DNA of 64,000 nucleotides from a candidate division WOR-3 bacterium. Its GTDB lineage: Bacteria; Hydrothermota; Tepidihabitantia; Tepidihabitantales; Tepidihabitantaceae. Within the stretch, counting starts at the first letter, position 1. The number at the start of each line of letters is the position of its first letter. A program made the translations under genes and the position numbers. Positions 1 through 64,000 of this stretch are shown piece after piece. Under the pieces are notes generated by a model, which had not been told where the DNA came from, did no database searches, and saw nothing but the letters and a program-made list of their open reading frames with translations. Where the stretch lies: assembly GCA_965649295.1 (NCBI GenBank), contig CBFGKH010000002.1:1-64000 (forward strand), given 5' to 3'.

Positions 1-1288
1 GAGAACGACGGTGGTAGCGGGCTACGCAGGCAATTGTTCGCACCTCTTCATCGTCGAGGCGTAAGAGGGTTAGGGCGTTGATAAGGTACTCGCTGTGCTT
101 GTGATGGGCGCTGAATGAGACCGACTTGCCGATATCGTGAAGGTAGGCAGCGATAAGCAGGTAGTTGATGTCGCTTGGCTCAAGCCCAAGCTGGGACCCG
201 AGGCCGTCGAAGAGGCTGCGGCACAGCTGGGCAACGCGTCGTGCGTGCCGGACATCGGTACCGTGGCGATAGCAGAGGGCGCGGGCAACAGCTAATTGCT
301 GACGGAGCTTGTTGTAGCGTTCGGCCTTGCCCAAGTCGAATAGCCTGTAGTTGAGCAGGGCTTCGGCTAGTGATGTCTGAATGACTGCCAGTCGGTTAAG
401 GCCGAATACGTTGAGGAGCGAAGCGATCGTGACAGCGGTGGCGGTTATGGTTGGCGCGACATCATCGGCCAAACCGTAGACTTCTGCCAGTTCGGCTGGC
501 GAGCGACCGCGACACCGCTGCCATAATTCCTCGATTGCCTGCCGGTCAAAGCTAGCCACCGCTGGTGTTTCTTGGTCGGATTGGAGTACCGCTACCGCGG
601 CTGGGGCAATGGTCTCGCTGAAGAGAACTATGTCTTGAGGAACAACCCGTGGCAACTGGCGACGAAAGTCTAGTAGTTCGGTCTCAACATACTCCCGCAG
701 CGCATCAGCGGCGAGGGCTGGTTCGGCTCGGGTTCTTTCGAGCAAGCGAGTCAGGCGCAACGCGCCCAGGGGCAGGCCGGCTGTAGCAATCACCGTGCCC
801 CGGCGCAGGAGGGAGAAGTCAGCCGACCCCGAACCGACGTCGGCGGTAAGGATGTTACGTTTGCGCACCGGCAAGGTTCGGCTTAGTCGGGACCAGAGAA
901 AGGCGTCGAAATAATAAACCACGTCGCCGGGGGTGAGGACCCTGACGTCCCAACGGCAGCGGCGCCGAATCCAGTCAATCGTTACCTCGCGATTGCGTGC
1001 CTCACGGATGGCGGTTGTGGCGACAACTTGGACGGCTGTCGTGTCGTATTCGGTCAGCACTTCCCGGAAACGTTCGAGCGCAGCCAGCAATTGGGAGGCG
1101 GCCAGTGGCGAGATGGTGCCGCTGCGGAAGACTTCTTGGCCGATCGGCACCGGGAGACGTAGAGACTCAAGTACACGCAGCTGTTCAGCCTGGCGTTCCC
1201 CCAAGACCAGCCGAGTATGGCTCGAGCCAATGTCAATGACTGCGGCCCGGGGCGGGCCGGTGCCGCTAGCTGCGCCGGTAGTGCTCAA
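1..1288 (-). CDS. ppx: Ppx/GppA exopolyphosphatase with C-terminal HD domain (3' end runs off the window)
   Basis: Not in ORF track; manual translation gives AAVIDIGSSHTRL, VVATTAIREARN and IAAYLHDIGK..HHKHSEYLI. Probable TTG start at 1288 overlapping the CYTH gene end. Confidence 0.85.
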   Translation of the reverse strand, partial: MSTTGAASGTGPPRAAVIDIGSSHTRLVLGERQAEQLRVLESLRLPVPIGQEVFRSGTISPLAASQLLAALERFREVLTEYDTTAVQVVATTAIREARNREVTIDWIRRRCRWDVRVLTPGDVVYYFDAFLWSRLSRTLPVRKRNILTADVGSGSADFSLLRRGTVIATAGLPLGALRLTRLLERTRAEPALAADALREYVETELLDFRRQLPRVVPQDIVLFSETIAPAAVAVLQSDQETPAVASFDRQAIEELWQRCRGRSPAELAEVYGLADDVAPTITATAVTIASLLNVFGLNRLAVIQTSLAEALLNYRLFDLGKAERYNKLRQQLAVARALCYRHGTDVRHARRVAQLCRSLFDGLGSQLGLEPSDINYLLIAAYLHDIGKSVSFSAHHKHSEYLINALTLLRLDDEEVRTIACVARYHRRS

Positions 1289-1796
1289 TGAGTTCAGCAA
1301 GACCCCATGGTTTCAGTTGCTCCGCCGCAAATCCGAGTAGCCAGGCGGTGTTCCGCACGTCGGCAATGGTTGGGGCCTCGATTTCGAGTAGCGGCGGGAT
1401 AAAACTAAGATTTCCTTCGTAGCAGTCAATCTCGCAGCGGGCAGTGCCGAGTTGCCAACTGCGGCGTTGTTTGATAACACGGTTTGTGATGACCAATCCC
1501 AAGGCCTGCAACAACGCGGTGCAGCCAGCAGCGTCGTCCACAGCCACTTCCAACTCGTCCCGGACCTTCGCGCCGTCCTCATGCTGCCGCAGCTTGCACG
1601 TCAGACGAACGGTATCACCTTCGCGGCGGAGACGTAGATAGCTGCCTTGAGTAGCCAGACGCTGGTCAGGGAAATCGAAGAAGGTAGCCTCAAGCTGACC
1701 AGCAAAGACTGGCTTGGCACCGAGTTCGCGCAAACGACTTTCGATCGCGGTCGGGTCAATGTCGAGTATCTTGGCTTCGGTTTCCTGGATACGCAA
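1266..1796 (-). CDS. CYTH domain protein (class IV adenylate cyclase / triphosphate tunnel metalloenzyme)
   Basis: ETEAK N-terminal ExExK motif, YLRLRR, K.RR.W, LLEIE; GGAGG RBS before TTG start. Confidence 0.85.
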   Translation of the reverse strand: MRIQETEAKILDIDPTAIESRLRELGAKPVFAGQLEATFFDFPDQRLATQGSYLRLRREGDTVRLTCKLRQHEDGAKVRDELEVAVDDAAGCTALLQALGLVITNRVIKQRRSWQLGTARCEIDCYEGNLSFIPPLLEIEAPTIADVRNTAWLLGFAAEQLKPWGLAELIEHYRRS

Positions 1797-1903
1797 TAAT
1801 AGCCTCCCGAGTTTGCTAATGATTAGGCTGGTGTTAGCTAATTGTCAAGGGCAATGTTAGTTGGCGGCGGGTGCTTCACCCGGCGGTGCTATGGGGTGAG
1901 GCC

Positions 1904-2413
1904 CTACCTTGAAAAGCAGCGGACGATTTCGCCGATGTAGAGGCGATGGTAATCCTTATTGGGGTAGTTCCGGTCAATGCGGTAGTCAAGGAATCTTGCT
2001 GGGTCAAGGTCGGTGGTGTAGAGCTTGCGGCAGACGAGAATGAGTCGCGCCTGTCTGAAGCTCACCGTGCCCGCGATTGGTGAGAACGGTCGCAGGCCGG
2101 TCGCTGCCGCCTTATCGTGTTCGCGGCCGGAATGAGTGCCGCAGAACAGTAGTGCCTGACGGTAACGCGCGGCGAAAAACGACAGCGTGAAGCGCGAGCT
2201 GCGTTCCATGAAGGAATAGGTATGCCGAGTCGGCCGGACGAAGGCGAATGCCACCGGCTTGTTCCAGAGCACGCCGAGACCGCCCCAGCTAGCGGTCATT
2301 GTATTCCATCGCCTCAATGTCCCGGCAGTGATGAGCATCCAGTCATCGCCGATGAGTTTGAAGACATTGGCGCGGATAGCCTTGGGGTCGAGGGTCTTCA
2401 GTTTGGTGTTCAT
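1904..2413 (-). CDS. Flavin reductase family protein
   Basis: WMLITAG, NTMTASWGGLG, VRPTRHT, CGTHSGR..DK, YHRLYIGEI. Confidence 0.9.
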   Translation of the reverse strand: MNTKLKTLDPKAIRANVFKLIGDDWMLITAGTLRRWNTMTASWGGLGVLWNKPVAFAFVRPTRHTYSFMERSSRFTLSFFAARYRQALLFCGTHSGREHDKAAATGLRPFSPIAGTVSFRQARLILVCRKLYTTDLDPARFLDYRIDRNYPNKDYHRLYIGEIVRCFSR

Positions 2414-2624
2414 TGCCGGTAGTTCTCTTGGCCTGTCTGAGCTAGGCTAGCGCTGTGGCTAGTGATAGTCAACAGAGAGCTGCTCCCAGGCTTCTACTAT
2501 TGACAGTCGCGGTCTGCCAGCGCTATTATCCTGCGACCAAGGTCGGTGGGCCCAGCCCGTCGTGACAATACAATACACCTGTTCGGCGGCGCTGAGCAGT
2601 GCGACCAAGGGATAGGAGGCAGAC

Positions 2625-4538
2625 GTGGTACGGATCGTTATGACAAGCGCGGTCATCGGTACGATGCTCATGGCCGCTGGTGTATATACTGCTCTACCTG
2701 CAGCCGCTGGCGGCAGCGACGCCATTGCAATTCCCAGAATACTTTCTTATCAGGGCAAGCTGACCGACACCTTAGGTGTGCCGGTGGCAGACACGCTCTA
2801 CTCGGTGCGGTTCCGGCTCTACACCCAGCCGTCTGGCGGCACTCAGTTCTGGGAGGAGACCCAGAGCGTCCGCACTCGGGCCGGGTTGTTCCCGGCATTA
2901 CTCGGGTCGGTGATGCCTATCAGCGCACTGCCCGATGGTGGTGAGGTCTATCTGGGAATGGCGGTTGACGGTGGAGCCGAGCTACTGCCCAGGCTACGGA
3001 TAGCCAGCGCCGCGTATGCGTTTCTTTGTGAGCGGGCGGCGAATGCCGACCTGCTACAGGGCCGGGACACGGCTGCGCTCGATGGCCGGTATGTGAACGA
3101 AGGCCAAGCAAACGCAGTCAGCTCAGCGATGATTACTGACGGCACGATCGCGGCTAGTGACCTTGGGCAGATGGGCGCCACTGCCGGCCAGGTAATGAAA
3201 TGGACTGGCAGTGCCTGGGAACCACGGAACGACAGCGTCGGCGTCTCTGGTGGCGGCACGGCAACAAGCGTTGGTCAGGGGACCGGTGTGGTCTGCACGC
3301 CCAATCCGATCACGACCACCGGCACGGTTGGGTTTGACCAAGCCTATGGTGATGGCCGGTATATCAACGAAGGCCAAACCGCGGGCGGCGACCTTGCTGG
3401 TACCTACCCCAACCCGACCATCGCCCAGAAGGGCGCAACTAGCAATCAGGTATTGAAATGGAACGGTACTACCTGGGTGCCTGCGAACGAGGCCTGGGTG
3501 CGTGTCGGCACGGACAGCATACTCTACACCTCAAGCCGCGTCGGCATTGCTCGCGGCGGGTCGTTCAACATATTGCACGGGACACAAGCCTACACCCAGA
3601 CGAACCTGGGCGCCTACCAATGTACGACCGGTGTTGCCGGTGTGAGCTACGACTATCAGACTGTTAGTGGCGGCTTTCGCTGTGTTGCCGAGTCAACAAG
3701 CTCAACTGTTGGTGGCGGATATGGAAACAAAGCCCGGGGGCAGTACTCGACAGTGGCTGGTGGCTTCGTGAACACAGCGACCGGTAGCCAGGCCACAGTC
3801 AGTGGCGGGTATGTGAACAGTGCGGCCGGCGAAAACTCAGTAGTTGGCGGTGGCGCCTACGACACCGCTGCGGGCCGCTTTTCTATGGTCAGCGGTGGTT
3901 ACAGCAATACCGCAAGTGGCAATGGTGCTACCGTTGGTGGCGGTGGAGTTAACACTGCGAGTGGGCTTTACTCCACAGTCCCGGGTGGTGAAGAAAACGC
4001 GGCTCGCGGTCGGTTCAGCTTCGCAGCCGGCTGCCGTGCCAAATCCAATCACTCCGGTTCGTTTGTCTGGGGCGATTCGACATACAGTGATTCTGTGTAC
4101 ACCACCGGCGCAAACCAGTTCCGGGCCCGCGCTCGGGGCGGGACGTGGTTCTTCAGTAACGCAGGGATGACGACCGGTGCTTATCTGGCACCGGGTTCCA
4201 ACTCGTGGGCCTCAGCCTGTGACAGCGCCACAAAAGAGGACTTCCGCGATGTGGACAAACAGGAGCTACTGCGAAAGGTTGCTGGGCTGCGGGTGCGGAA
4301 CTACAAACTAAAGGACCAGAATGACGGCACGCGGCACATCGGACCAGTGGCGCAGGAGTTCCATGCCGCGTTCGGCGTTGGCGAGAACGAGAAGAGCATC
4401 AACCTGGCCGATGCCGATGGCGTGCTTCTGGCCGCCGTCCAGGCGCTGTATGAACAGAACCAGCAACTGTTCGACCAGAATCAGGATCTGCGGGCCGAGC
4501 TCGACGCCTTGAAGGCCGAGCTGGTTGCGCGAAAGTGA
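2625..4538 (+). CDS. Secreted fibre/adhesin-like protein with C-terminal intramolecular chaperone (peptidase S74-like) domain
   Basis: Signal peptide; ILSYQGKLTDTLGVP N-domain; 14-aa GGxxNxAxGxxSTV repeats; C-terminal KEDF...HIGPVAQEFHAAFG...DADGV.LAAVQAL plus coiled coil; AGGAGG RBS. Confidence 0.8.
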   Translation: MVRIVMTSAVIGTMLMAAGVYTALPAAAGGSDAIAIPRILSYQGKLTDTLGVPVADTLYSVRFRLYTQPSGGTQFWEETQSVRTRAGLFPALLGSVMPISALPDGGEVYLGMAVDGGAELLPRLRIASAAYAFLCERAANADLLQGRDTAALDGRYVNEGQANAVSSAMITDGTIAASDLGQMGATAGQVMKWTGSAWEPRNDSVGVSGGGTATSVGQGTGVVCTPNPITTTGTVGFDQAYGDGRYINEGQTAGGDLAGTYPNPTIAQKGATSNQVLKWNGTTWVPANEAWVRVGTDSILYTSSRVGIARGGSFNILHGTQAYTQTNLGAYQCTTGVAGVSYDYQTVSGGFRCVAESTSSTVGGGYGNKARGQYSTVAGGFVNTATGSQATVSGGYVNSAAGENSVVGGGAYDTAAGRFSMVSGGYSNTASGNGATVGGGGVNTASGLYSTVPGGEENAARGRFSFAAGCRAKSNHSGSFVWGDSTYSDSVYTTGANQFRARARGGTWFFSNAGMTTGAYLAPGSNSWASACDSATKEDFRDVDKQELLRKVAGLRVRNYKLKDQNDGTRHIGPVAQEFHAAFGVGENEKSINLADADGVLLAAVQALYEQNQQLFDQNQDLRAELDALKAELVARK

Positions 4539-4547
4539 GGCAGCGCT

Positions 4548-5102
4548 ATGAAGACGCATCTTGTTGCGCTGTTGTGTGGTCTTGGTGCCCTGGGTCTGCT
4601 TGGCAGTGACGCTGCTCGTGGCCAGCCCTATCGCTGTGACTGCGTGAACGGGATTGGGGGCGGAGAGATGAGTTCGACCGCGTATAAGTGCGGCTCCAGC
4701 GCTGGTCAGACCGCAGTTGGGCTGGCGACAGCATCGGGTCTAGAGGTGTTTGCCGGGTTCTGGCTGCCCGACTATGGCGTGGGCATCGAGAAACGAGATG
4801 AGGTTGGCACCGGCAGTGTCAGGCTCATGACTAAGCTGGAGACGATTGCACCCAATCCAGCTAGACAACGCGTTGCTATCCGCTACTCGCTTGCCGATGA
4901 TGGGCTGGTGTCACTTATGGTCTGCGACCTGACCGGTCGGGTGGTGCGCGAGCTTCTCGGCGCGAGCGTTGGGCGAGGGGAGCACGGCGTTGTCTGGGAT
5001 GGTGGGGACCGACTTGGCCGGCTAGTGCCAACCGGTGTTTACCTGATACGACTTGCGGCCGGCAATTATGCCGCAACCCGTAACCTGGTGCTGCAGCGTT
5101 AG
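4548..5102 (+). CDS. Secreted protein with FlgD-Ig/T9SS-type C-terminal domain (fibre partner)
   Basis: Signal peptide; GIGGG..GQTAVG..AGFW motif; PNP..IRYSL..DLTGRVVR..WDG.D..GR.V..GVYLIRL. Confidence 0.8.
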   Translation: MKTHLVALLCGLGALGLLGSDAARGQPYRCDCVNGIGGGEMSSTAYKCGSSAGQTAVGLATASGLEVFAGFWLPDYGVGIEKRDEVGTGSVRLMTKLETIAPNPARQRVAIRYSLADDGLVSLMVCDLTGRVVRELLGASVGRGEHGVVWDGGDRLGRLVPTGVYLIRLAAGNYAATRNLVLQR

Positions 5103-5115
5103 TTATAGCAGAGGA

Positions 5116-5160
5116 CCGAGGCCTCGGGCGAGCGAGTGGCGCTTGGGGCCTCGGTTTTGT
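5116..5160 (+). terminator. Intrinsic terminator
   Basis: CCGAGGCCTCGGGCG...CGCTTGGGGCCTCGG stem (with G-U pairs) followed by TTTTGT. Confidence 0.7.
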
Positions 5161-5365
5161 AATTTGGGCGCAGGGTTTTGGCGGTGGGTGTGTCGAATAT
5201 AGCGGAAGTTGAATATTCCGTCGTTCCAACTAGCGTTTGCTGTTGGTGATTCGGAGAATGGGTAATGTGGTCCGATGGTATGGTGAGTGTGCATGGCCGC
5301 GCAACGAGTGTGCCAATCGGTGCAACAACTACCGGCATCTTGGTTTTGCTGTAGGTATTTCCTCG

Positions 5366-5381
5366 TGGCACAGTTGTTGCT
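5366..5381 (+). promoter_or_regulatory. Sigma-54 (-24/-12) promoter
   Basis: TGGCAC-AGTTG-TTGCT matches TGGCAC-N5-TTGCW exactly, about 60 nt before the next CDS. Confidence 0.75.
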
Positions 5382-5438
5382 AATTGCGGGCTGTGCTACA
5401 ATCTCGGACAGTGTGCTGATAAAGGTGAGAAGACAAAG

Positions 5439-6239
5439 TTGACGATGAGAGTACATCTAGTTTCAGTTAACGTGCTTTTGTTGGTGCTGGTGATGCCAGC
5501 GCTGGCGTATGATGACTATGTTGGTTATTCGAATGCGCCCGGGTCGCTCGGCTCGTGCGCTTACTCGTGTCATGGCCCAATGGGCGGGACAATCTGGGTG
5601 CAGGGCTTTCCTAGTAGCTATCAGCCCGGCGCAACCTACACGATTAGAGTCGGACACAGTGGAGGTTCGACGATTTCGAACTTCAATGCCTCGGTGCGGG
5701 TCGGCTCAGGCAGCACCACGGCTGGTGTAATCACTGCTGGACTGAACACGGCAACCTACAGCGTTACGGCTGAGCCGAATGGCGTGCATCTGAGACTGCC
5801 GAACCGTGATTCGGGCATCTTCTACTGGCAGGCACCAAACCCAGCGGTTGGACCGGTGACCTTCTACCTTGCCGGTGAACAGGGAACAACCCGTAACGGC
5901 CCCAATACCGAGATCGTTCTTACGGCAGTACCACTGGCCGCGGTCGAGGAAGCTAGCGAGACCAGACCGCTACTGGCATTTGAAGTCTCGCCGACAGTCG
6001 TCAGTTCTTCGACCACCATCCAGGCGACGCTACCGCAGGGAAACGGTGGCAGTCTGCGGGTGTTGGATGCGAACGGCCGAGTTGTGACCAGACTAGAACT
6101 GCCGGTAACGGCTGGTGGCCGAATTGCAGTTGGCTGGCGGCCTTATCGGCCAGACGGCTCACGGCTGGCAAGTGGGCCCTATTTTGTCCTGCTCGAGGCT
6201 GGCAGCGACAGGGTGCTAAGCCGAGTAACGGTGAGATGA
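5439..6239 (+). CDS. Secreted Reeler-like (choice-of-anchor V-like) protein with CxxxCH motif and FlgD/T9SS-type C-terminal domain
   Basis: Signal peptide; NAPGSLGSCAYSCH; YQPGATYTI; FYWQAP..GPVTFYLAG; C-terminal LDANGRVV..DGSRLASGPYFV. Start may be ATG 5445. Confidence 0.7.
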   Translation: MTMRVHLVSVNVLLLVLVMPALAYDDYVGYSNAPGSLGSCAYSCHGPMGGTIWVQGFPSSYQPGATYTIRVGHSGGSTISNFNASVRVGSGSTTAGVITAGLNTATYSVTAEPNGVHLRLPNRDSGIFYWQAPNPAVGPVTFYLAGEQGTTRNGPNTEIVLTAVPLAAVEEASETRPLLAFEVSPTVVSSSTTIQATLPQGNGGSLRVLDANGRVVTRLELPVTAGGRIAVGWRPYRPDGSRLASGPYFVLLEAGSDRVLSRVTVR

Positions 6240-7255
6240 TGATGAGGATAGTTGCCTTTGTTCTTGCTCTTTGCGGAGTGGTGCTGGCCTACCCGCGCTA
6301 CACCACAGTGACGGGTCTGCCGTGCCTGTTCTGCCATACTCAGCCGGACGGAACCGGTCCGCTAACTGCCGGCGGCCGCTACTACAACGAGCACCTGACG
6401 ATGGATGGGTATGAGCCGACGAGTTCGGGCAGCGCCTTCAGTGTTGGTGGCCGGTTGGGTGGACTTTTTGAGCACGACTTTGCTGACACTGCTCGCAATA
6501 CGTTTCTGCTTTACTCGGTAAGACTGAACCTGCTCTATCGGCCACACCCAATGGTTGAACTGGCCCTGGGCAACAATCTTGGTCAGTTCCGCGAAGCCTA
6601 TCTGGGATTGCGGTCACTACCCCTTCGTAGTCAGGTGCGGCTGGGGCTGCAGGAGATACCGTTTGGCTTGAATCCCTACGACCATACGCTGCTATTGGAG
6701 GATGATGCTGGGCTGGGACTGTCCCGCAATGATGTTGGTCTGTCAGTTCGGACCGGCTACGACTGGCTAGCACTGCGGCTGGGAGCATTCAACGGCGCAG
6801 GAGATAAACTCTTTGCTGCTGATAACGACCTAGCCAAGTCGTTTGTTGGTGACCTTTCAACAACGTGGCGCTGGGCTCAGTTTGGGGTCTCCGGCTGGCT
6901 TGACCGCTCGCCGAAGCGGCAGCGCGAGTTGGGTGAGGGCTACGCCTATCTGGGCTGGCGCTTTGCCACTGCTACTCTCCGTTACCAACTCGGCAAGCTG
7001 GGCGGGAAACGTGTGCGCGGCACCGAGATTGGGCTCGAACTGACGCCGTGGCGCTGGACAACCGTGCGCGGTACCTACGGCTTTTATGACCCGGATCGTG
7101 ACATCAGTCCGAATGCGCTCTGGCGCTCGGTCTTTGGTATCCGCGGCAATCTGCCCTACGGCATTCGGCCGGAACTGCTCTATTATCTGAACCGCGAGGC
7201 CGGCACCGAAAAGAACAACGACGCGCTGGTGCTGATGCTGCGGTTCTTCTTCTAG
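6236..7255 (+). CDS. Monoheme cytochrome c fused to an outer-membrane beta-barrel (OprO/P-like porin)
   Basis: Signal peptide; AYPRY..TGLPCLFCH; amphipathic strands, GAFNG motif; C-terminal LRFFF. Confidence 0.7.
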   Translation: MMMRIVAFVLALCGVVLAYPRYTTVTGLPCLFCHTQPDGTGPLTAGGRYYNEHLTMDGYEPTSSGSAFSVGGRLGGLFEHDFADTARNTFLLYSVRLNLLYRPHPMVELALGNNLGQFREAYLGLRSLPLRSQVRLGLQEIPFGLNPYDHTLLLEDDAGLGLSRNDVGLSVRTGYDWLALRLGAFNGAGDKLFAADNDLAKSFVGDLSTTWRWAQFGVSGWLDRSPKRQRELGEGYAYLGWRFATATLRYQLGKLGGKRVRGTEIGLELTPWRWTTVRGTYGFYDPDRDISPNALWRSVFGIRGNLPYGIRPELLYYLNREAGTEKNNDALVLMLRFFF

Positions 7256-7263
7256 GAGAAGGT

Positions 7264-7650
7264 ATGCGACAGCTTGCGACAGTTACAGTTATTGTCCTGT
7301 TGGCGGCTACTGCCGGGTGCAAAGAAGAACTGGGTAATCCCAACCCGCCTGCCGCTGACACGACGGTTTCCTACACCAATCATATTCGACCAATCTTCGA
7401 CAGCGACTGCATGCGCTGTCACTCGGGCCGAAGGATTGAGGGCGGACTCGATCTTTCGACCTATGCGACGCTGCGCGCAGGCGGCGTCAGTGGCGATCCG
7501 ATTGTGCCGGGTCAGCCTGATTCGAGCCTGCTCATTCGCAGCGTTGATGGGACAATGACTAACCATGCCGCCTATTTTGCCTACTCGCCCGGTGACACGG
7601 AGTTGACGCTGCTCCGGCGCTGGGTAGCCCAAGGCGCGCTTGACAACTAA
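7264..7650 (+). CDS. Planctomycete-type cytochrome c (PSCyt1-like), probable lipoprotein
   Basis: TAGC lipobox-like; VSY..HIRPIF..CMRCH; GGLDL; IVPGQPDSSLL; WVAQGA. Confidence 0.8.
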   Translation: MRQLATVTVIVLLAATAGCKEELGNPNPPAADTTVSYTNHIRPIFDSDCMRCHSGRRIEGGLDLSTYATLRAGGVSGDPIVPGQPDSSLLIRSVDGTMTNHAAYFAYSPGDTELTLLRRWVAQGALDN

Positions 7651-7661
7651 GGAGAATAAGA

Positions 7662-8048
7662 ATGCGACGACTATTGCTGTCCGTAGCGATTGCCGCAGCA
7701 GTTGCGGCAGCGTGCAATATCACTTTCACGCCAGCCCGCGACACTGCGGCGGTTGGTGATACCCTGACATTCAAGGTGCTTGTTACTAATATCCATGTTC
7801 CCTGCCTGCTGAAGATTGATGCGTCGAAGTTCACTTTCGTGAACGCCCATCTCGTCAGCAGTGACTCGGTATGGAAGAAGCTTGGACCGACGAAGTTCGA
7901 GAAGAACATTGCGGTTGTGCTTGATTCCGTGGGCACGGCCAGGGTGATGGCAGTGCGCAAGTGCGATATCAAGCAGTCAACCGGGACCGCGACGATTCTG
8001 GTCACGCCGGCCAAACCGAAACCCAAGGCCGAGCCGACCGAGGAATAG
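7662..8048 (+). CDS. Secreted Ig-like hypothetical protein with Cys/His residues
   Basis: Signal peptide, AAGGAG RBS, beta-rich, C..IHVPC..RKC. Confidence 0.65.
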   Translation: MRRLLLSVAIAAAVAAACNITFTPARDTAAVGDTLTFKVLVTNIHVPCLLKIDASKFTFVNAHLVSSDSVWKKLGPTKFEKNIAVVLDSVGTARVMAVRKCDIKQSTGTATILVTPAKPKPKAEPTEE

Positions 8049-8065
8049 TACCTAACTACTGGTCT

Positions 8066-8099
8066 TGCGGGCAGGCAGAAGCCTGCCCGCAGCTTTCTT
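8066..8099 (+). terminator. Intrinsic terminator
   Basis: TGCGGGCAGGC-AGAA-GCCTGCCCGCA stem followed by GCTTTCTT. Confidence 0.75.
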
Positions 8100-8250
8100 G
8101 GCGGGTAAATCTTGAGGCGTGGGGGTCGTCGAGGACGACGATGAGACGACGCGCTTTGGTGGATGGTACTCCAGCGATGGATGAGCCCGGAGATTTCCGC
8201 GTGACTATATTGTCGAGTTTGGGAGAACGGCTACTGGTCTGACTGCAGGC

Positions 8251-8278
8251 TTCACTTGGCGCTCCAACCGGCTATACT
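8251..8278 (+). promoter_or_regulatory. Sigma-70-type promoter, probably giving a leaderless der mRNA
   Basis: TTCACT-16-TATACT, ATG 6 nt downstream, no SD. Confidence 0.55.
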
Positions 8279-8284
8279 TGCCCG

Positions 8285-9556
8285 ATGGTCGTGATTGTTG
8301 GCCGACCCAATACCGGCAAATCTACCCTGTTCAACCGACTGGTCGGCGGCCGTGTGGCGATAACGTTGCAGGAACCGGGCATCACTCGCGACCGGATTAT
8401 CCGCGAGGCAGAATGGCTGGGTCGCCGTTTCCGGGTAGTGGATACCGGAGGATTGATTCCAGACTCAAAAGAGGAGATTGCCCGTGAGGTCGAGCGGCAG
8501 GTGGCGATTGCCCTGAGCGAAGCGCAGGTAATCGTGCTGGTTGTGGACGGCGCGGCCGGACTCTGGCCGATGGATGAGGAGATTGCCAGTCGCCTGCGCA
8601 AGCAGGGCCGCAAGTTCATTGTGGCGGTAAACAAGCTCGACCGGCGGCGCGAGTTTGATGCGGCCCAGTTTCACAAGCTCGGGCCGGACGCGCTCGTCTC
8701 GATTTCTGCCGAGCTCGGCACCGGTGTTGATGAACTGCTGGAGGAGATTGTCGCCAGGCTGCCTGAACAGCCACGGCGCCGGCCAGAGCGGATTCTGTCG
8801 CTACTGATTCTCGGCCGGCCGAATGTTGGCAAGTCCTCTTTTCTCAACCGGCTGCTCGGGGCCGAACGTTCGATTGTCACGCCGATTCCCGGCACGACCC
8901 GCGACGTGGTTGAAGAGACCTTTGAGTACGAGGGTCGGCATCTGCGGTTGCTCGATACCGCCGGCATCAGGCGCAAGCCACGGGTGCGCGAGCCGGTTGA
9001 GTATTACTCAGTGACGCGGGCGATTGACCAGATCGGTCGCTGCGATGTTGCCATCGTGATGTTCGACGCCTTTGATGGGCCGAACAACCAAGACAAGCGG
9101 ATTGTCAATCTGGTGACCGAGCGGGGCAAGGGAATGGTGATTATGGCCAACAAGATGGATACGGTGCCGGCAGCAAAGAAGGAACCGGTGCGCGAATGGG
9201 TGAAGCGGGAGCTGGCCTTTGTTGACTATGCTCCAGTAGTTTTTGGCTCGGTGCTCAAGGGCCAGGGTATTGATAGAGCGTTGCGAACGGCAATCGCCGT
9301 TTGGGATGGTGGCGGAGTTCAGATTCCTAATGCCGAGCTACGCAAGGCGGTGATGCCGCGAATCCAGCGAAACCAGCCGCGTTTTGATTGTCGGGTATTG
9401 GCCCTGAGCCAAACCGGCACCCGGCCACCAACCTTCCGGCTGCGACTTTCCAATCCCAAGGCGATGTCAGCGGCTTACGAGAAGTTTGTGGTTGGCGAGA
9501 TTCGTCGTAAGTTCGGCTTTGCCGGCTATCCGGTGAAGCTCTACGTCACACGCTAA
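8285..9556 (+). CDS. der: Ribosome biogenesis GTPase Der (EngA)
   Basis: Two G domains: GRPNTGKS/DTGG/NKLD and GRPNVGKS/DTAG/NKMD; C-terminal KH-like domain. Confidence 0.97.
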   Translation: MVVIVGRPNTGKSTLFNRLVGGRVAITLQEPGITRDRIIREAEWLGRRFRVVDTGGLIPDSKEEIAREVERQVAIALSEAQVIVLVVDGAAGLWPMDEEIASRLRKQGRKFIVAVNKLDRRREFDAAQFHKLGPDALVSISAELGTGVDELLEEIVARLPEQPRRRPERILSLLILGRPNVGKSSFLNRLLGAERSIVTPIPGTTRDVVEETFEYEGRHLRLLDTAGIRRKPRVREPVEYYSVTRAIDQIGRCDVAIVMFDAFDGPNNQDKRIVNLVTERGKGMVIMANKMDTVPAAKKEPVREWVKRELAFVDYAPVVFGSVLKGQGIDRALRTAIAVWDGGGVQIPNAELRKAVMPRIQRNQPRFDCRVLALSQTGTRPPTFRLRLSNPKAMSAAYEKFVVGEIRRKFGFAGYPVKLYVTR

Positions 9557-9559
9557 CTG

Positions 9560-10678
9560 ATGCCGGGTCGGCGCCGCCTGCTACTGTGGCTAGTGGGCCT
9601 AGTCCTGCTGGTGGTAGGGATTGGGCTGTTGCTCTTGCTGCCGCGTCGGGCCGAGGAACGGATAACCACGCTTGAACCGACACCAACCGGCACGTTGAAC
9701 ATCCTTATTATCGGCAAGGACGCGCGGGCGGTCGGGCCGGTGCTGGCTGAGGGTCGCCGCCGCAACGTCCGTGAGGAACGTTCTCATTCCGACATTATCG
9801 TTGTCGCCCACATCAACTTTCGGCGCGGTCGGCTCAATCTCGTTGCCATACCGCGGGATTTGCTCGTCGAGGTGCCGGGTGTCACCCGTGCTACCGGCAG
9901 AACCGACTTCACCAACATGGAGAAGATTACCCACACCTATGCGATTGGCGGCGAGAAGCTACTGCGTCGGACGGTCGAGAATCTGCTTGGTATCAAGATT
10001 CAACGCTCCATCGCCTTCGACTTCGATTCATTTCGGATGGCTTTTGACCTATTGCGGCCGTATCTTGGTGTGCTGCGCGTTGGCACAACTACGCTGACCG
10101 AGCGCGACCAGGCCTTACAGTTTGCCCGCAAGCGGTATGGGCTGCAGTTTGACGATGCTGACCGCTGCCGCAACGCTGTCAACCTGATTCGGGCGGTTAT
10201 CATCAAGACGTGGTGGCTGGCCAATACCCGGCTTGGTGACATACTGGTAGCAAGGCTACTCCGGATTGTTGGCGAGGACACCGACCTGACTGCCGATGAG
10301 ATTGATGCGATGATGGTGGGCCTGCGCCGGGCCGGATTCCGGCCAGGCCGGATTCGTAACGCGGTACTGGTCGGCAGCGGCGCTGATGTGACGCTCAGCC
10401 GCTACAACCAGACACTCTCCTGCTACCTGCCGGTCTATGCTGAGATCGAAAAGCAGGTGCAGCATTTTCTGTTCGATCGGGACGAAGTGAGGGCGCTTGA
10501 CTTCATGACCCAGCAGCCGTTCCGCGTGCCCGGCTACTTCGAGTACAACTACGTGATTGATACACTAGCGCCAGCTATGGAATCGGTTGTGCCGGTTGAC
10601 TCGCAGGCTGACGCCACGCTCCGGCGCGAGCGGGAACGGGCGAGAGCTGTGGCCCCGCCGCCCGACTCCGGCAAGTAG
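9560..10678 (+). CDS. LCP (LytR-CpsA-Psr) family protein
   Basis: N-terminal TM; LNILIIGKD; SDIIVVA; IPRDLLV; ALQFARKR; DADRCRN. Confidence 0.85.
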   Translation: MPGRRRLLLWLVGLVLLVVGIGLLLLLPRRAEERITTLEPTPTGTLNILIIGKDARAVGPVLAEGRRRNVREERSHSDIIVVAHINFRRGRLNLVAIPRDLLVEVPGVTRATGRTDFTNMEKITHTYAIGGEKLLRRTVENLLGIKIQRSIAFDFDSFRMAFDLLRPYLGVLRVGTTTLTERDQALQFARKRYGLQFDDADRCRNAVNLIRAVIIKTWWLANTRLGDILVARLLRIVGEDTDLTADEIDAMMVGLRRAGFRPGRIRNAVLVGSGADVTLSRYNQTLSCYLPVYAEIEKQVQHFLFDRDEVRALDFMTQQPFRVPGYFEYNYVIDTLAPAMESVVPVDSQADATLRRERERARAVAPPPDSGK

Positions 10679-10688
10679 CCGGTCGCTC

Positions 10689-10786
10689 AACCACTAAGAA
10701 GACAAAGACAACAAGGGAAGCAGGTGTCGTGTTGTCCGACGTGCGTCTCTTGGTGTTCGCTTAGTGCCTTAGTGACCTTGGTGGTT
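10689..10786. repeat. Short inverted repeat element with CTT(A/G)GTG subunits between convergent genes
   Basis: AACCACTAAG (10689-10698) pairs with CTTGGTGGTT (10777-10786); CTTAGTG/CTTGGTG recurs four times in 10749-10783. Confidence 0.55.
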
Positions 10787-13367
10787 AGTCTGCCGGCGTG
10801 AGCTTAGCCAGCTCAGCCCGGAACGCGGCCTGGCCATCGGCCAGCTTGTTGCGTTGGCCGCCACCTTCGGCAATCTCGGGCCGACCGCCGCCACCGCCAG
10901 CCATTGCGGTACCGACGACCTTGGCCAGTTTGCCGGCAGGCAGGGTTTGCTGTAGTTCGGGGCTGACAAAGACGACATAGCGGAGGCGCTCGCCGTCACC
11001 GGCGCCGGTCAAAAGGCCAGCATAGGGATGGGGCAGCAGCTCGCGCAGCCGGTCGGCAATCAGCCGCAGTTCGTCGCCCTCAAACTGGGGAAGATGAGCT
11101 ACGATGCTACTGACCGCGGCAATCTTTTGGGCCTGGCCAGCTAGTTCGGTGGCGGTGCTGTTGGCAAGCTGGGTCGAAAGCGCCCGCACCCTTGCCTCCA
11201 GTCGCTTGATTTGATCGGTCAGGCCGGCAACCTTCTTGGTCAGGGTGTCGGTGGTGCCGCCGAGCTGTTCGACCAGTGCCGTGACCGTGGCCCGTTCAGC
11301 CTTGGCGCTGGCAAATGCAGCCTTGCCGACGAGCGCCTCGATGCGCCGAATTCCAGCGGCAACCCCGGTCTCGGACACGATCCGGAACATTCCGACCTGA
11401 CCGGTTGAGCGCAGGTGGGTGCCGCCGCATAGTTCCTGCGAGAAGTCGCCTATCTTGACTACTGTTACCCGCTCGCCATAGGTCTCGCCAAAGAATGCTA
11501 GCGCACCGCCGGCCTTGGCCTCTTCCAGGCTCTTCTCGGTTCGCTCTAGCGGTATGTCGGCGATAATCTGGTCATAGACGAGTCCCTCAATAGCAGCCAG
11601 TTGGTCGGGCAGCATCGGTTCAAACTGAGTGAAGTCGAAACGTAGCCGACCTGGTTCGACGAGTGACCCTTCCTGCTTGACATAATCACCCAGTATCCGG
11701 CGTAGCGCCGCGTGGAGCAGGTGGGTGGCGGTATGGGCCCGCTCAATCTCGCGCCGCCGTTCCTTGTCAACGACGGCGAGTACCGCACCAGTCTTCAGCT
11801 CGCCGCGAACCAGTCGGGAACGGCAGACCCGCACGCCGTGCTGCTGCACGGTGTCGAGGACTTCGAGTTCGAAGTCCTCGCCAATGATGCGGCCGGTATC
11901 GCCGACCTGACCGCCCATCTCGGCATAGAACGGACTCTCGCTCAGGACAACCTCATACTCGCCGTTCGGCAGCGCGGCAAAGGAGACGATTGTCGTCCGG
12001 AATTCATCGTGTTCGTAGCCGACAAATCTTGACTCAAGTGTGCCGGCGCTGGCATCAAAAATGCCGTGTCCAGCGTCAACTGTCCGGCGACTGCGCTCGC
12101 GCTGTTCCTGCATCGCCTGCTCAAAACCAGCTCGGTCGAGCCCGACACCCGAGCCTTCGGCGAGCTCCTGGACAAGCTCGATATGAAAACCGAAAGTATC
12201 ATGCAGCTTGAATAGCTCAATCCCCGGAATGAGTCCGTCGCGGCGGTATTTCGCCAGGACCTCGCGCCAACGTTCCAAGCCGGCATCAAGCGTCCGCAGG
12301 AATCGTTCTTCCTCGGACTTGATGATAAGCGCGGCCTGCTCGCGCTTGACCACTAGCTCGGGATACCACTGCCGCATCAGCTCAACGACCTCACCTGACA
12401 CCCGGTAGAGGAATGGCTCGCGCACGCCCTGTCGGCTGGCGAAGAGTAATGCCCGGCGCAGGATGCTCCGCAGCACATAGCCCCGCGCCTCGTTGGAGGG
12501 GATTGCGCCGTCAGCGATGGCAAAGGTCAGGGCCCGAGCATGGTCGGCGGCAACGTGCAGAAGCTGGCGATTATCATCGCTGATAGTCAGGCCGAGCAGC
12601 TTGGCCGTGGCCCGGACAATCGGCGCAAAGAGGTCGGTGTCGAAGATGGTTCGTTTCTGCTGCGCCACCATTGCCAGTCGCTCCATGCCCATGCCGGTGT
12701 CAATGCCCCGGTTCTTGAGCGGCTCGCGCGTACCATCCGGCAACTGGTTATACTGCGGGAAGACGATGTTATAGATCTCGCTGTAACGGTTGCAGTCGCA
12801 GCCGGGTTTGCAGTCGGGGCGGCCGCAGCCGAGTTCCGGGCCGAGGTCGTAGTAGATTTCGGAACAGGGGCCGCAGGCACCACCACCGCCAACCGGTCCC
12901 CAGAAATTGTCTTTCGCTCCCAGGCGAACGATCCGTTCGGCCGGCAGGCCGACACGGGTGTGCCAGATGTTGTAGGCCTCGTTGTCTTCTTCGAAGACCG
13001 AGACCCAAAGCTGATTGGTGTCAAGTTTGACAACCTGGGTCAGGTATTCCCAGGCCCAGGGAATCGCTTCATACTTGAAGTAGTCGCCAAACGAGAAGTT
13101 GCCGAGCATCTCGAAGAAGGTGCAGTGGCGCGGGGTCTTGCCGACCTGGTCGAGGTCAGAAGCACGCAGGCACTTCTGAATCGAGGTTGCCCGGCGATAG
13201 GGTAGTTCGACGGTACCGGCAAAGAAGGGTTTGAACTGCACCATGCCGGCGCTGGTAAAGAGCATTGTCGGGTCGTCGCGGGGAATGAGCGATGAGCTGG
13301 GAACAATCTTGTGGTCGCGCGCAGCATAGAACTCAAGAAAGGTCCGGCGTAGTTCGCGGTGGTTCAT
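10785..13367 (-). CDS. alaS: Alanine--tRNA ligase
   Basis: FTSAGMVQFK, TFFEMLGNFSFGDYFK, IDTGMGMER, HTATHLLH editing domain, ELCGGTH, GGGGGRP. Confidence 0.98.
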   Translation of the reverse strand: MNHRELRRTFLEFYAARDHKIVPSSSLIPRDDPTMLFTSAGMVQFKPFFAGTVELPYRRATSIQKCLRASDLDQVGKTPRHCTFFEMLGNFSFGDYFKYEAIPWAWEYLTQVVKLDTNQLWVSVFEEDNEAYNIWHTRVGLPAERIVRLGAKDNFWGPVGGGGACGPCSEIYYDLGPELGCGRPDCKPGCDCNRYSEIYNIVFPQYNQLPDGTREPLKNRGIDTGMGMERLAMVAQQKRTIFDTDLFAPIVRATAKLLGLTISDDNRQLLHVAADHARALTFAIADGAIPSNEARGYVLRSILRRALLFASRQGVREPFLYRVSGEVVELMRQWYPELVVKREQAALIIKSEEERFLRTLDAGLERWREVLAKYRRDGLIPGIELFKLHDTFGFHIELVQELAEGSGVGLDRAGFEQAMQEQRERSRRTVDAGHGIFDASAGTLESRFVGYEHDEFRTTIVSFAALPNGEYEVVLSESPFYAEMGGQVGDTGRIIGEDFELEVLDTVQQHGVRVCRSRLVRGELKTGAVLAVVDKERRREIERAHTATHLLHAALRRILGDYVKQEGSLVEPGRLRFDFTQFEPMLPDQLAAIEGLVYDQIIADIPLERTEKSLEEAKAGGALAFFGETYGERVTVVKIGDFSQELCGGTHLRSTGQVGMFRIVSETGVAAGIRRIEALVGKAAFASAKAERATVTALVEQLGGTTDTLTKKVAGLTDQIKRLEARVRALSTQLANSTATELAGQAQKIAAVSSIVAHLPQFEGDELRLIADRLRELLPHPYAGLLTGAGDGERLRYVVFVSPELQQTLPAGKLAKVVGTAMAGGGGGRPEIAEGGGQRNKLADGQAAFRAELAKLTPAD

Positions 13368-13451
13368 AGTGGCGCTATTGTAGCGCAGGACAGCGATTCG
13401 GCAAGCACGGGGCTGGGGTCAGGAGACGCGCAGCAGGACTGCGGCAGTGAC

Positions 13452-13477
13452 GATCCTTCGCTAACGCTCAGGATGAC
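13452..13477 (+). repeat. REP-like short palindrome, copy 1
   Basis: GATCCTTCGCTAACGCTCAGGATGAC, similar to copies at 20657 and 35644. Confidence 0.5.
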
Positions 13478-13498
13478 CCGCAGCAGAGCTGCGGGTCA
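13474..13498 (-). terminator. Hairpin at the pckA stop codon
   Basis: TGACCCGCAGC-AGA-GCTGCGGGTCA perfect 11-bp stem; no clear U tract. Confidence 0.45.
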
Positions 13499-15151
13499 CT
13501 TGCCGGGGCACTGGCGGACGATACTAGCAGCGATTCCTTTGTTGCCGTAGGCCTTGTCGAACTGCGCCGAGAACTCGGCGGCCAGCCGTCGTGCCCGTTC
13601 GTCGTAGGCTGATTTGTCCGGCCAGGTGTTACGGGGGTTGAGCACGGTCGGGTCCGCTACGCCCGGGCAGGAGCGTGGAATCAGCAAGTGGAAGAGCGGG
13701 TCCTCACTGTATTCGACCTGGTTCAGGGCGCCGGAGAGCGCGGCGTTGACAATTTCGCGGGTGAGGCTGATGTCCATTCGCCGGCCAGCGCCGTAGGGGC
13801 CGCCGCTCCAGCCGGTGTTGACCAAGAAGACCTGGGTGCCGTGCCTGTCCAGTTTCTCACCGAGCATGCCGGCGTAGATATCAGGATTGAGCGGCATAAA
13901 CGGTGCGCCAAAGAATCGGGAGAAGGTGCTCTTGGGGTCAACGATGCCGGTTTCGGTGCCGGCGAGCTTGGAGGTGTAGCCGAGAAGAAACCACACCATT
14001 GCCTGGTCGCGGTTAAGTCTTGCCACTGGCGGCAGGACGCCATTGGCGTCAGCGGTTAGAAAGATGATTGTCTGCGGGTGGCCGGCAACCGGCGGGTTCT
14101 TGATGTTGGGCAAAAATGAGAGCGGATAAGAGCCGCGGGAGTTTGGGGTAAGCCGCTCGTCGTCGAGGTCGAACCGGCCGTCAGGGTAGACCATGGCGTT
14201 TTCGACGATTGCGCCGTGGTCGAGGTAGGGTGCATCGTGAAAGCAGGCCCAGTAGATGTCCGGTTCTTTCTCGGGGCGGAGATTGATGAGCTTGGCATAG
14301 CAGCCGTTTTCGAGATTGGCAATACCGGTGTCACTCCAAGCGTGTTCATCGTCGCCAAGCAAGGCCCGGCGAGGGTCAGCCGACAGGGTAGTCTTGCCGG
14401 TGCCGGACAGTCCGAGCAGCAGGGCGACATGGCCGTCGCTGCCTTCGTTGGCCGAGCAATGGAGCGGCAGGATGCCGGCCAGGGGCAGCAGATAGTTCAT
14501 AACCGTGAACATGTGCTTCTTGACACTGCCGCAGTAGGCCGAACCAAAGACAACGCCGAGGCGCTGGTCAAAGTCCATGGCAATGGCCATGTTCGAGGTC
14601 TTGCCGGTTTTGGGAACGATTCGCAACCGGCCAACATAGCGGGCAGAGTCTAGCTTGTCATAGGGCAGCACAAGCAGGGTGTAGGGCCGACTGGCAAAGA
14701 TGGAACGGCCTATATCGGTCGGCACCGGTCGAAACATGTTGTCACCAAACAGGGCGGTGAGTGCCCGGTCAGTGACTAGCCGCACGGGCAGCGCATAACC
14801 GGCATCAGCGCCGAGAACGCGGTCAACAACATAGAGCCGTTCCTTTTTGGCCAGGGTCGCCAGCGCATCTGCGAACAGCATGGCAAAGGTATCGGGCGCA
14901 ATCGGCAGGTTGTTGGGCGCATCCCAGTCAATGTTCTGCTCGGACTCGGGCCGGCGGACGATGACGGTGTCCTGGGGCGAGCGGCCGGTTGACTCGGGCG
15001 GTGTCCAGGTGGCAAGACAGCCGCAGCGGGCGACCATTGCCTCGCGCCGCTCGACCGTGTCGGCAATCATTTGGCGACGGTCGGGGTTGAGCCGGACATC
15101 GCGGTGCCGCTGGAGTAGCTCGGCTAGCGCGGCGGCAGGAGCAGGTTGCAT
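13496..15151 (-). CDS. pckA: Phosphoenolpyruvate carboxykinase (ATP)
   Basis: TGRSPQD, LHCSAN, GLSGTGKTTLS, GDDEH, GCYAK, IFLTADANGVLPPV, LVNTGW. Confidence 0.96.
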   Translation of the reverse strand: MQPAPAAALAELLQRHRDVRLNPDRRQMIADTVERREAMVARCGCLATWTPPESTGRSPQDTVIVRRPESEQNIDWDAPNNLPIAPDTFAMLFADALATLAKKERLYVVDRVLGADAGYALPVRLVTDRALTALFGDNMFRPVPTDIGRSIFASRPYTLLVLPYDKLDSARYVGRLRIVPKTGKTSNMAIAMDFDQRLGVVFGSAYCGSVKKHMFTVMNYLLPLAGILPLHCSANEGSDGHVALLLGLSGTGKTTLSADPRRALLGDDEHAWSDTGIANLENGCYAKLINLRPEKEPDIYWACFHDAPYLDHGAIVENAMVYPDGRFDLDDERLTPNSRGSYPLSFLPNIKNPPVAGHPQTIIFLTADANGVLPPVARLNRDQAMVWFLLGYTSKLAGTETGIVDPKSTFSRFFGAPFMPLNPDIYAGMLGEKLDRHGTQVFLVNTGWSGGPYGAGRRMDISLTREIVNAALSGALNQVEYSEDPLFHLLIPRSCPGVADPTVLNPRNTWPDKSAYDERARRLAAEFSAQFDKAYGNKGIAASIVRQCPGK

Positions 15152-15154
15152 CGG

Positions 15155-17872
<2,718 letters not shown>

Positions 17873-17970
17873 AAAGTCCTCCGCTGTTCAGCAAAGTAGT
17901 AGTGCCGATAAACAAAACCCGGTGCGCCACAGCAAAGCCGCGCACCGAGGACAAATAGTCAGCCGCCAGA

Positions 17971-18219
17971 CTAGGTTTCGGGGTTGTCCGGCTCGGCCTC
18001 CGCGGCGAGAAAGCCATCTACGAGTTCTTTGGCTCTGGCCAGGTCCTCCTCTTCGACCAGTATCTCGCCCCAGACCGGTCGCATCACGCGGGCAAGACCG
18101 TCGTAGGCCGGAATCTGGAACGAGCGAATCAGGGCCGGGATGCCGTTTTGCTCAAGCAGGTCCCGTACACTGTTCGCCATGAACTCGTCGGCGGGCTTGT
18201 ACACCGGTTTCAGCGCCAC
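17971..18219 (-). CDS. DUF2007-like (PII-like fold) small protein
   Basis: A..VRDLLEQNGIPA...EILVEEEDLARAKELV; TTGACT-16-TATAAT promoter upstream. Confidence 0.75.
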   Translation of the reverse strand: MALKPVYKPADEFMANSVRDLLEQNGIPALIRSFQIPAYDGLARVMRPVWGEILVEEEDLARAKELVDGFLAAEAEPDNPET

Positions 18220-18274
18220 GGAATTAGAATTATAGGCTTCGGGCCGCCAAAGTCAATTGGGGCAAAAACTTGCG

Positions 18275-19420
18275 CTAGCGCCGGCTTACCCGCAGGTCAA
18301 TGCCCCGCGCCCGGAGTTCGTTGATAAATACCGAACCCGGGATGCCGGTTTCGCCAGTGAATGCACCGCGCAGTGCAATCCCGCCGCGGGCAAGCATCAG
18401 GGCGACCACGGCCGCGGCAAAGCCGGTGGTGCGCATCATCGCGGTCAGTCCGGTGCGCGCGTCGGCATAGTCAATAAGCTGGTAGCGAATCCGGCAGGGA
18501 CGGCGGCGGCGCGTGCCGATGACGTCAACGCGCAAGAGCACTACGTCGTCAGTCTCGCGCGGCAGCACCGCTTCGAGCCGGTTGATTAGGAGCTGACGCG
18601 GAACGACTGACTGGCCGTTCACTTTCACCGGTGTCAGCCCAAACAGACCAAGGTCGCGGAGCAACTGCAACTGGCGGCAGTGGCCGGGATAGCGGATGGT
18701 CTTGTAGTCAAGGGTCTGCACCCGACCGGCAAAAGTGAGGGGCAGCCGTGAGGAGCCGCCTGAAGTGTTGAACGCCTCAAGGCGGCCGAACGGCGCTGGA
18801 AACGACAGTTCCTCGAGGTCGGCGAGAGGCGGAACCGTGTCAACCTTGCCATCGCGCAGCACAAGACACGGCTCGGCATACTCGTTGATGAGACCGTTGG
18901 CCGAAAAGACGAGGCCATAGCCGAGCGGCGGTCGGGGCCGGCGCGGTAGGCCGCCGACCCGGATGTGGATGGCAGTAGTCTTGTCTAACCCCGCGTAGCC
19001 GTCAGCAGCCAGGGTGCTGACCATTCCCGGAGCAAGGCCACAGTCGGGCACGATCGCTACCCCGGCCTTTCTCGCCCGGGCGTCAAGTCCAATCTGGCGG
19101 TCAACGACCTTGTTGTTGCCGCCTAGGTCGCAAAAATGGGTCTTGGCTGCAATCGCTGCCCGGGTCAGGTCGAGATTGTAAAAATAGGGGACGCAGCTCA
19201 CTGCTACTTGGCATGATGCCATGAGCTGTTCCATGGCGGCAATGTCAGCCGCATCGGCCTGATGGATGACGAGCTTCGGGCTGGTCAGCCAGCGCCGCAA
19301 CCCGGACAAACGCTTTGGGTCCTTATCGGTGACGTGCACCTCAGTAACATCCGGCTGGCGCACAAAGTCGTAGCAGACTGCTCGCGCCATCATTCCGGCA
19401 CCGATAACCAGTAGCTTCAT
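18275..19420 (-). CDS. Saccharopine dehydrogenase / lysine 6-dehydrogenase family
   Basis: GAGMM Rossmann, DLGGN, DCGLAPG, GLINEY, YKTIRYPGH, TAMMRTTG. Confidence 0.9.
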   Translation of the reverse strand: MKLLVIGAGMMARAVCYDFVRQPDVTEVHVTDKDPKRLSGLRRWLTSPKLVIHQADAADIAAMEQLMASCQVAVSCVPYFYNLDLTRAAIAAKTHFCDLGGNNKVVDRQIGLDARARKAGVAIVPDCGLAPGMVSTLAADGYAGLDKTTAIHIRVGGLPRRPRPPLGYGLVFSANGLINEYAEPCLVLRDGKVDTVPPLADLEELSFPAPFGRLEAFNTSGGSSRLPLTFAGRVQTLDYKTIRYPGHCRQLQLLRDLGLFGLTPVKVNGQSVVPRQLLINRLEAVLPRETDDVVLLRVDVIGTRRRRPCRIRYQLIDYADARTGLTAMMRTTGFAAAVVALMLARGGIALRGAFTGETGIPGSVFINELRARGIDLRVSRR

Positions 19421-19869
19421 CTCTCGTCCTCTCCGTTTGTGAACAGTCCTGGCAGCAGCGACCGGACCCCTTCGCGCAGCGGCCAGTGGCGGGCGTCGGC
19501 AAAGCGGCCGGTGCGCTGGCCAAGGAGCGTCTGGAACTGATACTCGCCTTCAAGCCGGAGCACAACCGTGTCGCTGTCACCTAGACCGGTAATGGCGTGA
19601 CCGACGACGCGGCCAAGGTTGACCGCCAAGGGGAACTCGGCCTCAACCGGCCTACCCGGCAATAGCGTCAGCTTATTGGCGCGGTAACCGCTGGCCAGCG
19701 TCTCGGTACCGATTGTGACCGCGTAGCTGGCCTGTAGCAGCGTCAATGCCCGGCGCTCCTGGTTAGTCAGGCGCAGGTGCACCCGCAGGCTGTCAGCAGC
19801 ATAGCCGACGCCGGCAAGTTCGACTGTCGGCAGCCGCAACTGCCGCTGACAGCCTGCAAGCAGTAACAC
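19417..19869 (-). CDS. LEA type 2 (WHy) family lipoprotein
   Basis: LAGC lipobox; LRLTN..ALTL..Y.V.IG pattern; start uncertain. Confidence 0.65.
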   Translation of the reverse strand: MLLLAGCQRQLRLPTVELAGVGYAADSLRVHLRLTNQERRALTLLQASYAVTIGTETLASGYRANKLTLLPGRPVEAEFPLAVNLGRVVGHAITGLGDSDTVVLRLEGEYQFQTLLGQRTGRFADARHWPLREGVRSLLPGLFTNGEDER

Positions 19870-19898
19870 CAGTAGGGCAAACCTGACGATTGCTCGGC

Positions 19899-20558
19899 CT
19901 AGCTCTGTTTGCGGGCGGTCCAGGAACCGCTGCCGCGCTTGGAGTAGATTTTCAGCTTGAACTTGCCGCCGCCGGTCAGGGTGATAATGTCACCGTTGTC
20001 AAGGTCGTAATCGCCGAGCTGCTTGCCGCTCGAACCATAGACCTTCACCCAGAAGTCAGCACCTGAAGGCCAGGTAAAGATAATGCTCTCCTTGTTACTG
20101 GTCGCGTAGTACTCAAACGAACTCGACTCGCCTTCAGGCAACGAACCGCTCGCGATAAGCTCGCCAGACTCACAACTGCCACCGGCAAAGACCACCCTTT
20201 CGTCAGCCGCGCTGGGGCCGTCACCGCGCCAGGCTTCCCACTGGCCATTGCCGGCAATCTCATAGACCACAAACCGCACCTTCTTGCCGGCAGCGTTCAC
20301 CAATGTAATGCTCTGATGGTCCGATAGGTCGGTATCTTCGAGCTCGTTGTCATTCTCGTCGAAGGTCTTGCACCAGAAATACTCACCCTCGGGGATCCGG
20401 AACCACCAGCTTTCGTTATTGCTCTTGGGACGGACGATGAAGTAGCAGGAGTCGTGATTCCACTGCCAGAGGTAGCCGCTGAACCGCGGGCTATCATCGG
20501 CTGCTGCAACTGCGATGATTGGTGCCAGAAGCACCATTGCCACCACCAGTCTTTTCAT
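19899..20558 (-). CDS. Secreted protein with two tandem beta-sandwich repeats
   Basis: Start moved to ATG 20558 (AGGAG RBS, MKRLVVAMVLL signal peptide; TTGACA-16-TAGAAT upstream); internal duplication. Confidence 0.7.
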   Translation of the reverse strand: MKRLVVAMVLLAPIIAVAAADDSPRFSGYLWQWNHDSCYFIVRPKSNNESWWFRIPEGEYFWCKTFDENDNELEDTDLSDHQSITLVNAAGKKVRFVVYEIAGNGQWEAWRGDGPSAADERVVFAGGSCESGELIASGSLPEGESSSFEYYATSNKESIIFTWPSGADFWVKVYGSSGKQLGDYDLDNGDIITLTGGGKFKLKIYSKRGSGSWTARKQS

Positions 20559-20656
20559 TGGTTCTCTCCTTTCCAACATAGTAACAGTGGTGTATGTATC
20601 TATTCTAGCGGAACTTGGCCTTCTGTCAACGCTGTGTGCCCGTGCCCTGCTGACCT

Positions 20657-20686
20657 GCGGCGATTCCTCGCCTCGCTTGGAATGAC
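20657..20686 (+). repeat. REP-like short palindrome, copy 2
   Basis: GCGGCGATTCCTCGCCTCGCTTGGAATGAC; 25/30 identical to the reverse complement of 35644-35673. Confidence 0.65.
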
Positions 20687-20794
20687 GGGCGGCGGTTGCT
20701 TCGGCCAAGACCAGCGGCTACGGACTAACCTACCGGACAACAACGGGTTGTTGCATTGCACCCCTTTTGGGGTGCAGGGTAAGTTTGCCGGTTT

Positions 20795-21062
20795 TCTTCT
20801 AACCGCTGATTCTGGAAGCTGATAGCTCGATAGTTCTCTTCACCCCTCCCTTGTCCCGGGGATTGCTTGCAGAGTGGTTCTGGAAGCTGATTCCGACTGG
20901 GCCAAGCAGACCATCTCTCGACTGGTTACTATTCCGGCCTTGGGAGTTCTTTCTGTTGCTGCTTCGGTCTGGGTTTGAGCCTGAGTTGCGAGCAGAGCCT
21001 GGGGAGGTGACTCGTAGTGGCTGCCGACGATTCTAGGGGACTGGAACTGGCAGCCGCTCCCC
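20795..21062 (-). repeat. Degenerate non-coding repeat A (homologous to 34532-34921)
   Basis: Colinear shared blocks listed in findings; internal 14-bp direct repeat TTCTGGAAGCTGAT at 20810 and 20878. Confidence 0.5.
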
Positions 21063-21220
21063 AGGCATCTTCCGGCAGAACCTAGCGGACTCGCTACTGA
21101 CCAGGCATCGGGCAGGCTCTTTCTGTTGGTGACGGTGATAGTGGTTGCTCATAGGCTGGAGCAGAACGTCTGAGCACGACGGCTGCGGTGCTCGGAGCAA
21201 CTGGGACTGTTCCTCGTTTC

Positions 21221-21249
21221 TTGACTTGGCGCGCGGGAGCTAATATCAT
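21221..21249 (+). promoter_or_regulatory. Sigma-70-type promoter of the hdr operon
   Basis: TTGACT-17-TATCAT, 12 nt before the hdrC ATG. Confidence 0.6.
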
Positions 21250-21261
21250 TCCTGTCCAGCA

Positions 21262-21654
21262 ATGCCAACAGCTGATGACCTGTCTTTGCTCAGCCAGATT
21301 GAGGAGCTGAGCGGTCAAGTCGTGGCCGACTGCTACCAGTGCGGCTGCTGCACGGCCGGCTGTCCGATTGGCGAGGCGATGGACCCGCCGCCTAGCAAGG
21401 CCATCCGGTTGCTCCAACTGGGCCGGGTGCGGGAGTTGCTTGGCTCCACCGGGATTTGGCTCTGCGCCTCCTGTCTTGTCTGCGGTACGCGCTGCCCAAG
21501 GGCGGTTGACTATGCCCGAATCGCCGAGGCGTGCCGGGCTCTGGTGCTGCGTTCAAAGCAGAGTCGCGTGGACCCAGACACAGTCACTGACCCAGATTTG
21601 GAGGACATTCCCCAGCAGGCGTTTATCGCCAGTTTCCGCAAGTTCTCGGTATGA
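21262..21654 (+). CDS. hdrC: Heterodisulfide reductase subunit C-like
   Basis: CYQCGCCTAGCP and IWLCASCLVCGTRCP. Confidence 0.9.
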   Translation: MPTADDLSLLSQIEELSGQVVADCYQCGCCTAGCPIGEAMDPPPSKAIRLLQLGRVRELLGSTGIWLCASCLVCGTRCPRAVDYARIAEACRALVLRSKQSRVDPDTVTDPDLEDIPQQAFIASFRKFSV

Positions 21655-22508
21655 GCTACGTCTATTATCCGGGTTGCACCCTTTACACCAAGGCGAAGAA
21701 TCTTGATAACTGCGCGCGGAAGGCAGCCGCCAAGGTCGGGTTTGAGCTGGTGGAGATGCCGTCGTGGAACTGCTGCGGCGCTATCTACAACGCTACCAGC
21801 GATGACCTGGCTGCTCAGGTCGGGCCGGTGCGCAACCTGGCCAAGGCGAGCCAGCTTGGTGACAAGCTCGTCACCTTGTGCGCGGCCTGCTATAACGTGC
21901 TCAAGCGCGTGCAGGACCGGATTGACGCGCCGGGCAATGAGGTTGAGCGCAACCGACTGCTGGAGTTTGTCGAGGAGCCTTTTTTGCAGCCGGTCCGGGT
22001 GCTGCACTACCTGGAAGTGCTGAAGAAGGAGATTGGCTGGGAGCGGATTGGCGAGCGGGTGGTGAAGCCGCTTGGCGGGTTGCGGGTGGCTTCTTACTAT
22101 GGCTGCCTGATGGTGCGGCCGCGCGAGGTGCTCGGGTTTGATGACCCTGAGAATCCGCAGGTGATGGATGAGCTGATGCAGGTGCTCGGCGCGGTGCCGA
22201 CGAAGTTTGACTTCAAGGCCGAGTGCTGCGGCGGCTATCTGGTGGTGAACCAGCGGGAGGTGGCTCGGGCCTGCTCGCAGAAGGTTATTGCCAATGCCCA
22301 GTCCTGGGGCGCAGAGGCAATCGTTACCACCTGTCCGCTCTGTCAGTACAATCTCGACGCCCTGCGGCAGCCGCGCGAAGGAGCCTTGCCGGTTTTCTAC
22401 TTCACCCAGTTGCTCGGAATTGCGGTCGGGCTCGAACCCGACGAACTCGGACTCGACTACAACGCGGTTGACCCGGTGCCATTCCTCAAATCAAAGGGGC
22501 TGGTATAG
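21651..22508 (+). CDS. hdrB: Heterodisulfide reductase subunit B
   Basis: YYPGC, WNCCG, CAAC, YYGC, ECCGG, CPLCQYNLD (two CCG domains). Confidence 0.93.
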   Translation: MSYVYYPGCTLYTKAKNLDNCARKAAAKVGFELVEMPSWNCCGAIYNATSDDLAAQVGPVRNLAKASQLGDKLVTLCAACYNVLKRVQDRIDAPGNEVERNRLLEFVEEPFLQPVRVLHYLEVLKKEIGWERIGERVVKPLGGLRVASYYGCLMVRPREVLGFDDPENPQVMDELMQVLGAVPTKFDFKAECCGGYLVVNQREVARACSQKVIANAQSWGAEAIVTTCPLCQYNLDALRQPREGALPVFYFTQLLGIAVGLEPDELGLDYNAVDPVPFLKSKGLV

Positions 22509-24482
22509 ATGGCCGAGCGGGTAGCCAGCGAACCGAAGCCGCTGCCCCGGATTGGCGTTTTTGTCTGCCACTGCGGCATCAACATCGCCGGCGTGGTGAA
22601 GATTCCCGAGGTGCTCGAACGTATTAGCCGGCTGCCGCTGGTCAAGACCTGCAAAGACTACAAATACTGCTGCTCTGACCCGGGTCAGCAGATGATTCGG
22701 GACGCCATCAAGGCCGACAGGCTTGACCGGGTGGTGGTGGCCTGCTGCTCGCCGAGCCTGCACGAGACGACCTTTCGCAACGCCTGCGCCGAGGCCGGGC
22801 TCAACCCCTATCTCTGCGAAATAGCGAACATCCGCGAGCAGTGCTCTTGGGTGACGGCCGACCGCGACGAGGCTACTGACAAGGCCTGTGCCATCATCAA
22901 GACGATGCTCGCCAAGGCCGAGCTTGACCAGCCGCTGGTGGCAGTGAGCGTGCCAATCAAGAAGCGGGCATTGGTGGTTGGTGCCGGCATTGCCGGCATT
23001 CAGGCCGCGCTCGACATTGCCAATGCCGGTTATGAGGTGGTGCTGGTTGAAAAGGAGCCGTCAATTGGCGGGCACATGGCCCAGCTTTCCGAGACGTTCC
23101 CGACGCTCGACTGCTCGCAGTGTATTCTGACTCCGCGCACAGTCGAGGCGGGTCGGCATCCGCGCATCAAGCTGCTGACTTACTCTGAGGTCGAGAGCGT
23201 GTCCGGCTATGTCGGCAACTTCCGGGTGCGGATTCGGCAGAAACCACGCTATGTTGACTTTGCTGCCTGCACCGGCTGTGGCCTCTGCATCGAGAAGTGT
23301 CCGAGTCGGGCCGAGTCGGCTTTTGAGCGGGGGATGGCGAAGCGCAAGGCAATCTATCGGCTGCTGCCCCAGGCGGTGCCCAATCGGCCGGTGATCGACC
23401 CGGCGGCCTGCAGCTATCTGAGCAAGGGCAAGTGCGGGGTCTGCGCCAAGATTTGCCCGACCGGAGCGATTCGCTACGACGACCAGGAACGGTTTGTCGA
23501 GGAGGAGGTCGGCGCGATTGTGCTCGCTACCGGCTATGAACTCCTCGATGCGAAGCGGATCGGCTCGTATGGTGTTGGACAGGTGCCGGATGTGATTGAC
23601 GGTCTTGCGTTTGAGCGGCTGCTTTCGGCCTCGGGCCCGACTGCCGGTGAGGTGCGGCGGCCATCAGACGGCCGGGTGCCAAAGCGGGTGGTCTTTGTCC
23701 AGTGCGCGGGTTCGCGCGACTCGACAACCGGCGTGCCCTACTGCTCGAAGATTTGCTGCATGTACACCGCCAAGCAGGCGATTCTCTACAAGCATCGGGT
23801 GCACGACGGCGAGGCGATTGTCTGCTACATTGATGTCCGGACCCCGGGCAAGGGGTTTGAGGAGTTCTACAAGCGGGCGACCGATGAGGGCGTGACCTAT
23901 CTGCGCGGCAAGGTGTCGAAGGTCTTCCGGCAGGGTGACAAAGTTATCGTCTGGGCAGCCGACACGCTCGCTGGCCGTAAGGTTGAGCTGGAGGCAGATA
24001 TGGTGGTGCTGGCGACTGCGGTCGTAGCCAGCCCGGACGGCGTGGCCCTGGCCCGCAAGCTGAAGGCCCAGCTCGACAGCCACGGCTTTTTGACCGAGGC
24101 ACATCCGAAGCTGCGGCCGGTCGAGACGTTGACGGCCGGCTACTTCCTTGCCGGCACGGGTCAAGGGCCAAAGGACATTCCCGAGACCGTGGCCCAGGCG
24201 TCAGCCGCTGCGGCCAAGGTGCTGGCGATGTTTGGCGCGACCGAGCTGACCCACTCACCGACGACAGCGGTGGTGGACGAGGAGGTCTGCGTCGGCTGCG
24301 GCAACTGCGAGCGGACCTGCGCCTACGAGGCGGTGAAGGTTGACCCGCGGCGCGGTGTTGCGGTGGTGAACGCGGTGCTCTGCGAGGGCTGTGGGGCCTG
24401 TGCGGTGAGCTGTCCGTCCGGGGCGATGAGCCATAAGAACTTTTCTAAGCAGAGCATCTACCAGATGGTTGACCAGTTCTAG
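22509..24482 (+). CDS. hdrA: Heterodisulfide reductase subunit A (canonical length)
   Basis: GVFVCHCGINI, GAGIAG, FPTLDCSQC, QCAGSR, CSKICCMY, EAHPKLRPV, ferredoxin motifs. Confidence 0.93.
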   Translation: MAERVASEPKPLPRIGVFVCHCGINIAGVVKIPEVLERISRLPLVKTCKDYKYCCSDPGQQMIRDAIKADRLDRVVVACCSPSLHETTFRNACAEAGLNPYLCEIANIREQCSWVTADRDEATDKACAIIKTMLAKAELDQPLVAVSVPIKKRALVVGAGIAGIQAALDIANAGYEVVLVEKEPSIGGHMAQLSETFPTLDCSQCILTPRTVEAGRHPRIKLLTYSEVESVSGYVGNFRVRIRQKPRYVDFAACTGCGLCIEKCPSRAESAFERGMAKRKAIYRLLPQAVPNRPVIDPAACSYLSKGKCGVCAKICPTGAIRYDDQERFVEEEVGAIVLATGYELLDAKRIGSYGVGQVPDVIDGLAFERLLSASGPTAGEVRRPSDGRVPKRVVFVQCAGSRDSTTGVPYCSKICCMYTAKQAILYKHRVHDGEAIVCYIDVRTPGKGFEEFYKRATDEGVTYLRGKVSKVFRQGDKVIVWAADTLAGRKVELEADMVVLATAVVASPDGVALARKLKAQLDSHGFLTEAHPKLRPVETLTAGYFLAGTGQGPKDIPETVAQASAAAAKVLAMFGATELTHSPTTAVVDEEVCVGCGNCERTCAYEAVKVDPRRGVAVVNAVLCEGCGACAVSCPSGAMSHKNFSKQSIYQMVDQF

Positions 24483-24494
24483 GGGAAGCGACTA

Positions 24495-27400
24495 GTGGCG
24501 AACAACGAAGAGCGGACAAAGGCCGACAGCCGCCCAGCGCCGGTCGGTGCGGTGCTGGTGGTTGGTTCGGGCATCGGTGGGATTCAGTCGTCGCTCGAAC
24601 TGGCCGATGCCGGGTTCCGGGTCTATCTGCTCGACGAAGGGCCGGCGATTGGCGGCGTGATGGCGATGCTCGACAAGACCTTCCCGACCAATGACTGCTC
24701 GATGTGCATCCTGTCGCCCAAGCTCGTGGCGACGGGCCGGCACCAGAACATTGAGCTACTGAACTACTGCGAGCTACTGGCACTCGAAGGTGAGCCGGGC
24801 CGGTTCCGGGCGCGGATTCGGCGCAAGCCGAGATACGTCCTTCTTGACAAGTGCACTGGTTGCATGGACTGCACCAAGGTCTGTCCGGTGTCGTTGCCCG
24901 ACATCTTCAATCAGGGGCTCGCCCAGCGCGGGGCAACCTACAAGCTCTATCCGCAGGCGATTCCGAATGCGGTCGCCATCGAAAAGAACGAGGCCAAACC
25001 ACCGTGCCGGCTGGCCTGTCCGTCGGGTGTCAATGCCCAGGGCTATGTTGCGCTTATCGCGAAGCGAAAGTTCCGGGAGGCCTATGAGTTGGTGCGCGAC
25101 CGACTGCCGTTTCCTGGTATCTGCGGTCGCGTCTGCCATCATCCCTGCGAGGAGGCCTGCAACCGTCAGGAATATGAGGGGCCGGTGGCAATTCGTACCC
25201 TCAAGCGGTTCGTGGCCGACTATGTCTATGGGCACAACATCCAGTTCCCGGTTATCAAGGAGCCGGCGGCGAGTCGGGCCGAGCGGGTTGCTGTGGTTGG
25301 TGCGGGGCCGGCTGGCCTGACCTGTGCGCTGGACCTGCGGGCCAAGGGCTACCAGGTAACGGTATTCGAGGCATCAGCCAAGGCTGGCGGCATGATGCGT
25401 TGGGGCATTCCGGCTTATCGGCTACCCCGGCCGATTCTCGACCGTGAGATTGATGATATTCTCGCCACCGGCATCGAGCTCCGGACAAACACGACGATCG
25501 CCGGTACGGCCGGCGTGCAGCAGTTGCTGGCCGAGGGGTATAGCGCGGTCTTTCTTGGCATCGGCGCAGGCCGGAGTCGCACCCTGAAGATTGCGGGGAT
25601 GGACCTAGATGGGGTGATGCTCGGGATTGATTTCCTGCGCGAAGTGAATGAGGGCAAGATGCCTCCGGTCGGCAGACGGGTGGTGGTGATTGGCGGCGGC
25701 AATGTGGCGGTTGATGTTGCCCTCTGTGCCCGGCGCTGTGGTGCCGAAGATGTAACGATGGTTTGTCTCGAATGTCGAGAGGAGATGCCAGCCTATGAGT
25801 ATGAGATTGCCGAGGCGCTGGCTGAGGGCGTAAAGCTCAATCCGTCCTGGGGGCCGCAGGCGATTGTCGGCGAGAATGGCCGGGTGACGGGCCTGCGGAC
25901 CGTCGAGTGCACTCGGGTCTTTGATGAAGAGGGACGGTTCAACCCCGAGTTCAACTCGTGTAACGAGGGGTTTGTGCCGGCCGATACGGTGATTCTGGCT
26001 ATTGGTCAGGCAGTGGCGGCTGATGATTTTGACGGCTTTGAGCGGGGGCCGGGCGGCACTTTCAAGACCGATAAGCTGACGCTCGCGACGAATGTGCCGG
26101 GTGTGTTTGCGGGCGGTGACATGGTTTCGGGGCCGGCGTCGGTGATTGAGGCGGTGGCGGCTGGGCACGAGGCGGCCATCTCGATTGACCGCTTTATCAA
26201 CGGGCTAGACCTGGCTGCGGGCCGAGCCAAGCCGGAGGAGAAGCGGGCGACCGCTGAAGAGTCGGCTGCCGCCCGGGCCAAGATTGTTCGGCGCGAGCGG
26301 GCGCCGGAGTCGCAGCGCTGGACCGAGGCCAAAGGCGACCTGCGCGGTAATTTCGCCGAAATCGGACTTGGCTACGATGAGGAGACCGCGGTTGCCGAGG
26401 CCGAGCGTTGCCTCAACTGCGGTATCTGTTCGGAGTGTCTGCAGTGCGTGGCAGCCTGTGAGGCGAAGGCGATTGACCACTCGATGGTTGCGACCGAGGA
26501 GGAGCTTGAAGTCGGGGCGGTGGTGGTGGCGGCTGGTTTCAAAGAGTACAAGCCGACCGGCGAATACGGCTATGGCTATGGTCGCTACCCGAACGTGGTG
26601 ACGAGTCTCGAATTTGAGCGGATTCTTTCGGCCTCGGGCCCTTATGAGGGGCATGTCCGGCGACCAAGCGATCGCACCCAGCCGAGGAAGATTGCCTGGA
26701 TTCAGTGTGTCGGCTCGCGCAATGCCGAGCATTATTACTGCTCGTCGGTCTGTTGCATGTATGCGACCAAGGAGGCGGTCATTGCCCGCGAGCACTGTGG
26801 CGGCAACCTCCAGTGCCACATCTACTACATGGACATGCGCTGCTTCGGTAAGGACTTTGAGCGCTACTACGAGCGGGCGAAGAATGAGTACGGCATTGTC
26901 TATCGGCGCTGCAAGGTAAGCGCCGTGACGCGAAAGGGGGCCAGGGGCCAGGGCGCCGACGAGGAGAACCTCATCATCAGCTATGAGGATGAGGCCGGGG
27001 TACTGCGCGAGGAAGAGTATGACCTCGTAGTCCTCTCAACCGCGCTTGGTGCCAATCCACGGGCTACCGAGCTGGCGCAGCGGATTGGTGTGGGGGCCGA
27101 TGACCAAGGTTTTGTGCGCACCGACCGGTTCGAGCCGATGCTCACCAGTCGGCCGGGTGTCTATGCCTGCGGCGCAGTGGTCGAGCCGAAGGACATTCCC
27201 GAGACTGTCACCGAGTCAACCGGCACGGCCGCGGCAGTGGCGTCACTACTGTCCGCCGGGCGCGGCACCCTCGTCCGCAAGAAGGAGTATCCGCCGTTCT
27301 GCGATGTCAGTGGCGAGGAGCCACGGATTGGCGTTTTTGTCTGCAACTGCGGCATCAATATCGGTGGCGTGGTGCGCGTGCCGAGCGTGGTCGAGTATGC

Positions 27401-28982
27401 CCAGACTCTGCCGGGTGTGGTCTATGTTGACCAGAATCTCTTTACCTGCTCCGAGGACACGCAGCAGAAGATTCGCAAGGCGATTGAGGACTACCGGCTC
27501 AATCGGGTGGTGGTCGCTTCCTGCACGCCGCGGACGCACGAACCGCTCTTTCAGGAGACATTGGCCGAAGCCGGGCTCAATCCGCACCTCTTCACGATGG
27601 CCAACATCCGCGACCAGTGCTCGTGGGTGCACATGCAGGATGCGGTTGCCGCCACCGAGAAGTCGAAGGAGCTCGTCAGGATGGCGGTGGCGAACGCCCG
27701 GCTGCTCAAGCCGCTGCAATCGTTCCCGCAGGCCATCGTCCAGAAGGCGCTCGTCATTGGCGGTGGTCTCGCGGGCATGACCGCGGCGCTGGCGATTGCC
27801 GAGCAGGGGTTTGAGACCTGGCTGGTTGAGCGCAACGACCGGCTTGGCGGCAACCTGCTCAAGCTCCGTTACAACGAGGCCGGCGATGATATCGCCGGCT
27901 ATCTCGCCCGGCTCGAAGAACGGGTGCGGCGACACTCGCTCGTTCACGTCCTGACCGGCACCGAGCTCGTCGGCGTGTCCGGCTATGTCGGCAACTACCG
28001 GTCGCGGCTTGCCACCCGGGATGGCGTGACCGAGGTCGAGCATGGGGTGTTTGTGGTGGCGACCGGTGCAAACGAATACCGGCCGACTGAATACCGCTAT
28101 GGTCAGGATGAGCGGGTGATGACGCAGACCGAGCTTGAGGCCCTGCTGGCCGAGAGGCCGGCGGTGGCGGCCGGGCTGCGGCACGTGGTGATGATTCAGT
28201 GCGTCGGCTCGCGCGAGCCCGAGCATCCCTGGTGCTCGCGGGTCTGCTGCACCGAGGCGGTGAAGAATGCGTTGCGACTGAAGGGTCTCAACCCGCAGGC
28301 CAACGTCTATGTGCTCTACCGCGACCTGCGCACCTATGGTTTCAAGGAGGCACTCTACCGCGACGCCCGGGCCGCCGGGGTGATGTTCATTCGCTTTGAC
28401 CCGGAGACGATGCCGGAGCTTTGTGACCGGGACGGCAAGTTGCACGTCTCGGTCTATGACCCGGTGCTGCAGCGCCGGCTCGGCATCAATGCTGATATGC
28501 TCGTCCTTTCGACCGGTATCGTCCCGCCCCAGTCGAATCATGAGCTTGGTCAGTTGCTCAAGGTGCCGCTGAACGAGGACGGTTTCTTCCTCGAAGCGCA
28601 CATGAAGCTGCGGCCGGTTGATTTCACCACGCGCGGCGTGTTTATGGCCGGTCTTGCCCACAGTCCGCGGCGGATTCCGGAGACAGTGGCCCAGGCCTAT
28701 GCGGCGGCGGCGCGGGCCTGTTCAATTATCTCCCATAAGGAGCTTTCGACCGAGGCGGTGGTGGCCGAGGTGAATCCGCGCTGGTGCGTTGGTTGCGGGG
28801 TCTGCGAAAAGGTCTGTCAGTATGAGGCGGCCCGGCTCAACCCGCTGACCGGCAAGTCAGAGGTGACGGCGGTGCTCTGTCAGGGCTGCGGCGCCTGTGC
28901 GGCGGCCTGTCCGTCCGAGGCGATCAAGCTCAAGGGCTTTGAGGCGAGGAATGTGATGGCGATGGTTGATGCTGCGCTGTAG
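24495..28982 (+). CDS. Large HdrA-like protein (HdrL type): two HdrA flavin modules with an inserted GltD/NfnB-like NAD(P)H module
   Basis: FPTNDCSMC; PCRLACP..CGRVCHHPCEEAC; GAGPAG; GGGNVAVD; EAERCLNC; second GVFVCNCGINI and GGGLAG module. Confidence 0.9.
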   Translation: MANNEERTKADSRPAPVGAVLVVGSGIGGIQSSLELADAGFRVYLLDEGPAIGGVMAMLDKTFPTNDCSMCILSPKLVATGRHQNIELLNYCELLALEGEPGRFRARIRRKPRYVLLDKCTGCMDCTKVCPVSLPDIFNQGLAQRGATYKLYPQAIPNAVAIEKNEAKPPCRLACPSGVNAQGYVALIAKRKFREAYELVRDRLPFPGICGRVCHHPCEEACNRQEYEGPVAIRTLKRFVADYVYGHNIQFPVIKEPAASRAERVAVVGAGPAGLTCALDLRAKGYQVTVFEASAKAGGMMRWGIPAYRLPRPILDREIDDILATGIELRTNTTIAGTAGVQQLLAEGYSAVFLGIGAGRSRTLKIAGMDLDGVMLGIDFLREVNEGKMPPVGRRVVVIGGGNVAVDVALCARRCGAEDVTMVCLECREEMPAYEYEIAEALAEGVKLNPSWGPQAIVGENGRVTGLRTVECTRVFDEEGRFNPEFNSCNEGFVPADTVILAIGQAVAADDFDGFERGPGGTFKTDKLTLATNVPGVFAGGDMVSGPASVIEAVAAGHEAAISIDRFINGLDLAAGRAKPEEKRATAEESAAARAKIVRRERAPESQRWTEAKGDLRGNFAEIGLGYDEETAVAEAERCLNCGICSECLQCVAACEAKAIDHSMVATEEELEVGAVVVAAGFKEYKPTGEYGYGYGRYPNVVTSLEFERILSASGPYEGHVRRPSDRTQPRKIAWIQCVGSRNAEHYYCSSVCCMYATKEAVIAREHCGGNLQCHIYYMDMRCFGKDFERYYERAKNEYGIVYRRCKVSAVTRKGARGQGADEENLIISYEDEAGVLREEEYDLVVLSTALGANPRATELAQRIGVGADDQGFVRTDRFEPMLTSRPGVYACGAVVEPKDIPETVTESTGTAAAVASLLSAGRGTLVRKKEYPPFCDVSGEEPRIGVFVCNCGINIGGVVRVPSVVEYAQTLPGVVYVDQNLFTCSEDTQQKIRKAIEDYRLNRVVVASCTPRTHEPLFQETLAEAGLNPHLFTMANIRDQCSWVHMQDAVAATEKSKELVRMAVANARLLKPLQSFPQAIVQKALVIGGGLAGMTAALAIAEQGFETWLVERNDRLGGNLLKLRYNEAGDDIAGYLARLEERVRRHSLVHVLTGTELVGVSGYVGNYRSRLATRDGVTEVEHGVFVVATGANEYRPTEYRYGQDERVMTQTELEALLAERPAVAAGLRHVVMIQCVGSREPEHPWCSRVCCTEAVKNALRLKGLNPQANVYVLYRDLRTYGFKEALYRDARAAGVMFIRFDPETMPELCDRDGKLHVSVYDPVLQRRLGINADMLVLSTGIVPPQSNHELGQLLKVPLNEDGFFLEAHMKLRPVDFTTRGVFMAGLAHSPRRIPETVAQAYAAAARACSIISHKELSTEAVVAEVNPRWCVGCGVCEKVCQYEAARLNPLTGKSEVTAVLCQGCGACAAACPSEAIKLKGFEARNVMAMVDAAL

Positions 28983-29014
28983 CTGAGTGAAAATGCTGAA
29001 CGAAGGAAGCGGTG

Positions 29015-29437
29015 ATGGAGAAATTTGAGCCGAAGATTGTCGGGTTTCTGTGCAACTGGTGCACCTACGCCGGTGCCGACCTGGCCGGGACATCGCGGAT
29101 GCAGTATCCGCCCAACATGCGGCCGATTCGGGTTATGTGCTCGGGCGCGGTTGACTCGGTTTATATCGTGCGGGCCTTGCTCGAAGGGGCGGACGGCGTG
29201 TTTCTGGGTGGGTGCCATCCGGGCGACTGCCACTATGTTTCCGGCAACTACAAGGCCCGGCGCCGGATGGTGCTTTTCAACTCGATTATGAAGTCGCTTG
29301 GTCTTGACGATAGCCGGGTCTGGTTGCGCTGGATTTCGGCAGCCGAGGGCCGCAAGTTTGCCGATACGATTACCGAGTTCACGGAACACCTGCGCGCCAA
29401 AGGCCCGAGTCCGTTCAAGACAATCTGGGAAGTGTGA
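29015..29437 (+). CDS. mvhD: MvhD/FlxD-like [2Fe-2S] subunit
   Basis: GFLCNWCTYAGAD, RVMCSG, GADGV..GCHPGDCHY, WISAAEG. Confidence 0.93.
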   Translation: MEKFEPKIVGFLCNWCTYAGADLAGTSRMQYPPNMRPIRVMCSGAVDSVYIVRALLEGADGVFLGGCHPGDCHYVSGNYKARRRMVLFNSIMKSLGLDDSRVWLRWISAAEGRKFADTITEFTEHLRAKGPSPFKTIWEV

Positions 29438-29444
29438 GGCGGTG

Positions 29445-30563
29445 ATGAAGGGAACGCTCCGCGTTGAGAATCGCAATCCGGAACAGACACTACGGGACCT
29501 GTTCGGCCGCTGGCTCAAAGAGAGCCGGCTGTCGGCAATCCTCGTGCCGGCCTACTCGGCAGCCGGCACCGCCACTGTCGCCCTCGTCTCGAACCCGGAC
29601 AAGCTCGGTGAGGCCGCACCGCTGCTGCCGGCAATGGCGGTCAATGCCGCTTCAATCGTCGCCAGCATCGCTGCCGAGGCATCGCCGAACGCTCGGGTCG
29701 GGCTGTTTTTGCGGCCGTGCGAGCTGCGGGCGGTGGTTGAGCTGCTCAAGCTCAAGCAGATTGACCCGGCGAGCCTGGTGCTGATTGGCATTGATTGCCC
29801 CGGCACCTACAAGGCGGCCGGTTTCCGCAACATTCGCGGCGCAGACGCCGACTTCGACAATAAGCACGTCCGCGACCAGGCGAACTACGCTGCCAACGTC
29901 AACTTCCGGACCGCCTGTCAGCTCTGCGAATACCCCAGGCCGCTGGTGTTTGACCTGGCCATTGGCTACATCGGCATGAACCCGGACGAGGAGCTCTGGG
30001 TTGAGGCGGCAACCGACAAGGGCCGGGCGTTGCTCGAAGGTAGCCTCGTGACCGAAGCGGAGGAGCCAGCCAGCCGCCAGCAGGCGCTGGAGCGGCTGAG
30101 CACCGCCCGCAAGACAAGGACGGCAGAACGCATTGCCGAGCTGGATAGGCAGATGATGGGGCCAGAGAAGCTGGTTGCCTACTTTGCCGATTGCCTCAAC
30201 TGTCACAACTGCATGAAGGTCTGCCCGGTCTGCTACTGCCGCGAGTGTTTCTTCGATTCCGATACCTTCCAGCGCGATATCGGCGAGCACGTCCGGGTAT
30301 CGCTGCGCAAGGGCCTGACCCGGATGCCGTCTGAGACCCTGCTTTTCCATCTGACGCGGATGAATCACATGATGACATCCTGCGTGGCCTGCGGCATCTG
30401 TGAGGACTCCTGCCCGGTGACCATCGGCCTGGCTACGCTCTTCAAGAAGGTATCGCAGAACGCGCAGGCCGAGTTTGACTACGTGTCCGGCCGCAGTCTT
30501 GATGAACCGCTGCCCTTGACGACGTTCCGCGAGACCGAGTTCACCAAGGTTGGAGAGGAGTAG
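29445..30563 (+). CDS. FdhB/FrhB-related (FlxC-like) 4Fe-4S protein
   Basis: RPCELRAVVEL.K..Q, GIDC.G, CLNCHNCMKVCPVCYC, FHLTR..H, CVACGICEDSCP; start moved to ATG 29445. Confidence 0.85.
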   Translation: MKGTLRVENRNPEQTLRDLFGRWLKESRLSAILVPAYSAAGTATVALVSNPDKLGEAAPLLPAMAVNAASIVASIAAEASPNARVGLFLRPCELRAVVELLKLKQIDPASLVLIGIDCPGTYKAAGFRNIRGADADFDNKHVRDQANYAANVNFRTACQLCEYPRPLVFDLAIGYIGMNPDEELWVEAATDKGRALLEGSLVTEAEEPASRQQALERLSTARKTRTAERIAELDRQMMGPEKLVAYFADCLNCHNCMKVCPVCYCRECFFDSDTFQRDIGEHVRVSLRKGLTRMPSETLLFHLTRMNHMMTSCVACGICEDSCPVTIGLATLFKKVSQNAQAEFDYVSGRSLDEPLPLTTFRETEFTKVGEE

Positions 30564-30565
30564 AC

Positions 30566-31300
30566 TTGGCCGAGGCACCGGAACTGCTGGTCAACGACCT
30601 CGACCTTGAGTTCAAGTATCGGCTGGCAGCCAAGTATGGTGACACCGGGTTCATGCACTGCCTGTCGTGCGGGTCGTGCTCGGCTTCCTGTCCGGTGCGC
30701 CGGCTGGAGGAGAAGTACAACCCGCGGCGCATTATCCGCATGGCGATACTGGGGATGAAGGAAGAGGTCTATCGGTCTGAGTTTGTCTGGATGTGTTCCT
30801 ACCACACGACTTGCCTCAACCGTTGCCCGCAGGCAGTGAACATCGGTGAGGTCGCGGACGCGGTGGCGCGACTGGCCGAAGCCGAGCGGCGGCAGCCGAC
30901 CCCGCCGGCGGAGAGGATTCGTCAGCCGGACTTTGACCGGGACTTCAAGAAGCAGGTCCAGAAGATGGCTCCGAGCGCGAGCGCCTGTTTTGTCTGCGGC
31001 TCGTGCAGCGCAGTCTGCCCGGAGACGCTCTTTGACCCGACCAAGGACCCCCGCCGGTTTATCCGCAAGGTGAACATGGGCCTGCGCGATGCTGCCCTGG
31101 CCGATGAGTTCAAGGACATCTGCGCCACCCACTTTCGCTGCCTTTCGCGCTGCCCGCAGGGCGTGCAGATATCGAGGATAATGAACGCAATCAAGGCGTG
31201 TGCAATTGAGGACGGATTTGGCTACCCGGCAGCGCTGGCGGCGCTGGAGGTGCCGGTTGAGACGAGGCCAGAAGCCAGAGGTCAGCGTGCAGATTATTAG
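30566..31300 (+). CDS. Tandem double HdrC-like Fe-S protein
   Basis: CLSCGSCSASCP..CSYHTTCLNRCP and CFVCGSCSAVCP..CATHFRCLSRCP; TTG start after GGAG. Confidence 0.85.
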   Translation: MAEAPELLVNDLDLEFKYRLAAKYGDTGFMHCLSCGSCSASCPVRRLEEKYNPRRIIRMAILGMKEEVYRSEFVWMCSYHTTCLNRCPQAVNIGEVADAVARLAEAERRQPTPPAERIRQPDFDRDFKKQVQKMAPSASACFVCGSCSAVCPETLFDPTKDPRRFIRKVNMGLRDAALADEFKDICATHFRCLSRCPQGVQISRIMNAIKACAIEDGFGYPAALAALEVPVETRPEARGQRADY

Positions 31301-31406
31301 GGGACGCGGCGCAGCCAAGCGAGCTTAGGATGGTTGTGGCTCTAGCTTCTGCATTCTTGCTGCTAGGTCCTGCCTTCGTCCGGCCTGAGATAGGCGAGGT
31401 GTTCCT

Positions 31407-34400
31407 GTGAGCGAAGAACGGGTTGGTGCGGTGCTGGTCATCGGTGGCGGCATCGGTGGGGTGCAGGCGGCGCTGGATTTGGCTGATTCTGGGTACAAGG
31501 TCTATCTGGTTGAGCGGTCGCCGGCAATCGGTGGCATCATGGCGATGCTCGACAAGACCTTCCCGACCAATGACTGTTCGATGTGCATCCTGTCGCCGAA
31601 GCTCGTGGCTGCGGGCCGACATAGTAACATCGAGCTATTGACCTTAACCGAGGTGGTGGGCATTGAGGGCGAACCCGGCAACTTCCAGGTGAAGCTACTG
31701 CGGCACGCCCGTTCGGTTGACCTGACAAAGTGTACCGGCTGCGGCGACTGCCTCGCCAAGTGTCCAGTGCGGGACCTGCCCAATGAGTTTGAAGGCGGAC
31801 TCTCCCAGCGGCGCGCCATCTATCGGCTCTATGCCCAGGCCGTGCCGAATGCGCCGACGATTGACCGCGAGCACTGCCTTAAGTTCCAGAAGGATAAGTG
31901 CGGTGCCTGCCAGAAGAGCTGCAAGGCCGGCGCGATTGACTACAGCCAGCAGGATGAGGAGCTGACAATTGCGGTCGGTGCAGTGGTGGTCGCGGCCGGA
32001 TCGAAGATTGCGCCGACCGGACTGCGGCCTGAGTATGGGCATGGCCGTTATCCGAATGTCGTTACCAGCTTGGAGTTTGAGCGGATTCTTTCGGCCTCAG
32101 GGCCGTTCGGTGGCCATGTGCAGCGGCCGTCGGACGGCCGGGTGCCAAGGCGGGTGGCCTGGCTGCAGTGCGTTGGCTCGCGTGATGATTCGGTCGAGCG
32201 CGGCTACTGCTCGGCGATGTGCTGCATGTATGCAGTGAAGGAGGCGGTCATTGCCAAGGAGCACGCGAAGGAGATTGAGCCGACGGTCTTCTACATGGAC
32301 ATGCGTTCCTATGGCAAGGATTTCGACCGCTATGTCGAGCGGGCCGAGCAGCAGTATGGTGTGCGGCTGGTGCGGGCGCGGGTGCCGGAGATACGTGAGG
32401 ACCCTGGGACTCACAACCTGATTCTCCGCTATGCCGGCGATGGCGGTGCCCGGGCCGAGGAGTTCGACATGGTTGTGCTCGCCTGCGGGTTTGTGCCGCC
32501 ACCGGAACTGGTCGAGCTTTCCCGGCGACTCGATTTTGAGCTGGACCGGTTCGGGTTCTGTCGTGCCGATGCCTGGAATCCGGTGCAGACGAGCCGGAGC
32601 GGTGTGAGCGTGGCTGGTTCATTCGCCCAGCCGATGGCGATTCCTGAGGCGGTGACGACAGCGTCGGGAGCAGCGGCGGTGGCAGAGGAGTTGCTGGCGG
32701 CTGAACGCGGCCAGCTTGCTCAGGCGAAAGAGGCTCCGGCTGAGCTGGACGTGCGCGGCGATGCTCCGCGCATCGGGGTGTTTGTCTGTCACTGCGGTAT
32801 CAATATCGGCGGTGTGGTGCGCGTGCCAGAGGTGGTCGAGTTTGCCCGGACCCTGCCGCACGTGGTCTTTGCAACCGAGAATCTCTACTCTTGTTCGGGC
32901 GATACTCAGGAGAAGCTGAAGGAGTGGATTCGCGAGCACCGGCTGACGCGGGTGGTGGTGGCTTCCTGCTCACCGCGGACGCACGAGCCGCTGTTCCAGG
33001 CGACCTGCGCCGAGGCCGGGCTGAATCCCCATCTCTTTGCGATGGCCAATATCCGGGACCAGTGCTCTTGGGTGCACATGCAGGAGCCGGACAAGGCAAC
33101 CGCGAAGGCCAAAGACCTTGTCAAGATGGCGGTGGCCCGGGCAGTGCGGCTGCGGCCGTTGCCCAAGGTCGAGCTGCCGGTCAGAAAGTCCGGCTTGGTG
33201 ATTGGCGGTGGTATTGCCGGAATGACTGCCGCCCTAGCGCTGGCTGGCGAGGGATTCGAGGTGGCGCTGGTCGAGCGCGAGCCGGAGCTGGGCGGCAATG
33301 CTCGTTCTATCGCGAAGACGGTTGAGGGCGACGACGTGCGCAGGCGGCTGGCCGAACTGGTGGCGCAGGTGCAGAGCCAACCGCGCATCAAGGTCTATAC
33401 TGGGGCGCGAATAAGGCAAATTGACGGGTTCGTGGGCAATTTCCGGACGACAATCGAGCGGTCGGAAGGGACCAGTGGATCGGATGTGCAGGTCGAGCAC
33501 GGAGTCGTGGTCGTCGCCACCGGTGCCGAGTACCGCACGCCGACTGAGTACGGTTATGGCGAATCCGGGCAGATTGTCACCCAAAAGGAATTTGAGGAGA
33601 TGCTCGCCGGCAGAACGGCGGCGGTTGCCAAGCTCGATTCAGTAGTCATGATTCAGTGCGTCGGCTCGCGCGAACCTGACCGGCCCTACTGCTCGCGCAT
33701 CTGCTGCGCCGAAGCGGTGAAGAACGCGCTCGCGCTCAAGGAGCTGAACCCGAATGCTCAGGTCTTTGTGCTCTACCGCGACATCCGCACCTATGGCCTG
33801 CGCGAGGAGTACTATCGCAAGGCACGCGAGGCCGGCGTCGTCTTCATCCGCTACTTGCCGGAGCAGAAGCCGGAAGTGCGGGTCGTTGGTGGCCGGCCCG
33901 TGGTCACCGCGTTCGACCCGATACTCGGCCAGACCATCGAGTTTGGGCCTGACCTGCTCGTGCTCTCATCCGGGCTTGTGCCGAGAACAGGTTCAGAAGA
34001 GCTGGCCCAGATGCTCAAGGTGCCGCTCAACGCCGACGGCTTCTTTCTGGAAGCCCATATGAAGCTGCGGCCGGTCGATTTCGCCACCGAGGGTGTCTTC
34101 ATGGCCGGACTCTGCCACTTCCCCAAGTTTATTGACGAGGCGGCGGCCCAGGCCAAAGCCGCTGCCGGCCGCGCCGCCACGATTCTTTCGCGCGACAAGC
34201 TTGAGGCTGAGGCGACAGTGGCTCACGTTGACCCGGCCAAGTGCTCAGCCTGCCATATGTGCGAAACCCTCTGCGCCTATCGCGCCATCGAGGTCAAGAC
34301 GATCAACGAGCGGACCGGCAAGCAGGCCGCGGTCGTGAACGAGGCGCTCTGCAAGGGCTGCGGTGCCTGTGCCGCCAACTGCCGCTCACTGGCAATAGAC

Positions 34401-34457
34401 ATTCGCGGGTTCGGGTCGGAGAATATCTACCGCGAGCTGGTGGCGCTGCTCGACTAG
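31407..34457 (+). CDS. Long double-module HdrA-like protein
   Basis: GGGIGG, FPTNDCSMC, two QCVGSR motifs, GVFVCHCGINI, EAHMKLRPV, C-terminal ferredoxin. Confidence 0.9.
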   Translation: MSEERVGAVLVIGGGIGGVQAALDLADSGYKVYLVERSPAIGGIMAMLDKTFPTNDCSMCILSPKLVAAGRHSNIELLTLTEVVGIEGEPGNFQVKLLRHARSVDLTKCTGCGDCLAKCPVRDLPNEFEGGLSQRRAIYRLYAQAVPNAPTIDREHCLKFQKDKCGACQKSCKAGAIDYSQQDEELTIAVGAVVVAAGSKIAPTGLRPEYGHGRYPNVVTSLEFERILSASGPFGGHVQRPSDGRVPRRVAWLQCVGSRDDSVERGYCSAMCCMYAVKEAVIAKEHAKEIEPTVFYMDMRSYGKDFDRYVERAEQQYGVRLVRARVPEIREDPGTHNLILRYAGDGGARAEEFDMVVLACGFVPPPELVELSRRLDFELDRFGFCRADAWNPVQTSRSGVSVAGSFAQPMAIPEAVTTASGAAAVAEELLAAERGQLAQAKEAPAELDVRGDAPRIGVFVCHCGINIGGVVRVPEVVEFARTLPHVVFATENLYSCSGDTQEKLKEWIREHRLTRVVVASCSPRTHEPLFQATCAEAGLNPHLFAMANIRDQCSWVHMQEPDKATAKAKDLVKMAVARAVRLRPLPKVELPVRKSGLVIGGGIAGMTAALALAGEGFEVALVEREPELGGNARSIAKTVEGDDVRRRLAELVAQVQSQPRIKVYTGARIRQIDGFVGNFRTTIERSEGTSGSDVQVEHGVVVVATGAEYRTPTEYGYGESGQIVTQKEFEEMLAGRTAAVAKLDSVVMIQCVGSREPDRPYCSRICCAEAVKNALALKELNPNAQVFVLYRDIRTYGLREEYYRKAREAGVVFIRYLPEQKPEVRVVGGRPVVTAFDPILGQTIEFGPDLLVLSSGLVPRTGSEELAQMLKVPLNADGFFLEAHMKLRPVDFATEGVFMAGLCHFPKFIDEAAAQAKAAAGRAATILSRDKLEAEATVAHVDPAKCSACHMCETLCAYRAIEVKTINERTGKQAAVVNEALCKGCGACAANCRSLAIDIRGFGSENIYRELVALLD

Positions 34458-34531
34458 CCCCAACCCCTAACGACAAGCTGGCCATTTCTCCGACTGCAGC
34501 CGGTACGGCAATGCTACTGGTAAGGCAGGGC

Positions 34532-34921
34532 GGGAAGCGGCTTGCAGGAGAGGCCCAGAAGTTCTTGGCCAAGCCCTGCTAAGGGTAGAGCCGCGAATCT
34601 GGTGGACAGGATTGGGAGAGGCCAGTTCGCCGACCGAGGCGCCAATGGCGGGTAAAGCCCAATCGGCAGGAGTGAAGCTAGCTGGCGGCAAGAGAGACCC
34701 AGACACTACTACACAAAGTTGGCGGGAATGAACGCCGATGGTCTGTTTGGAGGCTTGCTCGGTCATAGCCTCGGGAACCACTCCCGGGACAGTAGAGGGT
34801 GGGGTGGGCAAGAATGGCATAGCTGTTTGATGAATCGGAAGTTAGTGGCCAGAGAGCAATGCCGATTGGCCCGCAGTGAGCCATGATTCGGCTCTGCTGC
34901 CCAGAACAGCGGTCCAGAAGA
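34532..34921 (+). repeat. Degenerate non-coding repeat B (homologous to 20795-21062, inverted)
   Basis: Colinear shared blocks listed in findings. Confidence 0.5.
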
Positions 34922-35030
34922 TATAACAGGGATGGGGTGTAGAGCCCGCAAGGTTTGGGGTCGGTTTGACTTTGGCGTGGCAGGCCGTAGGCTTGGCTTA
35001 TGATTTTCAGTCGCCGTAGGGAGGTGGCCA

Positions 35031-35549
35031 GTGTCCAGATACGATGAACTATGTAATGCCTATGTTGCGGCCCGAAACGAGTTCTTTCAGCGCCGGGAGC
35101 GGTGCGTCGCTTTTGCAGCAATGCTGATGAAGGGATTCGAGACCTATATCGGGGCACCGCTTTTTCAGATGCGCTTTGTGCCGCATACTGGCGATGCGGC
35201 CGCGGCCAAAACTAATTCGCCGGATGCGGCAGCGTGGCTGGGGAACGACGGACGGTGGCACTTCCTTATCGGCCTGCCGCTGGTCGAACGGGTTCAGGGG
35301 AGCAACAAGGGCGGTACGACGCAGACGCTGCGGTTCGACCTCCATGTCGCGCCGGTCGAAACGGGCTTCAACGTCGGCGTGACCGGGACGAATGAACGTT
35401 TTGACCTGCCGGCAACCGAGAACGCGCCTGAGCACCAGCCGTTCTTTGAGTTTCTTTACGGGCAGATGGCCCGCGTCTATCAGCAGCCGGGCCTGAAGTT
35501 TCTCGATAACATGCCCGACACCCTGCGCACCCTGCACGGTGACCGCTAG
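35031..35549 (+). CDS. Hypothetical protein
   Basis: GGAGG RBS, GTG start, TTGACT-16-TAGGCT promoter upstream, natural composition. Confidence 0.7.
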   Translation: MSRYDELCNAYVAARNEFFQRRERCVAFAAMLMKGFETYIGAPLFQMRFVPHTGDAAAAKTNSPDAAAWLGNDGRWHFLIGLPLVERVQGSNKGGTTQTLRFDLHVAPVETGFNVGVTGTNERFDLPATENAPEHQPFFEFLYGQMARVYQQPGLKFLDNMPDTLRTLHGDR

Positions 35550-35643
35550 GCACTGATTGCTGGCGGCAGTCGTTAGCTGAGCCTTTGGCGCCGGAGCGGC
35601 GGTGGCACCGGCCCCACGACTGCGCTTTGTCTGTTGCCTTCCT

Positions 35644-35673
35644 GTCATTCCGGGCATCGCGAGGAATCGCCGC
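35644..35673 (-). repeat. REP-like short palindrome, copy 3
   Basis: GTCATTCCGGGCATCGCGAGGAATCGCCGC. Confidence 0.65.
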
Positions 35674-35811
35674 GGCCGGGCGGCGAAGAACCGCCGGCCC
35701 GGAGGAGAGACCGTCCGCGGTCGCCGTTCGCCGTAGCCTGTCAAGACGACCAGGCTGGACGCAGTTTAGTGCGCCCAGCCTGGAGGTTGTTGCCGACAAC
35801 CGCTGGCTCGG

Positions 35812-37956
35812 CTAGAAGCTCAGTCTGATTCCCGCGCTAAAGACCCGACCGCGTGACGGGCCCCAGAGGGGCACTTCTTCCACCAGCCAGCCAGATTGGA
35901 CGTAGTCAAAGAGATTCTCGACACCGGCGGAAATGACTAGGTTGGAGCCGACCGGCTGCGATGCCCGCACGTTCCAGAGGGTGTAGGTCGGTGAATAACC
36001 GGCCCGCACCAGCTCGCCGGCTACGCGCTGCTGATAGGGCATGCTGCCGACCAGCTCGCCGTTCAACGTCAGCTTGTGCCCGAGCCGGGGATGTTCATAG
36101 CTAGCTTGCCAGTTGGCAGCGTGGCGTGACCGATAGACGAGCGGCTCACCACTGGTTCGGTCATGAGCATCGGTGAACGTGTAGCCAGCACGCAGCTCGA
36201 AACCGGCAGGCAGGCGCAGGCCGATATCGAGTTCGAGCCCTTGAGTCACAAACGAGCCGACGTTCTGGTACTGGTAGCGGCGAAGCAGGTTTGCGCTGTC
36301 GTATTCGACCAGCCGTTCTTCGATCATGTTGCTCAGGTCGTTTCGGAACAGACCGGCCGTGAGGACAAAGTCACCGGGATGGTATTCGGCGCCGAGCGTC
36401 CCGCCGATTGACCGTTCGGGAACCAGGCGTGGGTTCTGGATGAAATCGTACATTCCCTGGCCAGGGCAGAAATGGGTCAGTTTCGAAAAGGTGGGGGGTG
36501 TCTTGTTGCCAAGGCCGAACGTACCGCGCACGGTCAACTTGTCGGTGGGGTCAAACTGGACGGCAAGGCCAGGGGTGAGCGAGATGCCGAAGTCAGAGTG
36601 TCGCTCAACTCGGGCGTGGGGTGTCAGTTGGAGTAGTCCCAGCCGCAGACGGTCTTGAATCGAGAGGCCGGTCATGGCGACAGAGCGCACGCTCAGGCGC
36701 GTGTTCTCCACCAGTCGTTCGTAGCGATGGCTGGCTGCTGCTTGCAGCGCATGGTTCTGGGTTAGCGTCTGTCTCACCGCAAGTTCCAGAAAGACGGCGT
36801 CTTCGAACGCATTGAACCACTGGTTGGCGACAAAGACTCGCTGCCGGTAGTCGGAGTAGGTGCCCCGCAGCCAGACACTCGTGGCTGCGCTCGGCTGCCA
36901 AGAAAGAGTTGCGTTTGGGCCCCATTGGCGGATGTTAGGATTCTGATAGAGCCCGGAATCGGACCGGCCAAGAATCCGCGCAATCGCGCCGCCTTGGCGT
37001 TCTTCAATATTAGCATTGGCTCCGAGACTGAGGTCGAGCTCACTGCCGAGGCGCTGGTTCAGCTTCAGAGTCAGTGCTGCCCGGTCGGCTTTGACGTAGT
37101 CGGAATTGCCGTCGCGGTCAATGTCCACTGGGTCGGCCTGGCTCTTGCTTAGGCTGACGCTGACGCCGGTATTTTCAAGCTTCAGGTTGAGCGTTGCGCC
37201 CAGCGCCAGCGTTCCGTAGGTACCGGCGCTCAGATTGACAGCGCCGCCGGTGGTGTCGGCCGACTTGGTTACAACGTTGACTGCACCAGCGATGGCGTCG
37301 CCGGAGTAGGCTAGCCCGCCCGCGCCCTTGACGACCTCGAGCCGTTCAACATTCTCGGTGGCGAGGTGCGAGAGGCCGTAGAATGTGCTGATGTCGGAGA
37401 GTGACGGGGCGCCGTCAACAAGTACCTGGGCATACTTGCCGGCCATGCCCTGAATCTGGACCTCAGCCGCGTTACTGCACGGACACTTAGTTTTCACGGC
37501 CACGCCGGGCTGCCAGCGCAGTACCTCCTGAATGTTGGCGGCGCCGCGCTCGGCGATTTCCTGCTCCGAGACGACGGCAGTGGGCACCGGCTTGTCGTCT
37601 AGGGTGCGCAGGTCAGGTCGCACCGCAATCGAAGGCATTTCTACTGGCTGGGGCCGAAGCCGGAAAGAGGCTTCAACCTGGCCAAAGGCCGGTACCATGA
37701 CGGTGAGGGTCTCGGTGCCGAACCCGACGGCTGAGGCGACAATCCGCTGCCGGCCAGCCGGAACACCGACAAGTTGATAGTGACCAGACTCGGTTGCGGC
37801 CGCGCCCAGCTTAGTGCCGATAACAACAAGATGGGCAAGGGGAATTGGATCACCGCTGGCGTCGTCAATGACGATGCCGGTGACAACCCCAGTCTGCGCG
37901 GTGGCAATCGCCGCGGCGACAAACAGTAGCCAGGCAGTTCTACTAGCAAGACTCAC
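35812..37956 (-). CDS. TonB-dependent receptor with N-terminal carboxypeptidase-regulatory-like domain
   Basis: Signal peptide; plug VERLEVVKGA..YSGDAIAGAVNVVTK; GVENLFD; C-terminal Phe; AAGGAGG RBS. Confidence 0.93.
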   Translation of the reverse strand: MSLASRTAWLLFVAAAIATAQTGVVTGIVIDDASGDPIPLAHLVVIGTKLGAAATESGHYQLVGVPAGRQRIVASAVGFGTETLTVMVPAFGQVEASFRLRPQPVEMPSIAVRPDLRTLDDKPVPTAVVSEQEIAERGAANIQEVLRWQPGVAVKTKCPCSNAAEVQIQGMAGKYAQVLVDGAPSLSDISTFYGLSHLATENVERLEVVKGAGGLAYSGDAIAGAVNVVTKSADTTGGAVNLSAGTYGTLALGATLNLKLENTGVSVSLSKSQADPVDIDRDGNSDYVKADRAALTLKLNQRLGSELDLSLGANANIEERQGGAIARILGRSDSGLYQNPNIRQWGPNATLSWQPSAATSVWLRGTYSDYRQRVFVANQWFNAFEDAVFLELAVRQTLTQNHALQAAASHRYERLVENTRLSVRSVAMTGLSIQDRLRLGLLQLTPHARVERHSDFGISLTPGLAVQFDPTDKLTVRGTFGLGNKTPPTFSKLTHFCPGQGMYDFIQNPRLVPERSIGGTLGAEYHPGDFVLTAGLFRNDLSNMIEERLVEYDSANLLRRYQYQNVGSFVTQGLELDIGLRLPAGFELRAGYTFTDAHDRTSGEPLVYRSRHAANWQASYEHPRLGHKLTLNGELVGSMPYQQRVAGELVRAGYSPTYTLWNVRASQPVGSNLVISAGVENLFDYVQSGWLVEEVPLWGPSRGRVFSAGIRLSF

Positions 37957-37993
37957 AGTATCCTCCTTTTGTTCGGTTATTCTGCTGCCACTG

Positions 37994-38016
37994 CTCCGTC
38001 TCGGCTGGAGACGGAG
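37994..38016 (-). promoter_or_regulatory. Hairpin between the leader ORF and the TonB receptor RBS
   Basis: CTCCGTCTC-N5-GAGACGGAG perfect 9-bp stem, no U tract. Confidence 0.55.
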
Positions 38017-38029
38017 TGTTGCGTTCGAG

Positions 38030-38431
38030 TTAGGAAAGGGAAGGAGGACTGCGGGGACCGAGCTGACCGAGATAGCACTGGTTCGGATGCTGAGCTGTTG
38101 TCTCGGCCCGCGGCCAAGGAGTTGGATTCGCTGCGGGCTGGGCGCAAACTGGGTCAGCTATCGCCGGCAGTTGCCGTTCCGCCCGGGGCTGAAGCGGCTG
38201 GGCTTTGGCAAGTCGGGTCGGACATGTCCGGCATTCCTGAACCGCGGGCCGCAACTGGCCGGCTGATTGGGACGGACTGGCAGTGGTGGTGAGGTGCCCA
38301 GTACAGCAGTTTAACTCCATCGGACTGGCCGTACCGTCGCCGCAGCCGCAGATGTTACGTTGCAGCGGCTGCAGGGCGACCAAGACGGCACAGACCAGAA
38401 TCAGTGCTCGTGTTCGTTCTGATGCCACCAT
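38030..38431 (-). CDS. Cys-rich leader protein ending in RSPP (CruR/DUF2946/HYC_CC_PP-like)
   Basis: Hydrophobic N-terminus; CGC, CC..H, CRTC; C-terminal [15 protein letters not shown]-17-TAGACT promoter immediately upstream. Confidence 0.65.
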
Positions 38432-38491
38432 CTAAGTCTATTATCCTCCGGCTGGACGGTCAACGGTAGCCGTCACTCGGCGCTACCTGCG

Positions 38492-38520
38492 TTGACTTGG
38501 CCGGTTACAGCCTCTATAAT
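38492..38520 (+). promoter_or_regulatory. Sigma-70-type promoter of the rpmH operon
   Basis: TTGACT-17-TATAAT. Confidence 0.8.
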
Positions 38521-38536
38521 CCGACCCGAGGAATTT

Positions 38537-38674
38537 ATGCCCAAGCGAACATATCAACCATCTCGCGTCAAGCGCGCGCGCACCCACGGTTTCCGAGCCC
38601 GGATGAGCACGCCGAGCGGCCGCAATGTTCTCCGGCGGCGGCGGCAGAAGGGTCGCAAGCGTCTGACCGTATGA
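38537..38674 (+). CDS. rpmH: 50S ribosomal protein L34
   Basis: [32 protein letters not shown]. Confidence 0.98.
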
Positions 38675-39064
38675 ATGTCCGACTCGCCTGCTGCCGATAT
38701 GACCTTGAAGCGAAGCGAGATACTGAGGCGCCGCCGCGACCTTGGTCGGGTAATCCGCTCCGGCACGAGAATTGCCGGCCCGGCGCTGTATCTCCGTTTC
38801 GCACCCCAGCCTGCTAGTTCAGACAATCTGCCGGCCCGGCGTATTGCCTTTCTGCTTTCGCGGCAGGTTGGCACCGCCGTTGTCCGCAACCGGGTCAAGC
38901 GGCTGCTGCGGGAGGCCTATCGCCGGCACAAGGACTGGTTCCGACCGGGCTATGACTATGTGCTCGGAGCTGGGCCAGGCGTAGTCGGTCTCAGTCTCGG
39001 TCAAATCGAAGAACAGACCCGGTCGCTGACCGGTCGCATAGCCCAAGATGACACTAGTGCTTAG
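38675..39064 (+). CDS. rnpA: RNase P protein component
   Basis: GTAVVRNRVKRLLREAYR; follows rpmH. Confidence 0.93.
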   Translation: MSDSPAADMTLKRSEILRRRRDLGRVIRSGTRIAGPALYLRFAPQPASSDNLPARRIAFLLSRQVGTAVVRNRVKRLLREAYRRHKDWFRPGYDYVLGAGPGVVGLSLGQIEEQTRSLTGRIAQDDTSA

Positions 39065-39299
39065 TTTGCTAGTTCGACTGTACCAGCTCACGCTCGGGAC
39101 GGTCCTGCCCAATGCCTGTCGGTATCAGCCGAGCTGCTCTAACTATGCGCTGGAGGCGCTGCGCTTGCACGGGGCTGGTCGCGGCTCGCTGCTCGCTCTG
39201 CGCCGGCTGCTGCGCTGCAATCCGTTCTCTGGCGGCGGGTTTGACCCGGTGCCGCCGGCAACCAACCCTGAACTGGCCAATACAAGGAAGGCGAAGTGA
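39048..39299 (+). CDS. yidD: Membrane protein insertion efficiency factor YidD
   Basis: CRYQPSCSNY, RLLRCNPF..GGFDPVP. Confidence 0.95.
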   Translation: MTLVLSLLVRLYQLTLGTVLPNACRYQPSCSNYALEALRLHGAGRGSLLALRRLLRCNPFSGGGFDPVPPATNPELANTRKAK

Positions 39300-40855
39300 A
39301 ATCAGATACGACCCGGATGATCGTCGGCTTCTTGCTGATTCTCGTTATTCTTATCGGCTGGCAGTTGCTCTATCGGCCCAAGCCTCGGGTTCAGCCGACG
39401 CCAACGGCTGAAGTGCCGCCACCAGCGCCAACACCAGCACCGGCGCCAACAGCGGAGCCGAAGGTAGCGCTGGCTCCAATGCCGGCGATTCCAGTAGCCG
39501 AGACAACGGTCGTATTGGCCAATGATTTCTTGCAGCTTGAGTTCTCGAATATTGGCGGCCGGTTGCTGCGGGTTCGCCTGAAGAAGTTCGATGCCGAACT
39601 GGTACCTGAGTCGGGCGCGCTGCTTGGCACCACGCTCGTTACTGATTCGGGTGCGTTCAGCCTAGCCCCGGTGCCGATGAAGGTGACGGGCAGCGATAGT
39701 AGCGTTGAGTTCAGTTATGAGGCGGGCGGCATCGGCATCAGCAAGTCGTTTGTCCTCGGGCCACGCTATGCGCTGCGCCATAACATTAGCACCACTGGTG
39801 CTATTGGCGTCGTCCTTGATGGTGCGGCGGGCTTGGCTCTGACCGAGACTGCGTCCAAGGAGGGGCTTGGTTATTACAGCTTCTCGGTGCGGAACGGCCG
39901 CAAGACCCGAACGGTCGCAGCTACTAAACTGAATAAGCCCTGGAGCAATAACGAACCAGCCGCCTGGGTTGCGGCCCGTTCGAAGTACTTTGTGCTGGTG
40001 CTGGCCGGGCCGGATTCGAGCTTTGACTCCTGCCATGCGTTCCGGCTGGAAGACGGTCGCGTTGGGTTCGGGGCAGCGAGCCACCGGCCGCAACTGAATC
40101 TGACGCTCTATCTTGGTCCGGTTGACGAGCGAGAGCTCGGGCCGCTCGGGCTGGGGGGAATCATCGCCCACGGCTGGACCCGGCCGATTGAACTGGCGAT
40201 GCTCTGGCTGCTGCGGTTGCTCTACTCGCTGGTCCGCAACTGGGGCCTGGCCATCGTCATCTTCGCGGTGCTGATGAAGGCGTTGCTCTGGCCGATCTCG
40301 CGCACCCAGACAAAACAGATGCGGCAGATGCAGTTACTGCAGCCAAAGCTGAATGAGCTGAAGGCCAAATACAAAGACGACCAGCAGAAGCTCAACGCCG
40401 AGACGATGCAGCTCTACAAACTGTACAAGATCAATCCGCTGGCCGGCTGTCTGCCGATGCTACTGCAACTGCCGATATTTTGGGCACTGTACGCGGTGCT
40501 GCGCAACGCGATCGAGATGCGCGGTGCCCGTTTTGTACTCTGGCTGCACGACCTGTCGCAGCCCGACACCTTGTTCGGCCATCTTCCGCACGGTATTCCG
40601 CTAATCGGCGGCTATGCCTTTGGCCTGCTGCCGGTAATGATGGGCGTCTCGTTTATCGCCCAGAATCTGATAACCTCGACCGACAAGAAGAACTGGGCCT
40701 TGACGATTATCTTCCCGGTGTTCATCACCGCCATCTTTCTGAACCTGCCGAGCGGGCTGCAACTCTACTGGTTTATGTATAACATTCTATCCATCGGCGA
40801 GACTCTGTTCGCCGTCAAAGGAGGTAAGCTATGGCGCAAGCAGACGAGTCAGTGA
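39296..40855 (+). CDS. yidC: Membrane protein insertase YidC
   Basis: N-terminal TM, periplasmic domain, NWGLAI, NPLAGCLP.LLQLPIF, W..DLS.PD, PSGLQLYW. Confidence 0.96.
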   Translation: MKSDTTRMIVGFLLILVILIGWQLLYRPKPRVQPTPTAEVPPPAPTPAPAPTAEPKVALAPMPAIPVAETTVVLANDFLQLEFSNIGGRLLRVRLKKFDAELVPESGALLGTTLVTDSGAFSLAPVPMKVTGSDSSVEFSYEAGGIGISKSFVLGPRYALRHNISTTGAIGVVLDGAAGLALTETASKEGLGYYSFSVRNGRKTRTVAATKLNKPWSNNEPAAWVAARSKYFVLVLAGPDSSFDSCHAFRLEDGRVGFGAASHRPQLNLTLYLGPVDERELGPLGLGGIIAHGWTRPIELAMLWLLRLLYSLVRNWGLAIVIFAVLMKALLWPISRTQTKQMRQMQLLQPKLNELKAKYKDDQQKLNAETMQLYKLYKINPLAGCLPMLLQLPIFWALYAVLRNAIEMRGARFVLWLHDLSQPDTLFGHLPHGIPLIGGYAFGLLPVMMGVSFIAQNLITSTDKKNWALTIIFPVFITAIFLNLPSGLQLYWFMYNILSIGETLFAVKGGKLWRKQTSQ

Positions 40856-41355
40856 ACGTTCCGGAGAATGAGTCAGCTGTTCCGCCATCTCCTCTGCCGG
40901 TTGACCAGCAGGAACTTGTCCGGCTGACGGTTGAGAAGATTGTCAACCTGATGGGCTTGCGCTGTCGGGTTGAGATTACCTACGAGCGCGACGGCTATGT
41001 TGCCGAGGTGGTCGCCAAGCGGCCGGCAACGTTTCTTGTCGGCCGGCGCGGCGAGATACTCGACGCGATTGGGCTATTGGCGCATCAGATTGCCAGCCGT
41101 CAGTATCCCCAGTGTCCGCCGGTAACGGTTGATGCCGATGGATTCCGGCGCCGGCACCAGCAGCAACTGCGCGGCAAGGCCCAGGCGATTGCCACGATTG
41201 TGCAGAACACGGGCCGCGAGATGGCAGTTGACTTTCTCACCGAGGAAGAGTTCCGGATAGTGAAGGAAGAGCTGCGCTCTAATCGAGCGGTCCGAGTGCA
41301 TGCGGTCGGCGACGGCGAGCGCCGTAATGTCATCATCTCGCCTGCGGCCCGCTGA
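40831..41355 (+). CDS. jag: Jag/KhpB-like RNA-binding protein (KH plus degenerate R3H)
   Basis: LVGRRGEILDA KH motif; C-terminal GDGERRNVII; located between yidC and mnmE. Confidence 0.8.
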   Translation: MAQADESVNVPENESAVPPSPLPVDQQELVRLTVEKIVNLMGLRCRVEITYERDGYVAEVVAKRPATFLVGRRGEILDAIGLLAHQIASRQYPQCPPVTVDADGFRRRHQQQLRGKAQAIATIVQNTGREMAVDFLTEEEFRIVKEELRSNRAVRVHAVGDGERRNVIISPAAR

Positions 41356-41359
41356 CCGG

Positions 41360-42673
41360 GTGCGGCCGACAGTGGCGGCGCTGGCGACGCCGCCCGGCCA
41401 GAGTGCGCTGGCGGTCATCCGGGTAAGCGGCCCGGACGCACTGCCGATTGTTGACCGGCTGGTGCCCGGCTGCCGAATCCGCACCCAGCCGTCACATACG
41501 GTCAGGCTTGGCTGGTGCCGGGACAGTGCCGGCAAGCCGATTGACCAGGTGCTGGTGACGGTCTTTCGCTCTCCCCGTTCATATACCGGTGAGGATATGG
41601 CCGAGATATCCTGCCACGGTGGCTTGGCCGCGCCGGCCGCAGTTCTCGACCGGCTGTTCGAGCTTGGCTGTCAGTCGGCCGAGCCCGGTGAGTTCACCCG
41701 GCGGGCAGTGCTGGCGGGCAAGCTGACCGTGGCCCAGGCCGAGGCAGTTCTCGAGATAATCAATGCTCAGTCACCGGCCGCGCTGCGGGCGGCGACCAAA
41801 CGTTACCAGGGTCAGTTGGCAGAGTTTGTGGCTCAAACCGGGGCCGAGCTGAGCCAGGTGCTGGTTGAGCTTGAGTACAGCCTGCTCGACGATGGCCCGC
41901 TACCACCGCTCAATCGCCGGCTAGGCAGACTGGCAGCCGGAATTGAGCGCGAGCTAGCCTTGGCCAGTCAGAATCGCTTTCTCTACGAAGGAGCGAAGGT
42001 GGCGATTGTCGGTCGGCCTAATGTCGGCAAGTCGAGTCTCTTTAATCGGCTGCTGGGTACGGCTCGAACCATTGAGAATCGGTTGCCGCACACCACCCGC
42101 GACGCGGTCAGTGCCGATGTGATGATTGGGGATATCAGGGTGCGGCTGACCGATACTGCCGGTCTTTCGGCGCGACCGGTGCCGGCGCTGACGCTGCAGG
42201 CACAGGCAAAAACCCGGCAGGCGATTGCCGAGGCTGACCTGGTGCTGGTTGTGCTTGACCGTTCACTGCCAAGCCAGCGGGCCGACCGGTTGGTGCTGGC
42301 CGAGACAGCCACCCGGCCACGAATAGTTGTGCTCAACAAGGCAGATCGGCCAGACCGACTTGGGCCGGCAGCCGGGCTGCGGCCGCGAGTGGCGGTATCG
42401 TGTCGAACCGGAGCCGGGCTTACTGGCCTGCGGCGGCTGCTGGCCAAGCGGCTTGCTCCGGGTGCCGGAATCGGGCTGGTTGCCGGAGAACGTCAGCTGG
42501 CGGTCCTGCGGGACTGCCTGGCAGCGGTAGAGCGCAGTCGGACAGCGCCCAATGCCGAGATTGCGGCACTTGAAATCCGGCAGGCCCTTGATATGCTGGC
42601 TCAGCTTGACATTCGTTTTCCAACCCAGGCGATTCTCGACCAGGTTTTTGCCCGGTTCTGTGTCGGCAAGTGA
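41360..42673 (+). CDS. mnmE: tRNA modification GTPase MnmE
   Basis: ALATPPG..ALAVIRVSG, SYTGED.AEISCHG, GEFTRRA, GRPNVGKS, FCVGK; start moved to GTG 41360. Confidence 0.95.
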   Translation: MRPTVAALATPPGQSALAVIRVSGPDALPIVDRLVPGCRIRTQPSHTVRLGWCRDSAGKPIDQVLVTVFRSPRSYTGEDMAEISCHGGLAAPAAVLDRLFELGCQSAEPGEFTRRAVLAGKLTVAQAEAVLEIINAQSPAALRAATKRYQGQLAEFVAQTGAELSQVLVELEYSLLDDGPLPPLNRRLGRLAAGIERELALASQNRFLYEGAKVAIVGRPNVGKSSLFNRLLGTARTIENRLPHTTRDAVSADVMIGDIRVRLTDTAGLSARPVPALTLQAQAKTRQAIAEADLVLVVLDRSLPSQRADRLVLAETATRPRIVVLNKADRPDRLGPAAGLRPRVAVSCRTGAGLTGLRRLLAKRLAPGAGIGLVAGERQLAVLRDCLAAVERSRTAPNAEIAALEIRQALDMLAQLDIRFPTQAILDQVFARFCVGK

Positions 42674-42760
42674 TGCGGTTCGTCAGCCTGATTGCGCTAG
42701 TGGTGTCGGCCGGTCCGGCACCGAGGGCCGAGCAAGCGGGCGCGCCGCTTTCCTGGGCCG

Positions 42761-43138
42761 ATGATGATTGAACGGATTTTGCTGCTGGTGACCGATACAC
42801 CAGCAATGGCCGCAACAGCAGCGTGGACACTGGCACTGGCGCGGGACCTTTCCGCCCGGCTCTTTGCAATTGCCCTGCTTGGCCCGGCTGACTTGCCGGC
42901 TGACGAGGAGCGGGCCTGGAAGCTGCTCTACGAGATTGAGGACGATGCTTTCGAGCAAAACGTGAAGGTGTCGCTGCTGCTTGAAGCAGGGGCGCCGCTC
43001 GACCGGCTGCCGACGCTGGCAGCCAACTACGAGGTCGGTCTGGTAGTCGCCAGCGCCGACTGCCAGCTTGACCCGGCCGAGCTGGTGCGCCGCAGCCCGC
43101 GGCCGGTGGTCATCTATAACAAGCAACCGGAGGTATGA
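42761..43138 (+). CDS. Universal stress protein-like
   Basis: ERILLLVTD..A..LA N-terminus; LVRRSPRPVVI C-terminus. Confidence 0.7.
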   Translation: MMIERILLLVTDTPAMAATAAWTLALARDLSARLFAIALLGPADLPADEERAWKLLYEIEDDAFEQNVKVSLLLEAGAPLDRLPTLAANYEVGLVVASADCQLDPAELVRRSPRPVVIYNKQPEV

Positions 43139-43620
43139 TGGCGAAGCTATCTGCGCCGCCCCAAGTTGGCCAACTGTCGGCATTGCTCCCCCGTGCGGCG
43201 ATTCTGCTCAACATGCAGGCCACGGAGAAGTTCGCGGCCATCCGCGAGCTGGTCCAGCCACTGGTCGCGGCCGGGGTCATCACCGACGAGGCTGAGTTTA
43301 TCGCGGCGATTGTTCGGCGCGAGAACATGGAGTCAACCGGTATCGGGCTGGGAGTGGCAATCCCCCACGCCCGTACCCGCGCCACGAATTCGATTGTGCT
43401 GGCATTCGGTCGTGCTGACCACGGCATTGATTTTGCCAGCCTTGACGGCAAACCCTCGCATCTCATCTTTCTGATTGCCGCGCCCGAGGAGCAGAAGACC
43501 GAATACATCATGACGCTGGCCCGACTTTCCCGGCTGTTGCGCAAAGACGAGGTGCGCATCGGCCTGAACCGGGCCACGAATGCCGACGAGGTGCTGGCCG
43601 TTATCCGACAGTATGAGTAG
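43135..43620 (+). CDS. PTS EIIA component (Ntr/fructose type)
   Basis: RE..ESTGIG.GVAIPHAR, IDFASLDGKP.HLIFLIAAP. Confidence 0.92.
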   Translation: MMAKLSAPPQVGQLSALLPRAAILLNMQATEKFAAIRELVQPLVAAGVITDEAEFIAAIVRRENMESTGIGLGVAIPHARTRATNSIVLAFGRADHGIDFASLDGKPSHLIFLIAAPEEQKTEYIMTLARLSRLLRKDEVRIGLNRATNADEVLAVIRQYE

Positions 43621-44167
43621 TGAAGCCGCGGTCAGCCGACCGCTAGGGAAGCTAGTGGTCACTCTCCGCCAGGGTGACATCACCGACGAGACGGTAGATG
43701 CAATCGTCAATGCGGCCAATACCCGTTTCTGGATGGGCAGCGGCGTTGCCGGCGCTATCAAGCGCCGGGGCGGGGTGGAGATTGAGACCGAGGCAATGAA
43801 TCATGGCCCGGCCGAGCCGGGTGCGGCCGTGGCAACGACCGCCGGGCGACTGGCGGCACGTTACTGCATCCACGCCGCAGTGATGGGCGATGACCTTGTC
43901 ACCTGCGGCGACTTCATCCGCCGGGCCACCCGCAACGCTTTGGAATTGGCCGAGAAGCTGGGGGTAAGAAGCATTGCGCTGCCAGCACTGGGCACCGGCG
44001 TCGGTTGTTTTCCTGCGGCTGATTGCGCGCGGCTGATGCTTGATACCGTGGTCGAGTTCAGTCGGGGTCACGAGCAGCCGGCCGATATTCGGTTTGTCCT
44101 GTTTGACGAGCCGACATTCACCGCGTTCGCGAAAGAACTAGCCGCCCGCAGCCAGAATCATTCCTAG
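43613..44167 (+). CDS. Macro domain protein (ADP-ribose binding/hydrolase)
   Basis: GDIT..VDAIVNAAN, GSGVAGAI, SIALPALGTGVG; start moved to ATG 43613. Confidence 0.92.
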   Translation: MSSEAAVSRPLGKLVVTLRQGDITDETVDAIVNAANTRFWMGSGVAGAIKRRGGVEIETEAMNHGPAEPGAAVATTAGRLAARYCIHAAVMGDDLVTCGDFIRRATRNALELAEKLGVRSIALPALGTGVGCFPAADCARLMLDTVVEFSRGHEQPADIRFVLFDEPTFTAFAKELAARSQNHS

Positions 44168-44190
44168 CCAGTTCTGCCCGTTTCTTGCCA

Positions 44191-45948
44191 ATGGCTGAGC
44201 TTAGCTACCTACTGCCCCGGTCGCGGCAAGTGATTGCCGACCGGCTGGCCGAGCTCGGGTTGCCGATTGCTGCGACCGAGGTTCGTGATGCCGAGGCCGG
44301 GATTGATGCCGACCTGGCACTACCGCTCTTTCGGTCGGCCAAGCTTCTGGGCCGCAATCCGCACGAGCTGGCCACCGAACTGGCCGAGAGGTTTGACCGC
44401 AGTGGTACCGACTTTGCGGTGGTTACTCCGCTGCGGGGTTATCTCAACTTCCGGTTTGCGCCGGCGCGACTGGCAGCCGGTGTGCTGGCTGACTACAGCC
44501 GCAACCCGGCCGGCTACGGTAGTTCCGAACTGGGCCGCGGGCAGCGGGTGGTGATAGACTACTCTTCGCCCAACATCGCCAAGCCGTTTGCGGTCGGCCA
44601 TCTCCGTTCAACAATCATCGGCCAGGCGCTGAAGAATATTCTCGAATGCCTTGGCTATCAGGTGATTGGCGACAACCACCTCGGCGACTGGGGCACCCAG
44701 TTTGGCAAGCTGCTCTGCGCGTTCGACCGCTGGGGCGACGAGGCCGAGCTGGCGGCTAACCCGACAGCCACCTTGCTCGCACTCTATGTTCGGTTTCACG
44801 AAGCGGCCAAGACCGAACCGGCTCTGGAGGCAGCGGCCCGCGACTGGTTTCGGCGGTTGGAGACCGGTGACCCGGTTGCCCGCAGCCGCTGGGAAAGATT
44901 TGTCGCTCTCAGTCGAGCCGAGTTCAACCGCATCTACGAGCTGCTCGGGGTACGGTTCGACACGGTGCTCGGCGAGAGTTTCTATGCGGATCGGCTCGAA
45001 CCGCTGGTGCAGCAGGCGCTGGCCCGGGGCATTGCCCGGCGCGAGAAACCGCCGGCCGCCGCCACCGGTTCGGACGAAGAGATCCGCCCCGATGAGACGG
45101 TTGTCGTCATGCCGCTCGACGCGGCCGGTATTGATGTGCCGCTCGTTCTCCAGAAGTCGGATGGCACCAGTCTCTACGCGACCCGCGAACTCGCGACGGC
45201 TGAATACCGCATCGCAACCTGGCAGCCGCAAAAGATACTCTATGTTGTCGGCAACGAGCAGCAGTTCTACTTCCGGCAGTTCGCGGCCGCGATGCGGTTG
45301 CTCGGCCACGAGACCCCCTGCATCCACGTCGGCTTTGGACTGGTGCGGCTGCCGAGCGGCCGCATGTCCACCCGGGCGGGTCGGGTCATTCTGCTCGAAG
45401 AGGTCATCCGGGAGGCAATCCGCCGCGCTGGAGCGATTCTTGCCGACCGCGACCTGCCGGCAGCCGAAAAAGAGCAGATTGCCAGTCGGGTCGGCATCGG
45501 CGCCATCAAGTATGCCGACCTTTCGGTCTCCCGGCAAAAAGAGGTGGTGTTCGACTGGGACCGGATGCTTGCCCTCGACGGCGATTCCGCGCCCTATCTG
45601 CAGTATGCTTGGACGCGGACCCGCTCGATTCTGCGCAAGGCTGAGATCGAGCCATCGGCGCAGGCCGCGCTATTGTTGACCCTGCCTGAGGAGCAGACCT
45701 TGCTGCGCGAACTTGCCCGCTACCCAGAGACAATTGTCGCTGCGGCCGAGGCATATGAGCCGCACCGGATTGCCAATCGCATCTACCGCGTGGCGCGCGA
45801 GTTTTCGGTCTTCTATGACCGGGTACCGGTGCTTCGGGCCGAACCCAGGGAGTTGGCAGCAGCGAGATTGAAGCTCGTCGAGATGACCGGAGCGGTAATA
45901 GGTCACGGCCTCGGGCTGCTCGGTATCGAGACCGTTGACCGAATGTAG
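44191..45948 (+). CDS. argS: Arginine--tRNA ligase
   Basis: DYSSPNIAKP..VGHLRSTIIG, NHLGDWGTQFG, KSDG..LY.TR, MSTR.G, PYLQYA. Confidence 0.97.
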   Translation: MAELSYLLPRSRQVIADRLAELGLPIAATEVRDAEAGIDADLALPLFRSAKLLGRNPHELATELAERFDRSGTDFAVVTPLRGYLNFRFAPARLAAGVLADYSRNPAGYGSSELGRGQRVVIDYSSPNIAKPFAVGHLRSTIIGQALKNILECLGYQVIGDNHLGDWGTQFGKLLCAFDRWGDEAELAANPTATLLALYVRFHEAAKTEPALEAAARDWFRRLETGDPVARSRWERFVALSRAEFNRIYELLGVRFDTVLGESFYADRLEPLVQQALARGIARREKPPAAATGSDEEIRPDETVVVMPLDAAGIDVPLVLQKSDGTSLYATRELATAEYRIATWQPQKILYVVGNEQQFYFRQFAAAMRLLGHETPCIHVGFGLVRLPSGRMSTRAGRVILLEEVIREAIRRAGAILADRDLPAAEKEQIASRVGIGAIKYADLSVSRQKEVVFDWDRMLALDGDSAPYLQYAWTRTRSILRKAEIEPSAQAALLLTLPEEQTLLRELARYPETIVAAAEAYEPHRIANRIYRVAREFSVFYDRVPVLRAEPRELAAARLKLVEMTGAVIGHGLGLLGIETVDRM

Positions 45949-45959
45949 GAATAAACAGA

Positions 45960-45999
45960 CTGGTGGGACGGCAAGGGGGAAGCCGCCCCACCAGCTTTT
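45960..45999 (+). terminator. Intrinsic terminator between convergent genes
   Basis: CTGGTGGGACGGC...GCCGCCCCACCAG followed by CTTTT. Confidence 0.65.
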
Positions 46000-46009
46000 G
46001 CCCGCACCC

Positions 46010-47824
46010 CTAACGAACGAGTACTAGTCGGTCGCGCCGCAACCGGCTGTTGCCCTGCTCGATGACGACAAAGTAGGTGCCGTCGGAAAGTTCAGCCAAG
46101 TCAATTGTCCGCTCAAACCAGCCGGGGCCGGAAGTGAGAGGAGATATTCGGCGGCAGTTGCCGACGGCGTCGTAGATGCGGCAGTGAACCGGCCCGGCAC
46201 TGGCAATCTGGCCACGTATCTGTAGCCCGGTTCCGGTCAAGGGATTGGGTCCGAGCGCAATACTGGTTCGGCTGGGCACTGGGCCAGTTGCCATTACGCC
46301 ACTGCGCTGGACTGGGCCAGGGCGGACGACCTCGTTGGCCGGCAGGTAACGCCAGACTTCCACCGACTTGTTGCCCTTGATGGCCAGGAACGTGCCGTCG
46401 CCGAGACAGGTGATGTCGGCTCCGTCCTTCACCCTGACCAACCGGCTGCCATTGCCGGCTGGAGGGATTGTCTCAAGCTCGGTCCAGTTGTCAGATTCCG
46501 GGTCGTAGCGCCAGAACTGCAGAGTGTTGCCGCCTTTGAAGGCGTAGATGGCACCGTTGTACCAGGTGGCGGTACCACCATCCTTCAGGACGGTGTTACG
46601 GCCGGTGTTGTTATTGAACGTCGGCATTGGCGTAAGCGGACGGCTGTACCATGTCTCGCCGACAACATCGAACCGGCGGAACTGATGGTATTTGCCCTGA
46701 TGGGCATAGATTGTTCCGCTGCCGTCATAGCAGAGCCACGAGCCTTTGTCCCATTTCGGACTCTGTCCCGGGGGCAGGCTGGGCAGCGAATCCCAAGAGC
46801 CGGTCTGGGTATTGTAACGCCAGAACTCGTTGCTGCCACCGCCTTTGGTGACATAGACATAGCCGGTGTCGTTCTTCGTTGCAAAGACGGCGTCGGCACC
46901 AGCCTTCAGCTTCTTCTTCCGGGGCCCGGCCGGCACATCGGCCAACCGCTGCCAGGAGTCGGTATAGGCGTTGTAACGCCAAAAAGCGCAGCAGGAACCC
47001 TTAGTGACGTAGATCTGGCCACCGCCGTCACCAGTCGCGGTGGCGCCGGCAACCGGCAATCTCCGTTCCGGTCCGGCGGGAATGGTCTCTCGGTTCTGCC
47101 AGCCATCAGTTATTGGGTCATAGGCGTAGAAGTCCCGGGTCTTGTTGCCTTTTGCAGCAAAGACGCGGCCAACCCCGGGCAGCCAGACAAGCCAGCCACC
47201 GGCCTTGATTGCCTTGCTCGAAGGCAGGGCCGGCATCGAGGAGACCGGCTGCCAGCCACTCGGACGGGGCCGGGAAGCGACTTTGATTGTATGCATCTGG
47301 CGATTGTTTGTCGGGTCGTCATCGCGGGCCAGCCCAACCGAGCAACGGACGACATAGAAACCGCTGCGCGCAAAGTGGAGCGTGTCAAATGTCTTCATCA
47401 GAATCTCACCAGACCCGAGGGTAACCAGAATCGAATCGCGATAGACCGGTTCACCGTTCGTGTGGTCAATCATGAGCCAGGCCGGGAAAGTGGCAGGGTA
47501 GTCACCAAGATTGGCAAGCCGCGCCGACGGGGTGACGAGCAGCACGGTATCTACTGTTCCGACCGGGGCGGTAATCTCGACCACGGCCGCATCACGAAAG
47601 GCCCGGAACGGTCGGGGATGCCAGTAACCAATCCAGCCATTGGTTCCTTCCCGATCTTGGGACCGGCCGATAGTCAATTGGCCAAAACTGCCCCGGGAAA
47701 TCAGCGTGCCTTCAATATCAGTTGCCTTGCGGCCGCCGGCGTCAATCACCCACTCGGTCAGCCGATAGGATGGCTGAGCCAGGGCGACGGCCGCGGCCAG
47801 CACGAGAATCAGTAGGCGATGCAT
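46010..47824 (-). CDS. Secreted Kelch-repeat beta-propeller protein with Ig/CARDB-like domain and T9SS-type C-terminal domain (fibre partner)
   Basis: Signal peptide; VIDAGG..GQ..G..IGYW; repeated IY..KG...FWRY......W..L..P; PNP..IYDAVG..GTYFV. Confidence 0.8.
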   Translation of the reverse strand: MHRLLILVLAAAVALAQPSYRLTEWVIDAGGRKATDIEGTLISRGSFGQLTIGRSQDREGTNGWIGYWHPRPFRAFRDAAVVEITAPVGTVDTVLLVTPSARLANLGDYPATFPAWLMIDHTNGEPVYRDSILVTLGSGEILMKTFDTLHFARSGFYVVRCSVGLARDDDPTNNRQMHTIKVASRPRPSGWQPVSSMPALPSSKAIKAGGWLVWLPGVGRVFAAKGNKTRDFYAYDPITDGWQNRETIPAGPERRLPVAGATATGDGGGQIYVTKGSCCAFWRYNAYTDSWQRLADVPAGPRKKKLKAGADAVFATKNDTGYVYVTKGGGSNEFWRYNTQTGSWDSLPSLPPGQSPKWDKGSWLCYDGSGTIYAHQGKYHQFRRFDVVGETWYSRPLTPMPTFNNNTGRNTVLKDGGTATWYNGAIYAFKGGNTLQFWRYDPESDNWTELETIPPAGNGSRLVRVKDGADITCLGDGTFLAIKGNKSVEVWRYLPANEVVRPGPVQRSGVMATGPVPSRTSIALGPNPLTGTGLQIRGQIASAGPVHCRIYDAVGNCRRISPLTSGPGWFERTIDLAELSDGTYFVVIEQGNSRLRRDRLVLVR

Positions 47825-47845
47825 GGCGCCTCCTCGGTGCGGGCG

Positions 47846-49417
47846 CTAGCGCACCGGCACTGGCGGAAGCACGCCGGACCGTAGCGGAGTGGCGACACCG
47901 GGGAGTGCTGCTGGCGCTAGCGGGAAACGGATTCCGGCTTCACCGCGACGGGCTCCAACCACCCGGTAGGTAAAGGCTGCATTCGACTTGCCGCCGCCAA
48001 TCTCATAGGCGTCGAAACCAGTGGCGTCGCTCTTGACATAGATGCCTTTGCAGTCGTCGTTCAGCGTGATGAAGACCCTTAGGGTCTGGTCCTGCTGCTG
48101 CTCGATGCAGTCGAGGAATACCGGGTCAAGATTGACCCGGCAGTGGCCGTTCTGGAGCCGGGCAGTGCCGTAGTCTTCAAACAGTGGCTCGGGCGACTCT
48201 GGCGCGAAGAGAATCCGGTTGCCGTCGCCGGTTGGCATTACGGTGCTGACATTGCCATTGCCAAGGACTTTGAATTTCTGGGCGCCGTGATTGTAGGCAA
48301 CATAGGCCCAGGCAGTATCGCCACCCGGAGCAGCGAACGTCCGGAAGAAACCACCGCAGCGGTCCCCAGTCAGATTCCGCGCTAGGCCATAGACGCCAAC
48401 CGTCGTGCCGTTGAAAGCACCACCAGAACCCTGGAGCAAGGTATAGACTGTATCGCTGATCCGATTGCCCATGGTGGCTATGCCAGTCCCGGTTGTGTCG
48501 TGGGCATAGGCGAACAGCCCGATGTGCCGAGCCGTGAAGGCACCGCCCGAGCCGCCTTCGAGGTAGAAGGTCGTGTCGTTGCAGCCGGCACCGGCAACAG
48601 CGGTGCCGGCAGCGTGGCTGTTGTGGCCCCAGACCGCAAAGGCATTGTTTGTCTTGCCCTGAGCATAGGTTGCAGTTCCCGCATCGCTCGTCGCATAGAC
48701 ACCGATGCCATTCTTGCTCCCTCCGTAGACGCCGATGCATGTTCCTTGCACGTCACCGACAATGGCCGGTTGATTGGTGAGCCCGTTGGCGGAGGCGACC
48801 AGTTGCTGGTCGGCCCGACCGCTGCCCTCAATCCAGAAGTTGGTCGCTGGCTGCGGAGTGGTGCTGTTCCAGACGAAGCCGGTTGCGTGCCGGTCATCGA
48901 GCTTGTCTGAGTTGTCCGCGTAGCCAGCCAGTTCAGCCCGGTAGGCACGATCGCCGTATTGGGCGTGGAGAGCGAAGGGCATGGTTGCCATCTCGGTGCG
49001 CGGTTCGAGCATCCGGCCATTGACGTTGAGGCCGATCCAGCGCCGCTGCCCGGTTAAGAAGACCAGTGTGTCGGCTGGATTGAGACCTATTTTGACATTG
49101 AATACTCCCTGTTCGACTGGTACCGCCGGCAGGCTGCGGGAGAGCAATGGACTGCCGCCGATGCTGTCGGAGTAGATGGTGATTGTCATTGGGACGGTGG
49201 CGGTTAGCGGCTCACCGTCGGCATCGGTCAGGTATCCTTGGTAGTTGAAGTAGAGCGGTACATCGTCGACACCAGCTCCACGGTCGGCCAGGCTAGACCG
49301 TTCGAGTCCCAGGGCCCCGGCGACTAGCGCCGCGACGAGCAGCAGGACTTTGCCTGGCTTTAGTCCTTCCGCAGCTACAAAGCCACGGAGATGGTTCCCC
49401 ATCGTTAGTGCGAGCAT
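47846..49417 (-). CDS. Secreted fibre/adhesin-like protein
   Basis: [15 protein letters not shown]-domain; G[VI]YG/GVYA repeats; C-terminal [14 protein letters not shown]...V.LDP.F domain; AGGAGG RBS. Confidence 0.75.
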
Positions 49418-49642
49418 CCTTCCTCCTATTGCAAGATTGCAACCAACACCGGCCGCGCCAAGACGCGACCGACAGTAACCCGGTTCAATTTTGCTTGGTC
49501 AGCTTCCCAAGCAACACCCCAAACAGAACAAATAATAATACCCGTTGTGCCAGCTCCGGTCAACAGTTGGACTACTGTCTGGGTGTTGACAATTGCATCG
49601 CCACCCTCTAGCATCGGCTGGCCCAATGCCCGGAGGAAACTG

Positions 49643-51196
49643 ATGTCGCATCTTGACCGGATCCGAGAGGAGCTGCGTCGGCGCAACGAAGCCGCACTGA
49701 AAGGTGGCGGTGAAGAGCGGATCGCCCAGCAGCATGCTGCGGGCAAGCTGACTGCCCGGGAGCGGCTCGACCTGCTGCTCGACAAGGGCACATTTGTTGA
49801 GCTCGACCGGCTGCGCGTGCATAACTGCACTGATTTCGGGATGGCGGATAAGCGCATTCCTGGTGACGCGGTTGTGACCGGCCACGGGCGCATCAATGGC
49901 CGGCCGGTGGCGGTCTTCGCGCAGGACTTCACTGTCTTTGGCGGCACCCTTTCCCGGGTGTTCGCCGAGAAGGTCTGTAAGGTGATGGACCTGGCGCTGC
50001 GCGTCGGGATGCCGATTATCGGTCTCAATGACTCGGGCGGGGCCCGGATTCAGGAGGGGGTGGATTCGCTCGGCGGCTACGCCGACATCTTTCTACGCAA
50101 TACCCTGGCCTCGGGCGTGGTGCCGCAGATATCGTGTATCATGGGCCCGTGTGCTGGCGGCGCGGTCTATTCGCCGGCGCTGACCGATTTCATACTGATG
50201 ACCGAACGGGCAAGCCACATGTTCATCACCGGGCCAGAGGTAATCAAGGCGGTTACGCGCGAGGAAGTGACCAAGGACCAGCTCGGTGGAGCCGACACCC
50301 ATAATTCAGTCTCGGGTGTTGCCCATTTCAAGGATATTGACGACCGCGATTTGCTCGAACGGGTGCGCAAGCTGCTCTCGTTTTTGCCCCAGAACAATAG
50401 GGAGCGGCCGCCCAGCGTGCCTTGCCGGGACCGCGCTGATCGTCCGGTCGAGGGGATTGCCGAACTATTGCCGGATGACCCGCGACGGCCCTATGATATG
50501 ACCGAGATAGTCCGACGGGTCGTGGATGGGGGCAAGTTCTTTCAGGTTCACCAGCACTGGGCCCAGAACATTCTGGTCGGGTTTGCCCATCTGAACGGCG
50601 AGGTGGTCGGCATTGTTGCCAATCAGCCGCGCCATCTTGCCGGCTGTCTTGATATCAATGCTTCGGTCAAGGCCGGCCGGTTTGTCCGGTTCTGCGATGC
50701 GTTCAATATCCCGCTGGTCACTTTTGTTGACGTACCCGGGTTTCTGCCCGGCACCCAGCAGGAGCTGGGCGGCATCATCCGGCACGGCGCAAAGCTGCTC
50801 TATGCGTTCTGTGAGGCGACAGTGCCGAAGATAACGGTTATCACTCGGCGCGCCTATGGCGGTGCCTATGACGTGATGTCGTCCAAGCATATCCGCGGTG
50901 ACTTGAACTTTGCCTGGCCGACTGCCGAGATTGCGGTGATGGGTTCAGAAGGTGCGGTGAACATTCTCTACCGGCGTGAGATTGCGGCGGCAGCAGACCC
51001 GGCAGCCCGGCGCCGGGAGCTGACCGAGGAGTATGAAGAACGGTTTAGCAATCCGTTCCGGGCTGCCGAGCTTGGTTATGTTGACGAGGTGATTGAGTTC
51101 GAGGACACCCGCCGCCGCATCATCAACGGCTTGGAACTGCTGCGCACGAAGCAGCAGACCAATCCGTGGAAGAAGCACGGGAACATACCGCTCTAG
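49643..51196 (+). CDS. Acyl-CoA carboxyltransferase (propionyl-CoA carboxylase beta / methylmalonyl-CoA decarboxylase alpha)
   Basis: [47 protein letters not shown]; start moved to ATG 49643 (GGAGG; TTGACA-17-TAGCAT). Confidence 0.95.
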
Positions 51197-51202
51197 GAGT
51201 AA

Positions 51203-51244
51203 GTCAAGAGTCAAAAGCCAAGTGTCAAGAGCCAATGGTCAAGA
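51203..51244 (+). repeat. Heptamer tandem repeat, 6 copies
   Basis: GTCAAGA GTCAAAA GCCAAGT GTCAAGA GCCAATG GTCAAGA. Confidence 0.75.
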
Positions 51245-51288
51245 GGGAGATGGGAGGCCAGGGATGACACAGCGAAGCGTGGTCGGCG

Positions 51289-52962
51289 ATGAGTGACGAC
51301 CAGTTGCGGGAGCACATCGCCAAGTGGCGCCGGGAGGTGCGGGACCCGGCCTTGGCCAAAGCGCCGGAGCGCAAGCCCAAGTTTGAGACCGTGTCGGGGA
51401 TTCCGCTGCCCGATGTGGCCACGCCGCTTGACAATACCGGTTTTGACTATTGCGCCGACGCGGCCATGCCGGGTGAGTTTCCGTTCACGCGTGGGGTGCA
51501 GCCAACGATGTATCGCTCGCGGCTCTGGACGATGCGCCAGTATGCCGGTTTCGGTTCGGCTGAGGAGACGAATAGGCGGTTTCGCTATCTGCTAGCACAG
51601 GGTCAGACCGGACTGTCGGTTGCCTTCGACCTTCCCACCCAGCTTGGCTACGACTCTGACCATCCGCTGGCCCGGGCTGAAGTCGGTCGCGTCGGGGTGG
51701 CAATTTCGTCGCTTGACGATATGGCCGTACTCTTTGCTGGTATTCCGCTCGACCAGGTGTCGGTCTCGATGACAATCAACTCGACCGCTGCGACTCTGCT
51801 GGCGATGTACTGCGTGCTCGCCGAGCAGCAGGGCGTACCCTTGGCAAAGCTGCAGGGTACGATTCAGAACGATATCCTGAAGGAATACGTCGCGCGCGGG
51901 ACCTACATCTATCCGCCGCGGCCGTCCTTGCGGCTGGTGACTGATATCATCGCCTGGTGCGCGGAGAACGTGCCGCGCTGGAATCCGATCAGTGTCTCCG
52001 GCTATCACCTGCGTGAGGCCGGCTGCACCGCAGTCCAGGAGGTTGCGTTCACCATCGCCAACGGGCTGGAATATGTCAAGGCGGCAGTGAGCGCCGGACT
52101 CGATGTCAACCGTTTTGCTCCCCGGCTTTCGTTTTTCTTCGCGGCCCACTCGGAGCTGTTCGAAGAGGTTGCCAAGTTCCGGGCGGCTCGGCGGCTCTGG
52201 GCCAGATTGCTGCGCGAGCGCTGGAACGCATCTGATGACGCCTGCCGGCTTCGGTTCCACACCCAGACCGGTGGCGTGACGCTCACAGCCCAGCAGCCGG
52301 ACAACAATGTCGTCCGGGTGGCCTATCAGGCGCTGGCCGCAGTGCTCGGCGGCACGCAGAGCCTGCACACCAATGCGCGGGATGAGGCGTTGGCCCTGCC
52401 CACCGCTGAGTCGGCGCTGATCGCCCTGCGCACGCAGCAGATTCTCGGCCACGAGACCGGCGTGGCGGACACGGTTGACCCGCTGGCGGGTTCGTATCTG
52501 GTGGAGCGGCTGACAACCGAGATTGAGCTCCGTAGCCGCGAGCTGATTCGGAAGGTGGAGTCGCTGGGCGGGGCAGTTGCCGCTGTTGAGCAGGGCTGGA
52601 TCGAGCAGGAGATTGCTGAGAGCGCCTACCGCTATCAGCAGCAGGTCGAGCGGGGGGAGAGGATTATTGTTGGTGTGAACAAATACGGCGGGGATGCCGC
52701 GGCCGAGGGCCGGCTGGAGCTACTGAAGGTTGATGCGGCGCTGGGAGAGCGGCGGATTGAGTTGCTGCGGCAGTTTCGGGCGAGCCGCGACAACTCCCGG
52801 CTGCAAGCGGCACTGGCCGAACTGCAAAAGGCGGCCGGCGGTTCGGCGAACCTGATGCCACCGACAATTGCTGCGGTCCGGGCCGGGGCAACGGTCGGCG
52901 AGATTGCCGACGCGCTCCGGCAAGTGTTTGGAGTCCATACTGCGGGAGGTAGCCGTGGTTAG
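51289..52962 (+). CDS. Methylmalonyl-CoA mutase, substrate-binding large subunit (no B12-binding domain)
   Basis: [44 protein letters not shown]. Confidence 0.95.
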
Positions 52963-53368
52963 GCGCGTTGCCCACATTGGCATCGCGGTTCAGAGTATTG
53001 ATGAGGCCGCGAAGTTCTATGCGCAGCTCGGCCTTTTGGTCAGCCACCGCGAGTCGGTGCCGAGCCAGAAGGTAACAGTTGGTTTCATTCCAGTAGGCGA
53101 TACCTGCATCGAATTGATTCAGCCGGAGGCCGACGACGCGCCGATTGCGAAGTTTCTTGCCAGCCGGGGCCCGGGCCTGCATCACATCTGCTTTGAGGTC
53201 GAGGATATCGATTCGACCCACGCCGGACTCACCGCCGCCGGCGCGCGGCTCATTGACAAGTCTCCGCGGCTGGGCGCGCACAACACCCGGGTGGCGTTTG
53301 TCCACCCCGAGTCGGCTACTGGCGTGCTGGTCGAGCTGAGTCAGCCGGCTGACCGGCACCTAGACTGA
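52955..53368 (+). CDS. mce: Methylmalonyl-CoA epimerase
   Basis: [33 protein letters not shown]; start moved to GTG 52955. Confidence 0.92.
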
Positions 53369-53710
53369 CGGCACCGGGTCAAGGAACGTTTGGAACTCGA
53401 TCGTGCGGTCTTCGGGGTCCTCGGCAAAGAAGTGGTAGATGCGGTATTTGTTGTTCTGCTGCGGGCTGGTCGCTCCTGCAGGGCGGAACTTTTCGTACAT
53501 TTGGTCAACATCGGCACGAGTCGGGTAGTAGAAGGTGATGATGCCGCCGGTATCAGCGGTATCGCGCTGGCAGAACCCGACGAGCAGGTTGCCGTGTTGC
53601 AGAATCGTGCAATCGGCCTGTTCGAGCCAGACGTTCATTCCCACCTGTTCGCAGTAGAACCGCACGACGTCGGCCAGTCGCTTTGTTTTGAGAAAGACGA
53701 TACCGGCCAT
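53360..53710 (-). CDS. VOC/glyoxalase family protein
   Basis: FY...G, YHFFAEDPEDRTIEFQ. Confidence 0.85.
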   Translation of the reverse strand: MAGIVFLKTKRLADVVRFYCEQVGMNVWLEQADCTILQHGNLLVGFCQRDTADTGGIITFYYPTRADVDQMYEKFRPAGATSPQQNNKYRIYHFFAEDPEDRTIEFQTFLDPVPSV

Positions 53711-53714
53711 AGGC

Positions 53715-55175
53715 CTACTGCTGGCTAACGGGCGGTTTCGTTCCGAAGGCCTTGTCGAGCAAGGCCCGGTCCGGCGGCCGCGTGAACAGGCTGACGACGA
53801 TGAGGACGAGCAGGGAAACGCTGATGCCGGGGATGAATCCGTGCAGGCCGCCCGGATTCCGCAATGCCATCCAGACCAAGGCGGTGATGCTGCCGCTCAG
53901 CATCGCGGCCACCACGCCGGCCCGGGTTGTCCGGCGCCAGTAGAGACCGAAGAGATAGGGCCAGAGGGTTGTCGAGGCAATCACCGCCCAGGCAAACCCG
54001 GTGATGACGAGTATCATTGCCGGTGGTTTGAGCGCAACCAGGACCGCGGCCAGGCCGATGACTGCCGAGGCAGCACGCGAGAGAGCGACTTCGGTACGGG
54101 CCGACATCCCCATTCCCAGGCTCTCCTGCAAGAGGTCTTTGATGAGCGCGCTGACCGAGACGATAAGCACCGCCGCAAATGTGGACATGCCGGCGGCAAT
54201 GACACCGGCAAGAAAGAGGGCCGATGCCCAGGCCGGCATTACGGTCTTGACGAGCATCGGAATTGCTTTGTCGGCAGCGGCGAGGTCGGGAAAGAGCACC
54301 CGTGCCAGCGCACCCGAGAAGTAGGGCAAAAGCGCCATCGTTGCGCCGACGGTCGCGACAACCGTGCCCAGCCGCAGGACCCGAACGCTCTTGATCGAGT
54401 AGAACCGGGTCAGCAGTTGCGGCATGCCCCAGACCCCAAGCGAGACAATCAGTGAGTAGGAGACCAGCCCGGGCCAGCCCCAGATGCCCGGGGTTGCCAG
54501 GTAGCTGCCGTCGGCGAACTGGCCGAGCCGGCTGAACGCGGTGCTAAGCCCGCCGATGCGAAGGGTTGTTAGCGCCGCCAGCAGCACCAAGCCGACAATC
54601 ATAATTATGCCCTGAGCAAATCCGGTCCAAACCACCGCTACATAGCCACCCAGGGCAACATAGACGACGATTATCAGGGCGGAGATGAGCACGCCCCAGA
54701 CATAGGGCAGTCCGACCAGCACTCCGAAGGCGTGGCCCATTCCTTGAATTACCGAGACGCTGTAGATGACCAGAAAGACCGTGACAACGGTTGCCGAGAT
54801 TAGCCTTGCTGCTGGCGAGCCGAATCGTCGGGCAAAGAAACCGGGCATCGTCAGCGATTCCAGCCGGGAGGTCATCGTCCGCGTCCGAGCGCCGAGCACA
54901 ATCCAAGCGAGCAGGGTGCCGACAAGCACATTCGTGGCACCAACCCAAAGAGTCGCCAGGCCGTATTTGTAGCCGAAGCCACCGCCGCCGATGATGACGA
55001 CCGAACTGAAATAGGCGGCTACAAAAGAGAACGCCGTGACCCACGGGCCGATTGACCGGCCGCCCAAATGAAAACCGTCAGCCGAACGAGCCTGCTGCCG
55101 TGACAGTAGGCCAATGACAAAGAGCAAGGCCAAATACAGTCCCAGCACCAGAACATGGATGGCGGTTGCGCTCAT
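53715..55175 (-). CDS. Sodium:solute symporter (PutP/PanF-like)
   Basis: F.LGGRSIG, GG..AVVWT..QG, GMPQ...RF, AAGMST; many TM helices. Confidence 0.92.
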   Translation of the reverse strand: MSATAIHVLVLGLYLALLFVIGLLSRQQARSADGFHLGGRSIGPWVTAFSFVAAYFSSVVIIGGGGFGYKYGLATLWVGATNVLVGTLLAWIVLGARTRTMTSRLESLTMPGFFARRFGSPAARLISATVVTVFLVIYSVSVIQGMGHAFGVLVGLPYVWGVLISALIIVVYVALGGYVAVVWTGFAQGIIMIVGLVLLAALTTLRIGGLSTAFSRLGQFADGSYLATPGIWGWPGLVSYSLIVSLGVWGMPQLLTRFYSIKSVRVLRLGTVVATVGATMALLPYFSGALARVLFPDLAAADKAIPMLVKTVMPAWASALFLAGVIAAGMSTFAAVLIVSVSALIKDLLQESLGMGMSARTEVALSRAASAVIGLAAVLVALKPPAMILVITGFAWAVIASTTLWPYLFGLYWRRTTRAGVVAAMLSGSITALVWMALRNPGGLHGFIPGISVSLLVLIVVSLFTRPPDRALLDKAFGTKPPVSQQ

Positions 55176-55178
55176 ATG

Positions 55179-55289
55179 TCAGTCCTTGAGTTTGGCGAAG
55201 AGCGCCCAGATAAGCGCCGCGATAATCGCAGCCAGTGCCACGAGCAAGGCGGCGAATGTCAGCCAGGGCAATCCAAGCGGACCGGTCAT
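55179..55289 (-). CDS. 36-aa single-TM small protein, probable symporter accessory subunit
   Basis: Below ORF-track cutoff; MTGPLGLPWLTFAALLVALAAIIAALIWALFAKLKD; TTGACA-16-TAGCAT 6 nt upstream; stop 3 nt before the symporter ATG. Confidence 0.75.
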   Translation of the reverse strand: MTGPLGLPWLTFAALLVALAAIIAALIWALFAKLKD

Positions 55290-55385
55290 GCGGCAATGCT
55301 AATCGGCGCTGAGTCGGTGTCAAACCGTCACCGGGGTAAGCCCGGCTTGACAAACTCAGGTTGTCCGGCGAGAGTTTAGGCGCCG

Positions 55386-56987
55386 ATGAACGGAGCTGTT
55401 CCCCGACTGACCCGTGACCGTCGCAACTGGCTGATTGCGCTGGTTGTGCTGGGGATCGCGCTGGGCTACTCGACGCTCGTTCACCTTTCCTGCCCGGTCT
55501 ATCCTGAGGACGATGCGTTCATTATCTACCGCTATGTCGAGAACATCGTTGCCGGTCACGGCCCGGTGTACAATGTCGGCCAGCGGGTTTTTGGAGCTTC
55601 GTGTCCTTTGTATGTTGCCGGTCTCGCTCTTGCGAAACTGGTGTTACGGAGCGTACCGACACCGAACTTAGCGGTTCGCCTCAATTTCTTGCCCTGGCTA
55701 TTGGTCGGCGTCGGCCTGTTTTTGCTCCTGCGCCGACTGCTTGAGCAGGACCTAGTGGCAGCGCTGTTCGCTGCTTTCTTTTTGGTGCGCGATGACTTGC
55801 TGCGAATCTCAACCGGCGGGATGGAGTCGTCGTTCTTTGCCGCCCTGCTTGTTTGGGCGCTCTGGGCCCTGGTTCGGCACCGGTTCAGGCTGGCAGCTTG
55901 GCTGGCTGGCATCTCTGTGCTGGTGCGGCTAGAGGGCGTGCTGCTCTTGCTCGTTGTCTTCGGTGCGTGGCTTGTGCTCGACCGGCAGCGGCCGCTTGGA
56001 GTTCTACTCGGCCTGCTGTTGCCGGGTTTGGCCTGGACTGTCTTCGGCTTCGCCTACTACGGCACGCCGGTCTATCATTCCATCATCGCCAAGGCCAAGC
56101 CACTCTATCCGCTGCCGCCAGCACACGCCTTTCTCGCCATCCTGCGGGAGTTCGATGCCCGGATACTCGGCAACCTCCAGCCGTATAAGGCTGACGGTAT
56201 GCCGGTGGTCTGGCGCTTCACCGCCAAGACCGCGGTGCTTATCCTCCTGACCGGCGTCGGTCTCTGGGGTCAGCTTCGCCTGCTCTTTCGCTGTCCGGCC
56301 ACCGCCCGAGGTATCGTCGTCTTGACAGCAGTGCCGCTGCTGCTTCTGCTCTTGCTCATTTTCTATCTTGCCAGCAATCCGCTCCTCTTTCCTTGGTACC
56401 TGCCGCCGCTCTATCTACTCTGGTTCATCGTTGTGGCCGGTGGGGGTCACAGCACCGCCCAACCGCGGGCGCGGCGGTTGCTCGTGTCGGTGCTCGGCAT
56501 CTTCTTTGCGGTCGTTACCTTGCGTCAGCCGCTGGAGCGGACTTTGACCGGCCGAAGCTTTATTGACATCGGCATCACCCAAGACCCGGTGCGCACCCGC
56601 ATCGAGGCCTATCGCGAGGCGGCAGAGTGGCTCAACCGCGTCCTGCCGAGCGGTACGCCGGTGCTGGCTGCCGAGATCGGTTCGTTTGGCTATTACTACC
56701 AAGGGCCGGTGATTGATGGCTGCGGTCTTGTAACTCCGGAGGCGCTGCCCTATATGCCGGTGCCGCTGTCCGAGCGCTACTCAGCCGAGTGCGGCACAAT
56801 ACCGCTGGAGTTTGTCAAGGCGACGATGCCGGATGTCATCTGCACGATGGCGACATTTGCGGGGCTGAGTCTTTTTGACGATGACTGGTTCAAGCTGAAC
56901 TACCAATGGGTCAGGGCGTTCAATCTGCCTAAGCCGGCTTGGAATACACCGGCGGTTGACGTCTATATCCGTCGCGACCATCTCTAG
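55386..56987 (+). CDS. Polytopic membrane protein, GT-C-fold glycosyltransferase-like
   Basis: EDDAFIIYRY..N...G.G..YN, GMES, RLEG, EIG..GY..DGCGLVTP. Confidence 0.75.
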   Translation: MNGAVPRLTRDRRNWLIALVVLGIALGYSTLVHLSCPVYPEDDAFIIYRYVENIVAGHGPVYNVGQRVFGASCPLYVAGLALAKLVLRSVPTPNLAVRLNFLPWLLVGVGLFLLLRRLLEQDLVAALFAAFFLVRDDLLRISTGGMESSFFAALLVWALWALVRHRFRLAAWLAGISVLVRLEGVLLLLVVFGAWLVLDRQRPLGVLLGLLLPGLAWTVFGFAYYGTPVYHSIIAKAKPLYPLPPAHAFLAILREFDARILGNLQPYKADGMPVVWRFTAKTAVLILLTGVGLWGQLRLLFRCPATARGIVVLTAVPLLLLLLLIFYLASNPLLFPWYLPPLYLLWFIVVAGGGHSTAQPRARRLLVSVLGIFFAVVTLRQPLERTLTGRSFIDIGITQDPVRTRIEAYREAAEWLNRVLPSGTPVLAAEIGSFGYYYQGPVIDGCGLVTPEALPYMPVPLSERYSAECGTIPLEFVKATMPDVICTMATFAGLSLFDDDWFKLNYQWVRAFNLPKPAWNTPAVDVYIRRDHL

Positions 56988-56989
56988 CC

Positions 56990-58606
56990 TTGCGCCACTT
57001 TCGTCACCCGTCGTTTCTGCTGGTCGTCATTGCCACGCTCGTATTCGGCTCAGTCTCGCTTATCTTTCCATTCGGCCGCGACCAGGGTATCCATGCTTTC
57101 ATCGCCGATGCGGCACTGCATGGTCGGGTCGTCTATCGCGACGTCTTCAATGTCAAACCGCCGCTGACCACCCTCGTCCATGCGCTCGCATTGCTCCTTT
57201 TCGGCCATTCCATGACCAGCATCCGTCTGCTCGACCTGTTCTGGACCCTTGCTACCGCCCTCGTGCTGGCCGCTCTTGCGGCCCGAATTTTTGGCAACCG
57301 CTGGGTGGGAGCTGTTGCCGGCGCACTCTATCCCTTGCTCTACTATCCGTTCGGGTACTGGCATACCGCCCAGACTGATGGCTGGCTCAACCTGCCGCTT
57401 GCTGCCGCCTTGCTGCTCATCTTACAGTTTGAGAGTCGCGGTCTGCAATCGGCCACCTTTCCGCGGGCCCGGCTCTTCTTCTGGCCCGGCTTGTTCATTG
57501 CTCTGGCCACGCTACTCAAGTACACTGCCGCCATTGCTCTGCCGCTGCTTGCTATTATCTTCGTTCTGCCATTCGTCGCCCGCGGCCTCCGGTTCTCCTT
57601 CCGGCTTCGCCTTATCCTCTGGCTCGGCCTTGGTTTTGCCACCGGCATTGCCGCTTGCGGCCTACTGTTGCTCGCCACTGGCGCACTGCCGGCATTTATC
57701 CAGAGCCAGTTCGGCCTGATGCCCGCCTATGTCGCGCTCGGTCCAACCGAGTCACTCTTTCGCCGGTTCTCGCAACAGCTATTGACGACACCATGCCTGC
57801 GCAATGTCGGCATCGTCGGTTTGATAGGTATCATTGCGACTTTCGTCTTCTTTCTGCTCCGGCACCGCTCTCCGTTCAGCGCGCAGACTACGGGCTTCTC
57901 CTTTCAGTTGGCGATAGTCATCGGCTGGTTTGTTACTGCCCTAGTTTCGGTTTTTGCCCAGGCCAAGTTCTTTGAGTATCACTACCTGCCATTGCTCGGC
58001 GTCGTGGCGGTGTTGGGGGCCGGAGTCGTTGCGCTCTTTTTACCGTGGCTGCGGCGATTGCCAGTCGTCGTCAATCTCGGCCTCGGACTGGTGCTGGCGG
58101 CTGGCGCTGCACTGGCTACTGGGTATGGGCCGCGGTTCGCCAATCTGGCCCAGGTTGCGGGCGGCCAGGTTTCGTTGCGCCAGTATTGGGATTCAGGCCG
58201 GCATGACTCGGGCAGCGATTTCAGCTTGCGTGAGGACCTAGCGCTGGCTGACTACATTGCCGCTAATACTGATCCGACCGACCGCATCTTCATCTGGGGC
58301 TATGAGCCGCTTGTCTATTTTGTCGCGCGGCGCTGGCCGGTATCGCGGTTCATCTACAATTTCCCGCTGGTGGTGAGTTGGCGAACTGCCGATTTCCGCA
58401 GCGAGCTTGTGGCGGCGCTAGCGGCGACACCACCACGGCTGATGGTGGTGGCGCACGGCGATGCCACGCCCTGGGTGATGGGGCACGACAAGGATTCTTA
58501 CGCGAGCCTGCTCGAGTTTCCGGAGTTACTCGACTTCATCCGGAACAACTACTTCTTTGCGACGAGCGTCGAGCGGTTTGACATCCTCTTCCGCGCCGGC
58601 AATTGA
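56990..58606 (+). CDS. GT-C (ArnT/PMT-like) glycosyltransferase
   Basis: RDQG..A...G...YRD...KPP, HYLP, IFIWG.EP..Y. Confidence 0.75.
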   Translation: MRHFRHPSFLLVVIATLVFGSVSLIFPFGRDQGIHAFIADAALHGRVVYRDVFNVKPPLTTLVHALALLLFGHSMTSIRLLDLFWTLATALVLAALAARIFGNRWVGAVAGALYPLLYYPFGYWHTAQTDGWLNLPLAAALLLILQFESRGLQSATFPRARLFFWPGLFIALATLLKYTAAIALPLLAIIFVLPFVARGLRFSFRLRLILWLGLGFATGIAACGLLLLATGALPAFIQSQFGLMPAYVALGPTESLFRRFSQQLLTTPCLRNVGIVGLIGIIATFVFFLLRHRSPFSAQTTGFSFQLAIVIGWFVTALVSVFAQAKFFEYHYLPLLGVVAVLGAGVVALFLPWLRRLPVVVNLGLGLVLAAGAALATGYGPRFANLAQVAGGQVSLRQYWDSGRHDSGSDFSLREDLALADYIAANTDPTDRIFIWGYEPLVYFVARRWPVSRFIYNFPLVVSWRTADFRSELVAALAATPPRLMVVAHGDATPWVMGHDKDSYASLLEFPELLDFIRNNYFFATSVERFDILFRAGN

Positions 58607-58640
58607 CAGCCGCACGCCTCGCACCTACACTCGCACTACC

Positions 58641-59549
58641 TTGCGCTACAGCGTCGTAATCCCCGCCTTCAACGAGGCCGAGTCGGTTGCCGAGCTGCTT
58701 AGCGAACTGAAGCGGGCGCTGCCGACTGATGCCGAGTTCATCTTTGTTGACGACGGCTCTTATGACGACACCGGAACGAGACTCGACGAGCTCGCAAAGA
58801 CCGAGCCGCGCTGCCGGGTGATTCATCTGCAGCGCAACTTCGGCAAGTCAGCAGCCTATTCGGCCGGATTTGAGCAGGCCCAGGGCGACATCGTTATCAC
58901 GCTCGACGCCGACCTGCAGGACGACCCGGCTGAGTTGCCCAAGCTGCTGGCCCGGCTTGATGAAGGCTATGACCTGGTAGTCGGCTGGAAGCTCGGCCGG
59001 TTTGGCAATGAGCCGGGCAAGACGATGCCGTCCCGGCTCTTCAACTGGTTGGTCTATCTTCTGTTCGGACTGCGGTTGCACGATTCGAACTCTGGTTTTC
59101 GGGTAATGCGGCGGGCGGTTGCGCAGAGTCTGGAGCTTTATGGCGACCTGTATCGCTTCATTCCCGAACTTGCCCATCAGCGCGGGTTCCGAGTGACTGA
59201 GGTCGGTGTCCAGCACCGGCGCCGCAAGTATGGCCGCAGCAAGTATGGGGTCAGTCGGTTCTGGACCGGTGTCCTCGACTTGCTGACGGTGCGGTTTATC
59301 ACCGGCTTCACCCGCAAACCGCTGCACTTCTTCGGTACGCTCGGACTGGTCCCCCTACTCCTTGGCTGCGGGATCGAGCTTTATGTGCTCATCCGCAAGC
59401 TCCTTGGCGGCACGTTTCAGACGCACGTGGCTGCGATTGTCATTGGGGTGTTACTGATAACCGTGGGGATACAGCTCATCGCTACTGGTCTGGTTGGTGA
59501 GATGATTGCCGCGGCGAGTCGCAGCCGCGACTACTTTATCCGCCGTTAG
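58641..59549 (+). CDS. GT2 polyprenyl-phosphate sugar synthase (ArnC-like)
   Basis: SVVIPAFNE, VDDGS.D, RNFGKS, DADLQDDP, two C-terminal TMs; start moved to TTG 58641 (TTGACA-17-TACACT upstream). Confidence 0.92.
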   Translation: MRYSVVIPAFNEAESVAELLSELKRALPTDAEFIFVDDGSYDDTGTRLDELAKTEPRCRVIHLQRNFGKSAAYSAGFEQAQGDIVITLDADLQDDPAELPKLLARLDEGYDLVVGWKLGRFGNEPGKTMPSRLFNWLVYLLFGLRLHDSNSGFRVMRRAVAQSLELYGDLYRFIPELAHQRGFRVTEVGVQHRRRKYGRSKYGVSRFWTGVLDLLTVRFITGFTRKPLHFFGTLGLVPLLLGCGIELYVLIRKLLGGTFQTHVAAIVIGVLLITVGIQLIATGLVGEMIAAASRSRDYFIRR

Positions 59550-59567
59550 TCAGCTACTCATCACCTC

Positions 59568-60437
59568 ATGCGTTACGAGGGTAACATCTTCCGGCCGCCG
59601 TCCGAGGCCGATTCGCTGCTGCTGCAGGCGACAATTGGTTGCTCGCACAACCGTTGCACCTTCTGCGCGATGTACCGGGACAAACAGTTTCGAGTTCGGC
59701 CCATTAGTGAGGTGCTTGAGGACATCAGCTTGGCCCGGCAGTATTACGGCCCAGAGGTACGACGGGTATTCATCTGCGACGGTGACGCGCTGGTCCTGCC
59801 CCAGACCTATCTTGTCCAGGTGCTGGACGCGCTGGCTAAGAGTTTTCCTGACCTGCAGCGTGTCGGCATCTACGCCAATGCCCGCGACATTCTCAAGCGC
59901 ACCGATGAGGAGCTGCGCGAACTGGTCAACCGCAAGCTGACTATCTTCTACATTGGGATGGAGTCCGGCTCGGACCGCATCCTCGAACAGGTGGCGAAAG
60001 GCGCGACTGCCGCGGAGATGGTTGCGGCGGTGCAAAAGGCGATGGCGGCAGGGATGAAGTCTTCGGTCATCTACCTGCTTGGCCTTGGTGGCCGCCGGTA
60101 CTGGCAGGAGAATGCGATTGAATCGGCGCGGGCGGTATCGCAGATGAATCCAAACTACCTGTCAGCCCTGACCGTGACCGTCATTCCTGGCACTCCGCTG
60201 GCCGAGCAGTTGGTACGGGGCGAGTTTGAGCTGCCCGCACCAGAGGAGTTTGCGGCAGAACTACGGCTCTTTCTTGAACACGTTCGGGTCAAGGCGACGG
60301 TTTTCCGTTCTAATCACGCCTCAAACTACGTGCCGCTGGCTGGCCGCCTGCCCAAGGACCGGGAACGGTTGATTAGTGAGCTTGACGCCGCCATCAGTCA
60401 GCACCGCTTCCGGCCTGAATACTTGCGCGGGCTTTAG
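59568..60437 (+). CDS. Radical SAM protein
   Basis: RPPSEA..LLLQATIGCSHNRCTFC, GMESG, FRSNHASNY. Confidence 0.9.
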   Translation: MRYEGNIFRPPSEADSLLLQATIGCSHNRCTFCAMYRDKQFRVRPISEVLEDISLARQYYGPEVRRVFICDGDALVLPQTYLVQVLDALAKSFPDLQRVGIYANARDILKRTDEELRELVNRKLTIFYIGMESGSDRILEQVAKGATAAEMVAAVQKAMAAGMKSSVIYLLGLGGRRYWQENAIESARAVSQMNPNYLSALTVTVIPGTPLAEQLVRGEFELPAPEEFAAELRLFLEHVRVKATVFRSNHASNYVPLAGRLPKDRERLISELDAAISQHRFRPEYLRGL

Positions 60438-61153
60438 GGCTTGCGCGCCACGACAAAAAGCGACATTCCGAACGGCGGCCGGAAATGACGTTCGATTGCC
60501 GCAATCAGTGGCACGAACCGGTCGAAGAGTATTGTCTGCCAGTTGGAAAGCTCGGCCCGGCCGAGCACGCGGGAGTTCAGAAACCAGCCCAAGACCGCCG
60601 GCAGGTTGCAGTATTGCGAGTGCTCAATGACAAAGCCGGCACGGGTGAGTAACTCGACTAGTTGCCCGCGGCCGTAGCGCCGATAGTGGGCGAGGTTGCG
60701 GTCGAGTGAGCCATAAAGACAGGCCATCGCCGGCACGTGAACGAGTAACCGACCGCCTGCTGCGAGCACCCGATAGAAGTTGGCAACGGCGCCGGTGTCG
60801 TCGGCGATGTGTTCGAGCACGTTGACGCAGACGACCGTATCGTAGCCGGTGCCAGCAACTTTCGGCAGGTCCGGGCTCGCCGCATCGCACTGCACGAACC
60901 GAACGTCAGGAAAGTCTATGCGCATGTGGGCAAGGTAGAGTTCAGAGATGTCAATACAGGTCAGGTTGCCGAACTCCTGCAGATAGCAGGTCAGATTGCC
61001 GATGCCGCAGCCCACTTCGAGCACTTTGCGGCCGATGTAGGGCCGGAGCAGGTCTATGACCCACTGATTGTAGTTGTGGGTCAGGGCAAATGTCTTCAGT
61101 GTTTCGCGGGCGACGTCGGCGGCCCGGCCAGCAGGGCCTTGGGGTCGGCGCAT
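60434..61153 (-). CDS. Class I SAM-dependent methyltransferase
   Basis: VLEVGCGIG, NVLEHI.DD, HYRRY; start moved to ATG 61153 (TTGACA-17-TACGCT 6 nt upstream). Confidence 0.9.
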   Translation of the reverse strand: MRRPQGPAGRAADVARETLKTFALTHNYNQWVIDLLRPYIGRKVLEVGCGIGNLTCYLQEFGNLTCIDISELYLAHMRIDFPDVRFVQCDAASPDLPKVAGTGYDTVVCVNVLEHIADDTGAVANFYRVLAAGGRLLVHVPAMACLYGSLDRNLAHYRRYGRGQLVELLTRAGFVIEHSQYCNLPAVLGWFLNSRVLGRAELSNWQTILFDRFVPLIAAIERHFRPPFGMSLFVVARKP

Positions 61154-61244
61154 GGTCAGAGCGTAGGCGGCCCGTCTTGGTCTGTCAAACCGACGCCGGC
61201 TGACCCCTTGACTCAAACGGGTGCTGGCCTACACTCACTGCCGA

Positions 61245-63269
61245 TTGACTACCGCTGACGTTACTAATCCGACAACCGACTTCAGTTCGCCGCCGTCGGT
61301 TGCTGGCCGGCTGGGTTTAGTCGAAAAGTGGCTGGGAGAGCATGAGTGGCTTATTGTGCTGGTGCTGGCCTTGGCTGCCTTTTTGGGTCGGATTATCTTT
61401 GCTCTGCCTTTGGCACTCAATCCGGATGAGGCGATGCACGTCATTCGCAGCAGTGAGCCGACCCTTTGGGCAATCTACCGCGAGGACCTAGCCGGGCCTG
61501 ACCCTTCGTTACTTCACTTCATTCTCTTTCCGCTCTGCCGGCTCAATGCCTCGGATACCGTTCTTCGGCTACCCTCGATTCTGGCGGGAGTGATGGCCGC
61601 GCTCTTCTCCTATCTCTGGCTCAGGGAATTGCGGAGCCGGGCTGCCGGTCTTATTGGCATGATTCTTGTTGGCTTTGCGCCGGCAGTGCTCTTTGTCACG
61701 AGCGAGGTGCGAGCCTATGGCCTATTACTCGGCTTCTCGGCCGCGGCGCTCTGGCTGCTGGCGGCTGGGGTTCGTCGGGGGTCAGCTGGGCTACTGCTAC
61801 TGTTCGGGGTTGCGCAGTGTCTCGCGCTTGTCTCGCAGTATTCGGCACTGCTGCTTGTGGCCGGGGCGGGGTGCTACTCACTAGTGCTGGTCATAACTCG
61901 GCGCATCCGCGGACATCGGTTTTGGGCGTGGCTGGGAGCCGAGGTGATGACACTGGGGTTGCTCGCTTTCCTCTATATCACCCATATTTCCAAGCTCCGC
62001 GGCGGCGAGGCAGAGACGAGCGTGAAGCAAGGGTTCCTCAGTGGCGCCTACTTCGATCCGGCCAAGGAGAGAATCCTCGGCTTTGTCTTCAGCCGCACCG
62101 TGGCCGCATTCCGGTTTCTTTTCACGTCGCCGGGGCTGGGCCTGCTGGCGCTGCTGCTTTTCCTCTTGGGCATTGTTCTAATCCTTTGGCGCGGGCCACG
62201 GCCAAGATTAGCCACGGCGGCGTTGGTGCTGGTTCCTTGGTTGGGGGCGGTGGCGGGCAGCTTGCTCGGGCTTCATCCTTATGCTGGCACGCGCCACATC
62301 GTCCTGCTCATCCTGTTTGCGACCGTTCCGATTGCGCTGCTGCTGGCTTGGGTGGCCCGGGAGAAGCTCACGCCGATTCTGCTTGGTGCGGTGTTGATCG
62401 TGCCAGCTTGGAATCTCGTCCGGCTGCCTTGGGCCGGCGGCTGGCTCAGCCCGCTGCGCGATGGCTATCGTTCGAACCTGCTGGCAGCGGTTAGCTATGT
62501 TCGCAGCCTGCTGCCGGCGGGCGGCGTTGTTTTTGCCGACCTTGAGTCCCATTATGTCTTCCGGCGCTATCTTTTCAGTGGCCGGCCCGGTGTCACCAGA
62601 GTGGGGGCGCCGGGATTCCATGAGTACGAGTGGCAGGGTTATCGGATAATCACGCTTGATTACTGGTATGTGACCGCCGAATCGCTTGGCAATGAGTTGC
62701 AGCGGATGGCCGAGACCTATGGTCTGGAGCCGGGGACCAAGGTCGTGGCGGTTTCGGCTGGCTGGGGTACGAGCCGGTCCCGACGGCTAGCAAGAATGGG
62801 AATCGAGTATCCGGGGACCCGGGAATATGGGTTTAGGGTAGCGGTGATGCCGGTAATAGTAGGCGAGGAGCAACTGAGTGAGAAGCGGCGTGAACAGGTC
62901 AGCCGAACCCGACGCGCCTTGTACAATCTTGCCTGGCAGATGGCCCGGGCTCGACCAAGCCGGGTCGCAACCGTTATCTGGCCTTCGTACTACCTTGATA
63001 CTACGGCCGAAGAGCTGACCAAGGCGCTTGCCGATGTGACGATTCCCTACAGCACATTCTATCGTCTTGTGCTGCGGCCGGATGCCGACTTTGACCGGCT
63101 GCTGCCGGCACTGGCTTTCTGGGTCTTTGGCACCAAGGAACGGCACGTCAAGTCAGTTGCCTGGATGAACGGTTGCGAGAACTACATCGCTGGTGACCAG
63201 ACATTCACCCTACTGGGGGTTGACCCGGATAGCTTGGCCGCAGTCTATCTTGTGACTGCGACGCCCTGA
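61245..63269 (+). CDS. GT-C (family 39-like) glycosyltransferase with C-terminal soluble extension
   Basis: PDEA, LRLPS.LAG, SEVRAYGL; start likely TTG 61245 (TTGACT-16-TACACT upstream). Confidence 0.78.
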   Translation: MTTADVTNPTTDFSSPPSVAGRLGLVEKWLGEHEWLIVLVLALAAFLGRIIFALPLALNPDEAMHVIRSSEPTLWAIYREDLAGPDPSLLHFILFPLCRLNASDTVLRLPSILAGVMAALFSYLWLRELRSRAAGLIGMILVGFAPAVLFVTSEVRAYGLLLGFSAAALWLLAAGVRRGSAGLLLLFGVAQCLALVSQYSALLLVAGAGCYSLVLVITRRIRGHRFWAWLGAEVMTLGLLAFLYITHISKLRGGEAETSVKQGFLSGAYFDPAKERILGFVFSRTVAAFRFLFTSPGLGLLALLLFLLGIVLILWRGPRPRLATAALVLVPWLGAVAGSLLGLHPYAGTRHIVLLILFATVPIALLLAWVAREKLTPILLGAVLIVPAWNLVRLPWAGGWLSPLRDGYRSNLLAAVSYVRSLLPAGGVVFADLESHYVFRRYLFSGRPGVTRVGAPGFHEYEWQGYRIITLDYWYVTAESLGNELQRMAETYGLEPGTKVVAVSAGWGTSRSRRLARMGIEYPGTREYGFRVAVMPVIVGEEQLSEKRREQVSRTRRALYNLAWQMARARPSRVATVIWPSYYLDTTAEELTKALADVTIPYSTFYRLVLRPDADFDRLLPALAFWVFGTKERHVKSVAWMNGCENYIAGDQTFTLLGVDPDSLAAVYLVTATP

Positions 63270-63275
63270 GCTCGG

Positions 63276-64000
63276 CTACCAGCGTGAGCTGAGATTGGCC
63301 CGGCCCATCCACTCAATCCGCGACCACCAGGCCTCGTTCTGCTGGTACCATTTCACGGTTTCGGCGATACCCTGAGCAAACGGCCGGCCCGGCTTGATGC
63401 CGAGTACGCTGGCTGCCTTCGCTGTCGAACTGATGTGTTTCTGTACTTGGCCCGGCCGGTCCTCGATTGCGGTGCAGAGACTAGACGGTTTGCCGAGCAA
63501 CCGGAGTACCTTGTCGGCAATCTCCCGGACACTGATTGCCTCGCCACTGCCGAGATTGAAGACCTCGCCGATGGCCTTGTCGGGTTGGGTGATGACTTGG
63601 TCAATGCGCTGGCAGAGGTCCTCAACATAGAGCCAGTCCCGAATCGCGTCACCACCGCCGTGCAGTTCGAGCGGCTGGTTGCGAATCGCTGCCGTTATGA
63701 AGCGGGGTACGACCTTCTCCAGATGCTGGTAGGGGCCGTACTGGTTGAATGGCCGTAAGATTGTTACGGGAATCCGATAGGTCTGGTAGTAGGCATAGAC
63801 CAGCCGGTCAGCACCGGCTTTGGCCGCAGCATAGGGGCTCATCGGGTTGAGCGGATGTTCTTCGGTCATTGGCTCGGAGAGGGCGGTGCCATAGACCTCG
63901 CTCGTCGAGATGTGCACGAAGAGCTGGATGCGGTCGGCGTGCTTCACCACCGCATTGGCCACGGCGTGGGTGCCGAGCACGTCGGTCTCAAAGAAGACAC
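63276..64000 (-). CDS. NAD-dependent nucleotide-sugar epimerase/dehydratase (RmlB-like), 5' end outside the window
   Basis: HISTSEVYG, SPYAAAK (YxxxK), RPFNQYGP.Q..EK, RDWLYVED. Confidence 0.9.
   Translation of the reverse strand, partial: VFFETDVLGTHAVANAVVKHADRIQLFVHISTSEVYGTALSEPMTEEHPLNPMSPYAAAKAGADRLVYAYYQTYRIPVTILRPFNQYGPYQHLEKVVPRFITAAIRNQPLELHGGGDAIRDWLYVEDLCQRIDQVITQPDKAIGEVFNLGSGEAISVREIADKVLRLLGKPSSLCTAIEDRPGQVQKHISSTAKAASVLGIKPGRPFAQGIAETVKWYQQNEAWWSRIEWMGRANLSSRW

What the first reader, a model, noticed from the sequence alone, without database searches (positions are those of the whole stretch)
35812..38463. RSPP-ending Cys-rich leader ORF upstream of a Cys-bearing TonB receptor: candidate metal-sensing ribosome-stalling switch
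Seen: a 133-aa ORF with a hydrophobic N-terminus, CGC, CC..H, CRTC and C-terminal GPRSPPSLS. It has a promoter directly in front and lies 73 nt upstream of the receptor gene, with a 9-bp hairpin in between. The receptor has KCPCS in its plug and HFC in the barrel. Established: Bordetella CruR (DUF2946) uses CxxC and a RAPP arrest motif to control a downstream TonB transporter in response to copper. Inference: an analogous system in a distant anaerobic lineage, with an RSPP variant and extra Cys clusters; the metal sensed is unknown.
Basis: partly seen in the sequence, partly recalled or inferred. Interest (0 to 1): 0.72.

Follow-up and report, generated by a model that had tools for sequence, protein, structure and literature searches.

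The report
Cysteine-rich stalling leader before metal receptor
A small cysteine-rich gene ending in Arg-Ser-Pro-Pro is conserved in front of an outer-membrane receptor gene in uncultured WOR-3 bacteria, and it likely stalls its own ribosome to uncover the receptor's predicted-masked start signal when a metal (probably not copper) is scarce, a variant of known copper switches.

Summary
Observation confirmed. The 133-aa ORF (38030-38431, minus strand) is conserved: 6 of 7 receptor orthologues with upstream DNA carry a Cys-rich leader ending PR[S/G]PP 2-3 residues before the stop, with synonymous codon changes and one switch to the canonical arrest motif RGPP. The spacing from the last Cys pair to RxPP is 56-61 residues in 7 of 7 leaders, long enough to reach the periplasm. 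A stalled ribosome frees the site by 8.2 kcal/mol here (strong in 3 of 6 orthologues, absent in 2). A Rho-type C>G bubble also exists. The receptor belongs to a Cys-plug/His-loop clade whose leaderless relatives follow DtxR/MntR, Fur, ZIP or DUF4198 genes; no copper enzymes were found in three family searches of this genome, so Zn, Mn/Fe or Ni/Co is likelier than Cu. Not DUF2946; CxxC is not conserved. Stalling and metal sensing are untested. The kind is published (CruR, CutF, RAPP-class leaders), and this scan reported it on other DNA many times.

The parts
38458..38463 (-). sigma70-like -35 box TTGACC of the leader promoter
   Evidence: same TTGACN-17/18-TAnnnT layout in front of 6 of 6 leaders
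38435..38440 (-). sigma70-like -10 box TAGACT; start codon 3 nt (ATG) or 6 nt (GTG 38428) downstream, so the mRNA is probably leaderless
   Evidence: genome-wide ATG peak 6-8 nt after -10-like boxes (49, 37, 48 vs about 10 background)
38030..38431 (-). Leader ORF, 133 aa: export-signal-like N-terminus, Cys clusters C28xC30, C42C43, C67xxC70, unconserved Pro-rich spacer, C-terminal PRSPP+SLS
   Evidence: no Pfam or NCBIfam family
38222..38233 (-). Proximal Cys pair C67-R-T-C70, 56 residues before RSPP (56-61 in all 7 leaders)
38042..38053 (-). R127-S-P-P130 codons (CGC AGT CCT CCT): predicted arrest motif; also the anti-Shine-Dalgarno strand
   Evidence: PMC12992588 passages
38041..38053 (-). 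5' strand of predicted masking helix: 8 bp perfect with the SD region (38041-38048 with 37961-37968) plus 5 bp onto the GUG start
37994..38016 (-). 9-bp hairpin with 5-nt loop in the intergenic region, no U-tract; apical cap of the masking stem
   Evidence: not called as terminator
37954..37968 (-). Receptor ribosome-binding site (AGGAGG at 37962-37967) and GTG start, predicted masked in free mRNA
35812..37956 (-). TonB-dependent receptor, 714 aa, of the Cys-plug/His-loop clade
37474..37488 (-). Plug motif K157-C-P-C-S161 (C158 invariant in 14 of 14 aligned orthologues; second Cys at 160 or 157)
36466..36474 (-). Barrel-loop motif H495-F-C497 (C497 invariant in 14 of 14; His in 12 of 14)
   Evidence: loop His co-occurs with plug Cys pair in 37 of 38 vs 5 of 71 other receptors

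Best explanation
The ORF is a conserved leader gene whose product likely arrests its own ribosome at RSPP, and the stalled ribosome is predicted to melt an mRNA helix that otherwise hides the receptor's Shine-Dalgarno and start codon, so the receptor would be made when a thiol-binding metal (Zn is my best single guess, about 35%; Mn/Fe, Ni/Co next; Cu less likely) is scarce. Steps: (1) shown in sequence: a sigma70-like promoter with no room for a 5' UTR and no palindromic operator found drives leader plus receptor; (2) inferred: the hydrophobic N-terminus sends the nascent chain into SecYEG; (3) inferred from published mutants: RSPP slows peptide-bond formation with the first Pro in the P site; (4) computed: that ribosome covers the anti-SD strand and lowers the cost of opening the receptor RBS from 12.7 to 4.5 kcal/mol; (5) inferred: at the stall the last Cys pair lies 56 residues from the motif, just past the roughly 50 residues needed to reach the periplasm, so periplasmic metal would bind the Cys clusters, fold and pull the chain, release the stall, let the helix re-form and shut off receptor translation; (6) inferred: untranslated C-rich mRNA would then be open to Rho.
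For: Conservation in 6 of 7 orthologous loci and a seventh leader protein; PR[S/G]PP codons differ only synonymously in 6 loci except one Ser-to-Gly change giving RGPP. RSPP is partially arrest-permissive in ApdA/ApdP and was selected in E. coli stalling screens (PMC12992588 passages). Cys-pair-to-motif distance 56, 56, 59, 59, 59, 59, 61 across unconserved spacers; 0 of 20,000 shuffles as tight for all 7, 4 of 20,000 for 4 divergent ones. About 50 extended residues span PTC to periplasmic exit (PMC7513700 passage). RBS release on stalling: 8.2, 7.0, 11.5 kcal/mol in L001, L003, L005 (0, 1, 0 of 60 dinucleotide shuffles as large), 1.8 in L004 (3 of 60); cognate window-RBS duplexes beat permuted pairings (13 of 720), and native codons pair better than the mean of synonymous recodings in 6 of 6. 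Independent His-type leaders of the sister receptor subfamily: release positive in 15 of 16, larger than all 25 shuffles in 9 of 16. The receptor groups with Cys-plug receptors with trait columns removed (SH 100); of 30 genes tested directly upstream of leaderless sister receptors, 9 were DtxR/MntR, 2 Fur, 2 ZIP, 4 DUF4198; a CQNC-plug receptor is induced by Mn+Fe limitation and MntR-repressed (PMC13217887). The genome has no match to COX1, multicopper oxidase, cupredoxin, Fur or NikR, but has NiFe-hydrogenase matches, DtxR next to ZIP, ZnuA and Rho.
Against: No expression, stalling or metal-binding data. RBS release is absent in 2 of 6 orthologues (0.5 and 0.6 kcal/mol; 31 and 28 of 60 shuffles as large). 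The 191-nt region as a whole folds no better than shuffles (z -0.83). Pro-Pro codons are intrinsically complementary to GGAGG, and synonymous-recoding support is weak in 3 of 6 loci (340, 101, 182 of 1000). RSPP is only partially permissive in the tested contexts. LepB folding was sensed at about 70 residues (10.1101/2021.02.06.430026), so the proximal pair may sit at the channel exit rather than free in the periplasm. All WOR-3 loci are from one family (7 of 43 family genomes, 0 elsewhere among 272), so they are not independent. The DtxR neighbours belong to receptors only 25-28% identical, and 5 of the 9 are Eisenbacteria. One orthologue (L013) has no leader.
Confidence: 0.55

Rival explanations
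1. Same arrest leader and metal sensing, but the main output is Rho-dependent termination as in CruR: the stalled ribosome shields a C-rich rut site; the SD pairing is a by-product of Pro codons.
For: Rho is in the genome. All 6 loci have C>G windows over the last about 60-80 nt of the leader (32 C/13 G here), as in cruR (PMC9426467 section 4). No intrinsic terminator in the intergenic region. Two orthologues show no RBS switch.
Against: The C excess partly follows from Pro-rich coding. The intergenic region is short (73-146 nt) and predicted to be structured. Residues after PP vary together with their predicted partners next to the SD. The two outputs are not exclusive.
Confidence: 0.2
2. The leader monitors export or periplasmic thiol-disulfide status rather than a metal: disulfide formation or Sec pulling releases the stall, tuning synthesis of a Cys-containing receptor.
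For: CC and CxC pairs, not CxxC, are what is conserved. CutF's Cys are proposed to form disulfides that pull (10.1101/2025.02.05.636593 Discussion). RAPP/RGPP leaders also precede DsbA/thioredoxin genes, and CQNC receptors travel with a thioredoxin-fold protein.
Against: Sister receptors use His-only leaders with an equally fixed spacing (53-54 residues in 14 of 15) or metal repressors, which points to a metal signal for this receptor clade.
Confidence: 0.12
3. CutF polarity: metal binding induces the stall, so the receptor is made when metal is abundant.
For: CutF uses the same SD-unmasking output with metal-induced stalling; RSPP is a weaker staller that might need a trigger.
Against: TonB receptors import; relatives are preceded by metal-activated repressor families and the CQNC receptor is induced by limitation. 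RxPP arrest is intrinsic in vitro for CruR.
Confidence: 0.06
4. The ORF encodes a small secreted metal-binding protein (chaperone or sponge) co-transcribed with the receptor; RSPP has no regulatory role.
For: Signal-like N-terminus and 8-11 Cys per leader; L013 keeps a receptor-like frame without a leader.
Against: The best-conserved part is the terminal PR[S/G]PP, not the Cys region; length from Cys pair to motif is fixed while its sequence is not; the Atlas model of homologue P0160 is unfolded (pLDDT 0.47); L013's 5' end is replaced and lacks a signal peptide.
Confidence: 0.07

Closest known systems
CruR (Bp2923, DUF2946/PF11162) of Bordetella pertussis, leader of the TonB transporter BfrG (PMC9426467: abstract, Results parts 2-3, Discussion read; arrest shown in PMC12992588, passages)
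   Same: First gene of the transcript, export signal, Cys motif at a fixed distance from a C-terminal RxPP 2-3 residues before the stop, TonB receptor downstream, C>G bubble, Rho present.
   Different: No DUF2946 match; CC/CxC clusters instead of an invariant CxxC; spacing 56-61 vs 45 +/- 2; RSPP/RGPP vs RAPP; predicted SD-masking helix; probably leaderless mRNA; no copper genes in the neighbourhood and no copper enzymes found in three family searches.
CutF (DUF2946) of Rhodobacter capsulatus, leader of cutO (10.1101/2025.02.05.636593: abstract and Discussion read)
   Same: Secreted Cys-containing nascent chain, Pro-rich C-terminal stall, stalled ribosome melts a stem that shields the downstream SD; extracytoplasmic sensing.
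   Different: CutF stalls at PPP, is EF-P-sensitive, is induced by copper and controls a detoxifying oxidase; here the motif is RxPP, the target is an importer and the inferred polarity is opposite.
RAPP/RGPP-class small uORFs upstream of TonB-dependent receptors (PMC12992588, section 13 and passages read)
   Same: Small (<300 aa), secretory-type, C-terminal RxPP, upstream of a TonB receptor; reported as widespread in Gram-negative bacteria.
   Different: That survey collected RAPP and RGPP only, so RSPP leaders like 6 of these 7 were outside it; 'WOR' does not occur in its main text; its appendix and source data were not seen.
CQNC-type TonB receptor of Stenotrophomonas maltophilia (PMC13217887: passages and Discussion read)
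   Same: Cys pair in the plug, modelled there as a metal site with barrel residues; CQNC-bearing sequences fall in the same Cys-plug group as this receptor.
   Different: Controlled by MntR with a thioredoxin-fold partner, no uORF mentioned (0 occurrences); here CPC/CCP plug, HFC loop, monocistronic behind a leader. The Stenotrophomonas protein itself was not in my tree.

Membership tests
DUF2946 / CruR family | Match to Pfam PF11162 | tested here: not met
   0 Pfam families for 7 of 7 leaders at E<=10; no PF11162 match over cut-off anywhere in the genome
DUF2946 / CruR family | Invariant CxxC | tested here: not met
   CxxC in 1 of 7 leaders (this one); CxC in 5, CxxxC in 1 at the matching position
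DUF2946 / CruR family | 45 +/- 2 residues between Cys motif and RAPP | tested here: not met
   56-61 in 7 of 7 vs 45
DUF2946 / CruR family | Synteny with copper-homeostasis genes | tested here: not met
   No Cu-related Pfam among 39 neighbour ORFs scanned around 7 orthologues; COX1, Cu-oxidase_3 and Copper-bind not found in the genome
DUF2946 / CruR family | Copper-dependent regulation, Rho-dependent termination | not testable with these tools
   Rho gene and C>G bubble present; needs experiment
RAPP-like arrest uORFs upstream of TonB receptors | Small ORF with RxPP (x = A, G, S) near the C-terminus, conserved at peptide level | tested here: met
   RSPP in 6, RGPP in 1 of 7 leaders, 2-3 residues before the stop; synonymous codon variation
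RAPP-like arrest uORFs upstream of TonB receptors | N-terminal export signal | tested here: inconclusive
   Basic n-region and hydrophobic stretch in 7 of 7 (KD12 1.85-3.35); no signal-peptide predictor available, cleavage site not consistent
RAPP-like arrest uORFs upstream of TonB receptors | First gene of the transcript, directly upstream of the target on the same strand | tested here: met
   Promoter-like site directly in front in 6 of 6; gap 73-146 nt
RAPP-like arrest uORFs upstream of TonB receptors | Ribosome arrest at the Pro-Pro codons that controls the downstream gene | not testable with these tools
   Only computed RBS release
Cys-plug (CQNC-like) TonB receptors | Cys pair in the plug plus His/HxC in a barrel loop; common ancestry | tested here: met
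   (FastTree, midpoint root, SH support only)
Cys-plug (CQNC-like) TonB receptors | The residues form one metal site in 3D | not tested

The most novel reading that the evidence does not exclude
An unnamed WOR-3 family of leaderless arrest peptides is a periplasmic sensor for a non-copper metal (Zn, Mn/Fe or Ni/Co): a length-conserved 56-61-residue tether places Cys clusters beyond SecYEG while RSPP holds the ribosome on an anti-SD helix. The Cys-plug receptor clade has swapped among three interchangeable metal controls (DtxR/MntR or Fur repressors, His-type RxPP leaders with a 54-residue tether, and this Cys-type leader), and tether length would tell which side of the membrane is sensed. In a genome with no Fur or NikR match, the leader would stand in for a metal repressor.
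Probability: 0.3. Interest if true: 0.65.

Novelty: new variant of a known kind. Interest (0 to 1): 0.42.

Why it matters
The only metal-sensing arrest leaders with experimental support in the papers I found (CruR, CutF) respond to copper in proteobacteria. This family extends the design to an uncultured phylum, uses RSPP (outside the published RAPP/RGPP survey), and sits on a receptor clade tied to other metals, so it gives a concrete, heterologously testable candidate for nascent-chain sensing of a non-copper metal and for a tether-length rule (about 45 vs 54 vs 56-61 residues). The general kind is known and this scan has reported similar leaders many times, which limits surprise.

Tried and rejected
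Pfam/NCBIfam for the leader: nothing. Rfam over the whole window: 0 matches, so no known riboswitch. Intrinsic terminator in the intergenic region: none called; the 9-bp hairpin lacks a U-tract. Single-protein scan of genome contigs: 42 candidates, none confirmed. Metagenome scan with A2 was swamped by generic receptors (80 loci, 20-35% identity); among them 5 loci had an upstream RxPP-ending frame, 2 of which look like real leaders (L016 RAPP, L033 RGPP). Leader HMM over 272 phylum genomes returned only the 5 input leaders; protein search with the leader alignment gave 3 hits, 1 new. A WOR-3 receptor group with plug CSAC but no loop HxC (L007-L011, 26-29% identity) has no leader in 5 of 5 loci (one 53-aa Cys-free RQPP frame in L008 lies inside another gene). 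No shared operator or palindrome between the leader promoter and the DtxR-ZIP or ZnuA upstream regions. PDB sequence and fold searches gave only generic BtuB/Cir/PfeA-type receptors at 15-20% identity, which say nothing on substrate. Atlas search with homologue P0160: unnamed clusters at 0.95, nearest Pfam DUF6769 at 0.93, a lead only. Sequencing runs: no RNA holder listed. First tree run did not finish; FastTree used instead. Literature searches with no hit: 'WOR-3'+'TonB'; 'arrest peptide'+'zinc'+'TonB-dependent'+'upstream ORF' from 2022; other searches returned the papers cited. Supplements of the cited papers were not read and may list such leaders.
Full report
Observation. The minus strand carries a 133-aa ORF at 38030-38431 followed after 73 nt by a 714-aa ORF at 35812-37956. 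The long ORF is a TonB-dependent receptor with CarboxypepD_reg, plug and barrel domains (AF2 mean pLDDT 90.2; nearest solved folds BtuB, Cir, PfeA at 15-20% identity). Close homologues are named candidate division WOR-3 by their sources. The 9-bp hairpin is at 37994-38016. The leader matches no Pfam or NCBIfam family and the window holds no Rfam match.

Is the leader real? At E<=1e-70 the receptor has orthologues in 8 of 272 phylum genomes, all in the window's family. One locus (L006) ends at its contig edge. Of the other 7, six carry a Cys-rich ORF ending PRSPP (5) or PRGPP (1) plus 2-3 residues, 73-146 nt upstream. The seventh (L013) has none, but its 5' end is replaced by unrelated sequence without a signal peptide. 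A protein search added a seventh leader, P0162, again PRSPP. Background is low: 16 of 9,239 frames of 80-250 aa in this genome end that way. Across 6 loci the five codons of PR[S/G]PP differ only synonymously, except AGT to GGT, so selection acts on the peptide. RSPP is partially arrest-permissive in ApdA/ApdP, was recovered in E. coli stalling screens and is under-represented in proteomes (PMC12992588, passages). The leaders are only 21-32% identical to the window's, yet the distance from the last Cys pair to the Arg is 56, 56, 59, 59, 59, 59 and 61 residues; shuffling gave this tightness 0 of 20,000 times for all seven and 4 of 20,000 for four divergent ones (kin are not independent). The pair is CxxC only here; it is CxC in five and CxxxC in one.

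Promoter. All 6 leaders have TTGACN-17/18-TAnnnT directly in front, with ATG 3, 7, 6, 6, 6 and 10 nt after the -10 box. ATG peaks 6-8 nt after -10-like boxes genome-wide, so these mRNAs are probably leaderless; here the GTG at 38428 fits better than the ATG. No palindrome or motif shared with the DtxR-ZIP or ZnuA upstream regions was found. Control after initiation is therefore plausible (inference).

Folding shows the RSPPS codons pairing with the receptor's SD and GUG start: 8 perfect bp (38041-38048 with 37961-37968) plus 5 bp over the start codon, with the 9-bp hairpin as the cap. Forcing single-strandedness up to 15 nt past the first Pro codon (the P-site codon in CruR's toeprint) lowers the cost of opening the RBS from 12.7 to 4.5 kcal/mol; 0 of 60 dinucleotide shuffles gave as much. 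Orthologues: 7.0 (1 of 60), 11.5 (0 of 60), 1.8 (3 of 60), 0.5 (31 of 60), 0.6 (28 of 60). Cognate window-RBS duplexes beat 707 of 720 permutations; native codons paired as well as or worse than 21, 340, 14, 101, 182 and 41 of 1000 synonymous recodings. Against: the whole region is not unusually stable (z -0.83) and Pro-Pro codons are anti-SD-like by nature. Rho is present and all six loci have a C>G stretch at the leader's end, so a CruR-type Rho step may add to or replace SD masking.

The receptor and the metal. Among 109 full-length receptors from the profile search, 38 have a Cys pair in the plug; 37 of these also have a His or HxC/SFC in the loop matching H495-C497, against 5 of the other 71. 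With those columns removed, all 38 fall in one 42-row group with this receptor (SH 100; FastTree, midpoint root), including CQNC-bearing sequences. A CQNC receptor of Stenotrophomonas is MntR-repressed and induced by Mn plus Fe limitation (PMC13217887, passages and Discussion). I fetched 80 loci of the sister 'EDLHLCSGSP' subfamily (25-28% identity to this receptor). Fifteen of 72 scored loci (16 of 80 in all) have an upstream RxPP leader, against 7 of 221 control windows (in 4 loci the script anchored elsewhere than the reported match, so this is a lower bound). These are mostly a His-rich family (RAPP 11, RSPP 4, RGPP 1) with 53-54 residues from the last HxH to the motif in 14 of 15, and a stalled ribosome frees the RBS in 15 of 16, beyond all 25 mononucleotide shuffles in 9. 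Of 45 upstream genes at leaderless loci I scanned 30: 9 DtxR/MntR, 2 Fur, 2 ZIP, 4 DUF4198, 3 TonB, 1 FmdE, 1 HPr, 8 unnamed; of 47 downstream genes I scanned 35, including 4 CbiX-like, 3 ExbB and 1 ArsP-type permease. Five of the nine DtxR loci are Eisenbacteria. Neighbours of the WOR-3 orthologues themselves are unrelated housekeeping genes that differ between genomes. This genome (100% complete by markers) has no match to COX1, multicopper oxidase, cupredoxin, Fur, NikR or DUF2946, and has NiFe-hydrogenase matches, five TonB_C, one DtxR beside a ZIP-like gene (name from sequence, recalled) and ZnuA. A Cys3His set suits Zn(II) best (own knowledge), but Mn/Fe and Ni/Co are not excluded, and whether the four residues meet in space was not measured.

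Mechanism. Most likely the chain enters SecYEG, the ribosome pauses at RSPP and holds the anti-SD strand, and the receptor is translated. About 50 extended residues span the PTC to the periplasmic exit (PMC7513700, passage), and periplasmic folding was sensed at about 70 (10.1101/2021.02.06.430026, passages), so Cys clusters at 56-61, 83-93 and 96-105 residues would be at or beyond the exit. Metal binding would pull, release the stall and let the helix close. Shown: conservation, spacing, complementarity. Computed: RBS release. Inferred: export, arrest, metal binding, polarity, metal identity.

Comparison and verdict. It works like CruR and CutF (PMC9426467; 10.1101/2025.02.05.636593) but fails four testable DUF2946 criteria. 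It fits the broad class of RxPP leaders upstream of TonB receptors described in PMC12992588, whose survey took only RAPP and RGPP. My searches found no paper on WOR-3 with TonB or on a zinc-responsive arrest leader of a TonB receptor; paper supplements were not read. Earlier notes of this scan describe the same kind in at least 16 other genomes, several with RSPP and anti-SD pairing; none matched this receptor by sequence. They are unchecked and were not used as evidence; my SD-masking reading preceded them. Verdict: real, a new variant of a known kind, interest 0.42.

Noticed in passing
window 38492-42673 (+): A divergent strong promoter (TTGACT-17-TATAAT, 11 of 12) drives what look like rpmH-rnpA-yidD-yidC-jag-mnmE (names recalled from the translations, not searched). 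Its -35 box sits 24 nt from the leader's -35 box, back to back; this context is not shared by the orthologues.
   Followed up: no
G000 whole genome: Leaderless transcription looks common: ATG peaks 6-8 nt after -10-like boxes (49, 37, 48 of 878 sites vs about 10 elsewhere).
   Followed up: partly
   Followed up: partly
L188:6103-7345 (G000:C7 about 50100-51350): The genome's only DtxR/MntR-family gene is followed by a ZIP-like transporter and has a palindrome (GCCTAGT-ATTAGGC) just upstream; a BtuB-like receptor lies 2 kb away on the other strand.
   Followed up: partly
L013:1498-3882 (G205): Receptor orthologue whose leader and signal peptide are replaced by an unrelated fragment; possible rearrangement, pseudogene or misassembly.
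   Followed up: partly
L007-L011: A second WOR-3 receptor type with plug KRCSAC but no loop HxC and no leader in 5 of 5 loci.
   Followed up: partly
window 24495-34457 (+): Two large flavin/Fe-S ORFs (1495 and 1016 aa) flanking smaller Fe-S ORFs resemble an HdrA-MvhD-type electron-bifurcation cluster (recalled from motifs, not searched).
   Followed up: no
window 35750-35783: 14-bp hairpin without U-tract just after the receptor stop, facing the convergent 172-aa ORF 35031-35549 (+), which has no Pfam/NCBIfam match.
   Followed up: no
L175, L178, L180, L184: In Eisenbacteria the Cys-plug receptor sits between a DtxR-family gene and a CbiX-like gene, a lead for Co/Ni/Fe substrate.
   Followed up: no
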